Source: an uncultured Actinomycetes bacterium
Lineage (GTDB): Bacteria > Actinomycetota > Thermoleophilia > Gaiellales > Gaiellaceae
Assembly: GCA_963736295.1 (NCBI GenBank)
Contig: CAVTOH010000002.1
Location: 145,822-209,821 of the forward strand
Length of the DNA stretch: 64,000 nt
Reading direction: 5' to 3'
The stretch's first letter is position 1. Every line of letters starts with the position of its first letter. The position numbers were made by a program, and so were the translations under genes. Below are positions 1 to 64,000 of the stretch, piece by piece. The notes beneath the pieces were generated by a model. It did no database searches and had not been told where the DNA came from. It worked only from the letters and a program-made list of their open reading frames with translations.

Positions 1-2
1 AC

Positions 3-242
3 GGCATCCTGCTCGACGGCAACAGGCTCTACGTCGTCCAGAACGTGCTGAACGTCGTCGCGAAGATCAAGCTCTCCGCGAACTTCGAGAGAGGACGCGT
101 CCTCGAGCGGATCTCGAACCCGGACTTCGACGTGCCGACGACGATCGCGGAACGTGGGACCTTCCTGTTCGCCGTGAACGCGCGCTTCGGCACGCCGCAG
201 ACTCCGACGACCGAGGCCTGGATCACGCGAATCGACAAGTAG
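3..242 (+). CDS. C-terminal fragment of a hypothetical protein (gene begins upstream of the window)
   Basis: Frame is open from the window edge (GILLDGNRLYVVQNVLNVV...) to the stop at 240-242. Codon bias is GC3-rich. No family recognised with confidence. Confidence 0.5.
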   Translation, partial: GILLDGNRLYVVQNVLNVVAKIKLSANFERGRVLERISNPDFDVPTTIAERGTFLFAVNARFGTPQTPTTEAWITRIDK

Positions 243-251
243 AGGGCTAGC

Positions 252-1317
252 TCAGGGCTTGCCTCCGTACCGGCGGGCGTGCCGCGTCTCACGTGCGCGC
301 GCCCGCCAGCGGCGCTTGAGCTCGCGGTGCTCGCGGGTGCCCTTGCGCGCCTTGATCGAGCGGAGCTCGCGCTGGAGCTTGAGATAGCTCGCCCAGCGCT
401 CGGGGTCGAGCGCACCTGACTCGAGCGCATCGCGGATCGCGCAATCGGGCTCAGTGTCGTGTGCACAGTCGTGAAAGCGGCACTCGGCCGCAAGCTCTGC
501 GATGTCGGCGAACGCGCTGTCGACGTCTCCCTCCCAGATCTGCAGCTCGCGCAGCCCGGGCGTGTCGACGAGGATGGACCCGTCGCGGAGGACGAGGAGC
601 TGACGGTGTCTCGTCGTGTGCCGTCCGCGCCCGTCGTTTCGCAGGTCTCCGGTCGGCATGAGCGTGCGCCCCGCGAGCCGGTTCACGAGGGTCGACTTCC
701 CGGTGCCGGACGAGCCCAGCAGGACGAACGTCTTCGCGGGCCGCAGCAAGGCGCGAACTTCCTCGACGCCCTCGCCGGTGACGTTGCTGACCGCCAGCAC
801 GGGGACGCCCACGGCCACAGTTCTCCGCCTCGACGATCTTCTCGAAGTCGTCGCAGACGTCGAGCTTGGTAAGTACGACGACTGGGTCGGCGCCGCTGTC
901 CCACGCAGCGACGAGATAGCGCTCGAGCCGGCGCGGGTTGAAGTCATGGTCGAGGCCGGAGACGAGGAACACCATGTCCACGTTCGCGACGAGGATGTGC
1001 TCCTCGGCCTTGAGCCACGGCGTCTTGCGGGAGACCTTCGTGCGCCGCGGCAGGAGAGCCTCGATCGCCGCCCGGTCTCCGGGCGCATCGCAGACCGCGA
1101 CCCAGTCGCCGACGGCCGGCATGCCTCCCGTGATCTCGTCGTCTCGCAGTCGTCCGCGGGCATGCGCGAGCCGGTCGCCACGCTCGCCACGGACGTAGTA
1201 GCCGCCGCGGTGCTCCGCGACGACGCGAGCGGGCTCGAAACCTCGCTCGGAATAGCTTGTGAAGGCCGCCTCGAGCTCGTCGGTCCAGCCGAGGTCGGCC
1301 AAGGTTCCATCGGACAA
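252..1317 (-). pseudogene. rsgA: Ribosome small-subunit-dependent GTPase RsgA, split by one frame change near 820-830
   Basis: N-terminal OB/EngC part (MSDGTLADLGWTDELEAAF...LVANVDMVFLV...VLTKLDV) is in the frame of ORF 451..1317. The G-domain and Zn-knuckle part (VSNVTGEGVEEV...LLGSSGTGKSTLVNRL...DTPGLREL...CRFHDCAHDTEPDCAI) is in the frame of ORF 252..1322. TTG start at 1317 follows a GAAGGAG Shine-Dalgarno. Confidence 0.85.
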
Positions 1318-1534
1318 CGCAAGACTCCTTCACTCGGTGGAAAGACCTGGCCGCGGCTCGCGGCCGCCGAGGAAGAGCTAGATGGAGGCGACGTCGAGCC
1401 GGAGGGAGATGGAGCTATCGACTTTCATGGTCTTCTCCTCTCGCTCGACGACCCCCGGAGGGTACGGCCTCGTCACCGTGCCGTCAACCGCGCGGGAGAG
1501 GTAGGAGAACGCCGCGGTATCCTGTCGCGGGCGC

Positions 1535-1608
1535 GGTGGCGGTAGCTCAGTTGGTAGAGCCCCGGGTTGTGGTCCCGGTGGTCGCGGGTTCGAGTCCCGT
1601 CCGCCACC
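1535..1608 (+). tRNA. tRNA-His (anticodon GTG)
   Basis: Hand-folded cloverleaf: extra G-1, acceptor GTGGCGG/CCGCCAC, D-arm GCTC-AGTTGGTA-GAGC, anticodon stem CCGGG/CCCGG with loop TTGTGGT, T-loop TTCGAGT. Confidence 0.9.
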
Positions 1609-1677
1609 CCTCTATTGCGGTCAGGCGGTAGCACCGGTCGCCTTGACCACTTCCCCGGGGCGTGCGACGCTCGCCGC

Positions 1678-2010
1678 GTGTCGCTCGGCAGGTTGATCCA
1701 GACGAGAGGGTGGGTGGCGTACGCGCTCGCGGCGGTCTTCATCCTCGCGGGCACGGCGGGGTTCTTCGTCGAGTTCGAGGGTTCGAACGACCGCGTGGTC
1801 TGGCTGGTGCTGCTCCTCGGAGGCGCCGCGGCGATCCTCGCGGGCATCTTCCTCGCGAACGCCACCAGTTGGCTCGCGGCGCTGCTCACGTCGCTCGGAG
1901 GCGCTGCGGGCGGGCTCGTGCTCTTCTGGACGTTCTTTGTGCCCATCGCCGTGGCCGCTCTCATCGCCCTGAGCATCACGATCGCCCACCGCGCGCCGAA
2001 GTCGGCCTAA
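1678..2010 (+). CDS. Small integral membrane protein (hypothetical)
   Basis: Three hydrophobic helices (WVAYALAAVFILAGTAGFF, VVWLVLLLGGAAAILAGIFL, LVLFWTFFVPIAVAALIAL). GTG at 1678 is the first start clear of the tRNA. Start uncertain. Confidence 0.5.
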   Translation: MSLGRLIQTRGWVAYALAAVFILAGTAGFFVEFEGSNDRVVWLVLLLGGAAAILAGIFLANATSWLAALLTSLGGAAGGLVLFWTFFVPIAVAALIALSITIAHRAPKSA

Positions 2011-3390
2011 GTGCGCCACACGCGACACGGGTGGTGGCTCGAGGAAGCCGGCGAGGTCACGCCCACCGCGCCGCTCGAAGGAGAGGTGCGCGCGGACGTC
2101 GTCGTCGTCGGGGGCGGCTACCTGGGGATGTGGACTGCGTGGCAGTTGCTCGAGCTCGAGCCGGAGCTCGACGTCGTTCTCCTCGAGACCGAGGTCTGCG
2201 GGCACGGGCCGAGCGGCCGCAACGGCGGCTTCTGCGAGACGCTCTGGTGGGACGTGTCGACGCTCCGCGAGCGTTCGAGCGATGCGGAGGCGCTCGCCGT
2301 GTGCCGCGCGTCCGAGGATGCGGTTCGCGGCATCGGAGCCTGGGGCGAGTCGAACGGAGTCGACGCCTGGTTCAAGGAGGCTCCGATGCTCAACGTCGCC
2401 ACGACGGAGTCGCAGCTCGGATCGTGGGATGACGAAGTCCGCTCGTGCGCAGCGCTCGGAGTCCCGGACGAGATCGTCCCCATGAGCGCCAAGGAGGTCC
2501 GCGCGCGCTGCGACTCCCCACTCTTTCTCGGCGCGGCGTCGCATCGCCTGAACGCGACCGTGCAGCCCGCAAGGCTGGCGCTCGGGCTCCGTCGGAGGCT
2601 GCTCGAGCGCGGTGTACGGATTAACGAGCGCACCCACGCGACGCGGCTCCACGACGACGGCGGCGTCGAGACCCGACACGGGCGCGTGCACGCAGCGGCG
2701 GCGGTGCTCGCCGTCAACTCGGCGACCGCCGGTTTCCCCGGGTACCGACTCTCGCTCGCCGTCGCCTCGAGTCACATCGTCCTGACGGAGCCCGTGCCCG
2801 ACGTGCTCGAGGAGCTCGGGTGGACGGGCGGCGAGGCGGTCGTCGACAGCCGGACGCTCGTCCACTACATGCGCACCACCCGGGACGACCGGATCGCGTT
2901 CGGCTGGGGCGGCGGCACGATGGGCGTCGGCGGTCGGTTGGCCAGCCGTCTGGAGCTCGACCCCGGTGTCATCGAGGAGACGCGACGGAGCCTCCTCCGC
3001 TTCTTTCCGCAGCTCCAGGGCCGGGAGATCACGCACGCGTGGGGTGGCCCGATCGACGTCTCCCCCACCCATCTCCCGATCTTCGGGAGCCGGGGTCGCG
3101 TCCACCACGGCTACGGCTTCACCGGGAACGGCGTCGGCCCCTCCTACCTGGGAGGCGAGATCCTCGCCCGGCTCGCGCTCGACCGCCGCGACGAGAGAAC
3201 CGCTCTCGCGATCGTGGAGCCCGACCGCAAGCTCTTCCCGCCCGAACCGTTCCGCTACGCCGGCGGGTCACTGATCCGCCGGGCGCTCGTCCGCAAGGAC
3301 GCGGCCGAGGACGAAGGGCGCGATCCGGACCTTGCGACAAGGATCGTCGCGTCGCTACCGCGCCGACTCGGCCTACGCCTTCCGCGCTAG
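2011..3390 (+). CDS. FAD-dependent oxidoreductase (DAO/glycine-D-amino-acid oxidase-like family)
   Basis: N-terminal dinucleotide fold DVVVVGGGYLGMWTAWQL. Full-length 459-aa ORF with coding bias. Confidence 0.75.
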   Translation: MRHTRHGWWLEEAGEVTPTAPLEGEVRADVVVVGGGYLGMWTAWQLLELEPELDVVLLETEVCGHGPSGRNGGFCETLWWDVSTLRERSSDAEALAVCRASEDAVRGIGAWGESNGVDAWFKEAPMLNVATTESQLGSWDDEVRSCAALGVPDEIVPMSAKEVRARCDSPLFLGAASHRLNATVQPARLALGLRRRLLERGVRINERTHATRLHDDGGVETRHGRVHAAAAVLAVNSATAGFPGYRLSLAVASSHIVLTEPVPDVLEELGWTGGEAVVDSRTLVHYMRTTRDDRIAFGWGGGTMGVGGRLASRLELDPGVIEETRRSLLRFFPQLQGREITHAWGGPIDVSPTHLPIFGSRGRVHHGYGFTGNGVGPSYLGGEILARLALDRRDERTALAIVEPDRKLFPPEPFRYAGGSLIRRALVRKDAAEDEGRDPDLATRIVASLPRRLGLRLPR

Positions 3391-3398
3391 CGACGCAC

Positions 3399-4148
3399 GT
3401 GCTCTCCGACTTCGACGTCAATGTCCTCACGGTCTTAGTCGTGGCCGCGATCACTGCGGTTGCAACCGGCCTCGGCGCGCTCCCGTTCCTCTTGAGGCGG
3501 AATCCCGGCCGTTCCTCGATCGGCCTCGCCAACGCCCTCGCCGCTGGGTTCATGGTCGGAGCCAGCGTCGGTCTGCTCTGGGAGGGGTGGTCGCACGGAG
3601 CTGTTCGAACTGTCGCGGGAGCCGCCCTCGGTGTCCTCGCCATCGCGATCGCCCGCCGAGTCCTCGGAAGCATGCCGGAGTCCCACTTCGGCTCGATCTC
3701 GGGGGCGGACGCGCGACGGATGCTGCTCATCGTCGGCCTCATGACGGCCCACTCGTTCAGCGAGGGCGTCGCGGTGGGCGTGTCGTTCGGAGGCGGCGAG
3801 ACCCTCGGTCTCGTGATCGCGCTCGCAATCGCGATCCACAACATCCCCGAGGGATTCGCGATCAGCCTCGTGCTCGTCCCGCGGGGAGTCTCCGTCGGTC
3901 GGGCCGCAGGCTGGAGCATCTTCTCGAGCCTCCCTCAGCCGATCATGGCCGTTCCGGCATTCCTCTTCGTGGAGTCGTTCGAGCAGTTCCTTCCGATCGG
4001 CCTCGGATTCGCCGCGGGCGCGATGCTCTGGATGGTCGCCGCAGAGCTCCTGCCCGAGGCGCTCGAGGTCGCCTCCGCACGATCGGTCATCCCGATCTGC
4101 CTCGGCTCGGCTCTCGCGATGCTCGCCCTCCAGGTGGCGCTTCTCTAA
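3399..4148 (+). CDS. ZIP-family divalent metal (zinc) transporter, ZupT-like
   Basis: Multi-TM protein with the ZIP signature HNIPEGFAI and HSFSEGVAVG. GTG start at 3399, just after the previous stop. Confidence 0.8.
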   Translation: MLSDFDVNVLTVLVVAAITAVATGLGALPFLLRRNPGRSSIGLANALAAGFMVGASVGLLWEGWSHGAVRTVAGAALGVLAIAIARRVLGSMPESHFGSISGADARRMLLIVGLMTAHSFSEGVAVGVSFGGGETLGLVIALAIAIHNIPEGFAISLVLVPRGVSVGRAAGWSIFSSLPQPIMAVPAFLFVESFEQFLPIGLGFAAGAMLWMVAAELLPEALEVASARSVIPICLGSALAMLALQVALL

Positions 4149-4157
4149 GGTCACACA

Positions 4158-5189
4158 ATGGCCGAGGCCCTTGTCACGACGGTCGTCGGGAGCTACCCCC
4201 AGCCGGAGTGGCTGATCGACCGAGAGCGGCTCGGCGAGCGGCTGCCCCCGCGCGTGCGGGCGCGTGAGCTCTGGCGGGTGGCGGAGCAGTACCTCGAAGA
4301 GGCTCAAGACGATGCGACTCGGCTCGCGGTCTCCGACATGGAGCTGGCCGGCATCGACGTCATCACTGACGGCGAGATGCGGCGCGAGAGCTATTCCAAC
4401 CGCTTTGCGACCGCGCTCGAGGGCGTCGACCTCGACACCCCGGGCATCGCCCTCGATCGCACCGGCCACGAGAACCCCGTGCCCAAGGTGATCGGCCCGG
4501 TACGCCGCACGCGCCCCGTCGAGGTGCGGGACGTCGAGCTCCTGCGCGCCATGACCGACCGTCGGATCAAGATCACCGTTCCGGGGCCGTTCACGATGAC
4601 GCAGCAGGCCCAGAACGACCACTACCAGGACGAGCGGAGCCTTGCGCTGGCCTACGCAGAGGCGGTGAACGAGGAGCTGCGCGATCTCAAGGCCGCCGGA
4701 GCGGACGTCGTCCAGATCGACGAGCCATACCTGCAGGCGCGTCCCGAGCCCGCGCGTGAGTACGCCGTCGAGGCGATCGATCGTGCTCTCGCGGGAATCG
4801 AGGGCGAGACGGTGCTCCACACCTGCTTCGGGTACGCGCACATCGTCCACGACCGGCCCGACGGCTACCCGTTTCTCCGCGAGCTGAACGAATGCGCGGC
4901 CACGCATCTGTCGCTCGAAGCCGCCCAGCCGGATCTCGACCCGGAGGTCCTGAGCGATCTCCCGGACAAGTCCATCGTGTTCGGCGTCCTCGACCTGGGC
5001 TCGAGCGAAGCCGAGACGCCGGAGGTCGTCGCCGAGCGGATCCGGAGAGCGCTCGCCGTGGTTTCCCCGGACAGACTCGTCGTCGCGCCGGATTGCGGGA
5101 TGAAGTACCTGTCGCGGGAGCTCGCGTTTCGCAAGCTTCGCGCGCTGGTGGCCGGTACGCAGATCGTGCGCGGGGAGCTGGGCCTCTGA
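4158..5189 (+). CDS. Cobalamin-independent methionine synthase, catalytic-domain-only (MetE C-terminal domain family)
   Basis: VGSYPQPEWL, ITDGEMRRESY, Zn-ligand motifs HTCFGY and APDCGMKY. About 343 aa, as in short archaeal-type MetE. Confidence 0.8.
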   Translation: MAEALVTTVVGSYPQPEWLIDRERLGERLPPRVRARELWRVAEQYLEEAQDDATRLAVSDMELAGIDVITDGEMRRESYSNRFATALEGVDLDTPGIALDRTGHENPVPKVIGPVRRTRPVEVRDVELLRAMTDRRIKITVPGPFTMTQQAQNDHYQDERSLALAYAEAVNEELRDLKAAGADVVQIDEPYLQARPEPAREYAVEAIDRALAGIEGETVLHTCFGYAHIVHDRPDGYPFLRELNECAATHLSLEAAQPDLDPEVLSDLPDKSIVFGVLDLGSSEAETPEVVAERIRRALAVVSPDRLVVAPDCGMKYLSRELAFRKLRALVAGTQIVRGELGL

Positions 5190-6940
5190 GCGAAGGGGTC
5201 GTCACAACCGACCGTTCCCCCGCGTATCGACGCCTCGAGGAGCTGATCGCGTCCGATCGCTGCGTCGTGCTCGACGGGGGGATCGCGACAGAGCTACAGC
5301 GCCTGCGGCCGCTCAAGGGGACGATCGGGCCCGATCCCGACCTCTGGGGCACCTGGGCCCTCTATCGGGCGCCACAGGCCGTCCTCGACGTGCACGCGGG
5401 GTATGTCGCAGCCGGCTGCGACGTGGTCTCGACGAACACCTGGTCGATCCTCTCCACTCCGGAGGTCGCGCTGAGGATGCAGCCGGGCGGCGCGGAGCTC
5501 GGCCACTGGATGGACATCGCCCGCCGGGGAATCCGGCTGGCGCGGCAGGCGATCGGCGAGCAAGGCCGGGTCGACGAGTGCGCCGTGGGCTTCGCGATCT
5601 CCGAGGAGATCGACTCTCCCGAGCGGCAGCGCACGCTCGATCTCCTCGCCCGCGTCTTCGAAGACGAGCCGCCCGACCTCGTCTTGCTCGAGACGATGAC
5701 GCTCCTCCGCGACCCCGGCACCTATGAGATGGTCGAGCGGCTGATCTCGACTGGCCTGCCCGTCTGGGTCTCGTTCCGGCGCTGCCGGCACGGCGTGTGC
5801 AGCGTCTACGGACAGCACTGGGGACCGCCCGAGGGCGACCTCTTCGGCCGGGCTGCCCACCGCTTCGAGGAGATGGGCGTAGGCGCGCTCCTCGTCAACT
5901 GCCTCCCGGTGGACCACGTGCCAGGGATGCTGTCTTGGCTCCGCGACTTCACCGAGCTGCCACTCGGCGTCTACCCGAACCTCGGCCATCTCGCCGGTTC
6001 GCTGTGGCGCTTCGACGACGAGATCGGCCCGAAGGAGTACGCCGAGCTCGCGCTCGCCTGGCGCGCCGAGGGCGCGCAGATCGTCGGCGGCTGCTGCGGT
6101 ACCACTCCCGCGCACATCGAGGCGGCTTCCGAGGCTGTCGAGGATACGAAGCCGGGACGCGAGCGTCCCGCGGTCGCGGTTCCATACGGCGACGAGGTGG
6201 ACGCCGCGGTCCCTGCGAAACCGTGGCTCGACGAGCACGGACGCGTGCTCTTCCCGCTCCCCTTCCCCGAGCTCGTCGTCGACCCGGGTGTCTTCGTGCC
6301 CACGCAAGGGAGCTATCTCGTCTGGAAGCACCTGTTCGAGAGCGGCGCCGGCGAGGGTGCCGCCTGCGTCGACGTCGGCTGCGGCTGCGGCATCCTGGCC
6401 GTCCAGCTCGCGCTGAACGGGGCCGCGAACGTGCACGCCATCGACATCGACCGGAACGCCGTCGCGAATACCCTTGCGAATGCATTCCGGAACGGTGTCT
6501 CGGACCGGGTCAGCGGCGACACCGCCGATCTCTTCGACTGGAAGCCGGAGCGCAGCTTCGACCTCGTCGTCGCGAGTCTCTACCAGCTCCCCGTCGACCC
6601 GTTCGAGGAGCCGACTGGCCACCGTCCCCCCGACTACTGGGGTCGAACGCTCCTCGATCACTTCCTGCGCCTGCTTCCGGAGCTCCTCGCTCCGGACGGC
6701 AAGGCCTACGTCATGCAGCTCTCGATCATCGGCCAGAGCTCCACGGAGCGTCTCCTCGCCCGCGCCGGCCTCGACGCCCGCGTCGTCGAGTTCAGCTTCT
6801 TCCCGTTCGGCCCTCTCTTCGAGGGGAGCCGAGCGCAGATTGAGCGCGTCGAGGGGCTCTCGGACGCGTACCACGTCACCGTCGGCGACGAGGACGTAAT
6901 GGTTGCGTACCTGCTCGAGGTAACGCACCAGAGGCACTAG
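5186..6940 (+). CDS. Fusion protein: homocysteine S-methyltransferase domain + class I SAM-dependent methyltransferase domain
   Basis: N-terminal Hcy-binding domain (VVLDGGIATELQ, DVVSTNTWS, LVNCLP, GGCCGTTPAHI Zn site). C-terminal Rossmann MTase motif I (VDVGCGCGILAVQLA...HAIDID). No canonical start is seen after the upstream stop, so CTG at 5186 is only a guess. Confidence 0.7.
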   Translation: MSEGVVTTDRSPAYRRLEELIASDRCVVLDGGIATELQRLRPLKGTIGPDPDLWGTWALYRAPQAVLDVHAGYVAAGCDVVSTNTWSILSTPEVALRMQPGGAELGHWMDIARRGIRLARQAIGEQGRVDECAVGFAISEEIDSPERQRTLDLLARVFEDEPPDLVLLETMTLLRDPGTYEMVERLISTGLPVWVSFRRCRHGVCSVYGQHWGPPEGDLFGRAAHRFEEMGVGALLVNCLPVDHVPGMLSWLRDFTELPLGVYPNLGHLAGSLWRFDDEIGPKEYAELALAWRAEGAQIVGGCCGTTPAHIEAASEAVEDTKPGRERPAVAVPYGDEVDAAVPAKPWLDEHGRVLFPLPFPELVVDPGVFVPTQGSYLVWKHLFESGAGEGAACVDVGCGCGILAVQLALNGAANVHAIDIDRNAVANTLANAFRNGVSDRVSGDTADLFDWKPERSFDLVVASLYQLPVDPFEEPTGHRPPDYWGRTLLDHFLRLLPELLAPDGKAYVMQLSIIGQSSTERLLARAGLDARVVEFSFFPFGPLFEGSRAQIERVEGLSDAYHVTVGDEDVMVAYLLEVTHQRH

Positions 6941-6964
6941 GCGACCCACTACAGTCGCTTTCGT

Positions 6965-7753
6965 ATGCAGATCGGGAAGCCCGAGAGCTCGGTGAGTCAC
7001 CTCAGCCAGGCCTACGCCGACCGCGTCGAGGTGCGTGGGCGCGACCTCACGGGCGACCTCATGGGCCGGCTCACGTTCACCGAGTACTTCCACTTGCTGC
7101 TGACAGGCCAGGAGCCGACCGAGGACCAGCGCTATTTCCTCGACCTGCTGCTCGTGTCGATCGCGGAGCACGGGATGATGCCGACGAACGTCGCAGCCAG
7201 GATGACGCTCGCCGCCGACCCGGGGTCGCTGCAGGGCGCCGTCGCAGCGGGGATCCTCGGCGCAGGGAGGGTCGTTCTCGGCACGTCCGAGGAGTGCGCC
7301 AGGCTCCTCGACGCCGCGCGCGCTCGTGTCGATGCAGGTGAGACGCCGGAGGCTGTCGCCGGAGGATTCGCGCGGGGTATCCACGTGGCGGGCGGCAAGG
7401 TGCCGGGGTTCGGCCATCCGATCCACCGGCCGCTCGACCCGCGTGCAGAGCGGATCCTCGAGCTCGCTGACGAGCGCGGCGTGAGCGGCCCTCACGTCCA
7501 GCTCGCGCGCTGCCTCCGTTACAGCGTGGCCGAGGCCTGGGGCAAGCCGCTTCCGATGAACGTCGCAATGCCCATCGCGGCCGTGATGCTCGACCTCGGA
7601 TACTCGGTCGATGTCGTGAAAGCCGTGCCGATCCTCGCACGCACCGCCGGCCTGCTGGCGCACCTCGCGGAGGAGCAGGAGCACCCGCTGGGGTTCTTCA
7701 TGGCCGGGAAGGCGGAGGAGGCGGTCGCGTACGAGCCTCCCGAGGAGAGCTAG
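6965..7753 (+). CDS. Short citrate synthase-like protein (citryl-CoA lyase-like)
   Basis: 262 aa. Citrate-synthase large-domain motifs: SIAEHGMMPTN, GFGHPIHRPLDPRA, ARTAGLLAHLAEE. Confidence 0.7.
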   Translation: MQIGKPESSVSHLSQAYADRVEVRGRDLTGDLMGRLTFTEYFHLLLTGQEPTEDQRYFLDLLLVSIAEHGMMPTNVAARMTLAADPGSLQGAVAAGILGAGRVVLGTSEECARLLDAARARVDAGETPEAVAGGFARGIHVAGGKVPGFGHPIHRPLDPRAERILELADERGVSGPHVQLARCLRYSVAEAWGKPLPMNVAMPIAAVMLDLGYSVDVVKAVPILARTAGLLAHLAEEQEHPLGFFMAGKAEEAVAYEPPEES

Positions 7754-9055
7754 TTGCTCGAGCCAGAGGTCGAGACCCGCCCGTGGGACGAGCAGCTCGC
7801 GGTCGACGACGAGAGCTACCGCGCCCAGCTCGCCTACCTCTTCGAACGCTCGGCGTTCTACCGCGAGAAGATCGCCGCGGCAGGCTTCTCCTCGGCGGCC
7901 GCAGCCGGTGGCCTCGCCGACATCTCGCAGCTTCCCCTCACCGAGAAGCACGAGCTCAAGGCGACGAGCACGCGTGAGAACCCCATCGGTGCCCATCTCT
8001 GCGCACCTGCGTCCGAGATCGTGCGGATCTACTCGACGAGCGGCACGACCGGGACGCCGAGCTACATCCCGCTGACGGCGAGCGACCTCGACGACTGGGT
8101 GACCGGGTCGGCCCGGAGCTATGCGGCCTCGGGCATCTCGCAGGGTCAGCGCATCGTCTCCACGTACAACGCCGGGCCGTTCGTGGCGGGAGCGGCGCTC
8201 GCGTCCTTCGACCGCATCGGCCTGTGCCACATCCCCGTAGGCACCGGGAACACCGAGCGCCTGCTCCTGGCCGTCGAGCTCCTCGAGCCCGAAGCCGCGG
8301 TGCTCACTCCCTCGTACGCAGCTCATCTCGTCGAGGTCGCGACCGAGCGCGAGGTCGATCTCGCAGGATCGAGCGTCGAGCGCGTCCTCGTGGCCGGAGA
8401 GCCCGGGGGCAGCGAGCCGGCTCTCCGCGCGAAGCTCGAGGACGGCTGGGGAGCGCGAGTCACCGAGGCGATGGGAATCGGCGACATCGGCGTCTCTCTC
8501 TGGGGCGAATGCGAAGAGCAGGACGGAATGCACCTGGGGGCCCGCGGCTTCGTCCATGCCGAGCTGATCGACCCCGGAACCGGCGAGGCACTTGCGCTCG
8601 AGGACGGAGCCGCCGGCGAGCTCGTGCTCACACACCTCCGGCACCGGGCTGCGCCGCTCCTGCGCTTCCGCACGCGCGACCACGTCGAGGTGTGGACGGG
8701 GCCGTGCCCGTGCGGCCGCACCGCCCCGCGCGTGCGCTGTGTCGGACGGACCGACGACATGCTCATCGTGCGCGGCGTGAACCTGTTTCCCTCGGCCGTC
8801 CGTGAGGTCGTAGGGGCGTTCGCCCCGGACGTGAGCGGCCACATACGCATCAAGCCGCAGGCGCCCGGCGTGAAGCAGGATCCGCCGCTCCCCGTCGTCG
8901 TCGAGCTTGCGCAGAACGCGGGCGGGCAAGAGGGGCTCGCGGACGCGATCCGTGACAGACTCAGGGACGTGCTCGTCGTCCAGACACGGGTGGAGCTCGT
9001 GCCCTGGGGGACCCTCGAGCGCAGCGAGTACAAGTCCAAGCTCGTCGAGCGGTAG
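7754..9055 (+). CDS. Phenylacetate-CoA ligase-like adenylate-forming enzyme (PaaK family)
   Basis: YSTSGTTGTPSYIPLT AMP-binding motif, 433 aa, PaaK-like C-terminus (DDMLIVRGVNLFPS). TTG start abuts the previous stop. Confidence 0.75.
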   Translation: MLEPEVETRPWDEQLAVDDESYRAQLAYLFERSAFYREKIAAAGFSSAAAAGGLADISQLPLTEKHELKATSTRENPIGAHLCAPASEIVRIYSTSGTTGTPSYIPLTASDLDDWVTGSARSYAASGISQGQRIVSTYNAGPFVAGAALASFDRIGLCHIPVGTGNTERLLLAVELLEPEAAVLTPSYAAHLVEVATEREVDLAGSSVERVLVAGEPGGSEPALRAKLEDGWGARVTEAMGIGDIGVSLWGECEEQDGMHLGARGFVHAELIDPGTGEALALEDGAAGELVLTHLRHRAAPLLRFRTRDHVEVWTGPCPCGRTAPRVRCVGRTDDMLIVRGVNLFPSAVREVVGAFAPDVSGHIRIKPQAPGVKQDPPLPVVVELAQNAGGQEGLADAIRDRLRDVLVVQTRVELVPWGTLERSEYKSKLVER

Positions 9056-9060
9056 CGGCC

Positions 9061-9645
9061 GTGCGGAAGCTCCAGACCCAGGGCGTCCACCACATCACGA
9101 TCAACGGTGCAGACCGGCAGACGTCGATCGACTTCTGGGAGGGCGTCCTCGGCATGCCGTTCGTGTTCGAGCAGCCGAACTTCGACAACGCCTCGGAGAG
9201 CCATCTCTATTTCGACCCCGGCGACGGGCGGCTCATCACGATCTTCACGAACGAGGATCGCGAGCCCAGAGCGAACCCGACGCCCAGGGAGCCGGGCTTC
9301 GTCCACCATCTGGCGTTCGCTCTTTCACAGGCCGTCTTCCACCAGGCGGTCGAGCGACTCGACGAGCGCGGGGTCGAGCACTCGGGTGTCAAGGACCGCG
9401 GATTCATGGACTCGATCTACTTCGAGGACCCGCTCGGGCTCCTCGTCGAGCTCGCCTCCTACCGCTTCGAGCCGCCTGTCGGTCACACTCACACGGACGT
9501 GCTGCTAGAGGCGCACAAGCTCCGCGTCGAGCGGGGGGAGGCCAGCATCGACCGGGTGCACCTGGCCGACGCAATCGAGTCGCTCGTCACGCGATCTCAG
9601 GAATCCCTTTCCGAAGACCGGTCCCCGAAGAACCCCTACCGCTAG
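9061..9645 (+). CDS. VOC-family protein (glyoxalase / ring-cleaving dioxygenase fold)
   Basis: GVHHITINGADRQTSIDFWEGVLGMPF and HHLAF...DSIYFEDPLGLLVEL, typical paired VOC modules. Confidence 0.7.
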   Translation: MRKLQTQGVHHITINGADRQTSIDFWEGVLGMPFVFEQPNFDNASESHLYFDPGDGRLITIFTNEDREPRANPTPREPGFVHHLAFALSQAVFHQAVERLDERGVEHSGVKDRGFMDSIYFEDPLGLLVELASYRFEPPVGHTHTDVLLEAHKLRVERGEASIDRVHLADAIESLVTRSQESLSEDRSPKNPYR

Positions 9646-9661
9646 ACACGAGGAGGATCAC

Positions 9662-10354
9662 ATGGCCACGAACACGCTCTCCATCCTCAAGCCGAGCGTC
9701 AACAACCTGACGACTCGGATCTTCGTCCGGGCCGCCGGCCTCGAGTTCGAGGAGCTCGACGTCTGGGGGAAGAAGTCGACGCCCGAGTTCCTCGCGAAGG
9801 ACCCCGCCGACCTCACCCCGCTGCTCGAGGAGTCGGGGCTGCCGAAAGGCGCACTCTGGGAGAGCTGCGCGATCATGCAGTACCTCTGCAACAAGCACGG
9901 CCTCGACCGCTTCTACCCGACCGATCCTGCGGAGCGCGCGATGGTGGACAGCGCGATGTTCTACTTGATCGGAACCCTCTATCCGCTGCTCGCACGGGCC
10001 ACCTACCCGGCGTTGGGCTTCCCGCAGTACCCGGGCGAGGTCGCGACGGCCGATGTCTCGGACGAACTGAAGGAGCAGGCACAGAAGGACGCCGAGGCCG
10101 CGCTTGCCGGGCCGCTCGACGTGTACCACGGGTTCTTCCTCGACGGGAAGCAGTTCATCGGCGGCGACTCACCGTCGATTGCAGACATCCGCTTCGCCGC
10201 GACGCTCGAGTTCCTGCGCGCGATCGACTACGACTTCCCGGCCTGGGCCGAGGAATACATGTCGGCGATGGAGTCGGCGCTCGGGGACGCGTACTCCGAG
10301 CCGGCGGCGGACGTGCGCGGATACATCGACTACGTGAAGTCGCAGAGCTCGTAG
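9662..10354 (+). CDS. Glutathione S-transferase family protein
   Basis: 230 aa. N-terminal thioredoxin-like part (LWESCAIMQYLCNKHG) and helical C-terminal domain. ATG preceded by AGGAGGA. Confidence 0.7.
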   Translation: MATNTLSILKPSVNNLTTRIFVRAAGLEFEELDVWGKKSTPEFLAKDPADLTPLLEESGLPKGALWESCAIMQYLCNKHGLDRFYPTDPAERAMVDSAMFYLIGTLYPLLARATYPALGFPQYPGEVATADVSDELKEQAQKDAEAALAGPLDVYHGFFLDGKQFIGGDSPSIADIRFAATLEFLRAIDYDFPAWAEEYMSAMESALGDAYSEPAADVRGYIDYVKSQSS

Positions 10355-10946
10355 AGGAGAACCGCGACGAGCTGAGCTGCTCGCGGTGCATCGAAGGCCT
10401 CGACCGCCCGGCGCAGTCGACGCCGGGCGGTCGCAGCTTCACTCTCCCGTAGCCTGGGATCAGGACCTGATTGATGACGTGGATGACGCCGTTCGACGCG
10501 GCCACGTCCGTCTTCACGACCCGGGCGTCGCCGACGAAGACCTTCCGTCCTGCGACTCGGATTCGGACGGTCTGTCCGTTGAGGGTCTTGGCCGCGCGCA
10601 GCTTGACCACCTTCGCCGCAGGGACCTTGCCCGCGAGCACGTGATACAGGAGGACCGACCTGAGCTTCGCCCGGTCGGCGCCGAGCGCAGCAAGCGTCGA
10701 CTTGGGCACCTTGGCGAATGCCGCGTCGGTCGGAGCCAGGACCGTGAACGGCCCCTTGCCCCGGAGCACGCCGACGAGGCCGGCTTTCTTCAGCAGCGAC
10801 GCCAGCGTCGTGAACTGGCCGGCGCCGACGGCCGTCGAGACGATGTCGCCTTCCTTTCGCGCGTCCGCGGAGGCCGGCGAGCCCGCCGTCGCGACCGTGA
10901 CGGCCGTGACGGCGAGGAGCGCGAGGATGAAGCGTGACTTTCTCAT
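10155..10946 (-). CDS. Secreted fasciclin (FAS1) domain protein; 3-prime end doubtful
   Basis: Signal peptide MRKSRFILALLAVTAVTVATAGSPASA. FAS1 motifs FTVLAPTDAAF and NGVIHVINQVLIP. After VLIPGYGR the frame stays open about 290 nt through the hairpin and overlaps the GST gene. Confidence 0.7.
   Translation of the reverse strand: MRKSRFILALLAVTAVTVATAGSPASADARKEGDIVSTAVGAGQFTTLASLLKKAGLVGVLRGKGPFTVLAPTDAAFAKVPKSTLAALGADRAKLRSVLLYHVLAGKVPAAKVVKLRAAKTLNGQTVRIRVAGRKVFVGDARVVKTDVAASNGVIHVINQVLIPGYGRVKLRPPGVDCAGRSRPSMHREQLSSSRFSSTSSATSRSRCIRARPPPARSTRPRAPTPSPTCIPRPRPGSRSRSRAGTRASRRSGCLQSTVSRRR
10402..10432. terminator. Perfect 12-bp stem-loop between convergent genes (candidate bidirectional terminator)
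   Basis: GACCGCCCGGCG-cagtcga-CGCCGGGCGGTC read directly from the sequence. No U-tract. Confidence 0.5.
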
Positions 10947-10961
10947 GTCGATGAGTCCTTT

Positions 10962-11234
10962 CTAGTTGTTCATTTGGCGTTCTCGGATCAGTGCGACGCC
11001 GACGAGGGCGTCGTGGGGCGGGTGAGGGCCGAGTGGCTGAGTCACCAGCGAGACGACGCCGTAGACGCCCGCGAGACCGACGAGGCCGTAGACGATCCGG
11101 CTCGCGGCGTTCGTCTCGCCGAACTCCAGGCCGAAGATCGCCGCGACGAGATCGAACTCGGCGATCGCGACGAGACCCCAGTTGAGCGCGCCGACCAGCA
11201 CGAGCGCAACGGCGAGCAGATCGAGCTTCTTCAC
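10962..11234 (-). CDS. DUF378-type small membrane protein
   Basis: MKKLDLLAVALVLVGALNWGLVAI...IVYGLVGLAGVY, the characteristic two-helix DUF378 pattern. Confidence 0.7.
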   Translation of the reverse strand: MKKLDLLAVALVLVGALNWGLVAIAEFDLVAAIFGLEFGETNAASRIVYGLVGLAGVYGVVSLVTQPLGPHPPHDALVGVALIRERQMNN

Positions 11235-11297
11235 TTTCGTATCACCTCCTGTATAGAATTTGTACAGAGCCAGGAAGGTAGCACTGGACCACTCGTC

Positions 11298-11328
11298 TTG
11301 TCAAGGTTTCGTCTAGATTCTGTATGTT
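11298..11328 (+). promoter_or_regulatory. Candidate MerR-type promoter (TTGTCA - 19 bp - TATGTT), giving a near-leaderless transcript
   Basis: Hexamers and a 19-nt spacer counted directly. The -10 ends 6 nt before ATG 11335. The local AT-rich island is unusual for this DNA. Confidence 0.3.
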
Positions 11329-11334
11329 TCCGCC

Positions 11335-12238
11335 ATGTCGGAAACGTCACATCTGCGAATCGGTGAGCTCAGCTGGCGTTCCGGCGTGAGTCCCGAGCTG
11401 CTCCGGGCCTGGGAGCGGCGGTACGGCCTGCTCGAACCCGTACGCTCGCCCGGAGGTCTCCGCCTCTACTCGCTGGCGGATCTCGAGCGTGTACGCGTCA
11501 TGCGGCAGCACCTGGCCGAGGGGCTCGCTGCGGCGGAGGCGGCTGCGGCAGCTGTGCGAACGCTCCGGCGAGGACACTTCGACCGTTTCGGTCCGCACGC
11601 CTGCGGTGGTCCTCGACGAGCTCGCGGCAGCGCTCGAGGGCTTCGACGAGCCTCGAGCGCAGGCGATCCTCGACCGGCTGCTCGCCGAGACGACTCTGGA
11701 CGCGTTCCTATCCGAGATCGTGATGCCGTACCTGCACGACCTGGGAGACCGGTGGGAACGGGGCGAGACCACTGTCGCACAGGAGCACTTCGCCTCGAAC
11801 GTGCTCCGCGGGCGCTTGCTCGGGCTGGCACGGAGCTGGGGGCGCGGGGTCGGGCCGCGGGCGCTCCTCGCGTGCGCCCCGGGAGAGCAGCACGAGCTGG
11901 GGTTGATCGCCTTCGGACTCGCCCTGCGCGCCCACGGCTGGAGGATCGAGTACCTGGGAGCGGACACGCCGCTCGAGACGGTCGGTGACGTCGCAGACTC
12001 GCTCGGGGTCGATCTCGTCGTCGTGAGCACCGTGACGCCCGAGCGGATCGGAGGGCTTGCAACGCAACTGAGGCAGATCTCGCAAAGGCGCAGGCTCGCG
12101 ATCGGCGGCGCCGGGGCCGAAGGGGTGGACACCACCGCACTCGAAGCACTCGCACTGATCGACGATCCGGTCCGCGAGGCAGAGCGGGTAACCGCCCTCG
12201 TCCTCGCACCGGAGCCCGGGCGTGCGCGATCGTCCTGA
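11335..12238 (+). pseudogene. CarH/LitR-type MerR-family regulator with cobalamin-binding domain, one frame change near 11560-11590
   Basis: MerR HTH (LRIGELSWRSGVSPELLRAWERRYGLLEPVRSPGGLRLYS) is in the frame of ORF 11335. The B12 domain is in the frame of ORF 11489, with W-x9-EH (WERGETTVAQEH) and E-x-H-x-x-G (EQHELG). Confidence 0.8.
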
Positions 12239-12410
12239 CGGCTGGAGCTCGCTACACACGCAGCGGCGCGGATGGGACGTTCGACTCCGTGCAGCGCGCA
12301 CGCTCCGCCCGACCCGCCGTCGAGAGGTCCGACCATGGGGCGAAGGCTGCTCGGGCGGCGGTACTGGCAAGAGACCGCTCGTGCCGGCAGGGGCGTCGTG
12401 CACTGCCGCC

Positions 12411-13595
12411 ATGAGACCGGATGGAGTCGAGTTGCGCCTCCTGAGACATGGCCCCGTTCTCCTCAGCTTTCGACTGGCCGAGACGTCCTTCGACGACGAT
12501 CGGGTGAGCTGCAGCTACGCGATCAGCGGAGGGCTACTCGCCCGCCGGGAAGGCGGCGTGTTGATCCTCTCGCAGACCGGACGCGATGAGGTCGAGCTGC
12601 GCACGACGGTGACCGGGTATGCCCCGCGGCTGGGGGCCACGCTCGGCTCTCTGCAACAGCGCATTCACGCGACGATCAGTCGGCGCTACTTCGCCCGGCT
12701 CATCTCGGGACGCGGTCGTGACGGTCGCAGTGCTGGGCGCCACAGGAGTGATCGGCAGGGCTCTACGTCCGGGAGCTCGCCGGGTCCGAGGAGGTGGTGG
12801 CCGTGTCACGTCGGCCTGCTGGCCCAGAGGTGTGCCGGAGTGCGGGCGCTCTCAGCCGACGTCACGGACGCAACGGCCGTTCGGCAGGCGCTCGAGGGCG
12901 TCGAGGTTGACTTCTACCTCGTTCACTCCTCGGCTCTCCGGACTACGCGGCAATCGACGCCTGGCCGGAGACGGTCGCCCGCAAAGCCGAGAGCGCCGGC
13001 GTCTCACATTTCGTATACCGCGGCGGACTCGGCGACGAGCAAGCCGACCTCTCGCCGCACCTCCGGAGCAGGCTGAAACGGCCTAGCGCTCTCGTCCGGT
13101 GCTGTTCCGGTCACCACGCTGCGGGCCGCCGTCGTGATCGGCCGTGGCAGCGCCGCGTTCGAGACCATCGTCTCGCTCGTCGATCGGCTGCCGGCGATGA
13201 TCGCGCCGAGATGGGTGACGACACCGACCCAGCCCATCGCTCTCGAGGACGTCGTTAGCTATCTCCTCGGGGTTGCCCGCCTGCCGGAGGCTCTTGGTCA
13301 GAGCTTCGACGTCGGCGGCCCCGAGGTTCTCACCTATCGGGAGATGATTGAGCGAGTAGCCCGCGTTCGCGGTCGGCGGCGTCTCATCGTGGAGGTCCCC
13401 GTGTTGAGCCCACGGCTCTCGTCGTACTGGCTCCACCTGGTCACTCCGGTGAGGGCAGCTGTCGCACGTCCGCTGATCGAGGGACTTCGTAACCCGACGG
13501 TCGTGCAAGACGATCGTTTACGCGCTCTGCTCCCCTTCCCGCTTACCTCCTTCGACGACGCAGCCCGCGCTGCTCTCTCGCGCCCTGCGGCGTGA
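12411..13595 (+). pseudogene. NAD(P)-binding SDR/NmrA-like protein, at least five frame changes
   Basis: Conserved pieces are spread over all three frames: VTVAVLGATGVIGRAL, LYVRELAGSEEVVAVSRRPA, SADVTDATAVRQALEGVEVDFYLVHS, GSPDYAAIDAWPETVARKAESAGVSHFVY, ALSSGAVPVTTLRAAVVIGRGSAAFE...PRWV...FDVGGPEVLTYREM. Confidence 0.75.
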
Positions 13596-13630
13596 GGGCA
13601 TTCAAGAAGTCGAGCTCTCGTCGCGATCGC

Positions 13631-14290
13631 CTACCGCACAGCGTCCGGCTCGAAGAGTCCGGTCTGGTAGGCAAGCACGACTGCTTGCACGCGGTCCCGG
13701 AGGCCGAGCTTCTGGAGGATGTGCGTGACGTGCGTCTTGACGGTCGTCTCGCTGATGTAGAGCTCGTCGCCGATCTCGGCGTTGGAGAGGCCACGAGCCA
13801 GCAAACGGAAGACGTCAAGTTCGCGCTCGCTGAGCTGCTCGACTTCCTTCGGAGGAGCCGGACGCGGCATGCGCGCGAACCTCTGGATCACGCGTCTCGT
13901 GATCGTCGGCGAGAGGAGCGCATCGCCCTCGGCGACAGTCCGGATCGCTGCGATCAGCTGCTCCGGAGAGTCGTCCTTGAGGACGAAGCCGCTCGCACCG
14001 ATTCGCAACGCCTCGAAGACGTATTCGTCGAGGTCGAACGTCGTGAGAATGAGAATCCGCGCGCCGTTGTCGGACGCGAGGATGCGTCGGGTCGCCTCGA
14101 GACCGTCGAGCTCGGGCATGCGGATGTCCATCAGGACGACGGCGGGATGAAACCGCGCGGCCTTGTCTACGGCCTCGAGCCCGTTGCTCGCCTCGGCCAC
14201 CACTTCCATGTCGTCCTCGCCGGCGAGCAACATGCGAAAACCGGCGCGCACCATCGACTGGTCGTCGGCGACGAGTACACGGATCGTCAT
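13631..14290 (-). CDS. Two-component response regulator, NarL/LuxR (FixJ) family
   Basis: Receiver domain (VLVADDQSMVRAG...VLMDIRMPELDG) plus LuxR HTH (LSERELDVFRLLARGLSNAEIGDELYISETTVKTHV). Confidence 0.9.
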   Translation of the reverse strand: MTIRVLVADDQSMVRAGFRMLLAGEDDMEVVAEASNGLEAVDKAARFHPAVVLMDIRMPELDGLEATRRILASDNGARILILTTFDLDEYVFEALRIGASGFVLKDDSPEQLIAAIRTVAEGDALLSPTITRRVIQRFARMPRPAPPKEVEQLSERELDVFRLLARGLSNAEIGDELYISETTVKTHVTHILQKLGLRDRVQAVVLAYQTGLFEPDAVR

Positions 14291-15474
14291 CGTTCGTCCT
14301 GGCCGAGCGGGAGGCGCGTACTAAGGACGAAACCGCCCTCGGTCGCCGTACCCGCACTCATCTCACCGCCGTAGATCTTGACCCGCTCCCGGACGCCGAC
14401 GAGACCGTGCCCGAGGCCGTCCGTCGTCGAGCTGCCCTCGCCGTTGTCCCGTATCTCGATCTCCAGCTCGTCCGGCCGATAGCGAACGATCACGTCCGCA
14501 TCGCTCGCGTGCGCGTGCTTAAGCGCGTTTGTCAGGCCTTCCTGGACTATGCGATAGGCGGAGAGGTCGATCCCTCGAGGAAGCGGGAAGGGCTCGCCGT
14601 CGACATGGAGCTCGACGGGCAGTCCCGCGCGGCCGATCTCGCCGAGCAATGAGTCGAGGCCGTCGAGGCCGGGCTGGGGCAGGAGCTCCGCCTCGTCCCC
14701 GTCGCGGCGCATGGCGGCGAGGAGACGACGCATCTCGGCAAGGGCTGTCCGGCCTGCCCGCTCGACGCTCCTCAGGGCGTCGCGGTCTTCGGCCATTGCG
14801 TCCGGGAGCTTGTGCCTCACGGCGCCCACCTGGAGCACCATGACGCTGACGGCGTGGGCGACGATGTCGTGAAGCTCGCGGGCGATCCGCGAGCGCTCCT
14901 CTGCCACCGCGACGCGTGCCGCCGACTCCCTGTCGCGCTCGGCTCTGGCCGCTCGTTCTTCTGCCGCTTCGGCCTGCTCGGCACGCTCACGCATCGCATA
15001 GCCCGCGATCCAGGCGACCACGAATCGGAGGGAGATGAAGACGAAGTCGCTGACCAACACTGCACCAGGGATGTTCTGGACCACGATCACGATCCCGACG
15101 ACGACGATGAGCAGGCCGGCCCCCGCTTTCATCGGATCCCGCAGGTTCCCGAGGAGGAACGCGGTTGCCAACCCGACGAGACCGAGGCTGCCGATGAACG
15201 GAATCAGCGCTCCGTCGACGTACGAGAGCCCCGCGGCCAGGAGCCAGTAGCTCGCCGGTGCGGCAAAAGGAAAGCGCCGACGCGCCAAGAGCGGCAGCAC
15301 GAGCACGGCCAACATGAGTACGCCGACCCACAGCGTCGTGGGCGGCGCGCCCGGCGAGTCGCGTGCGACGACGAGCTCGAGCATGCCCGCGATCAACATG
15401 ACCGCGATGAGCAACTCGAACCAGTACGTACGCGCCACGGAGCGGATCTGGATCACGAGCTGAACGTACCGCAC
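14287..15474 (-). CDS. Sensor histidine kinase, HisKA_3 class (LiaS/DesK/NarX-like), polytopic N-terminus
   Basis: H-box RIARELHDIVAHAVSVMVLQ and HATPase_c motifs (QEGLTNALKHA, DNGEG, GHGLVGVRERV). Overlaps the regulator start by 4 nt. Confidence 0.9.
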   Translation of the reverse strand: MRYVQLVIQIRSVARTYWFELLIAVMLIAGMLELVVARDSPGAPPTTLWVGVLMLAVLVLPLLARRRFPFAAPASYWLLAAGLSYVDGALIPFIGSLGLVGLATAFLLGNLRDPMKAGAGLLIVVVGIVIVVQNIPGAVLVSDFVFISLRFVVAWIAGYAMRERAEQAEAAEERAARAERDRESAARVAVAEERSRIARELHDIVAHAVSVMVLQVGAVRHKLPDAMAEDRDALRSVERAGRTALAEMRRLLAAMRRDGDEAELLPQPGLDGLDSLLGEIGRAGLPVELHVDGEPFPLPRGIDLSAYRIVQEGLTNALKHAHASDADVIVRYRPDELEIEIRDNGEGSSTTDGLGHGLVGVRERVKIYGGEMSAGTATEGGFVLSTRLPLGQDER

Positions 15475-15487
15475 GGTCTCACGACGC

Positions 15488-15586
15488 GCCTCCTACCCGA
15501 GTAGGAGCCGGAATCGTCGAGTCGTCGGAGTTCGATTCCGGCCTTCCGACGAGGCGCTCTGCGCAACCGCCTCCTAGCGTCGAGCA
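15488..15586 (+). promoter_or_regulatory. Conserved ~99-nt upstream element, copy A (divergent kinase/CPBP intergenic region)
   Basis: Gap-free hand alignment to 16500-16598, about 72 of 99 identical. Shared blocks: GAGTAGGAG, CGAATCGTCG, TCGGA, a 17-nt identical core CCGGCCTTCCGACGAGG, and CTCCTAG-N-GTCGAGC. Confidence 0.5.
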
Positions 15587-15614
15587 CTGGAATCGACCTG
15601 AAAGGAGGACGCTC

Positions 15615-16415
15615 ATGAGCGTCTCACTTCCACTCACAGCCACTGCCCGCTCCGACGCCGCAGTTTCGAGCGTCGAGATTCCGCAGCTGCGGATCGGCAG
15701 GATCTTCGCCGTCTGGGCGGCCGCCGCGCTCCCCATGGCAGCACTCGCCTGGCTCGTTGCGCCGATGCTCGAGGACCGGTTCGCCGGGGACGGCGTAGTG
15801 CCGATGGCGAAGGCGCTGATGGTGTGTCTCACCATCGGTCTCGTCTGGCAGTTCGCGCTCGTCGCGATCCTCGTTGGCCGCGAGCAGGGAACGCTCCGCT
15901 GGTCGACGGTCCGCGACGCTCTCTGGCTGCGCTCGCCGCGAAGCCCGCGGAGCGGCCGCGTCGGCGGCCGGGTGTGGCTCGTCCTCATTCCGTTGATCGT
16001 GGCCTTCGGAGCCGTGCACGAGCTGGTCCCGACCTTCGCTGCTCCCGAGAACCGCGACCTCGCCAGGCTCGTCGAGTCGGACGTCGGCAAGGCGTTCCTG
16101 GACGGCGCATGGGGTTGGTACGGCCTCCTCCTCGTCATGTTTCTCTTCAACACAGCCCTCGGCGAGGAGCTTCTCTTCCGCGGATACCTCTTGCCACGCA
16201 TGAACGGCGCCTTCGGACGCGGCGACTGGGTCGCGAACGGCCTGCTCTTCACCGGCTACCACCTCCATGTGCCGTGGGGGATGCCGGGCGCGCTGTTCGA
16301 CATGTTCATCCTCGCCTATCCGTCGAAGCGCTACCGAAGCGCGTGGATCGGAATCGCCGTCCACAGCGCGCAGAGCGTGGTCTTCGCGATCCTCGTGCTC
16401 ACGCTCGTCGTCTGA
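15615..16415 (+). CDS. CPBP-family intramembrane glutamic endopeptidase (CAAX protease/Abi family)
   Basis: Motifs EELLFRGYLLP, FTGYHL and HSAQSVVF in a polytopic protein. AAAGGAGG Shine-Dalgarno before the ATG. Confidence 0.8.
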   Translation: MSVSLPLTATARSDAAVSSVEIPQLRIGRIFAVWAAAALPMAALAWLVAPMLEDRFAGDGVVPMAKALMVCLTIGLVWQFALVAILVGREQGTLRWSTVRDALWLRSPRSPRSGRVGGRVWLVLIPLIVAFGAVHELVPTFAAPENRDLARLVESDVGKAFLDGAWGWYGLLLVMFLFNTALGEELLFRGYLLPRMNGAFGRGDWVANGLLFTGYHLHVPWGMPGALFDMFILAYPSKRYRSAWIGIAVHSAQSVVFAILVLTLVV

Positions 16416-16440
16416 AAGCACCGCGTCCCTGACCAGACCA

Positions 16441-16470
16441 AGTCCTGCGGGCAGTCGGGCTCGCAGGACT
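16441..16470 (+). terminator. Stem-loop after the CPBP gene (candidate intrinsic terminator)
   Basis: AGTCCTGCG-ggcagtcgggct-CGCAGGACT followed by TGGTCATTTTG. Confidence 0.5.
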
Positions 16471-16499
16471 TGGTCATTTTGTGCGGGGTATCGCTGGGT

Positions 16500-16598
16500 G
16501 CCTCCGTCCTGAGTAGGAGACCGAATCGTCGCCGGGTCGGACTGCGAATCCGGCCTTCCGACGAGGTCGCCGCGACGAGACGCTCCTAGGGTCGAGCC
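16500..16598 (+). promoter_or_regulatory. Conserved ~99-nt upstream element, copy B (before the small ORF and MMPL gene)
   Basis: Paralogue of 15488-15586 (see that feature). Lies directly after the terminator-like hairpin, so it probably heads its own transcription unit. Confidence 0.5.
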
Positions 16599-16643
16599 AT
16601 GCACTTCGACCCACTCGCACGAGCCGCAGCAGAAGGAGGAGCC

Positions 16644-16844
16644 ATGACGCGCACACTGACCGAGAGCCGCGAGCTCGCCGCCCGCGAGAGCGACGGGATC
16701 CACGTCCTCTTGCTCTGGCACCCGGACGAGAACGCGCTGACCGTGTCTGTCGAGGATGGCCGCGACGGAGAGCAGTTCCAGATCGCGGTTGCGCCCGACC
16801 GTGCCCTCGACGCCTTCTACCACCCGTTCGCCTACGCGGCCTGA
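16644..16844 (+). CDS. Small conserved hypothetical protein (66 aa, soluble) preceding the MMPL gene
   Basis: ATG at 16644 follows GAAGGAGGA. Sequence ...IHVLLLWHPDENALTVSVEDGRDGEQFQIAVAPDRALDAFYHPFAYAA. An upstream in-frame ATG at 16599 has no Shine-Dalgarno. Confidence 0.6.
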   Translation: MTRTLTESRELAARESDGIHVLLLWHPDENALTVSVEDGRDGEQFQIAVAPDRALDAFYHPFAYAA

Positions 16845-16857
16845 AAGGAGAACAGTC

Positions 16858-19080
16858 ATGCCCCGCACCACGCAGACCAACCACAACCTCGCGGCCCGCA
16901 TGGGTCGCTGGAGCGCCAGCCACTGGAAGACGGCCACCTTCGGTTGGCTCGCCTTCGTTCTCGTCGCCTTCGGGCTCGGAGGCCTCGCCGGTACGAAGAT
17001 CATCACGAACTCGGCCGGACCGGGCGAGTCCGGCCGTATGGACAGAATCCTCGAGGCCGGCTTCGAGCAGCCCGCCTCCGAGCACGTCCTGATTCAGAGT
17101 CGGTCGGCCCGTGTCGGCACGACCGCCTTCGATTCCACGATCGCGGACGTCGTCGCGCGCGTGTCGGCGGTGGCGGCCGTCCAAAACGTCCGCTCGCCAC
17201 TTGCACCTGGCTACGCGGCCCAGATCTCCAAGGATCGGCACTCCGCGCTCGTCCAGTTTCAGATCCGCGGTGACAAGGAGAAAGCGGTCGACAAGATCGC
17301 TCCGGTCCTCGCTACCGTCGCCGCCGTGCAACGCGCCCACCCGGGCTTCACCATCGGCGAGTTCGGCGATGCGAGCGCCGAAAAGGGCGTCGTCGAGTCC
17401 TACGACAAGGACCTCGGCAAGGCGGGCGCGCTCTCGCTTCCGATCACGCTGATCGTCCTGGTGCTCACGTTCGGCTCGCTCGTCGCGGCGGGCATCCCGC
17501 TCTTGCTCGCGCTGACCGCCGTGTTCGCGACCTTCGGGCTCGTCGCGCTTTCGAGCCTCGTGCTGCCGGTCGCGATGCAGGCCCCCGCGATGGTGCTCCT
17601 GATCGGGCTCGCGGTCGGGGTCGACTACTCGATGTTCTATTTGAAGCGGGAGCGCCAGGAACGAGCTGCCGGGCGCAGCGAACGGGCAGCTCTGGAAGCC
17701 GCGGCCGCGACCTCGGGCCGCTCGGTGCTCATCTCCGGCTTGACCGTGATGGTCGCAATGGCCGGCATGTTCCTTACCGGAGACAAGACGTTCTCATCTC
17801 TCGCTCTGGCCACCATCCTCGTCGTGGCCGTGGCAGTGCTCGGATCGCTGACGGTCCTGCCCGCCGTGCTCTCGCGGCTCGGCGACAGGGTCGAACGTGG
17901 GCGAGTCCCGTTCGTCGGTCGCCTCCGCCGTGATGACGGGGAAGGGCGGGTCTGGGGGGCGATCGTCGATCGCGTCCTGCGCCGGCCCGCTGTCTCAGCT
18001 GCCGTCGCAGCCGGTCTGCTGCTGACGCTCGCTGCGCCCGCGTTGCAGCTCCGCCTTGCGGCGCAGGGACCGGAGTCGTTCCCCGACTCGATCGCGGTCA
18101 TCAAGACGTACGACCGCATGCAGCAGGCGTTCCCTGGCTCGGCGCTTCCGGCCCAGGTGGTCGTCAAGGCACCGAGCGTGCAGACGCCGGCGATGCAGGA
18201 GGCGATTGCGCAGCTCGAGCAGCGGGCGCTCGCGAGCGGTCGCGCGTTCGAGCCGATCACCGTGGACGTGAACGAGGAGGGGACGGTCGCGAACATCACC
18301 GTCCCGATCGCAGGCAACGGAACCGATGCTGCCTCGAACGCGTCCTTCCGCATGCTGCGCAATGAGGTCGTCCCCGAGACGGTCGGCGCCCTTCCGGACA
18401 CGCAGGCCGGAGTGACAGGGCAGACTGCCGCGTGGAGGGACGAGGCAGACGCACTGAAGTCGAACCTGCCTCCCGTCGTCGCCTTCGTCCTCCTTTTCGC
18501 CTTCGGCCTGATGCTGGTCGCATTCCGCTCGATCGTGGTCGCGGCCAAGGCGATCCTGCTCAACCTGCTCTCGGTCGCCGCAGCCTATGGCGTGCTCGTG
18601 CTCGTCTTCCAGCACGGCGTCGGCGAGGGACTGCTCGGCGTGAGCTCCGCAACCGGGATCGACGCGGTGGTGCCGCTGCTCCTGTTCGTGATCCTGTTCG
18701 GCCTGTCGATGGACTACCACGTGTTCATCCTGAGCCGGATCCGGGAGACGTTCGACCGCGGCAAGAGCATGGATGAGGCGGTCGCGCACGGGATCAAGTC
18801 CACGGCCGGGGTGGTCACGAGCGCAGCGATCGTCATGGTCGCCGTCTTCGCGATCTTCGCGACGCTCTCGTGGCCGTTCTTCAAGCAGTTCGGCGTCGGG
18901 CTCGCGACCGCGATCCTGATCGACGCGACGATCGTCCGCGCAGTGCTCCTGCCAGCGTCGATGAAGCTGCTCGGGGACTGGAACTGGTACCTGCCCTCGT
19001 GGCTCCAGTGGCTTCCCCGTCTCGATCACGATGAGACGGAGGCAACGTCCGAGATCGAGCCGTCGGCTGCCTCTGCTTAG
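16858..19080 (+). CDS. MMPL-family (RND superfamily) membrane transporter
   Basis: 740 aa with two 6-TM bundles carrying GVDYSMFY and GLSMDYHVFILSRIRE motifs. AAAGGAG Shine-Dalgarno before ATG 16858. Confidence 0.9.
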   Translation: MPRTTQTNHNLAARMGRWSASHWKTATFGWLAFVLVAFGLGGLAGTKIITNSAGPGESGRMDRILEAGFEQPASEHVLIQSRSARVGTTAFDSTIADVVARVSAVAAVQNVRSPLAPGYAAQISKDRHSALVQFQIRGDKEKAVDKIAPVLATVAAVQRAHPGFTIGEFGDASAEKGVVESYDKDLGKAGALSLPITLIVLVLTFGSLVAAGIPLLLALTAVFATFGLVALSSLVLPVAMQAPAMVLLIGLAVGVDYSMFYLKRERQERAAGRSERAALEAAAATSGRSVLISGLTVMVAMAGMFLTGDKTFSSLALATILVVAVAVLGSLTVLPAVLSRLGDRVERGRVPFVGRLRRDDGEGRVWGAIVDRVLRRPAVSAAVAAGLLLTLAAPALQLRLAAQGPESFPDSIAVIKTYDRMQQAFPGSALPAQVVVKAPSVQTPAMQEAIAQLEQRALASGRAFEPITVDVNEEGTVANITVPIAGNGTDAASNASFRMLRNEVVPETVGALPDTQAGVTGQTAAWRDEADALKSNLPPVVAFVLLFAFGLMLVAFRSIVVAAKAILLNLLSVAAAYGVLVLVFQHGVGEGLLGVSSATGIDAVVPLLLFVILFGLSMDYHVFILSRIRETFDRGKSMDEAVAHGIKSTAGVVTSAAIVMVAVFAIFATLSWPFFKQFGVGLATAILIDATIVRAVLLPASMKLLGDWNWYLPSWLQWLPRLDHDETEATSEIEPSAASA

Positions 19081-19090
19081 GCCTGTCGAC

Positions 19091-19120
19091 GACCCCGGCC
19101 CACGTCAGTGGGCCGGGGTC
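19091..19120. terminator. 13-bp perfect stem-loop between convergent genes
   Basis: GACCCCGGCCCAC-gtca-GTGGGCCGGGGTC followed by GTTTCGGG. Confidence 0.6.
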
Positions 19121-19151
19121 GTTTCGGGCGGCGACGCCTGAGGATGGCCCC

Positions 19152-19904
19152 CTACCGAGCCTCCCCGCCCCCGCTGTGCGGCGGCAAGAAGGTCTCCGTC
19201 TCGTAGCTGTGGAGCACGGCCGCGGTGTGGAGCCCAGCATGCGCGATCGGCGCGCCGATCGGGTTGAGAGTGACGAGCGTCGGTACGCTCCAGACGACGT
19301 CTCCCACCAGCGGCTTGGTCACTTTGTCCGAGCGGAAGTCGCTGTAGCCGAAGTGATAGATGGCTGTCATCGCCAGCGAGGCGAGGAGCGCGACGAAGCC
19401 GATCACGACCCTGCCGGCGCGGCGCTGGTGCAGCCGGCTTTCCGCTAGCGCCGCGAACACGACGAGGATCGGGAAGACCGACAGCAGCAGGCCGTCCGTG
19501 ATTCCGTAGACGATGCCGCGCCAGAGCACGGCGCCGACCAGCTCGAGTCCGTCCGGACGCGAGGTCGCGTCATCCGTCCGCATGACCATGACAGCCATGA
19601 CGCCGGCGGCGACGAGGCCTAGACCGACAGCCAAGAGCCAGCGGCGGCGAACGGCCGCCATGAGGTCGTACCCGGTCGACCGGGACCAGAGTGCGAACAA
19701 GGTGACGACTACGAGCGCATACATGCCGTAGTAGACGTCGCGGTTGACCTCGAAGACCACACCGAAGGCCGAGCGAGCCTCCGCGAGGAGAAACGGCACG
19801 GCGAACGCTACGACGAAGCCTGCTGCAAGCCACGCCCAGTGAGCGGACACGCCCAGGCGCGTGCTGACACGCACGTCGTGGTGTCGAACAGCGTGGGTGC
19901 TCAT
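19152..19904 (-). CDS. Polytopic membrane protein (hypothetical)
   Basis: 250-aa ORF with about 7 hydrophobic segments and coding bias. No family recognised. Confidence 0.55.
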   Translation of the reverse strand: MSTHAVRHHDVRVSTRLGVSAHWAWLAAGFVVAFAVPFLLAEARSAFGVVFEVNRDVYYGMYALVVVTLFALWSRSTGYDLMAAVRRRWLLAVGLGLVAAGVMAVMVMRTDDATSRPDGLELVGAVLWRGIVYGITDGLLLSVFPILVVFAALAESRLHQRRAGRVVIGFVALLASLAMTAIYHFGYSDFRSDKVTKPLVGDVVWSVPTLVTLNPIGAPIAHAGLHTAAVLHSYETETFLPPHSGGGEAR

Positions 19905-20067
19905 GACATCTCCTTCCTGGATCCGATCGTCGCGCGCTCAGGTCCGCCGCGCATCGGTAACCGGGGGCAAGGGCCCCCTCGGCTTTTCCGCACACTGGTG
20001 GGCCCACCACCGCCAGCGGAGCGTCCGGTCGCGCCGAGCTCGGCCGGACGTCGAGTCGCTCCGTCGG

Positions 20068-20796
20068 CTACCGCTTCGTAATGACTCCGCTGCCCGAAAC
20101 CTCGGTCGCGAGGCTGTTCGGGTCGCCGCCGTACACGATCACACCGCTGCCGGGCACGGATGCGGCAAGCGAACGGGTCGCATGAACCTGAATACGCCCG
20201 GATCCTGACAACGTCGCCACGACGTCGCGTGCGACGAGGTCCTGGAGTCGGACGTCGCCCGAGCCGCTCAGGTCGACGTCGAGCTGGTCGGCCGTGCCGG
20301 TGATGCCGAGCACGCCGCTGCCGGGCATGCGTACTGTCAGCCGTTCCGCGGCCAGGCCCTCGACGCGAGCGACGCCACTGCCGCTGAGCACGACGGCTTC
20401 GAGCGTCGGGACCGTCACGTCGACGCCCATGGGGCTCCGAGTGGTGAAGCTTCCGCTGGTGCCTAGCACGAGCATTCCGCTTCGGACGTCCGTCGTGACG
20501 CGGTCGATGAGGTTGTCGTCGGCATGGACGACGACCGTCTGCTTCCCGCCGACGTGAACGGTAAGGACGCTGCTGCCGGCGAGATCGATCTCGGTGAACG
20601 AGGGGACGGTGCGTGACTGCGACGCAGAGACTCCCGAGCCCTGAATGCCCGTGGTGGATCCGGAGCCGCTCCCTCCATCGGTTCGTGCGAGCAACACGAC
20701 GGCCGTCCCGGCGAGGACGACGAGGGTCGCGAGAAGGATCACGTAGAGGCGACGCGGGGTGTGTCTGCTGGGCACCGGTGTGGGGGCGGTCGTCAT
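20068..20796 (-). CDS. Membrane-anchored GIN-domain / DUF2807-type putative adhesin-like protein
   Basis: N-terminal TM, then repeated beta-helix units ...SGSG(V/D)...(V/L) (LSGSGVARVEG, MPGSGVLGITG, LSGSGDVRLQD, LSGSGRIQVHA, VPGSGVIVYGG, VSGSGVITK). ATG 20796 follows GAAGGGAGAG and overlaps the upstream stop (ATGA). Confidence 0.7.
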   Translation of the reverse strand: MTTAPTPVPSRHTPRRLYVILLATLVVLAGTAVVLLARTDGGSGSGSTTGIQGSGVSASQSRTVPSFTEIDLAGSSVLTVHVGGKQTVVVHADDNLIDRVTTDVRSGMLVLGTSGSFTTRSPMGVDVTVPTLEAVVLSGSGVARVEGLAAERLTVRMPGSGVLGITGTADQLDVDLSGSGDVRLQDLVARDVVATLSGSGRIQVHATRSLAASVPGSGVIVYGGDPNSLATEVSGSGVITKR

Positions 20797-21374
20797 CGGG
20801 CTCTCCCTTCTCGATTGGAGATCGTGAACCCGGACCGGATCTGACGAACTCGGGCCTGCAGTTCCTCGGGCGGCAGAGCCGGATTCAGGAGCGGGCTCGC
20901 GGCGGGGTCCGTCACTAGTCGCGCGCACGCGACTGCGCAGGCAGGATCGAGCAGCAGGTCGTCGTCTTCGAGGTCGCACGCGAGGGCCGCGAGCTCCTCC
21001 GAGACGTGGACGACTCGGGGCTCGAGGCCCAGCTCCCCCGGTTGCGCCAGCCGGGCGCGGATCAACGCTGCGAACCAGTGCCGCTTCTCCGTCGTCGCTT
21101 CACGCGATGCATAGGACCGCACCTCGGCGATCACGTGCGCGTCGCGCTCGGCCGCCAGTCGATCGAGGAGATCCCACCGGCGCCACAATGCTCCCAGGCC
21201 ACGGCAGCCGACAACGACGCCTCCGAGCAAGAGCGGGATCGCCAAGGCGGGGCGAACCTGCGTGGCTACGAGCGCGAGCCCGAGCGCGAGCGCCGCAAGC
21301 GCCAGATCTTGCCATTCCTCCTGACGCAGCTCGCGGAGGCGTGCGGATGCGTCCTCAACAGCACGCGCGTACAT
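20793..21374 (-). CDS. Hypothetical protein with two central TM helices, translationally coupled to the GIN-domain gene
   Basis: ORF with coding bias (MYARAVEDASARLRELRQEEWQDLALAALALGLALVATQV...). Start chosen at ATG 21374. Confidence 0.5.
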   Translation of the reverse strand: MYARAVEDASARLRELRQEEWQDLALAALALGLALVATQVRPALAIPLLLGGVVVGCRGLGALWRRWDLLDRLAAERDAHVIAEVRSYASREATTEKRHWFAALIRARLAQPGELGLEPRVVHVSEELAALACDLEDDDLLLDPACAVACARLVTDPAASPLLNPALPPEELQARVRQIRSGFTISNREGRAR

Positions 21375-21610
21375 GGCAGAGGGAACACTCCAAGCTTGTC
21401 GTGCTCGCGGCATCCGCGGCAAGACTGAACGGGCTCGCGGATTTGCCGCACAGGCCGCACACGGCATGGCTTGCTGCGGGGCCAGGAGTACCAGCCGCCG
21501 GTCATCCGAGTCACGAGGATCCGTAGAAACCCACGTACGGAACAGGGCTTTCTCGACTGTGGTCCGAGCGCGAAGTGCGCAAGCTCGGTCGACACGGACC
21601 GGAGGGGACG

Positions 21611-23248
21611 ATGGACGCCGACAGGAAAAAGCGGGTCCTCATTGCCGGTGGAGGCGTGGCCGCACTCGAAGCCGCGCTTGCACTACAAGACCGCGCGGCC
21701 GATCGGGTCGCCGTCGAGCTCCTGGCTCCGGAGCCCCACTTCTGGTACAGACCGCTCTCGGTAGCAGCGCCCTTCCAGCTCGGCGAGGTCACACGCTTCG
21801 AGCTCGATGGGCTTGCACGCCGGACCGGCGCCAGCTTCACGCTGGGAGGTCTCACCGGTATCGACGAATGGAGACACATCGCATACACGTCAACGAATAC
21901 CGAGATCACGTATGACACGCTCCTCATCGCATGCGGGGCGCTGCCATTACCAGCCATTCCCGGCGCGCTCACGTTCCGCGGCCCTGCGGACATCGAGGTC
22001 ATCCAGCGCCTCCTCGAAGAAATCGCGCGTCGTGACGTGCGCTCGGTGGCGTTCGTCATCCCGTGGGGGGCCGGCTGGTCTTTGCCCGCGTACGAGCTGG
22101 CTCTCCTCACGGCTAGCCACCTCCGTGGACTTGGTGTGATGGACGCCGAGCTCACGCTCGTGACGCCCGAGATCGAACCGCTGCAGCTGTTCGGACCGCC
22201 GGCGAGCGCAGCCGCCCACGCGCTGCTTCAGGAGCACGGCGTGACTCTCCACGCCGGTGCATATGCAGGAGAGTTCGCCGACGGAGAGCTCAAGCTCATT
22301 CCGGACGGCAGCGTTTCGGCCGATCGTGTCGTTGCGCTTCCGAGGCTTCATGGCGCTCCGATCGACGGGCTGCCGCAGACCGTGCACGGATTCATCCCGG
22401 TCGACGCACACTGTCGCGTGCATGGAGTCGCCGACGTCTACGCCGCAGGCGACATCACGAGCTTCACGGTCAAGCAGGGGGGAATCGCCGCGCAGCAGGC
22501 AGACGTTGCGGCAGCGGCGATCGCGGCGGAGGCAGGCGCATACGTCACGCCCACACGCTTCCGGCCGGTGCTGCGCGGGCTGCTGCTCACAGGCCAACAG
22601 TCGCGGTATCTCCGCCGCGAGGTCAGCGCTGAACCCGACCAGCCGCCGGTCGCCTCCTACGAGCCGCTCTGGTGGCCTCCGGCGAAGATCGTCGGCCACT
22701 ACCTGGCGCCATTCCTCGCGTTGCTGGTCGGTGCCGACGAGCCCACCAGTACTGGTGATCGTCCGGCCGGGGCGGTCCCCCTCGAAGTAGAGCTAGATCA
22801 CGAGACGCTCGCAGAGTTGAGGTCGAGCAGGTTGAGCCTCGACGAGGCGAGTGACCAGGGACGCGCGGTCCAGGAGCTCATGACCAAGGATCCGGTCGTA
22901 GTCGCTCCCGAGGACACGCTGGGAGAGGCGGCTGAGCTACTGGTCGAGCGCGCCGCGACGGCGGCCGCCGTCGCCGAGTACGGGCACCTGATCGGGATCC
23001 TCACGGCTCACGACCTCGTCCGCGCCGGCGCCGCGCGAGTGCATCCGAGCGACGGGCGAGTGCGTCAGTGGATGACAGTCGAGCCCGTCACGGTCTCGCC
23101 GCAGTCATCCGTTGCAGCTGCCGTCCAAATCGCAAAGGAGTACGGCATCCGGCACCTCCCGGTGGTGGACGACGACCGTCCGATTGGGATGCTCCACCTG
23201 GACGAAGCCATGCAGCAGGCAGGAGTGCCGATCGGCCTCGTCTCGTGA
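21611..23248 (+). CDS. FAD/NAD(P)-dependent pyridine nucleotide-disulfide oxidoreductase (SQR/NDH-2-like) fused to a C-terminal CBS pair
   Basis: KRVLIAGGGVAALEAAL dinucleotide fold and DVYAAGDITS second FAD motif. The C-terminal 130 aa has two CBS modules (LMTKDPVVVAPEDTLGEAAELL..., WMTVEPVTVSPQSSVAAAVQIAKEYGIRHLPVVDDD). GGAGGGG Shine-Dalgarno before ATG 21611. Confidence 0.75.
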   Translation: MDADRKKRVLIAGGGVAALEAALALQDRAADRVAVELLAPEPHFWYRPLSVAAPFQLGEVTRFELDGLARRTGASFTLGGLTGIDEWRHIAYTSTNTEITYDTLLIACGALPLPAIPGALTFRGPADIEVIQRLLEEIARRDVRSVAFVIPWGAGWSLPAYELALLTASHLRGLGVMDAELTLVTPEIEPLQLFGPPASAAAHALLQEHGVTLHAGAYAGEFADGELKLIPDGSVSADRVVALPRLHGAPIDGLPQTVHGFIPVDAHCRVHGVADVYAAGDITSFTVKQGGIAAQQADVAAAAIAAEAGAYVTPTRFRPVLRGLLLTGQQSRYLRREVSAEPDQPPVASYEPLWWPPAKIVGHYLAPFLALLVGADEPTSTGDRPAGAVPLEVELDHETLAELRSSRLSLDEASDQGRAVQELMTKDPVVVAPEDTLGEAAELLVERAATAAAVAEYGHLIGILTAHDLVRAGAARVHPSDGRVRQWMTVEPVTVSPQSSVAAAVQIAKEYGIRHLPVVDDDRPIGMLHLDEAMQQAGVPIGLVS

Positions 23249-23323
23249 TGCGGGCCTATGCTGCTCCGAGTTGCTCCTGAGGCAGGCTGAAGGAAGGAAG
23301 ACCGAAGGTCGGGAGATCTCTGA

Positions 23324-25990
23324 GTGCCAGCTACGAGCGTCCCAATCGAGACGGTTGACGTCATCCTGCGCGACGGGAGCACGCTTCGGCTACGCGCTCC
23401 CGTCCCCGAGGACGGGCCGGCCATCATTCGCTTCTTCAGCGAGCTCTCGGACCGCAGCTTCTACCTCCGCTTCCACGGACACCCGACGATCGACGAACGC
23501 CTCGTCGAGCCCGTCGTCGATCCCGACTGGATCGATCGTGGCGCGCTCATCGGATCGGTCGTCGAGGGAGGCGAGGACCGAATCGTCGCTCTCGCCAACT
23601 ACGTCCGTCTTCGCGATCCGCTGGCTGCTGAGGTCGCTTTCGCGGTCGCGGACGCGTACCAGGGGCGCGGCATCGGGACACGACTCGTCGAGCAGCTCGC
23701 CTCTCGCGCGGCCGGTCGTGGAATCGAGCGTTTCATCGGCGAGGTGATGGCTGATAACTCCGCGATGATCAACGTCTTCGAGGGCGTGGGCTTCGAGGTC
23801 GCGCGAACGTTCTCCGGTGGCGAGGTCGAGATGACGTTCCCGATCGCCCCGACGGCCGGATACGCATCGCTGGTCGAGGAACGCGACCACACCGCGGTCG
23901 TCGCATCTCTCCGTCCGTTCTTCGAAGCGCGCTCGGTGGCTGTGCTCGGCGCCTCGTCGCGGAGGGGCACGATCGGAGGCGAGCTTTTTCGGAACATCCT
24001 CGAGGGCGAGTTCGCCGGGGCCGCGTACCCCGTGAACCGCAACGGACAGTCCGTCGCTGGTGTCCGGGGCTATGGCTCCATGGCGGACATCCCCGATCCG
24101 ATCGATCTCGCCGTTGTCTGCGTCCCGGCCGTCGCGGTACTCGAAGCGGTCGACTCCGTCCTCGAGGCCGGAGCTCGGGCCGTCTGCGTGATCTCTGCGG
24201 GGTTCGCGGAGGTCGGTTCCGAAGGAGAGGAGCGGCAGCGTGCACTGCTGGCCTCGATTCGTGCGCATGGAGCGCGACTTCTCGGACCCAACTGCCTCGG
24301 CATCTCCTCGTCGGCTGTCCAGCTCAACGCAACGTTTGCGTCCCGCTCGGCGCCGCCCGGGAACATCGGGTTCTCCTCTCAGAGCGGGGCTCTTGGACTC
24401 GCGATGCTCGAGGCCGCCGAGTCGCGCGGTCTCGGGTTGTCGGCCTTCGTCTCGATCGGGAACAAGGCGGACGTCTCCTCGAACGATCTGCTCGAGTGGT
24501 GGGAGGACGACCCGGCAACAGAGGTTGTACTGCTCTACCTCGAGTCGTTTGGCAACCCTCGACGATTCGGGACTCTGGCCCGCCGCGTCGCGCGGACGAA
24601 GCCGATCCTCGCGGTGAAGAGCGGAGCCACGGGTTCCGGTGCTCGCGCAGCAAGCTCGCACACGGCCGCGCTCGCCGGGTCGGAGGCGGCTGTCGACGCG
24701 CTGTTCCATCAGGCCGGGGTCATACGTGCGGGGTCTCTGGAGGAGCTCATCGACGTGGCCACTCTGCTCTCGACGCAGCCGATGCCGAGAGGCAGGCGCG
24801 TGGCGGTGCTGACGAACGCAGGTGGCCTCGGGATCCTGTGCGCCGATGCCTGCGAAGCGGCAGGCCTGGAGCTACCGCCGCTGAGCGAGGAGACCGTGCG
24901 CGCGATCGCGCCCTTGGTGCCGGGTGAGGCAAGCCTCGCCAACCCCGTCGACATGCTCGGGTCCGCGTCCGACACGTCCTACGAGAAAGTCCTGCCGCTC
25001 TTGCTCGCCGACCCCGGCGTCGACGCGGTGATCGTCCTGTTCGTGCCCGCAGTTAGTGCCACGGCGCACGCGGTCGCGGAGGCGATCGCCCGTGCGGTCG
25101 CAGCGGCAGGAGGCGAGAAGCCGGTCCTCGCGGTCGTCATGAGCGCCGAGGGAATTCCGGCGCCGTTGCGAGGGGAGCAGCCGGTCGCGGCGTTCTCTTA
25201 CCCCGAGTCAGCGGCGCGAGCACTCGGACGCGCGGCCGACCGTGCAGATTGGCTGCGGCGTCCGCTCGGGTCCGTCCAAGAGGTTGACGGCATCGATACC
25301 GACGCTGCGCTCGCGGTCGTCGAGCGTGCGCTCGGCGATGCGGAAGGCCGCTGGCTCGAGCCCGCCGAGGCGCGCGAGCTGCTGCTCGCCTACGGAATCC
25401 CGCTCGTGCCGGAGGAGCTCGCCTCATCCGCGGACGAGGCGATCACAGCCGCTGCAACCCTCGGCTATCCCGTCGTCGTGAAGACCGCGGCAGCCGGAGC
25501 GCACAAGACCGAGACGGGGGGTATTGCGCTCGATCTGACGAACGACGAGACGGTCCGCGATGCCGTCGGGCGGATCGGGGTTCCCGTCGTCGTACAGCCC
25601 ATGGTCTTCGGAGGAGCCGAGCTCCTCGCAGGACTCGTTCAGGATCCCGTATTCGGGCCGCTTGTTGCCTTCGGCCCGGGGGGCGTGCTCGCCGAGCTGA
25701 TCGGGCAGGCCTCCTTCAGGATCGCGCCACTCACCGACGTCGACGCCGAAGAGCTCGTCTCGGAGGGGAAGGCCGGTGTCCTCGTGCGCGGTTTCCGCGG
25801 CGCGCCGGCCGCGGACGTCACGGCGCTCATCGATCTCGTCCAGAGACTCGCACGGCTGGGACTGGACCTTCCGGCCGTCGCCGAGCTCGACCTCAACCCG
25901 GTCCTCGCACTTCCCGACCGGTGCGTCGTCGTCGACGCGCGCGTTCGGGTCGCGCGGTTCGACGCCCAGCCCCCGACGAAGGGCTGGTAG
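23324..25990 (+). CDS. GNAT acetyltransferase fused to an NDP-forming acyl-CoA synthetase-like module (Pat/PatA-type protein acetyltransferase architecture)
   Basis: N-terminal GNAT (AFAVADAYQGRGIGTRLVEQL). Then CoA-binding, succinyl-CoA-synthetase-like and ATP-grasp parts (SVAVLGASSRRGTIGG, GPNCLGI, SQSGALG, YPVVVKT...HKTETGGI). Confidence 0.8.
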   Translation: MPATSVPIETVDVILRDGSTLRLRAPVPEDGPAIIRFFSELSDRSFYLRFHGHPTIDERLVEPVVDPDWIDRGALIGSVVEGGEDRIVALANYVRLRDPLAAEVAFAVADAYQGRGIGTRLVEQLASRAAGRGIERFIGEVMADNSAMINVFEGVGFEVARTFSGGEVEMTFPIAPTAGYASLVEERDHTAVVASLRPFFEARSVAVLGASSRRGTIGGELFRNILEGEFAGAAYPVNRNGQSVAGVRGYGSMADIPDPIDLAVVCVPAVAVLEAVDSVLEAGARAVCVISAGFAEVGSEGEERQRALLASIRAHGARLLGPNCLGISSSAVQLNATFASRSAPPGNIGFSSQSGALGLAMLEAAESRGLGLSAFVSIGNKADVSSNDLLEWWEDDPATEVVLLYLESFGNPRRFGTLARRVARTKPILAVKSGATGSGARAASSHTAALAGSEAAVDALFHQAGVIRAGSLEELIDVATLLSTQPMPRGRRVAVLTNAGGLGILCADACEAAGLELPPLSEETVRAIAPLVPGEASLANPVDMLGSASDTSYEKVLPLLLADPGVDAVIVLFVPAVSATAHAVAEAIARAVAAAGGEKPVLAVVMSAEGIPAPLRGEQPVAAFSYPESAARALGRAADRADWLRRPLGSVQEVDGIDTDAALAVVERALGDAEGRWLEPAEARELLLAYGIPLVPEELASSADEAITAAATLGYPVVVKTAAAGAHKTETGGIALDLTNDETVRDAVGRIGVPVVVQPMVFGGAELLAGLVQDPVFGPLVAFGPGGVLAELIGQASFRIAPLTDVDAEELVSEGKAGVLVRGFRGAPAADVTALIDLVQRLARLGLDLPAVAELDLNPVLALPDRCVVVDARVRVARFDAQPPTKGW

Positions 25991-26087
25991 CGCCCCACGC
26001 CGCGTAGAAAGCACGCCTCCGCGGGGGTTTCTACAGATGCCTCCGCAAGCCGACTGCGGGAACCTCCCAGTGGCAAGGAGGTGTGAA

Positions 26088-26501
26088 ATGAAGACCATCG
26101 TCCTCGGCTACGACGATACGGAGCCTGCCAAGCGCGCTTTGGCACGCACCGTTGAGCTCGCCCGTACGTACCGGGCGAAGCCGCTCGTCGTCAGCGTTGC
26201 ACGGGCCTTGACGCCAGCAGGCCGCGGTATCGGCCCGATCGATCCGACGGATCCGCCCGAGCTGCATCGCGAGGAGCTTCTCCACGCGAAAGCAGTGCTG
26301 GACGAGGCAGGCCTCGAGGCTGACTACGACGTCGGTCTCGGCGATCCGGCAGACCTGATCCTGCTGGCGGCTGAGAACCGAGACGCCGACATGATCGTCG
26401 TCGGAACGGGCGAGCCTAACCTGATCTCGAGGCTTCTCGGGCTGAGTGTCAGCGAGGAAGTCCAGCGCCGCGCGAACTGTGACGTTCTGATCGTGCACTG
26501 A
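26088..26501 (+). CDS. Universal stress protein (UspA family)
   Basis: MKTIVLGYDDTEPAKRAL...ADMIVVGTGEPN...LGLSVSEEVQRRANCDVLIVH. AAGGAGG Shine-Dalgarno. Confidence 0.85.
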   Translation: MKTIVLGYDDTEPAKRALARTVELARTYRAKPLVVSVARALTPAGRGIGPIDPTDPPELHREELLHAKAVLDEAGLEADYDVGLGDPADLILLAAENRDADMIVVGTGEPNLISRLLGLSVSEEVQRRANCDVLIVH

Positions 26502-26572
26502 CTACCGCTTGCCGCACGCGGCGGGGTCTCACCCCGCGTGCGTGCGGCGGCGCCGTGAAAGGAGGAACCGCG

Positions 26573-27277
26573 ATGAAGGTGCAGGAGATCATGACGACCG
26601 ACGTGCTGACGATCGGGCCGGAGGCGGAGATCCGCGATGTCGCTCGGATCTTCGTCGAGCGCGGCATCTCGGGCTTGCCCGTCTGCGGAGCAGGGCGCGA
26701 GGTTCTAGGGATCGTCTCGGAGGGAGACATCGTGTTCAAGGAGCAGGGCCTGGAGCCGAACGGACGGTCGATGCTGTCCAGTTTCGGCGGGAAGGCCACG
26801 AAGGACACGAAGAAGGCGCTCGCGGTCAAGGTGCACGAGGCAATGACCGCTCCGGCGATCACTGTCTCGCAGCATTGCTCGGTCGCAGAGGCGGCCAGGC
26901 TCATGTCCGAGCACGGCATCAACCGTCTTCCGGTCTTGAGACGTGACGAGCTCGTCGGCATCGTCACGCGCACGGACCTCGTCCGCGCATTCGTGCGGTC
27001 CGACGAGGACATCCGCCGCGAGATCAGAGAAGAAGTGCTCCGCGGGACTCTCTGGCTCGAGGTTCCGGAAGCGGTCGTCGTCCAGGTCGAGCGCGGGGCC
27101 GTTCGGCTGAGCGGTCGCATGGAGACGCGAAGCGAAGCTCTTCTGCTCGAACGACTCGTGGGCCGCGTGCCCGGCGTCGTCTCGGTTCAGCCGAACCTGA
27201 GCTGGACGATCGATGACACGACCCGCAGGGCTAAGCGTCAGCTCCGGCGGACGCACGAGCCCGCATCGAGACGCTAG
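26573..27277 (+). CDS. CBS-pair + BON domain protein
   Basis: Two CBS modules ([64 protein letters not shown]), then a BON-like segment ([29 protein letters not shown]). AAAGGAGGA Shine-Dalgarno before ATG 26573. Confidence 0.75.
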
Positions 27278-27455
27278 CGGAGCCGCACGGCAACCGGTCG
27301 CTCCGACCGACGCGCGACCTCGCGGCCGTGCTCGCCTCCGCGGTCACCGCCGTTCGGAACCAATCCGTACTTTCCCGTGTCGGCTTCGCGGCTCCGAGCC
27401 GATTTCGGCGAGCGGCTGCCGGATGACACTGGAACGGACGACGGAAGGAGCTCTC

Positions 27456-28178
27456 ATGGAGACACCGATTCTGGAAGCGCGGTCGCTCCGCAAGACCTAT
27501 GACACCGGCGTCGTCCGCGTTGACGCTCTTCGCGGCGTCGATCTCGCCCTCGAGCGAGGCGAGATGGTGGCGATCATGGGGCCGAGCGGCTGCGGCAAGA
27601 CGACGCTGCTCAACTGCCTCTCAGGGCTCGACTCGATCGACGGCGGCGAGGCCCTGATCGAGGGGACGCCGCTCTCCGAGATGTCGGATCGCGAGCGGAC
27701 CGACTACCGCGCGCGCCGAATGGGCTTCGTCTTCCAGTTCTACAACCTGATCCCGGTCCTCACCGCGGTCGAGAACGTCGAGCTACCGCTCCTCGTCGCG
27801 AGAGTGCCGGGAGGCGAGGCGCGGGAGCGCGCGCTTGAGGCGCTCGATCTCGTGGGTCTCGCCGACCGCGCGGGCCATGTGCCCGACGAGCTCTCGGGAG
27901 GCGAGCGCCAGCGCGTCACCATCGCACGGTCGCTCGTCAACGACCCGGCGATCGTCTGGGCGGACGAGCCGACCGGTGACCTCGACTCCGAGAACGCCGC
28001 CGAGATCGTCGCGCTGATGCGCCGGCTGAATATCGAGCGCGGACTGACCTTTCTCATCGTCACGCACGACATCTCGGTCGGACGAAAAACCGATCGCATC
28101 GTGCGGATGCTCGACGGCCGTGTCGTCGAGGAGCAACGACTGGAGGTACCGCATGTACTCGCGAGTCACGCTGCTTGA
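27456..28178 (+). CDS. ABC transporter ATP-binding protein (MacB/LolD-type)
   Basis: Walker [10 protein letters not shown], signature LSGGERQRV, Walker [21 protein letters not shown] Shine-Dalgarno. Confidence 0.9.
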
Positions 28179-28464
28179 GATCGACACGATGCGCACTGGG
28201 ATGGAAGAGGCTGCAGCCCTCTTCGAGGACCAGGTCGTCCCGGGCCTTCGCGAGCAGGACGGCTACAAGGGCGCGATCGCGCTCGCCACCCCGGAAGGCA
28301 AGGGGATGATCATCACGTTCTGGGATACGGAGGAGGAAGCGCAGGACATCTCGGGCTTCGCATCTGGAGCACTCGAGCGCTTTGTGACCATGTTCAGATC
28401 GCCTCCGGGTCGCGAGCTCTACGAAGTCGCGTTTGCCGACATGGAAGGCGTATTGGTGGCGTAG
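28153..28464 (+). CDS. Small ABM/ferredoxin-fold-like protein (hypothetical) between ATPase and permease
   Basis: 103-aa ORF, GGAGG Shine-Dalgarno before ATG 28153. Pattern VTLLEID...[27 protein letters not shown] resembles antibiotic-biosynthesis-monooxygenase-like dimeric alpha-beta barrels. Overlaps the ATPase tail by 26 nt. Confidence 0.5.
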
Positions 28465-28467
28465 GCG

Positions 28468-31467
28468 ATGAAGGAAGTGTTCGGCATCCCGGTCGACACG
28501 CTCCTCGTGATCCTCCTCGTCGGTCTCGGCATCTCGCTGTGTGTCGTGGGAGTCCTAGCGCTTCGCAACCGAATCCTCGTCAAGCTCGCGGTGCGCAGTG
28601 TCGGCCGCCGGCGCGGGCGTAGCGCTCTCATCGTGATCGGGCTGATGCTCGGCACCACGATCATTGCCGCCGCGCTGACGACCGGCGACACGATGAGCCA
28701 CACGATCCGCACCACGGCCGTCGCAACGCTCGGAGCAACCGACGAGACGATCGCGGCCAAGGGTGCCGTCGACGACATCCCCGGGGCGCTCGGTGCCGCA
28801 AGCGGGACCCGCTGGATTCCCGAGCAGTCGGTCGGGCAGGTCGAAGCTGCTGCGAAGAGCTCGGATCTCGTGGACGGCATCACAGGCGCGATCATCGAGC
28901 AGGTCGCCGTGCAGGCTCCAGCCCAAGGCCAGAACGAGCCGAGCGTCGTGCTGTTCGCGGGCGACCCGGCACGGATGCATGGCTTCTCACAGATCCGCGG
29001 CTCGGACGATGCCGAGCTGTCCCTCGGCGACCTGCGCGCGGACGAGGTCTATCTCAACACGAAGGCCGCACGCGAGCTCCGCATCGAGGCCGGAGACCGC
29101 GTCGTCGTCTGGGCGGGTACGGATCCTGTGTCGGCGCGGGTGCGCGACATCGTCCGCTTCGACGGATCTGGCACCGCAGACGCGTCCGTACTCCTCTCGC
29201 TCGCCCAGGCGCAGCGGCTCTACGACCGAAGGGGCGAGATCACGGCCGTACTGGTGTCGAACCGAGGCGGGGACGTCGCCGGGGCCGCGCTGTCGAACGA
29301 GGTCGTCGCACTGCTCAACCCAGTCGTGCACTCGCTCGACCTCGAGATCCAGACGCTGAAGGCAGACGCCATCGAGGACGCGGATGCCGCCGGGAACGCC
29401 TTCATGACCTTCTTCACGACCTTCGGCACGTTCTCAGTCGCCGCGGGCATTCTCCTCATCTTCCTGATCTTTGTGATGCTCGCCGCCGAGCGGCGCGCGG
29501 AGCTCGGAATTGCACGGGCCGTCGGCACCCGGCGCGGACATCTCGTCCAGATGTTCACCTTCGAGGGCGTCGCTTACGACCTCCTGGCCGCGCTCGTTGG
29601 CGCCGTACTCGGAGCGCTCGTCGCACTCGGGATGGTCACCGTCATGGCGAACGCCTTCGCCGCAGCCGACGCGGACGAGGGTCTGCAGATCGAGTTCGCG
29701 GTCACGCCACGCAGCCTCGTCATCGCCTTTGCGCTCGGAATGCTGTTGACGCTCGTCGTCGTAGCGGTCTCGGCCTGGCGCGTGAGCGTCATGAACGTCT
29801 CGACGGCGATCCGGAACCTTCCCGAGCCGCCGACCGGCCGCCGCCGCCGCCGGCTGGTGCTCGCGTCGATCGCGATCCTGCTCGGCTCGACGCTCACCGT
29901 TTCCGGAACGAGCTCGGGGACAGCGACACCGGTGATGCTCGGCGTCTCCCTCATCTTGCTCGGCCTCATTCCGCTGCTCCAGGTAGCCGGCGTGTCGGAG
30001 CGTGTCGCGAACACCGCTTGCGGGGGCGCGATCGTCGTGACGCTCATGCTCCCGTGGAATCTCTGGGACGCCGTTTTCGGCACGCTCGCGATGGACTTCA
30101 GCACCTGGATCGTCGCCGGTCTGCTGATCATCGTCGGCGCCGTCCTCGTCATGGTGCACAACGCCGCCGCGCTGCTCGGACTCGTCATGCGGACGTTCGG
30201 CCGCATCCGTGCCCTCGCGCCGGTCCTGCGGATGTCCATCGCCTACCCGCTGTCCGCCCGCTTCCGCACGGGAACGACCCTGGCGATGTTCACACTCGTC
30301 GTCTTCACGCTCGTGACAGGGACTACCTCGAACGGCTCATTCGTACATGCCATCGGCGTTGAGGACTTCGGCGGCGGCTTTCAGGTGCGAGCCGGAACCA
30401 TCGGCGCCGCGCCGATCGACGACATGACCGTGGCGCTCCGTCGAGCGCAAGGAGTAGACGCGCGCGACTTCACCGCGGTGGGCAGTCAGTCGGTGCTTGC
30501 GGTCGAGGCAAAGCAGGTCGGTGCAGAACGTCCCTTCGAGACCTACCTCGTGCGAGGGCTTGACAAGCCGTTCCTCGAGCACACCACATTCGGCCTCGGC
30601 GACATCGCGCGCGGCTACGGGTCGGAGCAGGAAGTCTGGGCCGCCGTTCGAGAGCGACCGGGGCTCGCCGTCGTCGACAGCACGATCGCTCCGCGCCGCG
30701 ACAACTGGAACTTCGGTGTGCTCCCGGACTTCCAGCTGTCGGGGTTCTACTTCGAGGAGGGCTTCGACCCGATCCCGGTCGAGGTGCTCGACAAGCAGAC
30801 GGGTCGACGAACGACGCTGACCGTGATCGGCATCCTGAAGGACACGGCGCCGCTTGAGATGCAAGGGATCTCGACGTCAGAGAAGACGCTGGTCGGTGCC
30901 TTCCCCGGCCGCATCCGGCCGACCATCCATTACTTCGAGCTCGCCGCCGGCGTCGATCCCGAAGATACGGCAGCGAGGCTCGAGGCAGCGTTCATCCCGA
31001 GCGGGCTCGAGGCACAGTCGGTTCAGCAGGTCGTGGACGACGCCGTCGCCGGAAGCCGCACTTTCAACCGGCTTGTCCAGGGATTCCTGGGCCTGGGACT
31101 CATCGTGGGAGTCGCTGCGCTTGGGGTTATCAGCGCTCGAGCAGTCGTCGAGAGGCGACAACAGATCGGGGTCATGCGCGCGATCGGCTTCCGTACAGGC
31201 ATGGTGCAAGCCGCCTTCCTACTCGAGTCCTCGTTCATAGCCCTCACGTCGATCCTGGCCGGGACCGCGCTCGGCCTCCTCCTCGCGTGGAACATCATCC
31301 GCGACCAGCAGTCCCAGCCGAGCTGGGAGAATCTCGAGCTCGTCGTGCCCTGGTTGAACCTCGCGGTCATCTTCTTTGTCGTCTACGTCGTCGCGCTCGC
31401 TGCGACTCTGGCGCCCGCCATTCGTGCTTCGAAGATTCGCCCCGCTGAGGCGCTGCGATATCAGTGA
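28468..31467 (+). CDS. ABC transporter permease with two FtsX-type domains (MacB-like, 999 aa)
   Basis: Two 4-TM FtsX modules (…ERRAELGIARAVGTRRGHLVQMF… and …RRQQIGVMRAIGFRTGMVQAAFL…) separated by large extracytoplasmic regions. Confidence 0.85.
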   Translation: MKEVFGIPVDTLLVILLVGLGISLCVVGVLALRNRILVKLAVRSVGRRRGRSALIVIGLMLGTTIIAAALTTGDTMSHTIRTTAVATLGATDETIAAKGAVDDIPGALGAASGTRWIPEQSVGQVEAAAKSSDLVDGITGAIIEQVAVQAPAQGQNEPSVVLFAGDPARMHGFSQIRGSDDAELSLGDLRADEVYLNTKAARELRIEAGDRVVVWAGTDPVSARVRDIVRFDGSGTADASVLLSLAQAQRLYDRRGEITAVLVSNRGGDVAGAALSNEVVALLNPVVHSLDLEIQTLKADAIEDADAAGNAFMTFFTTFGTFSVAAGILLIFLIFVMLAAERRAELGIARAVGTRRGHLVQMFTFEGVAYDLLAALVGAVLGALVALGMVTVMANAFAAADADEGLQIEFAVTPRSLVIAFALGMLLTLVVVAVSAWRVSVMNVSTAIRNLPEPPTGRRRRRLVLASIAILLGSTLTVSGTSSGTATPVMLGVSLILLGLIPLLQVAGVSERVANTACGGAIVVTLMLPWNLWDAVFGTLAMDFSTWIVAGLLIIVGAVLVMVHNAAALLGLVMRTFGRIRALAPVLRMSIAYPLSARFRTGTTLAMFTLVVFTLVTGTTSNGSFVHAIGVEDFGGGFQVRAGTIGAAPIDDMTVALRRAQGVDARDFTAVGSQSVLAVEAKQVGAERPFETYLVRGLDKPFLEHTTFGLGDIARGYGSEQEVWAAVRERPGLAVVDSTIAPRRDNWNFGVLPDFQLSGFYFEEGFDPIPVEVLDKQTGRRTTLTVIGILKDTAPLEMQGISTSEKTLVGAFPGRIRPTIHYFELAAGVDPEDTAARLEAAFIPSGLEAQSVQQVVDDAVAGSRTFNRLVQGFLGLGLIVGVAALGVISARAVVERRQQIGVMRAIGFRTGMVQAAFLLESSFIALTSILAGTALGLLLAWNIIRDQQSQPSWENLELVVPWLNLAVIFFVVYVVALAATLAPAIRASKIRPAEALRYQ

Positions 31468-31557
31468 GGCGCGGCCGTTGACCCACACCCGAGCGGGAGC
31501 CGCACGCAATGCAGTCGTCTCGCCGTCGTCTAGAGCCAGATCACGGTGAGCACACGG

Positions 31558-32472
31558 TCACGTGATGATCGTCCGCCACCACTCTGGATCCGGACGAAAC
31601 GGAGCGGCCGGGCGGCCGGTGGCGTCGGTGTCGAACCGGTACGCAAGGCCCGCGTTGGGTTCGGCGCGACGCTGCTCGTCACTCCAGTTCTCGGTTGCCG
31701 TCGTGACGTAGAGCGTGTTCAGCTCGGGGCCGGCGAAAGCGCATGACGTGGTTTGTGTCGCGGGGACGAGCAGCTCCTCGAGCAGTGCACCGTCACTGGA
31801 GTAGCGCCTGACTCGCCCGCCCCCGTAGACGGCGACCCACAAGTCACCGTCGGCGTCGACAGTCATGCCGTCGGGCGCTCCGACCTCTTCGGACACCGTT
31901 ATCAGCACGCGGCCACCGGAAATCAAGCCCCGTTCGCCGTCGAAAGCGAATGCGTGGACGACACGCGGGCCGCTGTCCACGAGATACATCGTGCTGCCCT
32001 CGGGACTCCAGCCGAGCCCGTTGGAGATCGTCAATCCGTCGAGCATCAGCTCGCTCCGTCCGTGCTGATCGAGGCGGTAGAGAGCGCCGCCGCCTGCGTG
32101 GTGGTCATCCGCCAGCGTCCCGGCCCAGAACCTTCCCTGCGGATCGCACGCAGCGTCGTTCATCCGCGTTCCTGAGGGAGCGACCTCGGCGATCGTGCGC
32201 AGCGAGCCGTCAGGGGATAGATGGACAAAGCCCCTGCCGGCAGCCAGCAGCCATCCCTCGTCGTCCTGGACGGGCGCGATGGCGCCCACGGTCCCGGGCA
32301 CCGGATAGCTGTGAGTGCGGACGAGGTCGCCCTGGCCGTCGATCCGTTCGCGGAAGACGCGCCCCGCGACGATGTCCACGCCGAGCAACTCGCCTCGGCG
32401 CGCGTCCCACCGGGCTCCCTCGCCGAGCACGGTCTGCTCGCCCGCGCAGAGCACTGCCGCGCCGTGCGTCAT
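31558..32472 (-). CDS. SMP-30/gluconolactonase/LRE-family beta-propeller protein
   Basis: LGEGARWD, NDAACDPQGRFWAGT, SNGLGWSPEG, PDGMTVDADGDLWVA. Start at ATG 32472 (an upstream ATG at 32532 is possible). Confidence 0.8.
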   Translation of the reverse strand: MTHGAAVLCAGEQTVLGEGARWDARRGELLGVDIVAGRVFRERIDGQGDLVRTHSYPVPGTVGAIAPVQDDEGWLLAAGRGFVHLSPDGSLRTIAEVAPSGTRMNDAACDPQGRFWAGTLADDHHAGGGALYRLDQHGRSELMLDGLTISNGLGWSPEGSTMYLVDSGPRVVHAFAFDGERGLISGGRVLITVSEEVGAPDGMTVDADGDLWVAVYGGGRVRRYSSDGALLEELLVPATQTTSCAFAGPELNTLYVTTATENWSDEQRRAEPNAGLAYRFDTDATGRPAAPFRPDPEWWRTIIT

Positions 32473-32602
32473 GCCTTGCCCTTCAACGAGCACAGCGCTA
32501 CGACGACACTGCGTCTCATGTCGCATGAGCATCGCAGATCAACTCGAATCCGCTCGCAAGCCGGCGATGGGCCGCTGGAATATTGCGATTTCAGGTACTC
32601 GA

Positions 32603-32675
32603 TGCGCCCGGGAGGATTCGAACCTCCGACCCGCGGATTAGAAGTCCGCCGCTCTGTCCACTGAGCTACGGGCGC
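32603..32675 (-). tRNA. tRNA-Arg (anticodon TCT)
   Basis: Reverse complement folds as GCGCCCG-TA-GCTC..GAGC-G-GCGGA-CTTCTAA-TCCGC-..-GGAGG-TTCGAAT-CCTCC-CGGGCGC-A. Confidence 0.9.
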
Positions 32676-32707
32676 GCTGACGGGAGGGTACTGACCGTCG
32701 CTGCCGG

Positions 32708-34226
32708 CTACCGCGCAGTCAGGACGAGCGGCTCACACGCAACGCCGGTCGCCTCGCGTACCGGTCGTCCGGCGGCGTCCTTGGGCGCGATCGTGATTCG
32801 AGTAGCAGTCACCCGGACCTGCGCGTAGCTGTAGACGTCGAGCGCGGCACAGCGCATACCGACTCCGCGCGGCGGCTGGGGCTTGAAGAACAACGAGCCG
32901 ATCGCGGTCCCCGCGCCCGGCGAGGCCGAGCGTCGAGTCGATCTCCTTCGCGAACGTGTTCGTCGCAACCGGGCCCGTGACGACCTCCCACATGCCGGAG
33001 CTCGTGGGTGGACCGGCCAGCGTCGCGTACCGCACCTCGTTGATCAGGTTCGCGTGCGTGTCCGTGGTCAGGAAGACGACGTTCTCGACGTCCTCCAGGA
33101 AGCGGAGCAGTCGCTCCCGCTCGCTCGCGTAGCCCTCCCAGCGGTCGTACGGCAACGCGTAGTACTGCTGGATCGGGACCTCGTTCACGATCACCTTCCA
33201 CGTTGCCGTCGACGCCTCGATCGCGCTCGTGAACGCCCTGTACTGACGCGAGCCGAGCATGGTGCGCCGGCTGTCCGTGATCGCGGCCAGGCACCCGGCC
33301 GGCACCGGGTTCGCGAGTGACGGCGCGAGCGATGCGAACGCCGAACGCACGGGTTGAGGCGCCGTCGGGGCAAGATCCCCGCCGCAGGCGTCGTCGACCT
33401 TGGCGGACCGGAATCGTCGCTCGTCGAGGAAGAAGAGCTCGAGGTTCTTCCCCCAGCGGAAGCTGCGGTAGAGCCCGAGGGAGCCGGAGTACGAGACCGG
33501 CGAGTAGTCCCGAAACGCCTTCAGTCCGGCACGGAAGATCGCGGAGCCGTTCTCGGGGCGGGAGAAGTCGTTGATGAACTCGTGGTCGTCCCAGTGGCTA
33601 TAGAGCCCGGCGGATCGCCGTAGGCCCCGTAACGCGGGGAGCGCAAGACCGAGCCGGTACTTGGCCCACTTCTGCGGAACGGTCTGGGCTACGGGCGCGC
33701 CGCCGACCTCGCTGTCCGAGTAGATCGTGTCGCCGAGGTTGATGTTGAAGTCGTTGCGTTCCGCGGCCATGCGCGCGTACACCTGGAATCGATTGAACGC
33801 GGGTTTGCCGTTCGCACCTGCGGTGGCGTCGGCGTCGCCCGTGATCGCGAACCGCACCGGCACATGTGCGCTTCCCGCCGGCGCGGTCGTGAATGTGCCC
33901 ACCGGGCTCTTCGTCTTGCCCTGGGTGAACCAGTACTTGTACGTGGTCGCGGGCCTGAGCCTCGGAACGCGCAGCTGGACCGTCGAGTCGTTCGCCGCGG
34001 TCGCGCGCAAGTCGAGTACGACGACCCCGATGATGGCCGTCGGCGAGGACACGCGCACATCGAGCTTGACGACCCCGGGCGTTGGAGCACGGGTCCACAG
34101 AACCGCCGACGTCGACGTCACCTCACCGGCGGCGACGCCGTAGCGAAAGGCCGTCGTCGCGGCATCCGCCGCGACGACGGCGAATCCCAGCGTCAGGAAA
34201 GCTGCGAGCGCGACGGCGTGGCGCAT
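32708..34226 (-). pseudogene. Alkaline phosphatase D (PhoD) family, one frame change near 32915-32925
   Basis: Signal peptide, then GVAAGEVTSTSAVLWTR, ITGDADA, LGDTIYSD, WDDHEFINDF, FLTTDTHANL in ORF 32733..34262. The conserved C-terminal beta-sandwich end (IGSLFFKPQPPRGVGMRCAALDVYSYAQVRVTATRITIAPKD) is in ORF 32708..32968. Confidence 0.8.
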
Positions 34227-34236
34227 CTCGACGACC

Positions 34237-35007
34237 CTATGCCGCCTCGGGAGGCCGGTCAACGTCAGCGCGGCGCTCCTCCTCGGCGAGGAAGCGGAAG
34301 AACCAGAAGGCGAACACCGCGAAGAAGACCGCGGCCTGCTCGACCGACATGAGAACGCCGGCGATCTGCTGATCTTCGAGCGCGCTCAGACCCCAGAGGC
34401 GCTCGGGGGCAGCGACGTAGAAGTCGTAGATCGCGTCGGGCACGAGAGCCATGACGAGACCGATGGGGCTTCCGAGGACGAATGCCGCGAAGACGATGCC
34501 CGCGCGTCCGCCAGCACCGATGCGATGCGGCTCGTCCTGAACGACGCTCCACCACATCGCGGCGCCCGTGAGGAAGTACAGCGCGTGCTCGAGGTGGAGG
34601 AGCGTGTGCGGATTCTCGAGCGCCCTGTCGTAGAGCCAGGGCAGATGCCAGAGCATGTAGTTCGCGAGCCAGAGCGGAAGCGCGACCGCGGGATGGGTCA
34701 GCGCGCGAAAGACCGCGGGACGGATCAGCGTTGCGGCGAGTGCAGGCGGCAGGCCGAGCACCGCGAGGAGCGGCGCCCACTCGGCGAGGACGACGTTCTG
34801 GAGCAGATGGATCGTGAGCAGGTAGTTCAGCGCGAGCGTCTCGACCGGCGTGACGGTGACCGCCAGGACGAGCACCATGGCCGCGCCGAAGCAGGCGATG
34901 CGCCACCACGGCGCCGGGAAGCGGCGGAGGGCAAGGAAGTACGCGCCGGAGAGGACAGGGACGACGACGAGTGCCTCGGGATTCCACGACCACGCGTACG
35001 GGTCCAC
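34237..35007 (-). CDS. ctaG: Cytochrome c oxidase assembly factor CtaG (caa3-type, polytopic membrane protein)
   Basis: Pattern IHLLQNVVLAEWAPLL...HPAVALPLWLANYMLWHLP...LHLEHALYFLTGAAMWW, typical of the Caa3_CtaG family. GTG start. Confidence 0.7.
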   Translation of the reverse strand: MDPYAWSWNPEALVVVPVLSGAYFLALRRFPAPWWRIACFGAAMVLVLAVTVTPVETLALNYLLTIHLLQNVVLAEWAPLLAVLGLPPALAATLIRPAVFRALTHPAVALPLWLANYMLWHLPWLYDRALENPHTLLHLEHALYFLTGAAMWWSVVQDEPHRIGAGGRAGIVFAAFVLGSPIGLVMALVPDAIYDFYVAAPERLWGLSALEDQQIAGVLMSVEQAAVFFAVFAFWFFRFLAEEERRADVDRPPEAA

Positions 35008-35026
35008 CTCGCTACGCTAACGGCGC

Positions 35027-35099
35027 GCGGGCGTAGCTCAGTTGGTAGAGCGCCAGCCTTCCAAGCTGGATGTCGTCGGTTCGAACCCGGCCGCCCGCT
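35027..35099 (+). tRNA. tRNA-Gly (anticodon TCC)
   Basis: GCGGGCG-TA-GCTC-AGTTGGTA-GAGC-G-CCAGC-CTTCCAA-GCTGG-..-GTCGG-TTCGAAC-CCGGC-CGCCCGC-T. Confidence 0.9.
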
Positions 35100-35117
35100 T
35101 CGTCCTCTTCGTCCGAC

Positions 35118-35780
35118 CTAGCGGCCGCTCGCGGAGAAGTGCTGGTAGTCCTTGACGGGCGTCCAGTAGCCGCCCCAGCTCCAGCCGACGGCATCGAACG
35201 CCCGCACGACGACGTTGCCGGGGCACGCCATTCCCCGCCGGCACGGCGTCCGGTCGACGTAAGGCACGCTCGCACGGTGTGACGTCCGCCCTCCGCTGAC
35301 GTAGGGGTTCTCGATCGGGTTGAAGTCGATTGCTCGGCCGTACGCATGCTCCGACCAGCGCGTCGTGCCCTCGACGTAGCGGCAATTGAACGCCGAGGTG
35401 TTGTCCGCCTCGATCGAGCGGAAGTCGCTGGCGCCATAGGCGTCGACGGGGACCATGCGCCGGATCGGGAAACGCGCCGCGTATAGGCGCCGCAGCACGG
35501 TGACGACATCCGTAGCGACGTCGCGGTGGACGATCAGCCTCCCCGTGCGCATCCGGCCGTCGAACCCGAAGTGGCGGGCGGTGACGACGCGCAGGTCACG
35601 GAGCCCCACCGGGCAACCGGGACGCCAGGAGATGCCGGTCATCGTCGCGCGCAGCGGTCCGCCGATCGGGGAGACCGTGGCCTTGAACGGCTCCGCCGCC
35701 GCGCCGGCCGACACTCCCGCCGCGAGCAGGACGAACGCGCACGAGACGGACACCAGCCGGACACGCAGCGGAAAGCTCAT
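35118..35780 (-). CDS. Secreted M15-family metallopeptidase (VanY/D-Ala-D-Ala carboxypeptidase-like)
   Basis: Signal peptide MSFPLRVRLVSVSCAFVLLAAGVSAGAAA. Zn motif SEHAYGRAIDFNP and distal DYQHFS. Confidence 0.75.
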   Translation of the reverse strand: MSFPLRVRLVSVSCAFVLLAAGVSAGAAAEPFKATVSPIGGPLRATMTGISWRPGCPVGLRDLRVVTARHFGFDGRMRTGRLIVHRDVATDVVTVLRRLYAARFPIRRMVPVDAYGASDFRSIEADNTSAFNCRYVEGTTRWSEHAYGRAIDFNPIENPYVSGGRTSHRASVPYVDRTPCRRGMACPGNVVVRAFDAVGWSWGGYWTPVKDYQHFSASGR

Positions 35781-35854
35781 CTGCCCTCGTATACAGGAGA
35801 CGACAGTCCGGCGCCGAACCCGTGTCCGGCACCGATCCAGTGGGAGGTTTGCGA

Positions 35855-36547
35855 ATGACGGAGTCCCTCGGCATCCGCCTCGCGGCAGAGGCACTCGGCA
35901 CGTTCATGTTCTTCTTCCTGGGGTTCAGCGGGATCGCCGCCTTGATCGACATCGGTCCCGCCGCGATCGAGCCGTTGGGCATCGCAGTGGCCTTCGGCTT
36001 CGGTCTCCTGCTCGCGATCGCCGCGTTCGGCCACATCTCAGGAGGGCACTACAACCCCGCGGTCACCGCCGGGCTCTCTGTAGCGGGGAAGTTCCCACCG
36101 CGCGAGATCGTGCCGTACTGGATCGCCCAGCTGGTCGGCGGCCTGTGCGCGGTCGGCACGATGGCGCTCGTCTTCGGCGACAACGTGACGGACGGGCTTG
36201 GAACCGCGCCCGGGGTCGGCGTCGACGACTGGGGTGCGCTGCTGCTCGAGGCGATCGTGACTGCGCTCCTCATCCTGGTCGTCATCACCGCCGCGACGGA
36301 CGACCGCGCGCCGTGGAAGGGCGTGATGGCGCCGCTCCTGATCGGCTTCGTGATCTTCGCCGGAGCCGTAGCCGTCGGCCCGAGCTCCGGCGGCTCGTTC
36401 AACCCGGCGCGTTCGATCGTTCCGGCCGTCTACAACGGCGAGTGGGGCGACGTCTGGATCTACATCGTGGGGCCGCTCGCCGGCGCCATCGTCGCGGGCG
36501 CGATCGCGATGTACGTCTTCGCGCGCAAGCCCGCACCAGCCACCTAG
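35855..36547 (+). CDS. MIP-family channel (aquaporin/glycerol facilitator-like)
   Basis: Two NPA boxes (HISGGHYNPAVT and GGSFNPARS) and six TM helices. GGGAGG Shine-Dalgarno before ATG 35855. Confidence 0.9.
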   Translation: MTESLGIRLAAEALGTFMFFFLGFSGIAALIDIGPAAIEPLGIAVAFGFGLLLAIAAFGHISGGHYNPAVTAGLSVAGKFPPREIVPYWIAQLVGGLCAVGTMALVFGDNVTDGLGTAPGVGVDDWGALLLEAIVTALLILVVITAATDDRAPWKGVMAPLLIGFVIFAGAVAVGPSSGGSFNPARSIVPAVYNGEWGDVWIYIVGPLAGAIVAGAIAMYVFARKPAPAT

Positions 36548-36613
36548 AGCCGATCGGCCGTCAGACGCTGATCGCACGTGGAGAAGCCCCGCCTCGGCGG
36601 GGCTTCTCGGCTA

Positions 36614-36687
36614 TCGGGGTGGCCGGATCTGAACCGGCGGCCTCCCGCTCCCAAAGCGGGCGCTCTACCAGGCTGAGCTACACCCCG
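36614..36687 (-). tRNA. tRNA-Pro (anticodon TGG)
   Basis: Reverse complement folds as CGGGGTG-TA-GCTC-AGCCTGGTA-GAGC-G-CCCGC-TTTGGGA-GCGGG-..-GCCGG-TTCAGAT-CCGGC-CACCCCG-A. Confidence 0.9.
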
Positions 36688-36722
36688 AGCCCGCACAGTG
36701 TAGGCGGATAGCCTGCCGGCCT

Positions 36723-37670
36723 ATGGTCGACGCCCCCACCCTGCTGCCGGAGGGGCGGCCCGACGACAGGACGCGGCTCGGCTACGTGATGGTTGCGACG
36801 GCGGCCACCCTCTTCGCGGTCAACGGCAGCGTCTCGAAGGTCGTTCTCGACTCGGGGCTGTCGTCGCTCGAGCTCGCACAGATCCGGGCGTCGTGCGCCG
36901 CGCTCGGCCTGCTCGCATTCCTCCTCGCGTTCGCTCCCGCTCGGCTCCGCGTCGGTCGGCGCGAGCTCGTCGTGCTGATCGCTTTCGGCCTGGTCGGGGT
37001 CGCGCTCGTGCAGTGGCTGTACTTCGTGGCGATCCACAACCTGCCCGTCGGCGTGGCACTGCTCATCGAGTTCACGGCCCCGCTGTTCGTCGCATTGTTC
37101 GCGCGCTTCGTCTACAAGGAGCAGATCCGGCGCCGCATCTGGGTCGCGGTGGCGCTTTGCATCTTCGGCCTCGCGCTCGTCGTCGAGCTGTGGGCAGGAG
37201 TCGCGTTCAGCACGATCGGCGTCACCGCGGCGCTCTGTGGCGCGTTCGGGCTCACCGCCTACCTGCTCCTCGCCGAACGAGAGCGCCGCCATCGTGACGC
37301 GGTCTCGCTCTCGTTCTACGGCTTCCTCTTCGCGGCGCTCCTGTGGGCCCTGGTTCAGCCGCTCTGGCAGTTCCCGTGGAACGTCCTCGACAACGACGTC
37401 TCGCTCCAGGGGAACCTCTCCGAGTACACCGCTCCCGTCTGGGCGCTCGTCGGGTTCATCGTCGTCATCGGGACGATGATCACGTTCTCGCTCCTTACCG
37501 GTGCGCTCCGCCACATCAGCGCGACACGCGCCTCGATCGTTGCCACGCTCGAGCCCGTCGTCGCAACCGTGGTCGCATGGTTGTGGCTGGGCGAGACGTT
37601 CGGCCCCATGCAGCTCGTCGGCGGAGCGATCGTGTTGGCGGGCATCTTCCTCGCGCAGTCAGCCCGGTAG
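36723..37670 (+). CDS. DMT-superfamily transporter (EamA/RhaT-like, 10 TM)
   Basis: Two EamA-type 5-TM halves. 315-aa hydrophobic ORF. Confidence 0.75.
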   Translation: MVDAPTLLPEGRPDDRTRLGYVMVATAATLFAVNGSVSKVVLDSGLSSLELAQIRASCAALGLLAFLLAFAPARLRVGRRELVVLIAFGLVGVALVQWLYFVAIHNLPVGVALLIEFTAPLFVALFARFVYKEQIRRRIWVAVALCIFGLALVVELWAGVAFSTIGVTAALCGAFGLTAYLLLAERERRHRDAVSLSFYGFLFAALLWALVQPLWQFPWNVLDNDVSLQGNLSEYTAPVWALVGFIVVIGTMITFSLLTGALRHISATRASIVATLEPVVATVVAWLWLGETFGPMQLVGGAIVLAGIFLAQSAR

Positions 37671-37679
37671 CCTGTTCCC

Positions 37680-38633
37680 ATGGTCGAGCGGGTTCTCCTG
37701 GCATCGCCGCGCGGCTACTGCGCCGGCGTCGAACGCGCTGTCGAGACGGTGGAGAAGGCGCTCGACCACTACGGCGCTCCCGTGTACGTGCGCAAGCAGA
37801 TCGTCCACAACATCCACGTGGTGCGAGATCTCGAGGCGCGCGGCGCGATCTTCGTCGACGAGGAGACCGAGGTCCCGGCAGGCGCAACCGTCGTCTACTC
37901 GGCTCATGGCGTCGCGCCTACCGTCTTCGAGAACTCCGCACGGCTCGGCCACAACGTGATCGACGCCGTGTGCCCGCTCGTGACAAAGGTGCACGTCCAG
38001 GCGCGCAGGTACGCGGACGAGGGCTACACCATCGTCCTCATCGGGCACGCCGGGCACGAGGAGGTCGTGGGGACGACGGGCGAAGCTCCGGACGCGACGA
38101 TCCTCGTCCAGACCGTCGAGGAGGCTGAGGCGCTCGCGCCGCCGGCAGGCACGAAGCTCGCGTACGTCACGCAGACGACGCTGTCGGTCGACGAGACGGG
38201 CGAGATCATCACGACGCTCCGCCGCCGGTTCCCCGACATCCGCGCTCCGCGCAAGGAAGACATCTGTTACGCGACCTCGAACCGGCAGTGGGCCGTCAAG
38301 GAGATGCTGCCCGAGATCGACCTGCTGCTCGTGATCGGCTCCGCCAACTCGTCGAACTCGAATCGGCTCGTCGAGACGGCGCGTGCGAGCGGGACTCCGG
38401 CGCACCTGATCGACGACGAGACGGAGATCCAGGAGAGCTGGCTCGAGTCGGCGAAGACAGTCGGCATCACCTCGGGGGCATCCGCGCCGGAGAAGCTGGT
38501 GGGCCGTGTCTGCGACTGGTTTCGCGCGCGCGGTGTGACCGACATCGAGGCGTATCGCCTCGTCGAGGAGGACGTGACCTTCCGCCTCCCGATCGAGCTT
38601 CGCAGAGAGCTCGAGCTCGCAGCGAATTCGTGA
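37680..38633 (+). CDS. ispH: 4-hydroxy-3-methylbut-2-enyl diphosphate reductase (IspH/LytB)
   Basis: LASPRGYCAGVERAV, VRKQIVHNIHVV, AVCPLVTKVH, VIGSANSSNSNRL, SGASAPE. Confidence 0.95.
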   Translation: MVERVLLASPRGYCAGVERAVETVEKALDHYGAPVYVRKQIVHNIHVVRDLEARGAIFVDEETEVPAGATVVYSAHGVAPTVFENSARLGHNVIDAVCPLVTKVHVQARRYADEGYTIVLIGHAGHEEVVGTTGEAPDATILVQTVEEAEALAPPAGTKLAYVTQTTLSVDETGEIITTLRRRFPDIRAPRKEDICYATSNRQWAVKEMLPEIDLLLVIGSANSSNSNRLVETARASGTPAHLIDDETEIQESWLESAKTVGITSGASAPEKLVGRVCDWFRARGVTDIEAYRLVEEDVTFRLPIELRRELELAANS

Positions 38634-38721
38634 CCTCGCACAGTGAGGGAAGAATTTGGGCGCACGACGTGGTCGATGGGTGCAGATATCCGACAAGCAA
38701 TTTGAGAAGGGGGGACGAGAC

Positions 38722-39517
38722 ATGGCCTTCGAGGAGTTGAAGGCACGCCAGAGCGTGCTCTGGGGCAACGGCCCGTATCAGCGGATCACGGACACGATCA
38801 CGGACATCCACGAGCGCGTCGTCGAACGACTAGCACCCGAACCCGGGGCAGAGCTGGCTCGATCTGGCCTGCGGCACCGGCGCCGTCGCCGAGCGTGCCG
38901 CTGCGGCGGGCGCGAACGTGACGGGCGTCGATCTCGCGCCGGCCTGATCGATACGGCGAAGGAACGCGCCGAGGAGCTCGAGTCTCGACATCGACTACGA
39001 GGTAGGCGACTGCGAGCAACATCGAGCATCGAGGATGCCAGCTTCGACGCGTCTCGTCGACCTGCGGCGTAATGTTCGCTCCCGACCACGAGGCAGTCGC
39101 ACGCGAACTCGCGCGCGTCACGGCGCCCGGGTGGCCGCATTGCCCTCGCGAACTGGACGCCGGCGAGCGGGGGTCGCTCGGAGATCTTCAAGATCATGGC
39201 GACGTACCAGCCGCGCCGCCGCCGAGCAGCCCCTTCGACTGGGGAGACGAGCAGCGGGTCAAGGGGCTTCTCGGGGAGAGCTTCGACCTCGAGCTCGAGA
39301 AGTACATCTCCCCGCTCCAGCTCTGAATCCGGCGAGGCGTACTGGGAGCTCTTCTCCACTTCCTACGGCCCGACCAAGACCCTCGTCGAGGCACTAGGCG
39401 AACGGAGCGAGGAGCTGCACCGGGATTGGGTCGAGTACTTCGAGGAGAACAACCGCGACCAACGGCGGCATCCTCCATGCGCGGGAGTACCTGCTCGTGC
39501 TCGGGAGGCGTCGCTAG
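38722..39517 (+). pseudogene. Class I SAM-dependent methyltransferase, about nine frame changes in ~800 nt
   Basis: Recognisable consecutive pieces alternate between frames: MAFEELKARQSVLWGNGPYQRI.., QSWLDLACGTGAVAERAAAAGANVTGVDLAP, LIDTAKERAEEL, DIDYEVGDCEQ, SIEDASFDA, VSSTCGVMFAPDHEAVARELARVT, PGGRIALANWTPASGG, PPPSSPFDWGDEQRVKGLLGESFDLELEKY, SGEAYWELFSTSYGPTKTL..., GGILHAREYLLVLGRRR. Confidence 0.75.
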
Positions 39518-39526
39518 CGGGGTACG

Positions 39527-39841
39527 TCAGCGGCGAACCAACGCTCGAAGCTCGTCGAGGAGGCTCGGCCGTGAGTGCGGCGCAGGCGTGAGGAACGCCG
39601 CGACCCTCCCTGCGTCGTCCTCGTCGAGCGTCACCGCCGCCTTCGCCACTCCGCTCTCGTCCCAGACGCTGAATCGCACGCGGCGCTCCGGCAGGTAGCG
39701 GGACACCCGGAGCGCCCGCTGCTCGTCGTCGTCGGCTCCGGGGAAGAACTCGACGAGCTTCCGGCGCTGGGGCGCGGCGCACCATGGGCAGAAGCGGTAC
39801 TCGACCGCGGTCTCACCACCGCACCGCGTGCAGTGCTCCAT
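39527..39841 (-). CDS. Small zinc-ribbon protein (hypothetical), downstream of ileS
   Basis: MEHCTRCGGETAVEYRFCPWCAAPQ (CxxC...CxxC), 104 aa, coding bias. Confidence 0.55.
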   Translation of the reverse strand: MEHCTRCGGETAVEYRFCPWCAAPQRRKLVEFFPGADDDEQRALRVSRYLPERRVRFSVWDESGVAKAAVTLDEDDAGRVAAFLTPAPHSRPSLLDELRALVRR

Positions 39842-39886
39842 GTCCGCAGGATACGACGCGAGCCCGGTCCCGGGAAGGTCGCGGCT

Positions 39887-42800
39887 CTACGTGGTCTTCT
39901 CGACCCGGAGCTCGCCGCCCTCTGCGTCCACGGAGGTCGCAAGGGTCTCCCGAGCGATCCACTCTCGGTGCTCGAGCAAGTCGGCGTCGGACTCCGGCAC
40001 GGTGAGCCGGACCCGATCCGTCAGCTCCAGGCCGGTCTCCTTCCTCAGTGTGTTGACCGCGTGAATGAGGTCGTAGACGCGACCCCGCCGAAGCAGGTCG
40101 TCGTCGAGGTGCAGGTCGAGCGCGACGGTGACCCCATCGGCGGTCGCCACGGCGAATCCCTCCTTCCCATGGCGCTCGACGAGCACCTCGCCAGCCGACA
40201 GGTCGTGACCCGCCGCCCGGAAGCCGCCGTCGGGAAGCTCCTCGAAGTCCCCTCCTTCGAGTGAAGCTCGCACGGCGCCGAGCTCCTTTCCGAGCTTCGG
40301 GCCGAGCACCGGGAGATTCGGCTTGACGCGGAGCTCGCTCGCATCGACTTGGCCGAACGAGACGGCCCGCACCCGCAACTCGTCCGCGATCTCGTCCGCA
40401 TGGCTCTTCGCAAGCGGTGCTCCCTCGACGACGAGCGCGCGAAGCGGCTGCCTAAGCTTCAGTCCCGAGGTCGAACGCGCCTGGCGACCGAGCTCGACGA
40501 CACGACGCAGCTCCGCGATCTCGGCCAGAAGAGCGTGGTCGGGCTCGGCCGCAGCGGGCCAGCCGGCGAGATGGACGGATGCCGGTGCGTCCTTGCACGG
40601 CGCGGTCAGCACCCGCCAGAGGTGGTCGGTGAGGAACGGCATGAGCGGAGCGACCACCCGAAGACCCTGGACGAGCGCAAACCATAGGGTTCCGAGGGCA
40701 ACCGGGTCTCCATCCCAGAATCTCCGCCGCGACCGGCGGATGTACCAGTTCGACACATCGTCGACGAAGGCTTCGTAGGAACGGACGGCGTCGACGGTTC
40801 GCCAGGTCTCGAAGGCGGCCGTTGCATCGACGACGAGCGCGCGAGTCCGCTCCACGAGCCACCGGTCGAGTGGCTCCAGGTCGCCGCCGGGCCCCGCCGC
40901 GAGGTCGGCCCACTCGGGCTTCCAGCTGTCGATGTTCGCGTAGTCGACGAGGAACTTGCAGGAATTCCAGAGCGTGAGCAGCTTCCGCTGGATCTCGTGA
41001 GCAGGCCCGTAGCCGAAGAGCAGGTTCTGGCTCGGCGGCTGCGCGCAGTACTGCCAGCGCATGACGTCCGCTCCCATCCGCTCGAGCGCCTCGTCGACCT
41101 GGATTGCGTTGCCCCAGGAGCGGTGCATCTCGCGGCCCGTCTCGTCCAGAAGCTTTTCGTAGGTGAGCACACGTTGGTACGGCGAGCGACCGACGAGCGT
41201 GACCGACATGAAGGAGATGGAGTAGAACCACAGCCGGATCTGCTCGCGCATCTCGGAGATCCAGTCCGCCGGGAACCACTGCTCCCAGTAGGCGTGATCC
41301 GGCAGGTCCGCACCGGTGAGGCCAGTCGCGGCACCTGTGCCGTTTCCCGCGTGCACGTACTCGGGGCTCTGCCACCCCAGCGTGGAGAGCGGGACGATCC
41401 CCGCGTCGAGCCACGCGTCGCCGACCTCCGGGATGCGCCGCACCGCCTCGGCGCACGCCTCGCAGCGAATCGGCACCTCGTCGATCCACGGTCGGTGGAG
41501 CTCCTGGAGCTGGTCGAGCCCTCTCACGGCACGTTCCTCGAGCTCCGCCCTCGAGCCGATCACGGTCAGATGGCCGCACTCGCAGGGGTAGAACGGCAAC
41601 GGCAGGCCGAAGTAGCGCTTCCGCGAGATGTTCCAATCGCCCATGTTGCGAAGCCAGTCGTCCATGCGCTTCGAGTAGAAGTCGGGCGTCCACTCGACCG
41701 TCGCGTTCGCGTCGAGCATGGGCTGGCGCACCTCGCCCGCGGAGATGAACCAGTCGTCGACGACGCGAAAGACGAGCGGAGTGCCACAGCGCCAACAGGT
41801 CGGATAGCGATGGACGACGCGGCCCGATTCGACGAGGAGCCCGCGAGCCTCGAGGTCGTCGATGACGGGCTGCGCGACATCGTCGGTGGAGAGCCCGTCG
41901 AATCCGAACCCGGGCAGCATGCGTCCCGCCTCGTCGAGCGGTGCCAGCACCTCGAGCTGGTAGGTACGGCCGAGCTCGAAGTCCTCCGAGCCTGCGCCCG
42001 GCGCGATGTGAACGATTCCGGTCCCTTCGTCGAGCGACACGTCGTCCCACGGGATGACGCGGTGCGCAACACCCTCCTGCGCCGGAAGATGGTCAAAGGG
42101 GCCTGTGTACTCGAGACCCACGAGCTCGCCGCCCAAGGCCGAGCGGACGAACGTCGCGTCCGGCTTCCGTGCGACGGCCCACCACTCGCCGTCCTCCGTG
42201 AGCCCGTAGTCCGCATCCGGGTTCACGGCCGCGGCGACGTTCGCCGGAAGCGTCCACGGCGTCGTCGTCCAGACGACGAGCGCCTCGCCGTCCCGCCCCT
42301 TCAAGGGCAGGCGCACGTAGAGCGACGGATGCTCGAGCTCCTTGTACTCGCCGGAGAAGACCTCGTGCTGGGAGATCGACGTTCCACAGCGCGGGCACCA
42401 GACCGTCGAGCGGTGGCCCTGGTAGAGCCAGCCGCGCCGGTGGACCTCGGCGAGGAAGCGCCAGATGTACTCGATGTTCGTGTCGGAGAACGTGTAGTAG
42501 TCGTTGTCCCAGTCCATCCACATCCCGAGCCGCTGCGACCGCTCGGTGATCTCCTCCGAGAACCGTGCAACGCGCTCGCGACACCTCGCGGCGAACTCGG
42601 CAAGGCCGTACTCCTCGATCTCGCGCTTCGAGTTGAGGCCGAGCGACTTCTCGACCTCGACCTCGACCCACAGCCCCTGGCAGTCGAATCCGTTCTGATA
42701 CCGCTGTTCGAAGCCGCGGAGCGCCTTGTAGCGCTGGAAGACGTCCTTGAGCGTCCGCCCCCAGGCGTGGTGGACGCCCATCGGGTTGTTCGCGGTGATC

Positions 42801-42949
42801 GGCCCGTCGATGAAGCTGAAGCGCGGCCCGCCTCGGTTCTGCGCGCGGAGCTGCTCGAACGTCCCCTCCCGCTCCCAGAGGGCGAGTATCTCCCGCTCGA
42901 GAGCGCCGTGATCCGGCTTGTCCGGGAGCGATGCGAAGATCGGCGGCAC
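39887..42949 (-). CDS. ileS: Isoleucine--tRNA ligase
   Basis: 1020 aa. Class I HIGH-type motif (PITANNPMGVHHAWGR), editing and anticodon-binding regions, and overall IleRS type-2-like pattern (WTTTPWTLPAN, YPTCWRCGTPL, CECGH). Intact frame. Confidence 0.95.
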   Translation of the reverse strand: MPPIFASLPDKPDHGALEREILALWEREGTFEQLRAQNRGGPRFSFIDGPITANNPMGVHHAWGRTLKDVFQRYKALRGFEQRYQNGFDCQGLWVEVEVEKSLGLNSKREIEEYGLAEFAARCRERVARFSEEITERSQRLGMWMDWDNDYYTFSDTNIEYIWRFLAEVHRRGWLYQGHRSTVWCPRCGTSISQHEVFSGEYKELEHPSLYVRLPLKGRDGEALVVWTTTPWTLPANVAAAVNPDADYGLTEDGEWWAVARKPDATFVRSALGGELVGLEYTGPFDHLPAQEGVAHRVIPWDDVSLDEGTGIVHIAPGAGSEDFELGRTYQLEVLAPLDEAGRMLPGFGFDGLSTDDVAQPVIDDLEARGLLVESGRVVHRYPTCWRCGTPLVFRVVDDWFISAGEVRQPMLDANATVEWTPDFYSKRMDDWLRNMGDWNISRKRYFGLPLPFYPCECGHLTVIGSRAELEERAVRGLDQLQELHRPWIDEVPIRCEACAEAVRRIPEVGDAWLDAGIVPLSTLGWQSPEYVHAGNGTGAATGLTGADLPDHAYWEQWFPADWISEMREQIRLWFYSISFMSVTLVGRSPYQRVLTYEKLLDETGREMHRSWGNAIQVDEALERMGADVMRWQYCAQPPSQNLLFGYGPAHEIQRKLLTLWNSCKFLVDYANIDSWKPEWADLAAGPGGDLEPLDRWLVERTRALVVDATAAFETWRTVDAVRSYEAFVDDVSNWYIRRSRRRFWDGDPVALGTLWFALVQGLRVVAPLMPFLTDHLWRVLTAPCKDAPASVHLAGWPAAAEPDHALLAEIAELRRVVELGRQARSTSGLKLRQPLRALVVEGAPLAKSHADEIADELRVRAVSFGQVDASELRVKPNLPVLGPKLGKELGAVRASLEGGDFEELPDGGFRAAGHDLSAGEVLVERHGKEGFAVATADGVTVALDLHLDDDLLRRGRVYDLIHAVNTLRKETGLELTDRVRLTVPESDADLLEHREWIARETLATSVDAEGGELRVEKTT

Positions 42950-43041
42950 GTTCGTCAGTCTAGGAACTGGGAAGAACGGCGGCGCCGGGGTCGTTTAAGG
43001 TCTAGCCATTCGAGAAACGAATACACGCAAGAAAGGAACAC

Positions 43042-43359
43042 ATGGCAATCGAGGTAACCGAGACGACGTTCGAGCAGGAAGTGCTGACGTCGGAGACACC
43101 CGTCCTCGTGGACTTCTGGGCGGAGTGGTGCGGCCCATGCCACGCGGTGGCGCCGGTGCTCGAGAAGATCGTCGAGGAGCGAAACGGTGAGCTGAAGCTC
43201 GTGAAGGTCAACATCGACAACGAGCAGGCGCTCTCGCTCAAATACGGGGTCATGTCCATCCCGATGATGATCCTGTTCAAAGACGGTGCGCCGGCTGCGG
43301 CCGCTGTCGGAGCGCAGCCGAAGTCGGCGCTCGAGCGCGCGCTCGGGCTCGCGGCTTAG
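43042..43359 (+). CDS. trxA: Thioredoxin
   Basis: VLVDFWAEWCGPCHAVAP...YGVMSIPMMILFKDG. 105 aa, AAAGGAA Shine-Dalgarno. Confidence 0.95.
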   Translation: MAIEVTETTFEQEVLTSETPVLVDFWAEWCGPCHAVAPVLEKIVEERNGELKLVKVNIDNEQALSLKYGVMSIPMMILFKDGAPAAAAVGAQPKSALERALGLAA

Positions 43360-43412
43360 CCCGCGACCTCCACACGTCCTCCGGTCCGAGGCGTATGCTG
43401 GCGGACGAGGCC

Positions 43413-44039
43413 TTAGCAGGATGTTTTGCGTTCGAGGCTTCCCCCTCCCCCTCCCCTACCGATAGGCCGGCTTAGCCGGCCTATCGTCCTTGTCGGCTTC
43501 GTCTTACTGCTCGGCGATAGGCCAGCGAGGAACGGGCCGACCCAGGTAAACGCGCACTCCTCCGGCGGAGGTAGCTCGCTCAGCGAGAACCACCGGAGCT
43601 CCGCGACGTCGTCGGCGGGAGCGGGATCACCAGCGACGATCCGCGCGCGCCAGACGAGGTTGAGGACGCTCGTCGGAGCTGGGGCCGTCGCCGTAGCCGT
43701 CGACGAAGACGCCGAGGAAGTCGCCGGGCTCGACTTCGAGCCCCGCCTCCTCGCGAAGCTCCCGCCGAAGTCCCGCGAGCGGGCTTTCGCCCTCTTCGAG
43801 GAAGCCGCCGAGGAGATCCCAGCGGCCCGATGTCCGGCTCGACTGCTCGCCGCGCGAGGAGCACCGAGCCCGCGTCGTCCGTCACGAGGCCGGAGACGGC
43901 GGGCGCGGAGTGTCGCGTAGTAGACGGAGCCGCAGGCCGGGCATGCGGCCCGCCCGTCCTGCGCGTCGAGCTCACTCGCGCAGCGCGGGCAGACACGCCA
44001 TCCGTGCAGGAATCCCATCCGGGTACCGTACTGCGCCAT
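43413..44039 (-). pseudogene. NUDIX hydrolase with NudC-type N-terminal zinc ribbon, at least three frame changes
   Basis: Zn ribbon CPRCASELDAQDGRAACPACGSVYY (frame a). PAVSGLVTDDAGSVLLARRAVEPDIG (frame b). Nudix box GGFLEEGESPLAGLRRELREEAGLEV (frame c). VLNLVWRARIVAGDPAPADDVAELRWFSLSELP (frame a again). Confidence 0.75.
43460..43486. terminator. Perfect 12-bp palindrome with TTA loop, preceded by a C-rich tract (candidate trxA terminator)
   Basis: CGATAGGCCGGC-tta-GCCGGCCTATCG, immediately after CCCCCTCCCCCTCCCCTACC. No U-tract. Confidence 0.35.
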
Positions 44040-44050
44040 GTCGCCCCGCC

Positions 44051-44410
44051 ATGTCCCTGCCAACGTCGCCGAGCTCGCAACGCGTCGGACTGCTGGCAAG
44101 CCTTCCGGGCGAGACGCTCGGCAAGCTCGCCGAGCGGATGCAACGCCAGGAGGTCGCCTCGGGGACCGTGCTCATTCGCGAAGGCGAGCCGGGGGACCGG
44201 TTCTTCGTGTTGCTCGCGGGGCTCGCGGCGGTGTCGCAGTCGGCTCTCGGCGAGCGCAAGGTCCTGCGCGCGGGCGAGTACTTCGGCGAGGTCGCGCTCG
44301 CGATGCACATCCCCCGAACCGCCACCGTCACAGCGATGACATCGTGCGTCGTCGCGAGCTGCGACGAGACGACTTTCGACGAGCTGATCCGGCCGCTCTT
44401 CGCCGACTAG
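44051..44410 (+). CDS. Stand-alone cyclic-nucleotide-binding domain protein
   Basis: 119 aa with the cNMP-binding fold pattern (VLIREGEPGDRFFVLLAG...GEYFGEVALAMHIPRTATVTA). No DNA-binding domain follows. Confidence 0.7.
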   Translation: MSLPTSPSSQRVGLLASLPGETLGKLAERMQRQEVASGTVLIREGEPGDRFFVLLAGLAAVSQSALGERKVLRAGEYFGEVALAMHIPRTATVTAMTSCVVASCDETTFDELIRPLFAD

Positions 44411-45213
44411 CCCTGCAGCTCGTCGAGCACGGCGTCCGAGAACGCCGGCCAGGCAGACTTCGCCCACTCGCCGAACTCACGGGTGGTGAGGGCAGCACAC
44501 GCGACGCCCGCGTCGGGGTCGACCCACAGGAAGGTGCCCGACCCGCCGAAGTGCCCGAAGGCCCGCAGCGACACGCGGGAGCCCATCCACGAGGGCGGCT
44601 CGGTGTTCAGCTGGACGCCGAGCCCCCAGTCGAGCGGGTCGAAGCGGCCCCAGTCCGGGAGGACGCCCGTGAGCCCGGGGAAGCTCACGGAGGTCATCTC
44701 GGCGAGGGTCTCGGGAGCGACGATCCTCGGCTCGAGGAGCTCCTGTCCGATAGTGAGCACGTCCACGAGTGACGCATGCATGCCGGAGCCGGGGTCGCCT
44801 GCGGGGTCGAGCGCGATCCCGAGTGGCTCGCAGACAGCTTCGCGCACGTAGCTCTCGAACGACATGTCCGCGCGCTCGCTCACATGGAACCCCAGCGCGC
44901 GGAACCCTTCGTTCGAGTAGACGCGCCGACGACCAGGAGCGGCGATCGGGGCCGTCCCCTCGAACGGCAGTCCGGACGCGTGCGCGAGCAGGTGACGAAT
45001 CGTCGAGCCGGGCGGCCCGGCCGCCGCGTCGAGGTCGACGACGCCTTCCTCCGCCGCGACGAGCACGGCGAGCGCGGCAACGGGCTTCGAGACGGAGGCG
45101 AGACGAACCGCGTGGCTCGGGTCGCCGCGCGTCTCCGTGCGCCCATCTGCGGTGACGACGCCCGCCGCGGCGAAGGGCACCGGCCAGCTCTCGATCTGGC
45201 GGAGCGCCCTCAC
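44407..45213 (-). CDS. Serine hydrolase of the beta-lactamase/PBP4*-like (class C) family
   Basis: S-x-x-K (ASVSKPV), Y-x-N (VYSNEGF), HFGGSG box. GTG start at 45213 chosen; start uncertain. Confidence 0.75.
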   Translation of the reverse strand: MRALRQIESWPVPFAAAGVVTADGRTETRGDPSHAVRLASVSKPVAALAVLVAAEEGVVDLDAAAGPPGSTIRHLLAHASGLPFEGTAPIAAPGRRRVYSNEGFRALGFHVSERADMSFESYVREAVCEPLGIALDPAGDPGSGMHASLVDVLTIGQELLEPRIVAPETLAEMTSVSFPGLTGVLPDWGRFDPLDWGLGVQLNTEPPSWMGSRVSLRAFGHFGGSGTFLWVDPDAGVACAALTTREFGEWAKSAWPAFSDAVLDELQG

Positions 45214-45234
45214 GCTCGGCAGACTAGCCCCCTC

Positions 45235-45615
45235 ATGGAGCGCCGCAACATCGCCGGCACCGGGGCGTACGAGCCGATCGTCGGCTACTCGCGCGCAGTC
45301 GTGGCAGGCGATCGAGTGCACGTCTCCGGCACTGCTGCTAACCCCGCCGACGGCTCCCCGCCGCCGGACGACATCTACGACCAGACCATCGTCTGCCTCG
45401 AGCTCATCGGCACGGCGCTCGAGAAGGCGGGCTCGAGCCTCGAGCACGTTGTGCGGACGCGTGTCTACCTGACGGATGCCGATGACTTCGACGGCTTCGC
45501 GCGAGCACACGCGGAAGTCTTCGGCGAGGTCCGTCCCGCGAACACGACCGTCCTCGCAGGCCTCTTCGACCCGCGGTGGAAGGTCGAGATCGAGGTCGAG
45601 GCGGTGCTCCCGTGA
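45235..45615 (+). CDS. RidA/YjgF/UK114-family protein
   Basis: YSRAVVAGDRVHVSGTAA...EHVVRTRVYLTDADDFDGFARAH...RPANTTVLAG...VEIEVEAVL. Confidence 0.8.
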   Translation: MERRNIAGTGAYEPIVGYSRAVVAGDRVHVSGTAANPADGSPPPDDIYDQTIVCLELIGTALEKAGSSLEHVVRTRVYLTDADDFDGFARAHAEVFGEVRPANTTVLAGLFDPRWKVEIEVEAVLP

Positions 45616-45730
45616 GTGGCGTCGCTCGCCTTCGGCTCGCTCTCGTGGAGGAAACCATGTTTCCCCCACGTTCCCCCTTCTTCTTGAAGATCGTGGGGGA
45701 ACCTCCCGGTTCCCCCACACCCCCTCCACC

Positions 45731-45761
45731 CGCTCATGGGCGAGTAACTCGCCCATGAGCG
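45731..45761 (+). promoter_or_regulatory. Perfect 14-bp palindrome with TAA loop spanning the predicted start codon of the carboxylate-amine ligase gene
   Basis: CGCTCATGGGCGAG-taa-CTCGCCCATGAGCG. The right arm contains ATG 45755. The left arm encodes the mini-frame ATG-GGC-GAG-TAA. Confidence 0.3.
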
Positions 45762-46966
45762 ACGGCAAGCAGGCGTTCCCACCCTCGATCACGGGAAAGG
45801 GCGCCGCGTACGGGGGCAGCGTCCTCGACCACAACTTCGGCGGCGGCGAGCCCTACACACTCGGCGTCGAGGAGGAGTACCAGCTGCTCGACGGCAACAC
45901 GTTCGACCTCGTCCAGCACATCGAGACGATGCTCGCTGCGATCTCCGGACACGAGCTCGAGCCGCGCATCAACCCGGAGCTCATGCAGTCCGTCATCGAG
46001 ATCACGACTCCGGTGTGCAGGAACGCCGGAGATGTGATGCGCGAGCTCATGAAGCTACGGAGCTACGTGACCGAGATTGCCCGCGAGCGCTTGATGCGCG
46101 TCGGCTCGGCCGGGACGCACCCGTTCAGCCTCTTCGAGCGGCAGCGGATCACGGCCAAGGACCGGTACCGGGCTCTGATCGACCAGATGCAGTACGTCGC
46201 CCGCAGGGAGCTCATCTTCGGAATGCACGTGCACGTCGGCGTCGACGGCCCCGAAAAGGCCATCCAGGTCGTCAACGGTCTCCTTCCACAGCTCTCGCCG
46301 CTCCTCGCGCTCTCGGCGAGCTCGCCCTTCTGGCGAGGCGAGCCCACGGGCCTCGCCTCGAGCAGGCAGATGGTGTTCTCGGCGTTTCCCCGCTCGGGAC
46401 CGCCGCCGCGCTTCCGCGACTACATGGACTACGCCGAGGTGGTCGGGCAGCTCGAGCGCTCGGGGTGCATCGCCGACTACACCCACATCTGGTGGGACAT
46501 CCGCCTCCACCCGCGCCTCGGCACGGTCGAGATCCGCATCTGCGACGCGGTCACGCGGGTCGAGGACGCGGTCGCGATCGCCGCGTACTGCCAGGCGCTG
46601 GTCAAGCTCCTCTCGGAGCGCTTCGACGCCGGCGAGGAGATCCCGTCCTACCACCGGATCCTCACGACCGAGAACAAGTGGCTCGCAGCGCGCTACGGCC
46701 TCGAAGCGCCCGTCATGGATCTCGCCTCGGGGCGGCGGAACCGCGTGCCGGTCGCACGCATCGTGCGCCGGACGCTGGCCGAGATCGAGCCGCATGCGCG
46801 CGAGCTCGGCTCCGAGCGCGAGCTCGAAGGGATCCTCGACATCCTCGCCCGCGGAAACAGCGCCGACCGCCAGCTGCGGATCTTCAACTCGAACCGGGAC
46901 ATCGTCGAAGTCGCCCGCGAGATCGCAGAGGCGACCGAGGCGCTGCCCGCAGCCGTCCAGTCCTAG
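45755..46966 (+). CDS. Carboxylate-amine ligase, glutamate-cysteine ligase family 2 (YbdK-like)
   Basis: YTLGVEEEYQLLD, ELMQSVIEITTPV, GTHPFS, RELIFGMHVHVGV, PFW, WWDIRLHPRLGTVEIRICD. Confidence 0.85.
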   Translation: MSDGKQAFPPSITGKGAAYGGSVLDHNFGGGEPYTLGVEEEYQLLDGNTFDLVQHIETMLAAISGHELEPRINPELMQSVIEITTPVCRNAGDVMRELMKLRSYVTEIARERLMRVGSAGTHPFSLFERQRITAKDRYRALIDQMQYVARRELIFGMHVHVGVDGPEKAIQVVNGLLPQLSPLLALSASSPFWRGEPTGLASSRQMVFSAFPRSGPPPRFRDYMDYAEVVGQLERSGCIADYTHIWWDIRLHPRLGTVEIRICDAVTRVEDAVAIAAYCQALVKLLSERFDAGEEIPSYHRILTTENKWLAARYGLEAPVMDLASGRRNRVPVARIVRRTLAEIEPHARELGSERELEGILDILARGNSADRQLRIFNSNRDIVEVAREIAEATEALPAAVQS

Positions 46967-47805
46967 CTCCGAGCTTTCGCCACCTTCCACGAACGCGTGT
47001 CCACGGTCGCGAGCGCCTGGCGCCCGCGTAGCACCGCAAGCTCACGGCCGCGGCCCTGGAGCTGCAAGCTCAGGGACCACTGGCCGTCGTAGCCGAAGCG
47101 AAGCGGCAGGTCGATGCAGAACGCCTCGCGCTTCGACGTGTCGAGCGCGTGGACGAACGGCTCGTGCCCGCGCCGCGCATAGAGCGTGTACGCCCAGCGA
47201 CCGCCGGCGCTCGTGGCTCGAGCGATCGGGGCTCCGCCCATCTCGTCCTCGCCCTCGAGCCGATCGACGATGGCGCCCCGAAGGCGTCCCGTGCGGGCGT
47301 CGAAGGGACGCACGCGATAGAGCGGGTTGTCTCCCGCTCTCAGATGCTCGGTGAAGTAGAGCGTCGAGGCATCGGGCGAGATCGCGTCGAAGGACCACGA
47401 GCCGGAGAGCACGATCGAGCGCCGCGTCTCGAGCGTGCGCGAGTCGAGCACGACGAAGCGCGTCTTGCCACGCTGGCCGGGCAGCGGCCCGTACGAGCTG
47501 AGGACGAACGACTTGCCGTCACCCGAGAGGCCGCCGACGGTCCCGTTGTACGTGACGAGAGGGACGCCGTAGAAGCCTCTCACGACCTTGCTGCGCAACA
47601 CCCGACCGTCGCGCGCACGGACTGCCGCGACGATCGTCGACTTCGGCATGCCGAATGCCACCAAGCGGTGCCCATCCCCATTGGCACCAACTCCCGGCCA
47701 GCCGTACACGAGTCCGGGCGAATATGCAGACCCGTTCGCCTGTGCGCCGACGGCAGCCGTTGCCGCGGCGACTACGAGAGCAAGTAGAAGCAGTGCGTTT
47801 CTCAT
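46963..47805 (-). CDS. Secreted hypothetical protein (beta-rich)
   Basis: Signal peptide MRNALLLLALVVAAATAAVGAQA. GAGGAGGAA Shine-Dalgarno before ATG 47805. No family recognised. Confidence 0.6.
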   Translation of the reverse strand: MRNALLLLALVVAAATAAVGAQANGSAYSPGLVYGWPGVGANGDGHRLVAFGMPKSTIVAAVRARDGRVLRSKVVRGFYGVPLVTYNGTVGGLSGDGKSFVLSSYGPLPGQRGKTRFVVLDSRTLETRRSIVLSGSWSFDAISPDASTLYFTEHLRAGDNPLYRVRPFDARTGRLRGAIVDRLEGEDEMGGAPIARATSAGGRWAYTLYARRGHEPFVHALDTSKREAFCIDLPLRFGYDGQWSLSLQLQGRGRELAVLRGRQALATVDTRSWKVAKARS

Positions 47806-47815
47806 GACTTCCTCC

Positions 47816-48781
47816 TCAGGGGCCGTAGACGATGCAGGCGTCGTGGGCCGCCCGCGCGACTTTCCGGACAGCGCGGACGCTTCCATTCCGATCGAGGACG
47901 CTGAGCGTCCCGCGAGCCAGCGACGGAGAGATGACGTAGTCCCAGCCGAACGTGACGTTGTACGAGCCCGGAGGGACGCGTGACTGGCGGACGAGCTCGC
48001 CGCCGAGCCGGTAGCGAAGGACGGTGCCGTCGTCACCGCTTGCGACGAACGCCTTCTCGCGGGCGAACGTGACGTGCTGCGGGGGTGCCCCCGCCGGCAG
48101 AATCCGAAGGGTGCGCTGATCACGTCCGTAGAGAGCGATGCGTCGTTCTGCCCCGGAAGTGACCCACACGGCCTCACCGTCGGGCGCAAACACGACGTCG
48201 TGCGCGAGGAAGGGCGGCGAGATCGTCCGTACGAGCTTCGGCCGGCGTGGGTTGCTGGCGTCGAGCACGGCGATGCGAGACGCAGCCGTCCCCAGCGCAG
48301 TCCAGAGCGTGCGGCCGCCCGGGCCGATGCCGATGTGCCGCGCTGGCCCGGGGACGGACGTACGCCAGATCACTCGCCGACGGTCGGCGTCCACGACCGC
48401 GATCTCCTCGGCTGCGGAGTCCGTGACGTACGCCAGCGGGACCCGCGGATGGACGGCGGTGTAGCGCGGCGCTGCGAAGCCGTCGAGCTCGCTGCGAACC
48501 CGCGCAGTCGCGGCGTCGAGCAACGTGACGACGCCGTGCTCCGTGTGCGCCACGAGTGCGATCCGGTCGTGCACGGACTCGATGCTCCGCGGGCCGGGCC
48601 CGGTGCGAATACGCGTGACGACGTCGGCCGACTCGAGGTCGAGCACGACGACATGGCTCTCGAGGTCGGCCGTCACATAGGCAACCGGCGTTCCTCCGAG
48701 CCGGGTGGCGAGCGCAAACGGCCCGCTCGCAAGAGCGAACGAGCCGGAAACCGCGCCGACCAGGAACCGTCGCCTGTCCAT
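47816..48781 (-). CDS. Tat-signal beta-propeller protein (YncE/YVTN-repeat-like)
   Basis: Twin-arginine leader MDRRRFLVGAV. Repeated ~40-aa units (…AYVTADLESHVVVLD…, …AYVTDSAAEEIAVVD…, …LWTALGTAASRIAVLD…). Confidence 0.65.
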   Translation of the reverse strand: MDRRRFLVGAVSGSFALASGPFALATRLGGTPVAYVTADLESHVVVLDLESADVVTRIRTGPGPRSIESVHDRIALVAHTEHGVVTLLDAATARVRSELDGFAAPRYTAVHPRVPLAYVTDSAAEEIAVVDADRRRVIWRTSVPGPARHIGIGPGGRTLWTALGTAASRIAVLDASNPRRPKLVRTISPPFLAHDVVFAPDGEAVWVTSGAERRIALYGRDQRTLRILPAGAPPQHVTFAREKAFVASGDDGTVLRYRLGGELVRQSRVPPGSYNVTFGWDYVISPSLARGTLSVLDRNGSVRAVRKVARAAHDACIVYGP

Positions 48782-48891
48782 GCTCCAACTACGTCTTAGG
48801 GCACCGGCGAGGTCCGGGACCTCTCACCGGCCGGGATCCGTATCCCGGGCATGGACCTCTCGCGCAGGTTCGGTCGTAGTCTGGGCACGGG

Positions 48892-49401
48892 ATGCGTGCG
48901 GGTCGTGACGAGCGCGCCCGCGTACGCGGCGCGCAGGAGGGATCGGCCTCGGATCTCGAGGCTCTCTTCCGCAACCACTGGCCGCGCGCGTTCAGGGCCG
49001 CCTACCTCGTCACGCACGACGCTCAGGCCTCCGAAGACATCGCGCAGGAGTCCTTCCTCGCGGCGATCCGGGCGCTCGACCGCTTCGACCGCAGGCGGCC
49101 CTTCGGTCCGTGGCTCCACCGCATCGTCGTCAACCGCGCGATCGACTGGACGCGGGCTCGAACGCTACGAGCCGAGGTCGAGCTCTCCGAGTCCCTGCCG
49201 GCGAGTCGGTCGTCCGAGGCTCCTGGCGACGACACGCTCTCGGCACTCGCGCGGCTTTCAGCAGAGCACCGCGCGGTGATCGTGATGCGCTACCTGCTCG
49301 AGTTCACGCCCGGCGAGATCGCGGAGGCGCTCGATCTCCCGCGGGGCACCGTCAACTCGCGGCTGCGGCGCGGGCTGGACGCCCTCGAGGAGGAGCTGTG
49401 A
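48892..49401 (+). CDS. ECF-type RNA polymerase sigma-70 family factor
   Basis: Region 2 (AYLVTHDAQASEDIAQESFLAA...FGPWLHRIVVNRAIDW) and region 4 (EHRAVIVMRYLLEFTPGEIAEALDLPRGTVNSRLRRG). Confidence 0.85.
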   Translation: MRAGRDERARVRGAQEGSASDLEALFRNHWPRAFRAAYLVTHDAQASEDIAQESFLAAIRALDRFDRRRPFGPWLHRIVVNRAIDWTRARTLRAEVELSESLPASRSSEAPGDDTLSALARLSAEHRAVIVMRYLLEFTPGEIAEALDLPRGTVNSRLRRGLDALEEEL

Positions 49402-50510
49402 AGCGCGAGCTCGAGCAGATCGAGATCCCGGAAGAGCACGCTGCGAGCGAGCGAGCGTGGAGCGTGGTGCGATCTGCCTTCGACGAGCGGCCCGCGGTCG
49501 AGCACCGCCAGCGGCGTCTGTGGCCTGTCGTCGCGCTCGCAGCCGTCGCAGCGGTCGTCGCAGCGGCTCTCAGCCCTCCCGGCCGGGCTGTCGTGGACGA
49601 GATCCGCGAGGTCGTCGGCGTCGAGCGCGCGCAACCAGCCCTGTTCTCACTGCCCGCGCAGGGCCGCCTGCTCGTTTCGTCCGACGCCGGCATCTGGATC
49701 GTCCAGCAGGACGGCTCGAAACGTTTGCTCGGCGACTATCGCGAGGCGAGCTGGTCGCCATTCGGCCGCTTCGTCGTGGCTGCACGCGCGAACGAGCTCG
49801 CCGCGCTCGAGCCCGATGGCGACGTCCGCTGGACGCTGGCGCGCCGAGGCGCTCGGTCTCCGCGCTGGACCGGCACGGAGGCGGACACGCGAATCGCGTA
49901 CGCCGACCGCACCGGCATCCGCGTCATTGCCGGCGACGGCACCGGCGACCGCCCGCTCGTGCCGGCAGCGCGTGGCCCGTTCGACTGGAGGCCAGGTACC
50001 GGCTTCGTGCTCGCGTACGCAGCCGCCCGGACGGTTCGAGTCCTGAATGCCGAGACCGGGCGCGAGCTCGCCAGTGTCACGCGACCGGCCGGGCCCGTGA
50101 CGGCAATCGAGTGGTCCGCCGACGGCCGCAGGCTCCTCGTCCTGTCGCCGCACCACCTCCGGGTGTACGACGTTCGCCTGGATCTCGTCGGTCAGGAGGA
50201 CCCGGCAGAAGGCTGGCCCGACGTGGATGCCGTTTTCCGGCCGACCTCGCACGAGGTTGCCGTGGCGCGCGTGCACGGCTCGCAGAGCACCGCCTACGTG
50301 CTGAACGGACGTGATCTCTTCAACGGAACGGGCGTCTTCCGCGAGCTCGCCTGGTCGCCCGACGGGCGCTGGCTGCTCGTCGGATGGCAGACCGCAGACC
50401 AGTGGGTCTTCGTCCGGGCGGAGGGCGGGCGAAGGATCCGCGCGGTCGCGAACGTGTCCGAGCAGTTCCGCTCCGAGACGTTCCCGGACATCGAGGGGTG
50501 GGTGCCATAA
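49398..50510 (+). CDS. Putative anti-sigma factor: single TM followed by a TolB/WD40-like beta-propeller domain
   Basis: GTGA overlap with the sigma gene. TM LWPVVALAAVAAVVAAAL. Periplasmic repeats (ASWSPFGRFVVAA, IEWSADGRRLLV, LAWSPDGRWLLVG). Confidence 0.65.
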   Translation: MKRELEQIEIPEEHAASERAWSVVRSAFDERPAVEHRQRRLWPVVALAAVAAVVAAALSPPGRAVVDEIREVVGVERAQPALFSLPAQGRLLVSSDAGIWIVQQDGSKRLLGDYREASWSPFGRFVVAARANELAALEPDGDVRWTLARRGARSPRWTGTEADTRIAYADRTGIRVIAGDGTGDRPLVPAARGPFDWRPGTGFVLAYAAARTVRVLNAETGRELASVTRPAGPVTAIEWSADGRRLLVLSPHHLRVYDVRLDLVGQEDPAEGWPDVDAVFRPTSHEVAVARVHGSQSTAYVLNGRDLFNGTGVFRELAWSPDGRWLLVGWQTADQWVFVRAEGGRRIRAVANVSEQFRSETFPDIEGWVP

Positions 50511-50519
50511 GCTCCGCGT

Positions 50520-50985
50520 GTGCTCGGCCCCGGCGACAATGTCCCTGACACTCAGGTCTGGGCGGCGCCCCGCGAGGAGTCGCGCCCGCTGAAGGAGGTG
50601 CTTGGTGCCGGCCTGGCCTTGCTGTGTTTCTACGTCTGGGACTGGTCTCCGACCTGAACGAACGAGCTCATGCTCCTGCGGGACAGGGGCGACGACCTCG
50701 CGGCTGTGGGTGTACGACCGCTCGCGATCTCGCGAGACTCGCCGTGGTCGCACCTCGCGTGGGCTCAATCGCTCGGCGTGGACGTGCCGTTGCTGTCCGA
50801 CTGGAACGGCGAGACGACGCGCGCGCTTCGGCGTCGCCGTCGAGATCCTCGGCATGGACGACGTCGCACTCCGCACGTGCTTCCTGATCGAGGACGGCAA
50901 GACGATCAAAGAAGCGTGGATGCTCGGCCGTGAGCTGCCCGACATCGACGCCGTGATCGCCGCCGCGCGCGGGCTCGCAGCCTGA
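50520..50985 (+). pseudogene. AhpE-like 1-Cys peroxiredoxin, with in-frame TGA at the peroxidatic Cys codon (50655-50657) and a frame change near 50818-50828
   Basis: VLGPGDNVPDTQVW...ALLCFYVWDWSPT-[TGA]-TNELMLLRD...LAISRDSPWSHLAWAQSLGVDVPLLSDWNGETTRA, then a +1 shift into FGVAVEILGMDDVALRTCFLIEDGKTIKEAWM. This matches the Prx pattern FxPxxxTxxC(T/S)xE, with the stop in place of C. Confidence 0.7.
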
Positions 50986-51269
50986 CGAGCCGTCAGCTCC
51001 GGCTCGATAGGGCGGCGGCGCTGTGTCACGAGGGAGACACTTCGAGGGTCACGACCGTGACAGACAACAGGGCACGGCGCGCCTACCGTGGTCGAGGTAC
51101 GCCGAAACACAGGGGGACAAAAGTGAGGCAGGCAGTCGCAGCCCTCGTATCTGCACGAGCGCTGGCGTCGAGACACGAGACAACGAGCCGAGTACCGGCT
51201 CTCCCGGACGACGAGCAGGTCACCCCCGTGGTGCACCGTCGCCGCCGGATGTCGTGGGCGTGGATCGCG

Positions 51270-51932
51270 TCAGTGTGGAAGACCACGCACGCGAGCTGAG
51301 AGCGCGTCCGCGTCCAGCACTCGCACTCGACCTCGCTCGAGCGAGACGACACCGCGATCCTGCTCCTCGCGGAGCACGCGGTTCACGGTGCCGCGGGCCG
51401 TGCCCGCCAGCTCGGCCAGGCTCTCCTGCGTGAGCGGCACGACGGCCACACTCCCGCCGCCGTAGACCGGGACGAGCTGGAGGAGGGCCCAGCGAACGCG
51501 CGCGTCGGCATCGAGGAAGTGACTGGCGGTGATGTGTCGGTCTGCGAAGCGAAGCCGGTCGGCAAGGAGCCTGACGAGCACGTCCTTGAGCTCCGGGTAC
51601 TCGTCGAGCAAGGCTCGGTACGCATCTCCGCCGATCGAGAGCGTCTCTCCCGCCTCCAGCGCTGCGACGGTGACCGTCCGGTGAGCCGTCGCCTCGAGTA
51701 GCGCAAACTCTCCGAACGTCTCGCCGGGGCCGCGGACGGCCAGCATCGCCGACTGCCCGACCGGCGACACGACCCGGACCGCAAATCGGCCCTTGGTGAT
51801 CAGGTGGAGCGCGTCGGCCGCGTCGCCCCGATGGAACACGATCTGGTCGCGCTCGAACGTGCGTCGCCGGGCCATCGCGAGAAACCGGCGCACGTCGTCG
51901 GGCGGCACGCCCGCGAGGACGCGAAACTCCAT
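51270..51932 (-). CDS. Crp/Fnr-family transcriptional regulator
   Basis: cNMP-binding domain (IVFHRGDAADALHLITKGRFAV...GETFGEFALL) and C-terminal HTH (TQESLAELAGTARGTVNRVLRE). Confidence 0.85.
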   Translation of the reverse strand: MEFRVLAGVPPDDVRRFLAMARRRTFERDQIVFHRGDAADALHLITKGRFAVRVVSPVGQSAMLAVRGPGETFGEFALLEATAHRTVTVAALEAGETLSIGGDAYRALLDEYPELKDVLVRLLADRLRFADRHITASHFLDADARVRWALLQLVPVYGGGSVAVVPLTQESLAELAGTARGTVNRVLREEQDRGVVSLERGRVRVLDADALSARVRGLPH

Positions 51933-51970
51933 CGCTCGAGGGTAGACCTTCGCGGCCTAGTAGCGGTACC

Positions 51971-52769
51971 TCACATGCCCATCGAGTGGTACCCGGCGTC
52001 GACGTACAGCGTCGTGCCGGTGACATTCCGCGAGTCGTCCGAAAGCAGGTACGCAGCCGCGGCGCCACAGTCCTCCGCCTCGATCTGGCGATGCAGCGGG
52101 GCCCGATCCTCGAACATCGTCTCCATCGTCGTGAACCCGGCGATGGAGCGTGCGGCGAGCGTCCGAACCGGGCCCGGCAGAGATCGCGTTCACGCGGATG
52201 TTCTTGAAACCGAGGTCCCACGCGAGGTAGCGGACCGAGGAATCGAGCGCCGACTTGGCGACACCCATGACGTTGTAGTGCGGCACGGCGCGCTCGCCGC
52301 CCAGGTAGGTCATGGTCAGGATCGAGCCTTCGCCGCGCGCCTCCATCAGCGGCTCCGCGGCCTTCGAGCATGCGACGAGCGAGTACGCGCTGATGTCGAG
52401 CGCCATCCAGAAGCGGTCGCGCGGGGTGTCGGTGAAACGCCCCTCGAGATCCTCCGCAGCGGCAAACGCGACCGAGTGGACGAGGATGTCGAGCCCGCCG
52501 CCGAACGTTTCGGACACCTCGGAGAAGACACGCGCGACGTCGTCGTCGGAGCGGACGTCACACTCGGTCACGAGCGGACTCGAGACAGTCTCCGCAAGGT
52601 CCCGGACGCTCTTCTCGATTCGCTCGCCCTGATACGTGAACGCGACCTGGGCTCCCTCGTCGGCCAGCCGACTCGCGATCGCCCAGGCGATCGAGCGCTT
52701 GTTGGCGACGCCCAGCACGAGCGCCTGCTTACCCTCGAACCTGCGCCCTTCGGTGCTGGCGGCCACCAC
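51971..52769 (-). pseudogene. fabI: Enoyl-[acyl-carrier-protein] reductase (NADH) FabI, one frame change near 52165-52175
   Basis: GKQALVLGVANKRSIAWAIA, LDILVHSVAFA, YNVMGVAKSALDSSVRYLA, RVNAISAGP in ORF 51957..52769. The rest (VRTLAARSIAGFTTMETMFEDRAPLHRQIEAEDCGAAAAYLLSDDSRNVTGTTLYVDAGYHSMGM) reads in the adjacent frame, ending at TGA 51971-51973. Confidence 0.85.
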
Positions 52770-52798
52770 AGGAGCCTAAACGGATAGGCTCGCCCGCG

Positions 52799-53578
52799 AT
52801 GAGCGAGGCGCGGGTGGCCGTGGTGACTGGAGCCTCGTCCGGCATCGGGGAGGCCACCTCGCGGGAGCTCGCGCGCCGCGGTTGGCACTGCGTCCTCCTC
52901 GCGCGACGGCAGGACCTGCTCGAGAAGGTCGCGCACGAGATCGGCGGCGAGTGGGAGCTCTGCGACGTCTCGGACCGGGTCCAGGTCGACGAGGTCGCCG
53001 CACGGGTCCTCGAGCGGCACCCGGCCATCGGGATCCTCGTGAACAACGCGGGCATCCCCGCGCGCGGGAGCTTCCTGGACATCGATCCCGAGCGCATCGA
53101 GCAGGTGATCGCCTGCAACTACCTGGGGGGCGTCTGGTGCCTACGGGCGTTCGAGCCCGGTCTGATGGCTGCGGCAAGCGCCGGCGGGGCGCATGTCGTC
53201 AACCTCGTCTCGGTCGCGGGCACCGTCGCGTTCGCGCCCGCCGGAGCCTACTCGGCGGCCAAGCACGCGCAACTCGCGTTCTCGCGATCGACGGCCGCGC
53301 TCCTGCAGCCGAGCGGCATCCAGGTGCACACGATCCTGCCCGGCTTCGTCGAGACCGAGGGCTTCCCGCAGCGCAAGGCGCTCCGGAGCGCGTTGCTGCG
53401 GCGCTTCGTCATCGAGGCGGACGATGTCGCCAGAGCGATTGCGAACGCCGTCGAGAAAGGAAAGGGAGAGGTCACCGTGCCCTGGTTCCCGTATCGGTTG
53501 ATCTCGATCGCGCAAGCGGTGCTCCCGGGTGTCTTCGCCCGGCTCGGCCGGCGCGCCGGCTACCACCGGGACGAATAG
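52799..53578 (+). CDS. Short-chain dehydrogenase/reductase (classical SDR)
   Basis: VVTGASSGIGEA, LVNNAG, YSAAKHA catalytic motif. Confidence 0.85.
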   Translation: MSEARVAVVTGASSGIGEATSRELARRGWHCVLLARRQDLLEKVAHEIGGEWELCDVSDRVQVDEVAARVLERHPAIGILVNNAGIPARGSFLDIDPERIEQVIACNYLGGVWCLRAFEPGLMAAASAGGAHVVNLVSVAGTVAFAPAGAYSAAKHAQLAFSRSTAALLQPSGIQVHTILPGFVETEGFPQRKALRSALLRRFVIEADDVARAIANAVEKGKGEVTVPWFPYRLISIAQAVLPGVFARLGRRAGYHRDE

Positions 53579-53585
53579 CCCCTCT

Positions 53586-54263
53586 CTACGGACCGGACTT
53601 GCGGGCGGAGTACCAGCCGACCTCGATGTCGTAGGTCGCGCCCGGCGAGAGCCCACGCACCCGAACGCGCTCGTCCTCCGGGACGCCCGCGAGCTCGAGC
53701 CGCTTCTCGAGATCGACGCGCTCGGTGACGATCTCGGCGCTGACGAGCACGAGGTCGTTCGCGTCGAGAAATCCGCGGATGTCCGCGTCGGGGAGGAGCC
53801 GCTGGTGGCTCGGGTCGCGCACCCGCTCGAAGCGGTCCATCTCGAAGCTCCGCAGCGGGTCGACGGATCCGAGCTGGTCCATGATCAGGATCCGGCCTCC
53901 GGGGCGAGTCACGCGGGTCAGCTCGGCGACCGCGAGCTCGGGCCGGTGTACGTGGTGGAGAAGGCGCAGGCAGCCGGCGATGTCGAACGACGCGTACTCG
54001 AACGGAAGAGACATCGCGTCGCCTTCGATGATTCGGACGTTCGCGGGCGCCTGTGTGCGCGCTGCCTCGAGATACTCCGCGCGCGTATCCGCTCCGACGA
54101 CCTCGGCGACGAAGGGCGCGAGCGCGAATGCGAGCGCGCCGGTCCCGCAGCCGCTGTCGAGCGCGACCTCCGAGCCCGAGAACGGCCCGAGCATCCGACG
54201 CACTCTGTCGGTGGTCTCGGTCGCCCGTTCCTCCTGGAGCGCGATCCGCAGGTTGACGCTCAC
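53586..54263 (-). CDS. Class I SAM-dependent methyltransferase
   Basis: Motif I ALDSGCGTGALAFALA. GTG 54263 overlaps the upstream stop (GTGA). Confidence 0.75.
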   Translation of the reverse strand: MSVNLRIALQEERATETTDRVRRMLGPFSGSEVALDSGCGTGALAFALAPFVAEVVGADTRAEYLEAARTQAPANVRIIEGDAMSLPFEYASFDIAGCLRLLHHVHRPELAVAELTRVTRPGGRILIMDQLGSVDPLRSFEMDRFERVRDPSHQRLLPDADIRGFLDANDLVLVSAEIVTERVDLEKRLELAGVPEDERVRVRGLSPGATYDIEVGWYSARKSGP

Positions 54264-55300
54264 GTGCCGCTCGTATCCCGAGCGAGGGTGCGTGCGAGGT
54301 CGAGCGCCTCGGCCCGCGTCGAGATCGTTCCGGCTGCTCGTTCCTCGTCGATGGCCGCGAGGATACGTCCGATCTCGGGTCCCGGTGGGAGACCGAGCTC
54401 GTCGCCGCGCACGAGTGGCTCGTCGGGATCCGCGAGTCGGGCGGCCTCGACCATCTCTCCGAGCTCGGATGCGCCGACGAACGCGAGCGCGTCGAGAGCC
54501 CACGGCTCCGTCCCACGCCGGAACCGGTGGATGCCACGCGGCGACGGCTCGGGGCGCTCCGCACGGAGCAACGCTGACGCATACCGACGAAGGTCGCGGG
54601 AGACCGGAAGCCGCCCGAGCTCTCGCCCGAACACTGCGACGAGCCGGAACCCGGGATCGTCGAAGGCCTCGAGAGGCCCGTCGAGCGTGCCGGCGAGCGG
54701 CTCCAGCAGGCCGAGCTCCCCGAGCCGTCGGTAACCCCGAGCGGACAGGCGCTCGAGCTCGCCCAGGATCCGCTCGCCGGCGGGGCTGGCCACCAGACCG
54801 ACCGCCTCTCGCACGAGCGCCTCCGTCTTCTCGTCCATGCGGAACCCGAGCTCGTCCTCCAGCCGCACCGCCCGCAGGAGGCGAAGCGGATCGTCCTCGA
54901 ACACGCGCTCGGAGACCGCACGGACGACTCCCGCCGCGAGATCGCGCTCACCGTCGAACGGGTCCACGGCCCCCCCACCCGCGACCGGGACGGCGATGGC
55001 GTTGAACGTGAAGTCGCGGGTCGCGAGATCGTCCTCGATGCCGTCGCGCAGCGGAGTGAAGTCGACCGTCTCCTCGGAGCCGGCCGCAATCACACGCCAA
55101 GCCCCGTGGCGCTCCGAGAGCGGGAACGGCGCACCACCGAACAGGCGAGCGAAGCGGCGCGCGGCAGCCTGGGGATCACGGCATGAGACATCAAGGTCGA
55201 CGATGGGGCGCCCGAGCAGCGCATCGCGAACGGCTCCGCCGACGATCCACGCCTCCTCGTCCCCCAGGATCTCGCTGATGCGCTCGTCGTGGACGGTCAT
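54260..55300 (-). CDS. cca: CCA-adding tRNA nucleotidyltransferase / poly(A) polymerase family protein (short form)
   Basis: IVGGAVRDALLGRPIVDLDV, RDFTFNAIA, DPLRLLRAVR. ATGA overlap with alr. Confidence 0.8.
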   Translation of the reverse strand: MTVHDERISEILGDEEAWIVGGAVRDALLGRPIVDLDVSCRDPQAAARRFARLFGGAPFPLSERHGAWRVIAAGSEETVDFTPLRDGIEDDLATRDFTFNAIAVPVAGGGAVDPFDGERDLAAGVVRAVSERVFEDDPLRLLRAVRLEDELGFRMDEKTEALVREAVGLVASPAGERILGELERLSARGYRRLGELGLLEPLAGTLDGPLEAFDDPGFRLVAVFGRELGRLPVSRDLRRYASALLRAERPEPSPRGIHRFRRGTEPWALDALAFVGASELGEMVEAARLADPDEPLVRGDELGLPPGPEIGRILAAIDEERAAGTISTRAEALDLARTLARDTSGT

Positions 55301-56331
55301 CCGCGAACAACTCTCGACGCGCGCTCCGGGCGTGAGTCGAGCCCGGTGACGAGCTCGTACCCGTTGGTGCCCGCCACCGACGCGTGGCTCTCGGCGAGCA
55401 CTCCGTCCCCGATCAGAGTCACCGGCGTCCCCGGAGGCAGCTCGGCGGGTAGCTCGACCGCGAACGCGTCCATCGAAACCGTGCCCACGACACGGCGCCG
55501 CTCTCCGTCGACGACCACCTGCGTCCCCGTCAGGTCGCGGCGAAAGCCGTCCGCGTACCCGACCGGAACGATGCCGATCCACGTCGGACGCTCAGCGACG
55601 AAGCGGCGTCCGTATCCGGCGCTCTCGCCCGCTTCGAGCAGCTTGACGAGCGCGAGGTGCGATTCCCACCGCAACGCCGGCTCGAGGTCGTCGTCGGCAG
55701 GGTCGCCGTCGGACGGAGAGACTCCGTAGAGCGCGATTCCACAGCGAACGGCGTCGAACGCGGCGTCCGGGAATCCGAGAGTGCCGGCGCTGTTCGCGAG
55801 GTGCCGCGTCACGCCGACGAGCGCGTCCGTCGCCACGCGGAAGCGATCGATCTGAAGGCGCGTGAACTCCGGATCCGTCTCCGCGGCGGCGAAGTGGCTC
55901 ATCACGCCGACGACGTCACGTGTGACGGACGGGAGCTCCGACAGTCCCCACCGCCCCATCCCCGTGTCGAGCTCGAGGTGCACGGAAGTGCCCTCGGGAA
56001 CTCGACCGTCGGCCGCCACGAGCTCGAGCCGGGCCTGTCGTGCCTCGGCCACCTCGGCGTCGGTCACCGGGCCCATGACAATGATGCGCGCGCCCGGAAG
56101 CTCGGCCCGCAGCTCGAGCGCCTCCTGGAGCGTCGCGACGCAGAGCGCGGAGGCACCCCCTTCGAGTGCTGCTCTCGAGACGTCGAGCGCTCCGTGTCCG
56201 TACCCGTTCGCCTTGACGACGGCCCAGAGCTCGGCCGACCCGGCCGCGCGCCGGAGCCGCTCGGCGTTGTGTCGGATCGCGGAGAGGTCGAGGGTGAAGC
56301 GCGAGCGATGCATGCGGGCATTCTCCGCCAT
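55297..56331 (-). CDS. alr: Alanine racemase
   Basis: AVVKANGYGHG PLP-lysine motif, MSHFA, VSMD. 344 aa. Confidence 0.9.
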   Translation of the reverse strand: MAENARMHRSRFTLDLSAIRHNAERLRRAAGSAELWAVVKANGYGHGALDVSRAALEGGASALCVATLQEALELRAELPGARIIVMGPVTDAEVAEARQARLELVAADGRVPEGTSVHLELDTGMGRWGLSELPSVTRDVVGVMSHFAAAETDPEFTRLQIDRFRVATDALVGVTRHLANSAGTLGFPDAAFDAVRCGIALYGVSPSDGDPADDDLEPALRWESHLALVKLLEAGESAGYGRRFVAERPTWIGIVPVGYADGFRRDLTGTQVVVDGERRRVVGTVSMDAFAVELPAELPPGTPVTLIGDGVLAESHASVAGTNGYELVTGLDSRPERASRVVRG

Positions 56332-56349
56332 GCCCGAGGGAAGAGGCTT

Positions 56350-56742
56350 CTACTGGATCTGTGTCTCGCAGTGCGCGTTGAAGGTGTCGGTCCCGGGGCC
56401 TCCGATGCAGACGTCGATACCGCTGTTGCCGTTCAGACGGTCGTTGCCGGCACCGCCCACGAGGCAGTCGTTCCCCGACGCACCCACGAGGTTGTCGTTG
56501 CCGGCCGTACCGAGCACGAGCGATGGCTGGTTCCCGCCCCCGCCACCACCCCCAGACCGAATGGTCGTCAGGTTCAACGCTGCGCACTCGGGCGGCTTGA
56601 GCTGGTTTGCCGTCGGCGGCGGGCCGACGCCCGAGCCCGCATTGCTCTGCGGGACGATGTTCGTCGCGGTCGCCACCACTCCCAGCAGCAGGACGAGCGC
56701 CGCGGCGACGAGCAAGGCACGAGCGAGGCCGCGGAGCACCAT
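56350..56742 (-). CDS. Small exported protein with an ANIVPxSxAGxGxG N-terminal motif and three GNDxL-type Gly/Asp repeats
   Basis: TM/signal MVLRGLARALLVAAALVLLLGVVATA, then TNIVPQSNAGSGVG. C-terminal GTAGNDNLVGASGNDCLVGGAGNDRLNGNSGID. Starts 5 nt after the peptidase gene stop. Confidence 0.65.
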   Translation of the reverse strand: MVLRGLARALLVAAALVLLLGVVATATNIVPQSNAGSGVGPPPTANQLKPPECAALNLTTIRSGGGGGGGNQPSLVLGTAGNDNLVGASGNDCLVGGAGNDRLNGNSGIDVCIGGPGTDTFNAHCETQIQ

Positions 56743-56747
56743 GCGCG

Positions 56748-58325
56748 TCAGCCCGGCTGGACGAGCGTGTCCTCGAGATCCGGCGAGCGCGTCGGAAGCG
56801 AGGTCGGGCCCGTGCGGAAGCGATACGCCGTCGACCCGTCGTCGACGAAATAGACGTGCTCCGCTCCGTTCCGCCACTCGAGCACGACGCGGTCGTGGAG
56901 CTCGGAGATCCGCACGAGACCCTCGAGGTCAGCGAGATCCGTCACGACTCGCGAGCGGAGGTCGGGGGGACGCGCGATCGAAATCAACCGGTCGCCGAGC
57001 AGCGAGGCGATCCGGACGTGCTCGCTGTCGCGACGCCGGCCCGAGACGACCACGGCAGCCAGGGCAAGAAGGAAGAGCGCGATCACGAGACCGACCGCCG
57101 AATATCGCCTCGCCTGCTCGACGGCCAGCGACACCGGGCCAAGCCCCAGACTCGTGGGAACCTCGACGGTGCCGGTCTCGGCCTGTTGCGCCGACAGTGC
57201 CGGCGTCGTTCCGTCGCCCACGTCGACGCGGAGGGAGACGTCGTCCAGGAGGAACGGGACCTGGGAGGTGAACGTGTCCGAGAAAGCCTTGGCACCGTCC
57301 CGTCCGGACACCTCGACCGTGGGCTCGAGGCGCACCGAGAAGGTCGTCGTGATCGCGCCGGTCAGACTCTTCATCTCCGCGACGATCGCGGACAACTCTT
57401 CGAGGTCGAGGGTTCCCTCCGTCGTCACGCTCTGACCGGTGAACGGCTGCGGATCGGCGACCTGGAAGGTCCGCAACCAGCCTGCGCCGTCCGACACGAC
57501 GGCCGAGATCGAGGACTCGCCGTGGACGGCGGAGGGCTCGTCAGCGGAGAACCGATACGCGAAGGCCACGTCGAGCGCTGGGACGAGCTGGAGGAACGCG
57601 GTCTCGCCGGAGCGCACGACCCCGTCCGGGTAGACGTCACTCGGCGTCACCGTTGCGCCGTACGAGAGCGTGCCGCGGTGCACGCGCGCCTCGTCGACCT
57701 TCTCGTTGCGAACCGGTGAGCGCGAGAACGCTGCCAGTGCGAGCAGGCCGAAGAGGCAGGTCGCGATGAGAGCCGCCGTGAGCAGCCCACGCAGCGCGCC
57801 GTCGAAGTACGTGCCGGGAGCGGTGATCGCGAACGCGTGCCGCGGACGAGTGCGACGCCTCGCGGCGCCTCCGCCGCCCGCAAGGGCGAGGCCGGCGAGC
57901 ACGAACACGACGATTGCCGCGTGCAGCGGCTGTTGCGCCCATTCGATCGCCGAGCCGACGCGCGGAACGGAGAACCAGAGCGTGCCGCCCAGCTCCTCCG
58001 CGGTGGGGCGGATCTCGTCGAGGTAGTCGTTGTTGTCGCCCTTGAGGACGAACCGCTCGCCGTTCGCTCGAACGATCCTGTGAAGCACGTCCACCCCGAG
58101 GCGGGGGTGGCGATAGAGGGCGACCTTCCCCACATCCGCCTCGCCGCCCGCGCGAACGATCGCGAGGTCACCGTCGACGAGCGAAGGCGACATGCTCGTC
58201 CCGTCGATGATCGCGTAGCGGGCCGGCCCACCAAGCTCGGCGGGGCCGAGGAGGAACCAGCCTGCCGCCGCGACCACGGCGACGAGGCTGATAGTGACCA
58301 CCCGGCTGACGGAGATGCGGCCCAT
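56748..58325 (-). CDS. ER/archaeal-type (SipW-like) signal peptidase I domain fused to a large two-TM extracytoplasmic domain and a cytoplasmic tail
   Basis: S26 boxes IDGTSMSPSL (Ser), VLHRIV (His), LKGDNNDY. Then TM, ~300-aa Ser/Thr/Val-rich domain, TM (VGLVIALFLLALAAVVV) and ~100-aa C-terminal region. Confidence 0.75.
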   Translation of the reverse strand: MGRISVSRVVTISLVAVVAAAGWFLLGPAELGGPARYAIIDGTSMSPSLVDGDLAIVRAGGEADVGKVALYRHPRLGVDVLHRIVRANGERFVLKGDNNDYLDEIRPTAEELGGTLWFSVPRVGSAIEWAQQPLHAAIVVFVLAGLALAGGGGAARRRTRPRHAFAITAPGTYFDGALRGLLTAALIATCLFGLLALAAFSRSPVRNEKVDEARVHRGTLSYGATVTPSDVYPDGVVRSGETAFLQLVPALDVAFAYRFSADEPSAVHGESSISAVVSDGAGWLRTFQVADPQPFTGQSVTTEGTLDLEELSAIVAEMKSLTGAITTTFSVRLEPTVEVSGRDGAKAFSDTFTSQVPFLLDDVSLRVDVGDGTTPALSAQQAETGTVEVPTSLGLGPVSLAVEQARRYSAVGLVIALFLLALAAVVVSGRRRDSEHVRIASLLGDRLISIARPPDLRSRVVTDLADLEGLVRISELHDRVVLEWRNGAEHVYFVDDGSTAYRFRTGPTSLPTRSPDLEDTLVQPG

Positions 58326-58382
58326 TGCTGGCCCCGGAGGGAGTAGGGCGGAGCGTCTGTTCCGCCCTACTCGAGATCCGGG

Positions 58383-58763
58383 TTACTGGATGGCGATCAC
58401 CCGCAGCTGGTCCACGGAGAGGACCGTCGGGTCGGGCTCGACATTGCAGCTCCAGCTGTTGCCGCCGGTGTTCGTGCAGTCGGTGAAGGTGCCGCTCGCC
58501 GCGACGAGCTTCGCCTTGACCGTTCCGGCCGGCCCATTGAGATCGAACGAGACGCTCTCGATGTTCGCCGGGTTTAGCGAGTCGAGCTGGTACGCGATGT
58601 TGGACACCGTGTATCCGGTGATGGCACCTGTGCCATCGCCAGCCTGCGAGCCAGGGACGATGTTCGCGGCCGTGAAGGCGTACGTTGCAAGTGCGAGTGC
58701 GCCCGCAGCGACGAGCACGATGACCATGCGCCGCCGCCGACGGCGGTCGTAAGTTCCAGCCAT
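58383..58763 (-). CDS. Small exported protein with an ANIVPxSxAGxGxG N-terminal motif (candidate cognate substrate of the adjacent peptidase)
   Basis: RRRRRR-TM (MVIVLVAAGALALATYAF), then TAANIVPGSQAGDGTGAITGYTVSNIAYQL. AAGGAG Shine-Dalgarno before ATG 58763. Confidence 0.65.
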   Translation of the reverse strand: MAGTYDRRRRRRMVIVLVAAGALALATYAFTAANIVPGSQAGDGTGAITGYTVSNIAYQLDSLNPANIESVSFDLNGPAGTVKAKLVAASGTFTDCTNTGGNSWSCNVEPDPTVLSVDQLRVIAIQ

Positions 58764-58862
58764 TGCCGCAGCTCCTTTTGGGTTGGGGAAGGGGGCAGGG
58801 GCACCGTCGGCGTGTCACGGAAGCACCCACATCCCCTGTTCGGGGTAGTTCGATCGAGTTAG

Positions 58863-58895
58863 AGACGGGGTGCGCTCAGGAGCGAACGCCCGTCT
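58863..58895 (-). terminator. Compound stem-loop immediately after the nnr stop codon
   Basis: AGACGGG...CCCGTCT outer stem with an inner CGCT/AGCG stem. No U-tract. Confidence 0.35.
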
Positions 58896-60256
58896 TCAGC
58901 CCTCGAGAGCTGCGGGCAACAAGGCGAGAAGGTCGCTCGCGACGAGACCCGCGCGATGCGGGGCGAGCAGCGCGGCCCGCGCGTGTGCGACCGCGGCGGC
59001 CGCTGCGGCGAGCTGGGGCTCGAGGCCCTTCGCGAGGAACGAGGCGACGACCCCGGTGAGCACGTCACCGGTGCCGGCAGTCGCGAGCGACGGCGGGCCG
59101 AGGTCGCTGACGATCACGCCCGCGGCGGGTGCAGCGACGATGGTGTCCGGCCCCTTGAGCAGGACGACGGCCCCGAAGCGGTCGGAGGCGGCTCGGACTG
59201 CTTCGAGGCGGTGCGCGTCCACCCACCCCGCGTCGCTGTCGAGGAGACGCGCCAGCTCGCCCGCGTGCGGCGTGAGCACGAGCGGCGCCTGCCGCTGCAC
59301 CGGGTGCAGCGCGTACAGGCCGTCCGCGTCGACGACTGCCGGCAGCGCGAGGTCTTCGAGCAGGGTGCGGACGAGCTCCGCGCGGCCCGCTCCCCGCCCG
59401 AGGCCGGGGCCGATCGCGAGCGCGCCGGCACGCTCGGCAGCAGCAGTGATGGTCTCCAGCAGCGCTGGACCGCGCTCCAGCCGATCTTGACCGGCTCGAG
59501 CGCGATCGCCTCCGCGGCTGCCAGCGACTCCTCGGGTACGGCCAGCGTGACGTAGCCCGCGTCGGCCCGCATCGCGGCGAGCGCCGTCAAGCAGGCCGCG
59601 CTCGTCATGCCGGGCTGACCGCCGACGACGAGGACCGAGCCGGCGCTGTACTTCGTGTCACCCTCGACGCGCCGCGGGACGAGGCCGAGGAGCTCCCGGG
59701 TCGCGCGCCTGCCCTCGGTCGGAAGCTCGTCGAGCCCGATGTCCACGACGACGACCGTGCCTGCGTGGAACCGGCCCGGCGCGACGACGTGGCCGACCTT
59801 GAGCGCGTGGAACGTCACGGTCAGATCGGCCTCGACGGCGACAGCTGCGACCTCTCCGGTGGAGGCGTCGACACCGGAGGGAAGATCGACGGCGACGACC
59901 GGGGCCGCCGCGCGGTTGATGCGGGCGATGAGCTCGGCTGCCTCGGGGCGCGGCTCACCATGGAAGCCGGTGCCGAAGAGCGCGTCGATTACGACGTCGT
60001 AGCCGTCGGGCTCTGCCGCCTCGTCGGCGACGTGACCCGCCTCGCGGAGCACGCGTGCCGCAACTCTGCCGTCACCACCGTTCGAGCCTCCGCCGCAGAC
60101 GCAGGCGAACCGCCGTGCTGCCGGATACGCGAGCATCGCCTCTCGGGCGACCGCGGCGCCTGCCCTCTCCATCAGCTCCGGCACGGAGGCTGGGTAGCCG
60201 GGATACCGCTCCTCCGCGGCGCGCATCTCGGCGGCGGTGTAGAGCGGCTCGAACAT
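58896..60256 (-). pseudogene. nnr: Bifunctional NAD(P)H-hydrate repair enzyme Nnr (epimerase + ADP-dependent dehydratase), one frame change near 59467-59482
   Basis: YjeF_N part (CVCGGGSNGGDGRVAAR, DALFGTGF, VDLPSG) and the start of the carbohydrate-kinase part (KYSAGSVLVVGG) are in ORF 59114..60424. The remainder (ALAIGPGLG...TPHAGELARLL...VLLKGPDT...TAGTGDVLTG) is in the frame of ORF 58896..59300. Confidence 0.85.
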
Positions 60257-60261
60257 CGGGG

Positions 60262-60621
60262 CTACTCGCGCGGGGAGACGACGCAGATCGCCGCCGCGAT
60301 CTCCCGGGAGTGGGTCATCGAAAGGTCGATCGGACCTGCCTCCACCTTCTCTGCGAACGCGGCAGTGCGGCCGGTCAGCTGCACACCCGGCTTCGGGCGT
60401 CCGACGATCTCGACGTCCTTCCACGTGAAGTTGATGCCGCAGCCGAGCGCCTTTCCGACAGCCTCCTTCCCCGCGAAGCGGGCGGCATAGCTCTGTGCGG
60501 GATCGGCACGAGAGTCGCAGTACTCGCGCTCGGCGGGCGTAAAGCAGCGCTCGCGGAAACCGTCTCTGAGCAGCGCTTTCCGGATGCGCTCGATCTCGAT
60601 GATGTCGACGCCAACCCTCAC
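60262..60621 (-). CDS. acpS: Holo-[acyl-carrier-protein] synthase
   Basis: VGVDIIEIERI...FTPAEREYC...AARFAGKEAVGKALG, 119 aa. GTGA overlap with the upstream gene. Confidence 0.9.
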   Translation of the reverse strand: MRVGVDIIEIERIRKALLRDGFRERCFTPAEREYCDSRADPAQSYAARFAGKEAVGKALGCGINFTWKDVEIVGRPKPGVQLTGRTAAFAEKVEAGPIDLSMTHSREIAAAICVVSPRE

Positions 60622-61412
60622 GGACGGAAGCCGCCGGTCAGATCCTCCTCGAGGAGAGCCGGGAAGTGCGCGAGCGACGAGACAACGATGTCTGGGGCGA
60701 CGCGAGCGCGCTCGAGCGTCTCTGGCCGGAACTTCCCGGTCCGCACGAGGGCGGTCTTCATGCCGAAGAGCCTGGCGCCCGGGACGTCCTCCTCGGCGTC
60801 GTCGGTCACGAGCCACGTGCGTTCGGGTTCCGCGTCGAGGGCGTCGAGGGCGGCGGCGAAGTAGGACGGGCTCGGCTTTCCGAGAACGACCGCGTCGACC
60901 CCAGTCGCATACTCGAGCCCGGCGACGAACGCACCGGCGTCGAGCAGAGGCCCCCGCGCGGTCTGCCACCACCGGTTCTTGTGCAGGCAGTAGAACGCGG
61001 CTCCTGCCTGGATCTCGGCGAACGCCCGCGCGAGGTTCATGTAGCTGAAGACCTGGTTCGGCTCGAGCGTCTCGTCGCACCCGCCGATGAGGACCGCTTC
61101 TGCGTGGTCGCCGACGAGCTCGAGACCGTCGAGGTCGGGGACGACCGCGGCCATGACGAGGGCGAGCACCCGTTTTCCCTTGAGCTCACGCGCCGCGGCG
61201 GTGGGTGTCGTCTGGAGCTCGTCGTCGTCGATCGTGAAGCCCATCTCTCGGAGCTCCTCCGCGAGGACGCCGCGCGGGCGAGTCGAGTTGTTGGAGACGA
61301 ACCGCAGGGAGTGGCCGACCCGTCGCAGCTCGTCGACGGCTTCCGGAGCGCCCGGAGTCGCCTGTCCGGACACATGAAGGACGCCGTCGATGTCGAGCAG
61401 AATGTCCGCCAT
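60618..61412 (-). CDS. HAD-IIA family hydrolase (NagD-like)
   Basis: LLDIDGVLH, FVSNNSTRPR, and a C-terminal DD motif region (LVTDDAEEDVPGAR). Confidence 0.8.
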   Translation of the reverse strand: MADILLDIDGVLHVSGQATPGAPEAVDELRRVGHSLRFVSNNSTRPRGVLAEELREMGFTIDDDELQTTPTAAARELKGKRVLALVMAAVVPDLDGLELVGDHAEAVLIGGCDETLEPNQVFSYMNLARAFAEIQAGAAFYCLHKNRWWQTARGPLLDAGAFVAGLEYATGVDAVVLGKPSPSYFAAALDALDAEPERTWLVTDDAEEDVPGARLFGMKTALVRTGKFRPETLERARVAPDIVVSSLAHFPALLEEDLTGGFRP

Positions 61413-61824
61413 GGAGCGTGAGTCTATTCAGGTGACACGCTCCGTCTCCCTCCCGCGCGCTGAGCTCGAGATCAGGGTGTCGCGGTCGAGCGGCCCTGGT
61501 GGGCAACACGCACAGAAGTCGTCGACGCGGGTCGAGGTCGTGTTCGACGTCGAGGCGTCGACGGCACTGACCGAGATCCAAAAGCGGCGCGTCGTCGGCC
61601 GGGTGGGACCGGTGTTGCGAGCGGTCGCACAGGACGAGCGCAGCCAGCTTCGGAACCGGGAGCTCGCGGTCGGGCGGCTCGTCGACAAGCTGCGCTCGGC
61701 GCTCGCGGTGCCGCGTCGGCGCGTCAAGACAAAGCCGACCGCTGCAGCCCGCGAGCGCCGGCTCGAACGCAAGCAGCGGCGCTCACAGGTAAAGAAGCTC
61801 CGCCGCGCGCCGGCGGACGAGTGA
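61411..61824 (+). CDS. arfB: Alternative ribosome-rescue factor ArfB (class I release-factor-like peptidyl-tRNA hydrolase)
   Basis: SGPGGQHAQKSSTRVEV GGQ motif and a basic C-terminal tail (RRRVKTKPTAAARERRLERKQRRSQVKKLRR). Confidence 0.85.
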   Translation: MERESIQVTRSVSLPRAELEIRVSRSSGPGGQHAQKSSTRVEVVFDVEASTALTEIQKRRVVGRVGPVLRAVAQDERSQLRNRELAVGRLVDKLRSALAVPRRRVKTKPTAAARERRLERKQRRSQVKKLRRAPADE

Positions 61825-61847
61825 CGCCCGCTGTGGAAAGGCAACGC

Positions 61848-61866
61848 AAGTTGCAATTTGCAGCTT
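61848..61866. promoter_or_regulatory. AT-rich imperfect palindrome upstream of the NuoE-NuoF-like gene (candidate operator)
   Basis: AAGTTGCAATTTGCAGCTT, core TGCAA-T-TTGCA. Stands out in GC-rich DNA, 36 nt before GTG 61902. Confidence 0.3.
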
Positions 61867-61901
61867 GGCCTCCAGGCGTCGCTGCTGCATAGGATCGACT
61901 C

Positions 61902-63467
61902 GTGGACGCGGTCAAACTGGCCATGCTGCTTCCGGCGTTGCCGAGCGAGCGGACGCACCTGCTCGACAACCTCGGACAGGTGCGGCGCGAGGTCGGCCCG
62001 ATCACGCCGGAGCTGTCGGACGCGCTCGCCGACCACATGAACATCAGGCGAGGCGAGGTGCACGAGGTGGTTTCCTTCTACTCGTTCCTGCAGGTCCCGA
62101 TCGACGCGATTCGCGTCTGCACCGGGCCGGTGTGCGACTGCTTCGGCGCCCGGGAGCTCCTCGAGCGAACGCCTGGTGCGATCGAGGTTGCGTGCCTCGG
62201 GCACTGCGACCTGGCACCGGTCTACACGCGCGGCGACGAGATCTTCCCGAGCGTGACGCATGCGGCGAACGACGGCCCGGCGACAGGGCTCGGTCGCCGT
62301 GACGAGACCCTTTCGGACTACGAGGCACGGGACGGACTCGCCGTACTGCGCGACCTGCCCTCCTCGGATCGGGTCGTCGAGGAGCTGAAAGCGGCAGGGA
62401 TCACGGGCTTCGGGGGCGCCGGTTTCCCGACCGGCATCAAGTGGGAGGCGGTCTCACGAGAGCCCGCTCCGCGCTACGTCGTCGTCAACGCGGACGAGGG
62501 CGAGCCGGGGACGATCAAGGACCGCTACGTCATGGAGCTCCGGCCCCACCTCTTCATCGAGGGCGTCCTGATCGCGATGGGCTTCGCTGAGGCGGAGCAC
62601 GGCTACATCTACCTCCGCGAGGAGTACGCGACAGCTCGCTCGAGGCTCCGGCAGGCGATCGACGAGTTCAGCGCGGCCGGGCTGCTCGACGGGCGCACCC
62701 TCGAACTCGTCATCGGCGCCGGCGCGTACATCGCCGGCGAGGAGACCGCGATGCTCGAGTCGATGGAGGGGCGTCGCGCAATGCCGCGGCTGCGTCCTCC
62801 GTTCCCCGCACAGGTCGGCTACCTCGGGAGACCGACCTTGATCAACAACGTCGAGACGCTCGCGCACATCCCGTTCATCCTGCGGCATGGCGGAGAGGCA
62901 TGGGCTGCTCTCGGGACGCGGGGCTCATCTGGTACCCGGCTGTGGTCGATCTCGGGCGCGGTCGCGAGACCGGGCTGCTACGAGGCACCGATCGGGAGCA
63001 CGGCCCGCGAGCTCGTCGAGGGCTACGCGGGTGGCTTCGTCGGCGAATTAGGAGCGGTGGTGCCCGGAGGGGCGGCGAGCGGGATCCTGCCTCCGTCGGC
63101 GCTCGACGCTCCGCTCACGCGCGACGGGCTGCAGGAATACGGGGCGGGGCCCGGCTCGGCTGCCGTCCAGGTGTTCCCGGCGTCGTACTCGCCGCTCAGG
63201 CTGCTCGCGGAGACGATGCGCTTCTTCGCAGAGGAGTCGTGCCAGAAGTGCACGCCGTGCCGAATCGGAAACCGAGCGCTCCATCACGTCTGCGTCGAGC
63301 TCGAGCGCGGTGAGGCGGCGATGACGCGCGAGAAGATCGACGAGTGGCTCCTCGCGATGGAGAAGACGTCGATCTGCGGTCTCGGCCAGGCGTCGCCGTT
63401 CCCGGTGCGGAACGCGATGCGCTGGTGGCCCGAGCTGTTCGCTCCGCTAGGGGCCGTTCCCGACTAA
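61902..63467 (+). CDS. NuoE-like [2Fe-2S] thioredoxin-fold domain fused to NuoF-like NADH/FMN/[4Fe-4S] domain
   Basis: NuoE-type Cys pattern (CTGPVCDC...CLGHCDLAP). NuoF motifs GFGGAGFPTGIKW, VVNADEGEPGTIKDR, ESCQKCTPCR and a distal CGLGQ. No other nuo genes in the window. Confidence 0.85.
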   Translation: MDAVKLAMLLPALPSERTHLLDNLGQVRREVGPITPELSDALADHMNIRRGEVHEVVSFYSFLQVPIDAIRVCTGPVCDCFGARELLERTPGAIEVACLGHCDLAPVYTRGDEIFPSVTHAANDGPATGLGRRDETLSDYEARDGLAVLRDLPSSDRVVEELKAAGITGFGGAGFPTGIKWEAVSREPAPRYVVVNADEGEPGTIKDRYVMELRPHLFIEGVLIAMGFAEAEHGYIYLREEYATARSRLRQAIDEFSAAGLLDGRTLELVIGAGAYIAGEETAMLESMEGRRAMPRLRPPFPAQVGYLGRPTLINNVETLAHIPFILRHGGEAWAALGTRGSSGTRLWSISGAVARPGCYEAPIGSTARELVEGYAGGFVGELGAVVPGGAASGILPPSALDAPLTRDGLQEYGAGPGSAAVQVFPASYSPLRLLAETMRFFAEESCQKCTPCRIGNRALHHVCVELERGEAAMTREKIDEWLLAMEKTSICGLGQASPFPVRNAMRWWPELFAPLGAVPD

Positions 63468-63491
63468 TCCCGGGTCGCCAACGCCCAGCGT

Positions 63492-63524
63492 CTTAACAAT
63501 CGGTGTCAGACACCAATTGTTAAG
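63492..63524. repeat. 16-bp near-perfect inverted repeat (hairpin) upstream of the Y1 transposase
   Basis: CTTAACAATCGGTGTC-a-GACACCAATTGTTAAG (one mismatch). AT-rich, in a local GC trough. Confidence 0.6.
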
Positions 63525-63592
63525 TGCATCGAGACTGCGTCAATCGATCCACGGGAGTCCGATTCTCAACTCGCGCTCCGTACGGTGGCTGC

Positions 63593-64000
63593 ATGGGGCG
63601 ACCGGCGCGAGACTTCACTCCCGGAGGGATCTACCACCTCTACGCCAGGGGAAGTAATCGGCAGTCGATCTTCACATTCGACTCCGATCGCATCGACTTC
63701 CTCGATTGCCTCGATCACGTGGTGGGAGCAAGCGGACTGACCTGCCTCGCCTACTGCCTCATGGCTAACCACTACCACCTCGTCGTCCACACGCTCGACG
63801 GGGACGTCTCGAAAGCAATGAAGGGGCTGAACGGTCGGTACGCACTCCGCTTCAACCGACGGTACAACCGCGATGCACACGTGTTCAAGAACCGCTTCGG
63901 AGCGGTCAGACAAACGACCGAGCCTCAGCTTCTCTGGACGCTTCGGTACACGGTCATGAATCCTGTCCGAAGCGGTCTCTGCGGCTCCCCGGACGAGTGG
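63593..64000 (+). mobile_element. IS200/IS605-type Y1 (HUH) transposase, REP-associated tyrosine transposase (RAYT)-like; runs off the window
   Basis: My own translation of the + frame from ATG 63593: MGRPARDFTPGGIYHLYARGSNRQSIF...CLAYCLMANHYHLVVHT (HUH)...RYNRDAHVFKNRFGAV...LRYTVMNPVRSGL (catalytic Tyr motif). It is not in the supplied ORF track, which does list an antisense ORF here (63566..63913 -). Visibly lower GC than the neighbours. Confidence 0.8.

What the first reader, a model, noticed from the sequence alone, without database searches (positions are those of the whole stretch)
15488..16598. Two paralogous ~99-nt conserved leaders in front of consecutive transcription units next to a HisKA_3/LuxR two-component system
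- 15488-15586 lies in the divergent kinase/CPBP region. 16500-16598 follows a terminator-like hairpin and precedes the 66-aa ORF plus MMPL gene.
- The two align without gaps, with about 72 of 99 identical by hand count and about 83% outside one 16-nt variable block.
- Shared blocks are GAGTAGGAG, CGAATCGTCG, TCGGA, a 17-nt identical core CCGGCCTTCCGACGAGG, and CTCCTAG-N-GTCGAGC.

RNA reading:
- Copy A has a perfect hairpin CTCCTAC-ccga-GTAGGAG (15490-15507).
- Both copies can pair TCGTCG with CGACGA around an inner hairpin TCGGA-7nt-TCCGG whose loop differs.
- In both, TAGGAG could alternatively pair with the downstream CTCCTA, the kind of mutually exclusive pairing seen in attenuators and riboswitches.

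DNA reading:
- CCTAC-N4-GTAGG is a plausible dimeric LuxR/NarL-type response-regulator site.
- TAGCGT/TAGGGT fits a TANNNT -10 box.
- This would make the elements duplicated regulated promoters.

Either way, the two downstream units (CPBP protease; small protein plus MMPL) look co-regulated.
Basis: seen in the sequence. Interest (0 to 1): 0.6.

Follow-up and report, generated by a model that had tools for sequence, protein, structure and literature searches.

The report
Duplicated response-regulator promoter, not RNA leader
The two look-alike ~100-base stretches are two copies of a conserved promoter, most likely switched on by the neighbouring two-component regulator to drive a membrane protease and a small-protein/MMPL transporter pair; they are not folded RNA leaders, and the arrangement is an ordinary though neatly built example of bacterial gene control.

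Summary
15488-15586 and 16500-16598 align without gaps at 72/99 identity, and these are the only two copies in the 3.08-Mb genome.

The element is conserved in about 190 non-identical copies. They come from uncultured Gaiellaceae/Gaiellales and some other Actinomycetota. The element always sits at the start of an orthologous HisKA_3 kinase/LuxR regulator operon, or appears as a second copy further inside the cluster. It points at CPBP, small-protein+MMPL, MMPL or hydrolase genes.

The evidence favours DNA over RNA:
- RNAalifold finds no consensus structure.
- The palindrome shows 0 compensatory changes against 50 pair-breaking ones.
- The distance from palindrome to TAGCGT is fixed (74±2 nt) across a spacer of variable sequence.
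- The hexamer varies only as TANNNT.
- 60% of copies have ATG/GTG 5-8 nt after the hexamer. In 87 of 96 testable cases this start is fused in frame to the downstream gene or ends in an ATGA overlap with its start, which is the signature of a leaderless start.

The element is three tandem 23-bp units. Each is a 7-4-7 site related to CTCCTAC-N4-GTAGGAG, centred at -88.5, -65.5 and -42.5. Variants with 2 or 4 units exist.

Best reading: an activator-dependent promoter bound by the adjacent regulator. This is a new member of a known kind.

The parts
13631..14290 (-). Response regulator (receiver + LuxR/GerE HTH, NarL family), the proposed binder of the element
   Evidence: Pfam Response_reg 6.6e-26 and GerE 2.3e-21. 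The best NCBIfam hits, NarL/MadR/MctR, all fall below the equivalog cut-offs. Orthologues are 82-92% identical over the first 100 aa in related loci.
14287..15474 (-). HisKA_3 sensor histidine kinase. Its GTG start lies 13 nt from the 5' edge of copy A and it is transcribed divergently.
   Evidence: Pfam HisKA_3 and HATPase_c. An orthologue lies divergently beside the element in 100 of 123 copies from named records. It is also there in all 12 kinase-orthologue loci checked separately.
15488..15510 (.). Copy A, unit 1: GCCTCCTACCCGAGTAGGAGCCG. It holds the perfect 7-4-7 palindrome CTCCTAC(15490-96)-N4-GTAGGAG(15501-07), centred at about -88.5.
   Evidence: The palindrome with up to 2 mismatches is found in the genome only at the two copies plus two unrelated sites.
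15511..15533 (.). Copy A, unit 2: GAATCGTCGAGTCGTCGGAGTTC. It is a hybrid 7-4-7 site, ATCGTCG-N4-GTCGGAG, centred at about -65.5.
   Evidence: The unit 1 to unit 2 distance is 23 nt in 77/84 copies. GT at positions 14-15 and GA(G) at 18-20 are shared with unit 1.
15534..15556 (.). Copy A, unit 3: GATTCCGGCCTTCCGACGAGGCG. It is the promoter-proximal degenerate site, centred at about -42.5, where a -35 box would otherwise lie.
   Evidence: The unit 2 to unit 3 distance is 23 nt in 78/84 copies. GAATC is shared with unit 2, and GA at positions 18-19 occurs in 93%.
15575..15580 (+). Copy A -10 hexamer, TAGCGT
   Evidence: The hexamer fits TANNNT in 83/84 aligned copies, with T1, A2 and T6 essentially invariant. 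It lies 74±2 nt from the palindrome's right arm.
15586..15587 (+). Predicted transcription start of the CPBP unit. Copy A has CTG here, so a ~28-nt leader with GGAGG precedes ATG 15615.
   Evidence: Inferred from the position equivalent to the conserved ATG/GTG, 6 nt after the hexamer in other copies.
15615..16415 (+). CPBP/Rce1-like intramembrane protease gene, the target of copy A
   Evidence: Pfam Rce1-like 3.9e-12.
16436..16475 (+). Intrinsic-terminator-like hairpin ending the CPBP unit
   Evidence: 17-bp stem followed by ATTTTGTG.
16500..16522 (.). Copy B, unit 1: GCCTCCGTCCTGAGTAGGAGACC. The left arm has 2 mismatches and the right arm GTAGGAG (16513-19) is intact.
16523..16545 (.). Copy B, unit 2: GAATCGTCGCCGGGTCGGACTGC
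16546..16568 (.). Copy B, unit 3: GAATCCGGCCTTCCGACGAGGTC. The site centre is 16556.5, which is -42.5 relative to A16599.
16587..16592 (+). Copy B -10 hexamer, TAGGGT
16599..16601 (+). ATG at the predicted +1 of copy B. It is a leaderless start in frame with the 66-aa ORF and would give an 81-aa form.
   Evidence: ORF 16599-16844.
16644..16844 (+). Conserved 66-aa protein with no Pfam or NCBIfam family; the first gene of the copy B unit
   Evidence: Orthologues at 69-87% identity lie behind the element in other genomes.
16858..19080 (+). MMPL-family RND transporter, the second gene of the copy B unit
   Evidence: Pfam MMPL 3.3e-85.

Best explanation
Each copy is a complete activator-dependent promoter region of about 100 bp, working as DNA.

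**Anatomy.**
- Each copy holds three tandem 23-bp units, and each unit carries an 18-bp 7-4-7 site.
- The distal site is the near-perfect palindrome CTCCTAC-N4-GTAGGAG. The next is ATCGTCG-N4-GTnSGAG. The proximal site, ATCCGGC-N4-CGACGAn, is the most degenerate.
- The site centres lie at -88.5, -65.5 and -42.5.
- An 18-nt spacer of free sequence follows, with no -35-like hexamer, then a TANNNT -10 (TAGCGT in copy A, TAGGGT in copy B), then the transcription start 7 nt later.

**Proposed mechanism.**
- When the membrane kinase is stimulated, dimers of the adjacent NarL/LuxR-family response regulator become phosphorylated.
- They occupy the strong distal palindrome and spread cooperatively to the weaker sites.
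- The dimer at -42.5 recruits RNA polymerase, as a class-II-type activator does.
- This switches on the CPBP protease gene (copy A) and the small-protein/MMPL operon (copy B) together.
- In many relatives the mRNA is leaderless. In copy B, A16599 of an in-frame ATG is the predicted +1.

**How much is shown.**
- Shown from sequence: the anatomy, the conservation, the synteny with the two-component system, the absence of RNA structure signals, and the coding-frame signature at +1.
- Inferred: that the adjacent regulator is the binder, that it activates rather than represses, and the exact start site.
For: **Linkage to the two-component system.**
- Only two copies exist in the genome.
- In related genomes the element lies beside the start of the orthologous kinase-regulator operon; 100/123, with the rest mostly second copies inside the cluster; and 12/12 kinase-orthologue loci that BLAST had missed.
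- The downstream genes vary (CPBP, small protein+MMPL, MMPL alone, an alpha/beta hydrolase). The two-component system is the constant partner.

**Promoter signature.**
- The hexamer is TANNNT in 83/84 copies. Variation is confined to positions 3-5 (TAGCGT 69, TACCGT 5, TAACGT, TAGGGT, TAGTGT, and others).
- The hexamer sits at a fixed distance from the palindrome (74 nt in 65/84, range 73-76), although the ~18-20 nt in between are free in sequence.

**Position of the start.**
- 109/182 copies have ATG/GTG 5-8 nt after the hexamer.
- Of 96 copies with a recognisable downstream SD-led start, 72 are fused in frame and open, and 15 end in an ATGA stop/start overlap.
- The 62 copies without such a codon show no frame bias (25:16:21).
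- No SD precedes that codon, so translation there implies a leaderless 5' end.

**Modular DNA sites.**
- There are three 23-bp units, with 23-nt spacing in 77-78/84 copies.
- Natural variants have exactly one unit more (L050-52, L081, L083) or one unit fewer (L238, L177, L136).
- The second site reads GTAGGAG exactly in some lineages.

**Other points.**
- No -35-like hexamer is present: -35..-30 of copy B reads AGGTCG.
- The kinase start codon lies 13 nt from the element, which leaves no room for an upstream promoter for a plus-strand leader.
Against: - The start site is therefore inferred.
- No binding data exist. The half-site assignment of units 2 and 3 rests on weak similarity (10-12 of 23 positions between units).
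- A 23-bp spacing is 2.2 helical turns, so neighbouring dimers would not lie on one face of the helix.
- 100-bp conservation at 70-80% identity across families is unusually strong for a promoter.
- No promoter for the divergent kinase operon was recognised within the element.
- Copy A itself has CTG, not ATG, at the predicted +1. 62 of the 158 copies with a recognisable downstream start also lack a start codon there.
- Sequences from related genomes are not independent, so the counts overstate the significance.
Confidence: 0.75

Rival explanations
1. The element is a structured cis-regulatory leader RNA on the plus strand, a riboswitch or attenuator. TAGGAG would pair alternatively with either of the two CCUCCUA blocks and so control the downstream Shine-Dalgarno or transcription.
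For: - ~100 nt are conserved across families, a level typical of riboswitches.
- There are two inverted repeats: the palindrome gives z about -2.8 and the TCGTCG...CGACGA region about -1.5 against dinucleotide shuffles.
- CCUCC/GGAGG complementarity to the SD is possible in copy A.
Against: - No Rfam hit even at E<=10.
- RNAalifold on 84 copies predicts 0 pairs.
- The palindrome helix shows 0 compensatory changes, 1 wobble and 50 breaking cells. The TAGGAG/CTCCTA 'P1' has 3 double changes against about 100 breaks.
- The z-scores are equal on both strands and about 0 outside the two inverted repeats.
- The second CCTCC varies freely (GCCGTAG, CTCATAG...) with no compensation.
- Whole-unit insertions and deletions are tolerated.
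- In-frame start codons sit 6 nt after a TANNNT box.
- There is no room for a promoter between the kinase start and the element.
Confidence: 0.05
2. In the kinase-proximal copies the element is also, or instead, transcribed on the minus strand as the 5' UTR of the kinase-regulator mRNA. The palindrome would form a hairpin that hides the kinase's GGAGG (the complement of CCTCC 15489-93) and so set kinase translation.
For: - The kinase start is 13-14 nt from the palindrome in all A-type copies.
- The left arm read on the minus strand is GTAGGAGG.
- No minus-strand TANNNT box was seen between the palindrome and the kinase, so the kinase promoter must lie further into or beyond the element.
- GACGCT, the complement of AGCGTC at the -10, has A2 and T6.
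Against: - B-type copies keep the whole element although no minus-strand gene follows them.
- There is no covariation.
- The 14-nt SD-to-start spacing is poor.
- The minus-strand consensus fold is essentially empty (-0.9 kcal/mol).
Confidence: 0.1
3. The element is a promoter/operator, but it is bound by a regulator other than the adjacent response regulator, or the adjacent regulator represses rather than activates.
For: - Units 2 and 3 share GAATC and the inverted repeat TCGTCG...CGACGA, which differ from the unit 1 half-sites.
- A second palindrome, GTCGAG-N-CTCGAC, straddles the predicted start in many copies.
Against: - The only gene constantly linked to the element is the kinase-regulator pair.
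- The MerR gene at 11335-11988 is not part of the conserved neighbourhood in the loci examined.
- The lack of a -35 and a site at -42.5 fit activation.
Confidence: 0.08
4. The two copies are remnants of a mobile or repetitive element (MITE, att site with a tRNA-like GTTCGATTCC motif) and have no regulatory role.
For: - Copy A contains GTTCGATTCC, which resembles a tRNA T-loop.
- Duplication has occurred within the cluster.
Against: - There are two copies per genome at most, always syntenic and in the same orientation relative to the genes.
- The T-loop-like string is not conserved; most copies read GCTCGAATCC.
- No terminal repeats or transposase are present.
Confidence: 0.02

Closest known systems
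LiaR/VraR-type envelope-stress promoters of Firmicutes (PliaI, PvraSR) controlled by HisKA_3/NarL-family systems
   Same: - Both involve an intramembrane-type HisKA_3 kinase and a NarL-family regulator.
- Both have a very small local regulon next to the system, a palindromic operator upstream of a promoter with a weak or absent -35, and membrane-protein targets.
- A GIN-domain (DUF2807) protein lies nearby at 20068-20979, reminiscent of LiaG/LiaF.
   Different: - The operator sequence CTCCTAC-N4-GTAGGAG differs from the LiaR box as I recall it (from memory, not tested).
- The kinase and regulator score far below the LiaS/LiaR, MadS/MadR or MctS/MctR equivalog cut-offs.
- There are three phased sites rather than one extended site.
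- The targets are CPBP and MMPL genes, and the lineage is Thermoleophilia.
DesR at the Bacillus subtilis des promoter; NarL 7-2-7 heptamer sites
   Same: NarL-family dimers bind an inverted repeat plus adjacent weaker sites, with cooperative filling towards the promoter (established knowledge, cited from memory).
   Different: The geometry here is 7-4-7 with a strict 23-bp repeat and 2 to 4 units. The half-site sequence is unrelated to TACYYMT. No binding has been shown.
LuxR/TraR-type class II activation (lux box centred at -42.5)
   Same: A LuxR-type HTH dimer site is centred at -42.5 and replaces the -35 element. The site is 18-20 bp with dyad symmetry.
   Different: The proximal site here is the least symmetric of the three. 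The activator is a phosphorylation-dependent response regulator rather than an acyl-homoserine-lactone receptor.
Leaderless actinobacterial promoters (TANNNT followed 6-7 nt later by A/GTG)
   Same: The -10 consensus and its distance to the start codon are the same. No SD precedes the first codon.
   Different: A strong SD-led start lies 24-36 nt further on in the same frame, so two starts seem to coexist. Copy A has lost the +1 start codon.
Streptomyces MacRS (NarL-family; palindromic MacR box upstream of membrane-protein genes)
   Same: An actinobacterial HisKA_3/NarL system recognises a palindrome and controls membrane proteins.
   Different: The kinase matches the MacS model only at E=3.7e-6, 26 bits against a cut-off of 300. 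The motif differs (from memory: TGAGTACnnGTACTCA).

Membership tests
Response-regulator-dependent sigma-70-type promoter (NarL/LuxR family operator) | -10 hexamer of the housekeeping-sigma type at the right distance from the start | tested here: met
   The hexamer fits TANNNT in 83/84 copies. ATG/GTG lies 5-8 nt downstream in 109/182 copies, with a frame bias. The start itself has not been mapped.
Response-regulator-dependent sigma-70-type promoter (NarL/LuxR family operator) | Dyad-symmetric operator of a size that fits an HTH dimer | tested here: met
   An 18-bp CTCCTAC-N4-GTAGGAG site is present, with arm spacing invariant in 84/84 copies.
Response-regulator-dependent sigma-70-type promoter (NarL/LuxR family operator) | Cognate regulator gene linked to the site | tested here: met
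Response-regulator-dependent sigma-70-type promoter (NarL/LuxR family operator) | Regulator binds the site and changes transcription | not testable with these tools
   This needs EMSA or footprinting, reporter fusions or RNA data.
Response-regulator-dependent sigma-70-type promoter (NarL/LuxR family operator) | Activator site overlapping the -35 region (class II) | tested here: inconclusive
   Unit 3 is centred at -42.5 and no -35-like hexamer is present. However, unit 3 resembles the half-sites only weakly.
Riboswitch / cis-regulatory leader RNA | Match to a described RNA family | tested here: not met
   An Rfam 15 scan at E<=10 found nothing in 15488-16650.
Riboswitch / cis-regulatory leader RNA | Conserved secondary structure supported by covariation | tested here: not met
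   RNAalifold predicts 0 pairs. The proposed helices show no compensatory changes beyond the shuffled and slid controls.
Riboswitch / cis-regulatory leader RNA | Lies inside the 5' UTR of the regulated gene | tested here: not met
   This was tested indirectly only. The leaderless-start signature places +1 after the element, and there is no space for an upstream promoter. No direct RNA evidence was available.
LiaFSR-type envelope stress system | LiaS/LiaR equivalog-level similarity and a LiaF-type inhibitor gene in the operon | tested here: not met
   Strep_LiaS scores 79.6 bits against a cut-off of 450. No LiaF gene lies between the kinase and the element. A DUF2807 protein lies 4.5 kb away and was not analysed further.
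Leaderless mRNA | Start codon at +1 with no SD, 6-7 nt after the -10 | tested here: met
   It is met for copy B (ATG 16599) and for 109/182 homologues. It is not met for copy A (CTG).

The most novel reading that the evidence does not exclude
The 23-bp units may form a copy-number-variable array (2, 3 or 4 units in nature) on which regulator dimers polymerise from a high-affinity palindrome towards the promoter. The number of units would then tune threshold or gain. The distal palindrome may at the same time overlie the ribosome-binding region of the divergent kinase gene, coupling target activation to autoregulation of the sensor. Alternatively, the minus-strand transcript of the element could act as a kinase leader RNA.
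Probability: 0.15. Interest if true: 0.5.

Novelty: new member of a known kind. Interest (0 to 1): 0.3.

Why it matters
- **A testable operator for an uncharacterised system.** The result gives an operator (CTCCTAC-N4-GTAGGAG), a promoter architecture and a minimal regulon (CPBP protease, a 66-aa protein, an MMPL transporter; a secreted-type hydrolase in some lineages). The two-component system is widespread in Gaiellales, abundant soil Actinomycetota with almost no experimental genetics.
- **A method for uncultured lineages.** Promoter-versus-RNA questions can be settled from comparative sequence alone. The useful signals are spacing constancy, the TANNNT variation pattern and the frame bias of +1 start codons.
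- **Annotation consequences.** The small protein may start at 16599 (81 aa), and related genes may be leaderless.

Tried and rejected
- **Rfam scan:** the only hit was a chance MDR-NUDIX match inside the MMPL gene.
- **Sigma-70 consensus scan:** no promoter was called, because the tool requires a -35/-10 pair. This is uninformative for actinobacterial TANNNT promoters.
- **T-loop/tRNA-like reading of GTTCGATTCC:** rejected, because the string is not conserved and the stem does not pair in most copies.
- **Inner hairpins:** TCGGA-N7-TCCGG gives 64% paired cells and GCCGG/CCGGC 45%, with no support.
- **A small hairpin in the variable spacer:** columns 77/83 suggested it (GC 31, CG 21). It was rejected as a structure because the mean z of the spacer fold is -0.08 and the registers differ between copies.
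- **Small-peptide coding of the element:** rejected, because single-base indels occur between copies and the kinase ORF cannot be extended.
- **Search for further regulon members in the genome:** profile and palindrome scans found only chance-level hits.
- **Literature searches:** they found no description of this system.
- **Phylum-wide even sample:** 0/398 genomes outside the order. The names of several non-Gaiellales lineages in record titles therefore indicate a patchy spread or mis-binned contigs, not phylum-wide presence.
- **Kinase promoter:** I could not identify the promoter of the divergent kinase operon.
Full report
**1. Observation**

- The two stretches are real.
- Copy A lies between the divergent HisKA_3 kinase gene (GTG start at 15474) and a CPBP/Rce1-like gene (15615).
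- Copy B follows a 17-bp terminator-like hairpin (16436-16475). It precedes a 66-aa ORF (16644) and an MMPL gene (16858).
- Gene identities come from Pfam.
- In the 3.08-Mb genome these are the only two copies, by BLAST and by a profile search with filters off.
- The 18-bp palindrome with up to 2 mismatches occurs only at the two copies and at two unrelated sites.

**2. Distribution and context**

- The window belongs to an uncultured Gaiellaceae genus (Thermoleophilia, Actinomycetota).
- The element was found in four of the five families of the order (f1 50/275, f2 1/37, f3 6/14, f5 12/65). In the family search, 81 of 301 genomes gave a match at E<=0.01, and about 45 of those matches were full length.
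- It was found in 0 of 398 genomes sampled evenly from the rest of the phylum.
Most are Gaiellales and Thermoleophilia MAGs. Some are titled Solirubrobacterales, Acidimicrobiales, Nocardioidaceae, Propionibacteriaceae, Jiangellaceae or Kribbella. A few titles are implausible and suggest mis-binning.
- In total I collected about 190 non-identical copies.
- The element sits directly at the start of an orthologous kinase-regulator operon: and 100 of 123 copies. The remainder are mostly second copies further inside the cluster, as in this window.
- All 12 kinase-orthologue loci that the BLAST searches had missed turned out to carry a full element.
- The genes downstream differ: CPBP, small protein plus MMPL, MMPL alone, or a 714-aa alpha/beta hydrolase. 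The two-component system is therefore the constant partner.

**3. RNA or DNA?**

The RNA reading fails every test I could run.
- Rfam gives nothing at E<=10.
- RNAalifold on 84 copies predicts no pair on the plus strand and essentially none on the minus strand.
  - The palindrome hairpin has 0 compensatory changes, 1 wobble and 50 pair-breaking cells.
  - TCGTCG/CGACGA varies almost only by breaking.
  - The inner hairpin is paired in 64% of cells.
  - The alternative TAGGAG/CTCCTA pairing has 3 double changes against about 100 breaks. The second CCTCC block drifts freely (GCCGTAG, CTCATAG, CCCATAG) without any response in TAGGAG.
- Fold energies against dinucleotide shuffles are low only for the two inverted repeats, and equally so on both strands. 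They are at chance for the spacer (z -0.08) and for the element without the palindrome (z -0.36).

The DNA reading is supported by four independent features.
- **Fixed geometry.** The distance from the palindrome's right arm to the TAGCGT hexamer is 74 nt in 65/84 copies (range 73-76). This holds although about 18-20 nt in between have no conserved sequence. Three-base insertions in unit 3 are offset by shorter spacers.
- **Hexamer variation.** The hexamer varies exactly as an actinobacterial housekeeping -10 should. T1, A2 and T6 are essentially invariant, and positions 3-5 vary (TAGCGT 69, TACCGT 5, TAACGT 2, TAGGGT 2, TAGTGT 2, and others).
- **Start codons at +1.**
  - 109 of 182 copies carry ATG or GTG 5-8 nt (mostly 6) after the hexamer.
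  - 96 of these have a recognisable SD-led start further on. In 72 the upstream codon is in frame and open into it. In 15 more the short frame ends in an ATGA overlap with it.
  - The 62 copies without such a codon show no frame preference (25:16:21).
  - No SD precedes this codon, since the -10 lies there. Selection on its frame therefore implies leaderless translation, which puts the 5' end of the mRNA downstream of the whole element.
- **Modular units.**
  - The element resolves into three tandem 23-bp units (spacing 23 nt in 77-78 of 84 copies):
    - u1 GCCTCCTACCnnnGTAGGAGnCG
    - u2 GAATCGTCGnnnnGTnSGAGnnC
    - u3 GAATCCGGCCTTCCGACGAnGnn
  - Each unit holds an 18-bp 7-4-7 window. u2 keeps the right arm, which is exactly GTAGGAG in several lineages. 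u3 is the most degenerate.
  - Natural variants have exactly one unit more (L050-52, L081, L083) or one unit fewer (L238, L177, L136).
  - Such whole-unit changes are what a binding-site array tolerates and a folded RNA does not.

**4. Mechanism**

- With +1 at A16599 for copy B (and 15587 for copy A), the site centres fall at -88.5, -65.5 and -42.5. The -10 lies at -12 to -7, and -35..-30 reads AGGTCG, which is not a -35 box.
- This is the layout of an activator-dependent promoter whose proximal site overlaps the -35 position.
- I propose that the phosphorylated NarL/LuxR-family regulator binds as dimers, first to the strong distal palindrome and then cooperatively to the weaker sites. The proximal dimer then recruits RNA polymerase.
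- Copy A drives the CPBP gene through a ~28-nt leader, since its +1 codon is CTG. Copy B drives the small-protein/MMPL operon, possibly as a leaderless mRNA that gives an 81-aa form of the small protein.
- Both units would respond together to whatever the polytopic kinase senses, presumably a membrane or envelope cue given the targets.
- What is shown is the anatomy, the conservation, the synteny and the coding signature. What is inferred is the identity of the binder, activation rather than repression, and the exact +1.

**5. Open points**

- The promoter of the divergent kinase operon was not identified. There is no TANNNT on the minus strand between the palindrome and the kinase start.
- The complement of the palindrome's left arm (GTAGGAGG) lies 14 nt before the kinase GTG. 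A second role in kinase expression, or minus-strand transcription through the element, therefore cannot be excluded.
- A 23-bp period is 2.2 helical turns, so the geometry of cooperative binding is unclear.
- The conservation (70-80% over 100 bp across families) is high for a promoter. The regulator itself is 82-92% identical over its first 100 aa (the part covered by the loci) across genera, which may explain it.

**6. Comparison and novelty**

- It works like the LiaR/VraR, DesR, NarL or LuxR class of promoters.
- It is not a member of any named system. The kinase and regulator score far below the NCBIfam equivalog cut-offs for NarL, MadRS, MctRS, LiaS or MacS.
- Two literature searches found no description.
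- I file it as a new member of a known kind: a well-defined but ordinary response-regulator promoter, duplicated within its gene cluster.
- Interest is modest. The value lies in a ready-to-test operator and regulon for an uncultured soil lineage, and in corrected start sites.

Noticed in passing
window 16599-16844: The ATG at the predicted transcription start is in frame with the 66-aa ORF (start 16644, strong GGAGG). The small protein may therefore exist as an 81-aa leaderless form as well. The same two-start arrangement recurs in 72 homologous loci.
   Followed up: partly
L238 (G215:C19), L177, L136; L050-L052, L081, L083: Natural variants of the element have two or four 23-bp units instead of three. 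They always differ by one whole unit.
   Followed up: partly
L113:1516-3660: One variant of the element comes from records titled Acidimicrobiaceae/Solirubrobacteraceae. There the gene behind the element is a 714-aa alpha/beta hydrolase (Abhydrolase_1 plus a TAP-like C-terminus), and its ORF begins at the predicted leaderless ATG.
   Followed up: partly
G274:C27:5701-8012; G096:C3:346962-349249; G284:C3:1482364-1484651: Many Gaiellaceae genomes hold paralogues of the kinase at 42-51% identity, some as tandem pairs. I did not examine whether they have their own operator.
   Followed up: no
L153, L112, L189, L114, L224 (record titles): These contigs carry the full element plus the orthologous kinase, yet they are titled Alphaproteobacteria, Acidobacteriota, Verrucomicrobiota or Pseudomonadota. 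They are probably mis-binned or mislabelled MAG contigs.
   Followed up: no
window 20068-20979 (-): A DUF2807 (GIN-domain, putative adhesin head) protein lies 4.5 kb from the two-component system. Similar domains occur in LiaG/LiaF-type accessory proteins of Lia systems (from memory).
   Followed up: no
window 15581-15599 and 16593-16612: A second, looser inverted repeat (GTCGA(G)-N6-10-(C)TCGAC) straddles the predicted start in many copies. The loop length varies. Some copies have different but still complementary arms (GCTTCGA/TCGAAGC, TCGTC/GACGA). It could be a 5'-terminal mRNA hairpin or a second operator.
   Followed up: partly

Follow-up and report, generated by a model that had tools for sequence, protein, structure and literature searches.

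The stretch of DNA analysed here, 64,000 nucleotides from an uncultured Gaiellaceae bacterium (Thermoleophilia, Actinomycetota) and called the window below, carries a peroxiredoxin gene of the AhpC/TSA family at 50520-50985 on the + strand. The gene comprises about 154 codons after removal of a 1-nt insertion. Its frame opens with GTG at 50520-50522 (+ strand), where relatives have ATG or GTG (ATG in L003, GTG in L001 and L002), and reads VLGPGDNVPDTQVW...LLCFYVWDWSPT up to a TGA at 50655-50657 (+ strand, codon 46), followed by TNELMLLRD. This TGA is the sole in-frame stop and occupies the position of the peroxidatic Cys. Beyond it the translation continues as TNELMLLRDRGDDL... in the same frame. 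Past ...DWNGETTRA, the peroxiredoxin sense moves to the +1 frame (FGVAVEILGMDDVALRTCFLIEDGKTIKEAWMLGRELPDIDAVIAAARGLAA), whose part of the protein runs FGVAVEILGMDDV...AARGLAA and ends at the TGA terminator at 50983-50985 (+ strand). The preceding gene stops at TAA 50508-50510, and a Crp-family regulator (51270-51932) is convergent with the peroxiredoxin. In 20 of the 80 related loci described below, RidA and a GCS2-family glutamate-cysteine ligase immediately precede the peroxiredoxin; in the window, GCS2 (45473-46966 in the window annotation) is separated from it by an ECF sigma factor (48880-49401) and two beta-propeller proteins, and a thioredoxin lies at 43006-43359.

The repaired 154-aa protein, in which the TGA is translated as Cys and the extra base is deleted, matched Pfam AhpC-TSA (PF00578) at E=7e-21, scoring 74.8 bits (cut-off 26) and covering profile positions 2-123 of 124. 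When it was aligned by HMMER with the BCP/PrxQ protein of A. pernix (2cx3), the TGA position (Cys in the repaired query) fell on the peroxidatic Cys. The segment FFPAAFSPVCTKEL of 2cx3 was aligned with FYVWDWSPT[U]TNEL of the window, so that SPVCTKEL stands opposite SPT[U]TNEL. An earlier reading of the letters, referred to here as the sequence-only reading, had placed the TGA precisely at the catalytic Cys, and the alignment agrees with this. Its coordinates for the GTG 50520 frame and for the only stop in it were also reproduced on translation.

The change of frame within a (CG)n run, seen in the same reading, is present in the sequence as given. Pairwise alignments to L003 and L004 showed one extra base at about 50825, in a CG run at 50820-50826 (+ strand), and this insertion was absent in all 80 related loci. 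L004 (ERZ25039555:contig_31709) is a sibling contig 98.0% identical to the window, not the window itself, and its peroxiredoxin is intact with the same TGA (VLGPGDKVPDTQVW...SPT, TGA, TNEL...GETTRAFGVAVEILGMDDV...AARGLAA, stop). Six single-base indels distinguish the window from L004 over 6.7 kb, three in each assembly. The earlier remark that other genes of the window are broken also proved right. A second window-only 1-nt insertion at 52173 truncates fabI, which encodes the normally essential enoyl-ACP reductase; the Pfam match of fabI in the window ends at profile position 175 of 236, and each half retains about 91% identity to its L001 orthologue. Comparison with many relatives supports additional breaks of frame near 43.7-43.9 kb, 45.2 kb and 59.4 kb. 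The contig_N type of name suggests a long-read assembler, and on another contig named in this way the isoleucyl-tRNA synthetase is broken into two calls. Because the insertion at about 50825 is missing from the 98% sibling and from all relatives, and is mirrored by the private insertion in fabI, the comparison points with good confidence to a single-base consensus error of the assembly. The frameshift had been put forward as a possible sign of decay, and this is contradicted by its private nature.

The conservation of the TGA codon was followed in relatives. A protein homologue search covering 5.8 billion proteins gave orthologues at 60-96% identity, and the lengths of the homologues were bimodal. 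SPTCTNEL is found in the full-length homologues (about 152-156 aa, 54-74% identity). At 80-96% identity, the closest database relatives are shorter calls of 100-103 aa, nearly all beginning from MLLRD right after the TGA position, and a separate 45-aa ORF upstream of the TGA is also called in the annotation of relatives. Truncated calls that start just past a TGA are the usual signature of a misannotated selenoprotein. Three related contigs (L001/P0058, L002/P0001 and L003/P0022) showed the same TGA with both flanks open and conserved and with no frameshift. P0001 was translated by JGI with Trp at the TGA codon, which is probably an annotation choice.

A genome scan with one genome per GTDB species gave 80 loci, all in Gaiellaceae, Gaiellales or Thermoleophilia MAGs. 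The codon at the peroxidatic position was TGA in 77 of these species-level loci and TGC in three, and it was TGC or TGT in 59 filtered metagenomic homologues of the Cys form. The active-site motif of the TGA loci was DWSPT-U-TNEL or DWSPG-U-TNEL. Whether orthologues have TGC or TGA at this codon was a question raised by the sequence-only reading, which had named TGC in all relatives and no conserved hairpin as the picture that would speak against a Sec codon; the picture found was the opposite one on both counts, with the hairpin (see below) present in every TGA form.

Frame continuity over the TGA was strict in all 77 TGA genomes, the TGA forms were stop-free for 95 codons beyond it, and both flanking frames were open in the 15 loci examined at full length. 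These proteins have diverged to about 63% identity. The pN/pS ratio was 0.42 before the TGA and 0.38 after it, indicating that both parts of the gene are translated and constrained alike. No conserved start codon was found after the TGA among the TGA forms; codons +4/+5 were mostly CTG, CTC, CAC or TAC (at +5, CTG in 36, CAC in 16, TAC in 6, and others). TGA also serves as an ordinary terminator here, ending 14 of the 34 long ORFs of the window and 31 of the 79 orthologous Sec-form genes, and genome-wide reassignment of TGA, as in code 4, is therefore excluded. Other in-frame TGAs within coding-like sequence were searched for in the window and the 80 related loci, and only the peroxiredoxin cluster was protein-like across the TGA.

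A SECIS-like hairpin lies 13 nt past the TGA at 50671-50691 (+ strand). It consists of UGCUCCUG (50671-50678), the apical loop CGGGA (50679-50683) and CAGGGGCG (50684-50691), which form an 8-bp stem in the window, exactly as had been described from the letters. The conserved core at 50673-50689 pairs as CUCCUG / CGGGA / CAGGGG. The 21-nt hairpin alone folded at -11.4 kcal/mol (z=-3.2), and 0 of 200 shuffles folded as well; the 17-nt core alone gave -6.5 kcal/mol. The wider 51-nt context had z=-1.3, which is unremarkable for GC-rich sequence, so the signal from the single sequence is modest, and the earlier warning that GC-rich RNA easily forms stems was justified.

The RNAalifold consensus of 78 distinct TGA-form sequences was a 6-bp stem, CUCCUG/CAGGRG, closing a 5-nt loop, and the two additional base pairs of the window were not general among TGA forms. 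The core CUCCUG-CG(G/U)GA-CAGGRG was present in all 80 TGA forms, with the loop CGGGA in 42, CGUGA in 37 and UGGGA in 1. Base-pair covariation among the 78 sequences was not significant; there were only 2 double-change cells (for example CUUCUG...CAGAAG in L005), a number matched by shuffles. Thus, of the expectation that the hairpin would be conserved and co-vary, the first part stands and the second does not. An extended 14-bp stem that includes the predicted lower stem of the window was also considered. It gave no covariation excess over shuffles, and its pairs 15-40, 17-37 and 18-36 were broken in 27-43 of the 78 sequences. The hairpin claim is limited to the 6-bp core.

The codons that form the hairpin were compared between TGA forms (n=79) and Cys forms (n=59). 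The Leu codon at +6 was CTC in 75 TGA forms; in the Cys forms it was CTC in 25 and CTG in 13, and the residue was not always Leu. The Leu codon at +7 was CTG in all 79 TGA forms, and in the Cys forms CTG in 27, CTC in 15 and others in the rest. At the loop Arg (+8), TGA forms had CGG in 41, CGT in 37, TGG in 1 and CGC in 0, whereas CGC was the commonest codon of the Cys forms (26). The Arg codon at +10 was AGG in 78 TGA forms versus CGC in 22, CGG in 19 and AGG in 5 Cys forms; at other conserved Arg codons of the gene, AGG occurred in at most 6 of 78 sequences. The codon entropy was 0.24 bits at +6, 0.0 at +7 and 0.10 at +10, compared with about 1-2 bits at most other conserved 4-6-fold degenerate codons of the gene. 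Cys forms with the identical LLRDR peptide had no hairpin, and their mean 17-nt energy was -1.84 kcal/mol versus -6.69 kcal/mol for the TGA forms (p=3e-11). In the nearest Cys forms, P0003 (74% identity) and P0007 (70%), the same peptide is encoded by CGG-GAC-CGG and CGA-GAC-CGC, and the stem is destroyed. The support for a hairpin at the RNA level thus comes from synonymous conservation, which is strong and specific to the TGA forms, and from the contrast with the Cys forms, not from compensatory changes.

The hairpin was also compared with the bacterial SECIS model of Zhang and Gladyshev (bSECISearch, as given in PMC13188914). The model has a loop of 3-9 nt and a stem of 4-16 bp, and the element has 5 nt and 6-8 bp. 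A G is expected at position 1 or 2 of the loop, with G or U as the usual next nucleotide (PMC13188914); the loop here begins C-G-[G or U], G and U being both of the nucleotides observed at that place. The distance from UGA to loop is 21 nt, within the range of 16-37 nt, and the 21-nt element of the window, at -11.4 kcal/mol, lies below the MFE limit of -7.5 kcal/mol (PMC13188914). The element thus lies within the published model on each feature, in agreement with the earlier judgement that its spacing and G-containing loop are typical of SECIS elements. On the other hand, compared with the bacterial consensus, the element of the window is very short, almost invariant in the clade and devoid of significant covariation. 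Searches of Rfam gave no SECIS family, either for the window at the gathering threshold or for 50600-50780 at E up to 10. Bacterial SECIS elements are poorly represented in Rfam (10.64898/2026.04.03.716425), so this null result is uninformative.

Genes of the Sec machinery were searched for near the peroxiredoxin. A search with ARAGORN of the window and of about 1.9 Mb of related loci, which comprise only the roughly 20-kb flanks of the same gene, detected no tRNA-Sec. Likewise, tblastn with E. coli SelA, SelB and SelD gave no match to selA, selB or selD in the window and the same 1.9 Mb of flanks, a search of low power.

Several explanations other than selenocysteine were weighed. The change from TGC to TGA takes a single substitution, and the window copy is frameshifted and lies among other broken genes, so the locus could be taken for a decaying peroxiredoxin gene that has suffered a nonsense mutation and a frameshift. 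However, a pseudogene cannot account for a nonsense codon that is kept at the catalytic position in 77 of 80 species-level genomes while the proteins diverge to about 63% identity. The absence of further stops and the pN/pS of about 0.4 on each side of the TGA contradict decay as well, and the frameshift belongs to the window contig and not to its 98%-identical sibling, in an assembly whose frameshifts also strike fabI, as expected of assembly error. A dead gene, which the sequence-only reading had kept as a real alternative, is accordingly highly improbable. A milder version is that the family is a genuine selenoprotein and that only the copy of this strain was inactivated by a real insertion at about 50825. 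The insertion is indeed present in the sequence as given, but the equal division of the six indels between the two assemblies, the break of fabI in the window only and the split isoleucyl-tRNA synthetase on a similarly named contig argue against it, and we consider this version unlikely. Gene callers predict both a 45-aa and an approximately 100-aa ORF, and two such polypeptides might assemble into a peroxiredoxin-like fold. The strictly kept frame across the TGA in 77 genomes and the lack of a conserved start codon past it stand against such a split gene, in which the catalytic residue would moreover be absent; its probability is close to nil.

Genomic data reveal that a codon is recoded, not which amino acid is inserted, and the UGA might be read as a residue other than Sec, either as Cys by a SelB-dependent tRNA(Sec)-like tRNA or as Trp or Cys by near-cognate read-through. 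Cys-charged tRNAs of this SelB-dependent kind reportedly occur in some Actinobacteria, and the JGI translation of P0001 has W at this codon. Against this, the site is that of the catalytic Cys, where Trp would abolish activity; the hairpin agrees with the bSECIS model of the SelB type; and Sec-containing peroxiredoxins are a well-documented family. Code-wide reassignment of TGA has been described in Eggerthellaceae (PMC13462651), and it is inapplicable to genomes that use TGA as a normal terminator. We regard non-Sec recoding as very improbable. A related and broader idea is that the UGA and hairpin are decoded outside the canonical Sec pathway, for example by a Cys-charged tRNA(Sec)-like tRNA, or that the Sec trait is maintained by this peroxiredoxin and not by FdhA or SelD in a very abundant clade of soil Actinomycetota. 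This is also quite improbable; if either were true, ideas about the proteins that sustain Sec decoding, or about UGA recoding in Actinomycetota, would have to be revised.

Selenocysteine remains the favoured reading. The 77 of 80 TGA loci, the Cys in distant orthologues and the hairpin specific to TGA forms support the earlier interpretation of the TGA as a Sec codon at the peroxidatic position, and we hold with high confidence that the TGA of this gene family is recoded in the manner of Sec. Judged from sequence comparison, the catalytic Cys has very probably been replaced by selenocysteine. The gene is real and strongly conserved, and it is very probably a selenoprotein gene that has been misannotated, representing a known mechanism and not a new one. 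In the proposed mechanism, the peroxidatic residue would be encoded by UGA and read as selenocysteine, and the hairpin within the coding sequence (6-8 bp stem, C-G-(G/U)-G-A loop, 21 nt past the UGA) would act as a bacterial SECIS element. While the ribosome pauses at the UGA, the hairpin would bring SelB·GTP·Sec-tRNA(Sec) to it, leading to Sec insertion instead of termination. We infer Sec as the inserted residue, binding of the hairpin by SelB, and the presence of selA, selB, selC and selD in the genome. The enzyme may reduce peroxides by forming a selenenic-acid intermediate within (L/V)xxxSxxU, and the invariant Arg118 is its putative activating residue. At about 50825, the change of frame would be a single-base insertion error of the assembly, outside this biology.

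The subfamily of the peroxiredoxin was examined by sequence and by structure. Among PDB sequences, A. pernix BCP/PrxQ (2cx3) was the best match (E=1.6e-14), and M. tuberculosis AhpE matched with E=2e-7. An AlphaFold (AF2) model was available for the Cys orthologue P0003, not for the window protein. It had a pLDDT of 96.3 and the thioredoxin-like peroxiredoxin fold, with the peroxidatic residue, Cys46, in the first turn of helix alpha2 (helix 44-55). The top Foldseek hits of this model were all peroxiredoxins with TM 0.78-0.88; Bcp4 gave TM 0.88, and AhpE gave TM 0.85 with the highest identity, 30%. As far as this model represents the family, BCP/PrxQ and AhpE match about equally by fold. The sequence-only reading had called the protein AhpE-type, which holds only in part, since the sequence is nearer to BCP/PrxQ; we describe it as a BCP/PrxQ-AhpE-like peroxiredoxin of about 154 aa. 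No NCBIfam model tested reached its cut-off. The best, PrxU (NF040737), scored 40.8 bits against a cut-off of 270, and the protein is thus not a PrxU orthologue.

The active site follows the PxxxT/SxxC(U) pattern with a conserved Arg and one deviation: the canonical Pro at -7 is Leu or Val in the TGA forms. Ser is found at -3 in all 80 TGA forms, and Arg118 is invariant. Position +5 after the Sec or Cys is Met, Leu, His or Tyr, and the Cys of LLCFY is variable. No conserved second (resolving) Cys was found among the relatives compared, which suggests a 1-Sec mechanism for the peroxiredoxin.

In the public gene calls examined, the gene is split or shortened, as in the 103-aa 'redoxin domain-containing protein' of NCBI from a Gaiellaceae MAG, and many MAG proteomes thus do not contain the full-length product of a probable peroxide-detoxifying enzyme. 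Sec decoding is implied to be widespread in Gaiellaceae, whose genomes came here largely from soil-type metagenomes, and this bears on selenium use in soil. For studies of how Sec and Cys replace each other in a peroxiredoxin that lacks a conserved resolving Cys, the 77 Sec forms can be compared with Cys forms as near as 70-74% protein identity. The SECIS core, which is minimal (17 nt) and hardly varies, could serve engineering. No new principle is involved, since Sec-peroxiredoxins and bSECIS elements are well known.

Peroxiredoxins with T/SxxU are an experimentally established selenoprotein family, for which repeated independent Cys-to-Sec conversions have been inferred and which was counted in 78 organisms in 2016 (PMC1794560, PMC5029168, PMC13188914); the earlier statement that such selenoproteins are known elsewhere is correct. 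Rubrobacter xylanophilus, like other deep-branching Actinobacteria, has selenoproteins (PMC1794560). The selenoprotein-rich hosts of that study are mostly anaerobic Clostridia and Deltaproteobacteria (PMC1794560), unlike the soil Gaiellaceae that carry the form described here. Our literature search turned up neither a report of selenoproteins in Gaiella, Gaiellales or Thermoleophilia nor one of AhpE/BCP-like Sec-peroxiredoxins.

Among the known systems, PrxU of Eubacterium acidaminophilum (NF040737) shares the superfamily and fold (PF00578) with the window protein, and it likewise has Sec for the peroxidatic Cys in (T/S)xxU, an in-frame hairpin after the UGA and Cys orthologues. The window protein differs in its length, about 154 aa versus a model of 233 positions, and in lacking a conserved resolving Cys. 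It departs from the canonical PxxxTxxC as well, having Leu/Val for Pro and Ser for Thr in all 80 TGA forms. M. tuberculosis AhpE (Rv2238c, 1-Cys, PDB 1XXU/1XVW) is also actinobacterial, is similar in size (about 153 aa) and has no resolving Cys at the usual positions. However, AhpE uses Cys, and its sequence similarity to the window protein is modest and below that of A. pernix BCP/PrxQ. The reductant of AhpE is mycoredoxin/mycothiol. The BCP/PrxQ proteins (A. pernix 2CX3/4GQC, S. solfataricus Bcp4 3HJP and X. campestris PrxQ) share the SP(V/T)C(U)T(K/N)EL stretch with the window protein and reach the highest TM, up to 0.88, whereas the A. pernix protein has a second Cys at +5 (SPVCTKELC) and Cys, not Sec, at the peroxidatic position.

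The gene calls made across the in-frame TGA of the peroxiredoxin gene were compared. The JGI call Ga0679473_0639381 (protein P0001; positions 308-772 of L002, a contig with the same TGA) runs through the codon and places Trp there, giving SPTWTNEL, as though translated under code 4. The NCBI and ENA calls cut the gene down to ~100 aa. Both the Trp read-through and the ~100-aa calls are annotation artefacts of one very probable Sec codon.

The window was also compared with contig L004 (ERZ25039555 contig_31709). Over window positions 48270-54932, the two are 98.0% identical, with 125 mismatches and six single-base indels, and the window Crp protein has an exact match on L004, which is a sibling of the window and a distinct contig. 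In the window, one extra nucleotide at ~52173, private to this sequence (GGGCCC[G]GT), shifts the frame of the fabI gene (enoyl-ACP reductase; 51957-52769, minus strand), and a 51-aa ORF at 51971-52126 is the continuation of the FabI C-terminus past the break. Because the insertion is missing both from L004 (98% identical) and from L001, a related MAG contig with the same TGA, it is probably an assembly error. Further frame breaks were located by tblastn against related genomes at ~43467-44150 (minus strand), ~45215 (plus strand), ~59414-59477 (minus strand), ~48815, ~54270 and ~55300, each backed by several to dozens of these genomes, and the gene at 43.5-44.2 kb has three frame changes. The breaks across the window suggest an indel rate of about one per 1-3 kb in this assembly. 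On L001, the isoleucyl-tRNA synthetase (3369-6447, minus strand) has been split between two gene calls, one of 519 aa and the other of 503 aa; the window homologue is unbroken (39887-42994, 1035 aa), and the split probably reflects an indel in the L001 assembly.

Two MAGs carry a TGA-form peroxiredoxin copy on each of two contigs: MFD05454.bin.1.254 (L026 and L031) and MFD09368.bin.2.119 (L079 and L082). Each pair may represent paralogues, haplotypes of different strains or duplicates that arose in binning.

In 20 of the 80 loci, with Sec and Cys forms both represented, the peroxiredoxin gene is arranged with genes for RidA (Ribonuc_L-PSP) and GCS2 (glutamate-cysteine ligase family 2). The arrangement is present at L001 8263-10309 and at 1-1959 of L152-L155. 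The three genes are tightly packed, and their start and stop codons abut or overlap. This packing hints that the reductant of the peroxiredoxin could be a gamma-Glu-Cys-type thiol. Between GCS2 (45473-46966) and the peroxiredoxin gene, the window has two beta-propeller genes and a gene for an ECF sigma factor.

The active-site motif of the Sec forms was set beside the canonical peroxiredoxin PxxxT/SxxC. At codon -7 from the TGA (window 50634-50636), the position of the canonical Pro, the TGA-form loci encode Leu in 41 cases and Val in 36; the full set of TGC/TGT pattern matches, a few of them not homologues, has Pro in 24 and Leu in 35 at the same position. At position -3, every member has Ser instead of Thr.

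Follow-up and report, generated by a model that had tools for sequence, protein, structure and literature searches.

What does a signal peptidase do for two small exported proteins that are encoded on either side of it and share an N-terminal motif? The window analyzed here, a 64-kb stretch of DNA from an uncultured Actinomycetes bacterium, contains three minus-strand genes that raise this question. Gene A (58383..58763) encodes a predicted exported protein of 126 aa, gene B (56748..58325) a membrane protein of 525 aa in which a signal peptidase is fused to a DUF5305 module, and gene C (56350..56742) a second predicted exported protein, of 130 aa, with a match to PF00353. The open reading frames agree with the co-directional arrangement and the sizes given in a preliminary description of the sequence. 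For gene C, the open frame as such covers 56350..56877(-), and the ATG at 56742, which yields the 130-aa protein, is favored by the N-termini of homologs.

The tie between SipW/Sec11-type peptidases with DUF5305 and the assembly of fibers is recent and comes from archaea (tafi, AbpX), and the bacterial fusion of the two has so far been mentioned only as a curiosity. This locus places the fusion in a bacterial setting that is defined, minimal, and very widespread. In addition, it provides 2 candidate substrates, one of which (A) represents a large unmodelled family, and a sharply conserved putative mature N-terminus.

The cassette has a fixed place in a housekeeping block

Genes A, B, and C are flanked by nnr (YjeF_N and Carb_kinase domains) and acpS on one side, and by alr, a PolyA_pol/CCA-family gene, and a methyltransferase gene on the other. 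These housekeeping flanks had been recognized correctly, but the cassette had been described as inserted, interrupting the block. The order acpS-nnr-A-B-C-alr is kept across Gaiellales relatives, however; judged by this conservation of gene order, the cassette already sat between nnr and alr in the ancestor of Gaiellales, and a recent insertion is ruled out. Going by its homologs, the source organism is probably a Gaiellales-like member of the Thermoleophilia. The fixed place in this block could also point to a core role in the envelope over that of an accessory fiber.

Each gene had been credited with its own Shine-Dalgarno site, which holds for gene A, where a good site (AAGGAG) lies 7 nt upstream, but not for genes B and C, where only weak G-runs are found instead. 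The ATG of gene C follows the stop codon of gene B at a distance of 5 nt. A scan of the cassette region, which has a GC content of 70%, for sigma-70 and terminator consensus sequences gave nothing useful. Directly after the stop codon of gene A, RNAfold predicts a stem-loop (58333..58382, minus strand; inner 12-bp stem at 58341-58372) with a dG of -35.6 kcal/mol (z=-6.4), whose outer stem overlaps the G-run upstream of the ATG of gene B. A comparable GC hairpin of unrelated sequence is present 3' of A in most relatives: a fold more stable than the 5th percentile of control windows was found after A at 52 of 73 loci, after B at 9 of 77, and after C at 2 of 47. As the hairpin is conserved after A only, we took it as a signal for stoichiometry.

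Gene B encodes a divergent signal peptidase fused to a DUF5305 module

The signal peptidase boxes that had been reported for B (GTSMSP, HRI, and KGDNN) are indeed present, in the extended forms DGTSMSP, LHRIV, and LKGDNND. In the predicted extracytoplasmic peptidase domain (residues ~28-133; 57927..58244, minus strand), the putative catalytic residues Ser44 (in GTSMSP), His82 (in LHRI), and Asp97 and Asp103 (in GDNNxxxD), as well as Asn99, are invariant among 20 homologs with identities down to 30%, and no conserved Lys was found in the same alignment. LepB-type enzymes use a Ser/Lys dyad, whereas S26B enzymes such as SipW and Sec11 are of the Ser/His(/Asp) type; the lack of a conserved Lys thus suggests that B belongs to the latter. 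Profile searches, which had been put forward as a check, bore this out in part. Pfam Peptidase_S24 matched B above its cut-off (1e-6), as did the DUF5305 model discussed below, but TIGR02228 (sigpep_I_arch) remained below it (4e-10; 39.7 bits against 51.85), and the SipW equivalog model NF046067 scored 19 against a cut-off of 190. A profile of the B family matched human SEC11C and SEC11A (4.5e-10), its best relatives with a solved structure. By these sequence criteria, B is a divergent ER/archaeal-type (SipW/Sec11-like) signal peptidase and not a SipW equivalog.

The remainder of B had been recognized as a fused domain, which is correct, but left unassigned. It can now be assigned to DUF5305, as PF17231 matched residues 285-503, covering nearly the full model (5.6e-13; 49.3 bits, cut-off 29). 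The module as a whole takes up residues ~178-525 (56751..57794, minus strand). Rather than an N-terminal TM segment and a second one, as described before, hydropathy gave 4 TM-like segments (about 9-27, 134-152, 178-200, and 408-428), which together with their basic loops obey the positive-inside rule. Within the module, TM3 is followed by a predicted extracytoplasmic part (~201-405), TM4, and a cytoplasmic tail (~430-525), an arrangement that agrees with the published one for DUF5305 proteins (bioRxiv 10.64898/2026.01.04.697558). An EAL domain is fused to the C-terminus of B in 4 Anaerolineae/Chloroflexia loci, which fits a cytoplasmic location of this end. Nearly all of the 142 homologs of B contained both domains, most of them with a precomputed PF17231 match. 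At one locus (L088), however, the DUF5305 module is encoded by a separate gene, and at another (L086) it is missing.

Genes A and C encode members of two undescribed families

Protein A consists of a basic n-region (RRRRRR), a long h-region of 17-18 residues, the conserved N-terminal motif, and a β-sandwich of ~75 aa containing a conserved pair of cysteines (C96 and C106). In an AF2 model made with an MSA, residues 50-126 form a six-strand sandwich with a pLDDT of about 90 and residues 5-31 a helix, while residues 31-48 have a pLDDT below 50, the motif being unstructured in the monomer. Three copies of mature A joined head to tail, modeled by AF2 from the single sequence as a surrogate for a multimer, gave a pLDDT of 46. 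Mean-field DCA on 307 A-family sequences, aimed at coupling between motif and sandwich, was dominated by C-terminal gap artifacts and was discarded. Besides 98 close homologs, a profile search with the A family retrieved 1802 clusters (50% identity, E<=1e-3), mostly of 115-135 aa. The RRRRRR stretch precedes the h-region in Gaiellales, whereas Chloroflexota homologs do not have an RR, and the Tat model TIGR01409 matched 1 of 34 family members, weakly (E=1.4).

Scans of A against Pfam and NCBIfam matched no family, and a PDB search with the sequences of the A family found no match. With E-values up to 10 allowed, the HMMs of Peptidase_M73/TasA and DUF1102 matched none of 34 members of the A family. 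A Foldseek search of the model against the PDB returned nothing at E<=0.001; the best hits were generic Ig-like folds (best E 0.05), and the best 50 included no TasA, AbpA, TafE, Taf, or chaperone-usher pilin entries.

Protein C starts with a leader and the shared motif, followed by a conserved segment (PTANQLKPPxCAAL), a Gly run, and about 4 RTX repeats of the GGxGxD type (56380..56511, minus strand) with conserved G, D, and C columns. PF00353 (HemolysinCabind) matched with an E-value of 1.2e-12 (48 bits, cut-off 23), the best stretch being residues 78-111. The GNDxL Gly/Asp repeats that had been pointed out in one of the small proteins are therefore calcium-binding RTX repeats. As C carries its leader at the N-terminus and lacks a C-terminal T1SS signal, it is an RTX protein by its repeat only. 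C has 878 homologs, and in an alignment of the family, 4 cysteines and the end CETQIQ are conserved. The IQ ends common to A and C, which had also been noted, are present but coincidental, since only the C family keeps them and the C-termini of the A family vary (Q/S/E/D). Two apparent fusions of B to RTX repeats (P0061 and P0115) were considered as Rosetta-stone proteins and rejected, because their junctions retain the leader of C, and that of P0115 looks out-of-frame; they are probably read-through or assembly artifacts.

Searches of the literature on TasA, Chloroflexota, and donor strands, and on SipW in Actinobacteria, gave no account of either family. By these searches, A and C belong to undescribed families. 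The conserved pairs of cysteines, the RTX repeats of C, and the sandwich of A with its unpacked motif were taken as evidence that both are exported.

A shared motif forms the likely mature N-terminus

A and C have in common a hydrophobic leader, a candidate cleavage site made of small residues, and the sequence [T/A]-A-x-N-x-V-P-x-[S/T]-x-A-G. Both copies of the motif are where the preliminary description had quoted them: the predicted cleavage region and motif span residues 29-46 of A (AFTAANIVPGSQAGDGTG; 58626..58679, minus strand) and residues 23-40 of C (VATATNIVPQSNAGSGVG; 56623..56676, minus strand). A loose regular expression, run against the six-frame translation of the window, found no genuine instance besides these 2. 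The A-family profile by itself picks up the N-termini of the C family (E about 2e-5), and the likeness between the 2 motifs is, as far as sequence statistics go, far beyond chance. With the candidate cleavage site given as ↓, the consensus is [A/T]-[Y/F]-[A80/G19] ↓ F87-[T/A]-A94-x-N99-T-V87-P80-x-[S/T]-x-A93-G100-D-G98 for 316 unique A sequences, and A80/V16 ↓ [L/A/V/F/I]-[T/A]-A96-[T/A]-N89-x-V92-P84-x-[S/T]-R-A72-G66 for 172 unique C sequences.

In the A family, 99% of the members have Ala or Gly at -1, and the residue at -3 is small. In the C protein of the window, the first of the candidate -1 positions is occupied by Val. In both families, an invariant Ala two residues ahead of the Asn provides a second canonical candidate site. 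Cleavage inside the motif, at S-x-A↓G, would fit the earlier proposal that the motif could be the recognition or processing site, and looks canonical as well (Pro at -5, Ser at -3, Ala at -1). It is unlikely, however, as ~25% of the C family have V/L/I at this Ala, and 29% have D/E at the Gly. Rather, the residue statistics suggest that cleavage likely takes place ahead of the invariant Asn, at a distance of 2-5 residues, which would make the motif the mature N-terminus.

The junction of TasA reads T-W-A↓A-F, and that of the TasA type T-(W/Y)-A↓A-F; the (A/T)-(Y/F)-A↓F of the cassette resembles it, by visual comparison only. In line with the earlier remark that the motif is not the classical TasA/camelysin signal, no TasA model was matched, and NCBIfam scans of A, C, and 34 A-family members did not find the SipW-cognate signal HMM (TIGR04088-type).

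The three genes are linked across two phyla

B-like proteins were found at 237 GTDB loci. An A-like ORF lies immediately upstream of B at 73 of 75 related loci in Thermoleophilia, Acidimicrobiia, and Chloroflexota, which answers an earlier suggestion to look in relatives for motif proteins beside the fused peptidase. A C-like ORF is located downstream of B at 46 of 73 loci, and reverse look-ups starting from A-family proteins found B and C next door in 5 out of 5 cases. The linkage is kept where gene order is rearranged, at L088, where the gene is split, and at L086, where DUF5305 has been lost. Tandem A paralogs occur at some loci; one of these (L083) has 3 A genes in tandem, B-C on the other strand, and an adjoining two-component system. 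Solirubrobacterales loci have no C, and since DUF5305 is missing in one lineage, neither of the two is essential. A, B, and C are thus linked across 2 phyla of soil bacteria, and the earlier view of a dedicated peptidase encoded with 2 motif-marked proteins has held through rearrangements, splits, and fusions. These natural variants (split genes, an SPase-only form, the EAL fusion, and multi-pilin loci) are ready-made genetic experiments.

Comparison with known fiber systems

In the tapA-sipW-tasA operon of Bacillus subtilis, TasA is the major fiber subunit, while TapA is a minor subunit with a common N-terminal element that nucleates assembly. The cassette likewise has 3 genes, with an ER/archaeal-type Ser/His peptidase in the middle and 2 putative substrates flanking it. 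B differs, however, in that its peptidase is joined to DUF5305, with 4 TM-like segments in all. The sandwich of A measures ~75 aa, compared to ~230 aa for the jelly roll of TasA, with no similarity by sequence or Foldseek, and the putative minor protein, C, is an RTX module, which TapA is not. The gene order would be major-peptidase-minor if the putative roles are right, and the hosts are Thermoleophilia and Chloroflexota.

DUF5305 is known as TafG, an accessory protein that goes with dedicated signal peptidases at the archaeal loci for Tat-fimbriae and AbpX fibers (PMC11821415, PMC12337348, bioRxiv 10.64898/2026.01.04.697558). Knockout of tafD causes unprocessed TafA to accumulate and abolishes the fimbriae, the first donor strand was proposed to come from TafC and TapA, and an SPase-DUF5305 fusion was already noted for some bacteria (PMC11821415). 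The cassette shares with taf a dedicated S26 peptidase (TafD) with a DUF5305 protein (TafG), small exported subunits with a common N-terminal strand, and a tip or initiator with a different C-terminal domain, the latter two being predictions for the cassette. The two systems differ in that peptidase and DUF5305 are fused in the cassette and separate in taf (an arrangement also found at L088), that by sequence the subunits of the cassette are not related to TafA, TafE, or DUF1102, and that its 3 genes include no homologs of TafB or TafF.

At AbpX loci, DUF5305 was read as an SPase I accessory, for which the SPase-DUF5305 fusion of Anaerolinea thermophila was cited as support; AbpX assembly is Ca2+-dependent, and in bacteria, c-di-GMP enzymes are linked to AbpX-type loci (bioRxiv 10.64898/2026.01.04.697558). 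The cassette resembles these loci in its SPase I and DUF5305, in the predicted involvement of calcium, and in a link of the c-di-GMP type (the EAL fusions). Protein A is smaller, however, and not acidic-rich (8 D/E in 97 residues), its motif is different, and the predicted calcium sites lie in a separate RTX subunit. An analogy with the SEC11 complex, drawn in the same preprint (bioRxiv 10.64898/2026.01.04.697558), also applies, in that a membrane-embedded catalytic subunit is combined with accessory membrane modules. The eukaryotic SPC is a general housekeeping complex, however, while B shares its locus with 2 neighbors for which it is presumably specific, and DUF5305 is likened to the SPC accessory subunits by analogy.

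What the cassette may process and assemble

By analogy with these systems, a dedicated SipW/Sec11-type peptidase encoded with A and C probably serves fiber-like assembly. On balance, we lean towards A-B-C being a self-contained module that processes subunits and assembles them into a surface structure, functionally like tapA-sipW-tasA or taf. Within this model, we infer cleavage by B and its exact site, polymerization, donor-strand exchange, the role of C, and regulation. A and C would cross the cytoplasmic membrane by their N-terminal leaders, probably via Sec and possibly, given the Arg-rich leader of Gaiellales A, via Tat. The outward-facing Ser44/His82/Asp domain of B would then trim the leaders, yielding the common mature N-terminus ...N-x-V-P-x-S-x-A-G-x-G, which would act as the assembly element, most likely as a strand donated to the neighboring subunit. 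A would polymerize as the abundant major subunit, with the hairpin after its gene setting a high A:B:C expression ratio. C, in which an RTX β-roll replaces the β-sandwich behind the same N-terminal element, may be a calcium-dependent minor subunit that, like TapA or TafC, forms the tip, nucleates the polymer, or anchors it. In B, the DUF5305 half would be a platform assisting the peptidase, on the model of archaeal TafD/TafG pairs, and the cytoplasmic tail could couple its activity to intracellular signals, with c-di-GMP as the candidate in lineages where the fused EAL domain suggests a link to biofilm-type signaling.

If A polymerizes, a major structure would come to light on the surface of Gaiellales, Solirubrobacterales, and Anaerolineae, abundant soil and sediment lineages that are poorly cultured and whose envelopes are almost unstudied. 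With its 3 genes, the cassette would then also offer a system in which to study assembly without chaperones and the function of DUF5305. A more specific version is tentative, and we consider it rather doubtful: A would be the subunit of an unseen, very thin surface fiber of monoderm soil bacteria (Thermoleophilia, Acidimicrobiia, and Chloroflexota), built from a ~75-aa sandwich with a fold unrelated to TasA and polymerized by its N-x-V-P-x-S-x-A-G-x-G N-terminus, with the RTX protein capping or nucleating it and the SPase-DUF5305 fusion controlling it under c-di-GMP gating. If true, such a fiber would be an independent, minimal three-gene solution to assembly on the cytoplasmic membrane.

Several observations count against the fiber reading. 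The sandwich of A is modeled as complete and confident without the motif, and A shows no likeness in fold or sequence to known fiber subunits. Two proteins (P0387 and P0432) combine A-type and C-type domains within one polypeptide, which in itself speaks for the assembly model, but their internal A-like domains have no motif, suggesting that the fold has no obvious need for a donated strand. Beyond its first 8 residues, the motif itself is Gly-rich, which is atypical for a donor strand. Together with the position of the cassette beside alr in the conserved block of all Gaiellales, the completeness of the sandwich, the lack of known relatives, and the motif-free internal domains would fit a dedicated processing system that builds no fiber. 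B would be specific for A and C, the motif would only determine P'-side specificity or handover, read by the peptidase groove or the DUF5305 ectodomain, and the mature proteins would remain monomeric or wall-associated, for example as a small sandwich protein and a Ca2+-binding surface factor. We regard this as unlikely. The motif is the best-conserved part of both A and C and reaches ~20 residues past the plausible cleavage sites, which goes beyond what signal peptidases are known to recognize. The hairpin suggests the stoichiometry of a structural subunit, and the tandem A paralogs recall multi-pilin loci. Moreover, all characterized loci with a dedicated SPase and DUF5305 build filaments (PMC11821415, PMC12337348, bioRxiv 10.64898/2026.01.04.697558).

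Cleavage itself could be questioned, given the long h-region of A and its modeled helix, the Val at the first -1 position in the C protein of the window, and the tailed or EAL-fused architecture of B, which suggests regulated rather than constitutive activity. A and C would then be uncleaved signal-anchor proteins that dock via their juxtamembrane motif on the DUF5305 ectodomain to form a membrane complex, while the peptidase acts on other substrates or conditionally, as in regulated release. This is improbable, as the -1 and -3 residues of the A family are those of cleaved signals, the second canonical site is present in both families, and dedicated SipW/TafD-type peptidases cleave the products of neighboring genes (PMC11821415). 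Finally, a JGI record names one homolog of A (P0132) a "FlaG/FlaF family flagellin", and both proteins are short with an N-terminal hydrophobic helix, as would be expected of type IV pilin-like or archaellin-like proteins processed by a prepilin peptidase, with B being incidental. This reading is effectively refuted: the hydrophobic stretch is not preceded by a class III signal (G↓F-x-x-x-E), pilin and archaellin HMMs did not match the A family, and at the loci examined, no genes for a prepilin peptidase, assembly ATPase, or platform protein were present. A and C are linked to an S26-type peptidase instead.

Gene order and synteny of the cassette

Three minus-strand open reading frames (ORFs) were found between nnr and alr, as in the preliminary description: gene A (58383-58763, 126 aa), gene B (56748-58325, 525 aa) and gene C (56350-56742, 130 aa from its ATG). 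A and C are predicted to encode small exported proteins, and B a signal peptidase fused to a DUF5305 domain. Although the open frame of C can be followed back as far as a GTG (56877), the ATG at 56742, which lies 5 nt past the stop of B, was taken as the start because it is supported by the N-termini of homologues. The Shine-Dalgarno site is strong for A and weak for B and C. GC content is about 70% in this region, and the span of the cassette shows no compositional break.

By Pfam, the cassette is flanked on one side by acpS and nnr (YjeF_N and Carb_kinase), and on the other by alr, a PolyA_pol/CCA-family gene and a methyltransferase gene. The nnr gene itself (minus strand, approximately 58896-60262) is apparently split by a single frameshift at about 59470-59480: Carb_kinase positions 1-44 lie in one frame, and the remainder in another, which runs on to a stop at 58896. 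Either the sequence or its assembly is in error here, or nnr is a pseudogene.

These genes had previously been read as a dedicated peptidase with two linked, motif-bearing proteins, inserted into a housekeeping block. The three-gene peptidase cassette is confirmed, and that reading of it is supported in part and has been refined here. The insertion is not borne out, as the order acpS-nnr-A-B-C-alr(-cca-methyltransferase) is repeated in Gaiellales-type loci, with an alr identity of 60-77%. Judging from this synteny, the cassette at the nnr-alr site is ancestral for Gaiellales and no recent arrival. In Chloroflexota, A, B and C also occur together, but in unrelated genomic contexts.

Linkage of the three genes across relatives

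With each GTDB species represented by one genome, a scan yielded 237 loci with B-like proteins. The best 80 were analyzed, and they belong to Gaiellales, Solirubrobacterales, Acidimicrobiia and several classes of Chloroflexota. When the regions flanking B were searched with HMMs, 73 of the 75 loci with enough sequence had an A-like ORF directly upstream, and 46 of 73 had a C-like ORF downstream. The reverse look-up, starting from A-family proteins, found B and C adjacent in 5/5 cases. The linkage holds even where the genes have been rearranged: locus L083 (2275-7523) carries three tandem A paralogues on one strand and a divergent B-C pair on the other, next to genes for a LuxR-type response regulator, a histidine kinase and two small proteins without assignment. 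Loci L084 and L085 are similarly rich, and tandem A duplicates occur additionally in L009, L046 and L051. The identity, conservation and linkage of A, B and C are established.

One of the two loci without A upstream of B, L061, contains, at a distance upstream of B, a small antitoxin-like ORF and a 140-aa PIN-type-toxin-like ORF (4425-5079), identified by eye from translations. About 870 nt separate this pair from B, with no A-like ORF within.

In our locus, a 12-bp GC stem (58341-58372) directly follows the stop codon of A, and an outer stem lengthens the hairpin to 58333-58382, overlapping the G-run of B (dG -35.6, z -6.4 for the fold). Hairpins of unrelated sequence are present 3' of A in most relatives: a hairpin more stable than the 5th percentile of control windows was found after A in 52/73 cases, the corresponding figures being 9/77 for B and 2/47 for C. 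Such a pattern would be expected if the product of the first gene were needed in large excess.

A signal peptidase fused to DUF5305

Pfam places a Peptidase_S24 domain at the N-terminus of B and DUF5305 (PF17231, over the cut-off) at residues 285-503, while the NCBIfam archaeal-type signal peptidase model matches at 4e-10, under its own cut-off. When 20 homologues with identities as low as 30% were aligned, Ser44, His82, Asp97, Asn99 and Asp103 proved to be invariant, and there was no conserved Lys. SipW and Sec11 (S26B) have a Ser/His/Asp arrangement, and by this alignment the predicted catalytic set of B is the same. The closest solved relatives of the B family profile are human SEC11C and SEC11A (4.5e-10).

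By hydropathy, B has four TM-like segments, and its loops on the cytoplasmic side are basic. This implies a predicted topology with the N-terminus inside, the peptidase domain outside, a short loop inside, the DUF5305 ectodomain outside and a tail of ~95 aa inside. A cytoplasmic C-terminus would fit the B proteins of four Anaerolineae/Chloroflexia loci (L070:5959-8310, L054, L061 and L065), which end in an EAL domain (Pfam E=1.5e-54), by family match of the c-di-GMP phosphodiesterase type. This fusion suggests that the cytoplasmic tail of B is tied to c-di-GMP signalling.

The two modules are not always joined. L088 (4512-6184) encodes a 168-aa peptidase and a 389-aa DUF5305 protein in separate, overlapping genes, like archaeal TafD/TafG, and in L086 (4390-4914) a 174-aa peptidase lacks the DUF5305 module, with A, C and the Gaiellales synteny kept. 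Two database proteins listed as peptidase-DUF5305 with RTX repeats, P0061 (686 aa) and P0115 (659 aa), join B and C in one ORF; they are probably read-through or assembly artefacts, as the C leader is retained and the junction of P0115 looks out-of-frame.

The A and C families

None of the 34 A-family members scanned matched a Pfam or NCBIfam model, even at E<=10. Searching 1.84 billion representatives with the family profile returned 1,802 clusters at E<=1e-3, nearly all of 115-135 aa, making this a large family without an existing model. Solirubrobacterales carry an A variant of 136 aa and no C. An AF2 model built from a 34-sequence alignment shows a leader helix (residues 5-31), a low-confidence stretch (31-48) that coincides with the motif N-x-V-P-x-[S/T]-x-A-G shared with C, and a confident six-strand beta-sandwich (50-126). 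A conserved Cys pair would fit an extracytoplasmic location.

In Gaiellales A proteins, the hydrophobic core is preceded by a run of 5-7 Arg (window 58728-58745, A residues 7-12), whereas Chloroflexota homologues have no such run. This could reflect export by Tat in some lineages and by Sec in others, for which archaeal Tafi pilins provide a reported precedent, but TIGR01409, a Tat model, matched just 1/34 A-family members, weakly.

C consists of a leader, the motif, a conserved PTANQLKPPxCAAL segment and about four RTX repeats (PF00353, 1.2e-12); four of its Cys are conserved, and it ends in CETQIQ. Two metagenomic proteins, P0387 (615 aa) and P0432 (532 aa), alternate A-type beta-sandwiches with C-type PPxC and RTX modules in a single chain, with the leader and N-x-V-P motif at the extreme N-terminus only.

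A shared N-terminal motif

Motif statistics were compiled from 316 A-family and 172 C-family sequences, with the first candidate cleavage site as the reference for numbering. Position -3 is A/T in the A family and mostly G/A in the C family, -2 is Y/F and mostly V, and -1 is A 80%, G 19% and A 80%, V 16%, respectively. After the site, +1 is F (87%) in A and L/A/V/F/I in C, +2 is T/A in both, +3 is A (94% and 96%), and +4 is variable in A and T/A in C. The motif follows with N at +5 (99% and 89%), V at +7 (87% and 92%), P at +8 (80% and 84%), S/T at +10 in both, A at +12 (93% and 72%) and G at +13 (100% and 66%). Beyond +13, the A family continues with D-G98-x-G-x-[I/V]-[S/T]-G98-Y92. As the A-family HMM picks up C-family N-termini unaided, the N-terminal module shared by the two families is homologous, not coincidental.

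Each family offers two bonds that agree with the (-3,-1) rule, and the two pairs are in register: one after the A/G at -1 (A29|F30 in A, V23|A24 in C), and one after the invariant Ala two residues ahead of Asn (A32|A33 in A, A26|T27 in C). The S-x-A|G bond is unlikely to be the one cut, as V, L or I takes the place of that Ala in many members of the C family. With either candidate bond, we infer that N-x-V-P-x-S-x-A-G would lie within the mature protein, as its most conserved part.

A putative processing and assembly module

All mentions of DUF5305 in the literature searched concern fibre systems. One of these is found in Haloarcula hispanica, where the dedicated peptidase TafD occurs together with a DUF5305 protein, TafG; when tafD is deleted, TafA stays unprocessed and Tat-fimbriae are lost (PMC11821415). 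Natrinema Tafi pili assemble via strand donation (PMC12337348). AbpX fibril loci contain an SPase I and a DUF5305 'accessory', a role for which the authors adduce an SPase-DUF5305 fusion from Anaerolinea thermophila (bioRxiv 10.64898/2026.01.04.697558). The fusion itself is thus already known, while no description of the genes adjoining it, the A and C families, was found in the literature searched.

We lean towards the best-supported model, in which A-B-C is a dedicated module for processing and assembly, similar in its working to tapA-sipW-tasA and taf. B would trim A and C, whose common N-terminus, once exposed, would mediate assembly; A may be the major subunit and C a Ca2+-dependent minor subunit, acting as tip or nucleator, with DUF5305 assisting or regulating the peptidase. 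Cleavage, polymerization and a donor-strand mechanism are what we infer here. The main rival, dedicated processing of envelope proteins that do not polymerize, strikes us as rather unlikely, and a regulated membrane-anchored complex, which ranks next, as improbable. All tests of TasA-superfamily membership that were run on A (Foldseek against the PDB, sequence profiles and PDB sequences) failed; Foldseek returned only generic Ig-like folds (best E 0.05) and no TasA, AbpA or Taf entry. The favoured assembly module was therefore classed as working like tapA-sipW-tasA and taf, not as a member. It would add two putative substrate families without prior description to a recently recognized kind of system, and the natural variants at several loci make it experimentally tractable.

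Other features of the window

Rfam matches at the gathering threshold within the window comprised only four tRNA genes (1536-1608, 32603-32675, 35027-35099 and 36614-36687). In the final 750 bases (63250-64000), GC content falls from ~0.70 to ~0.60.
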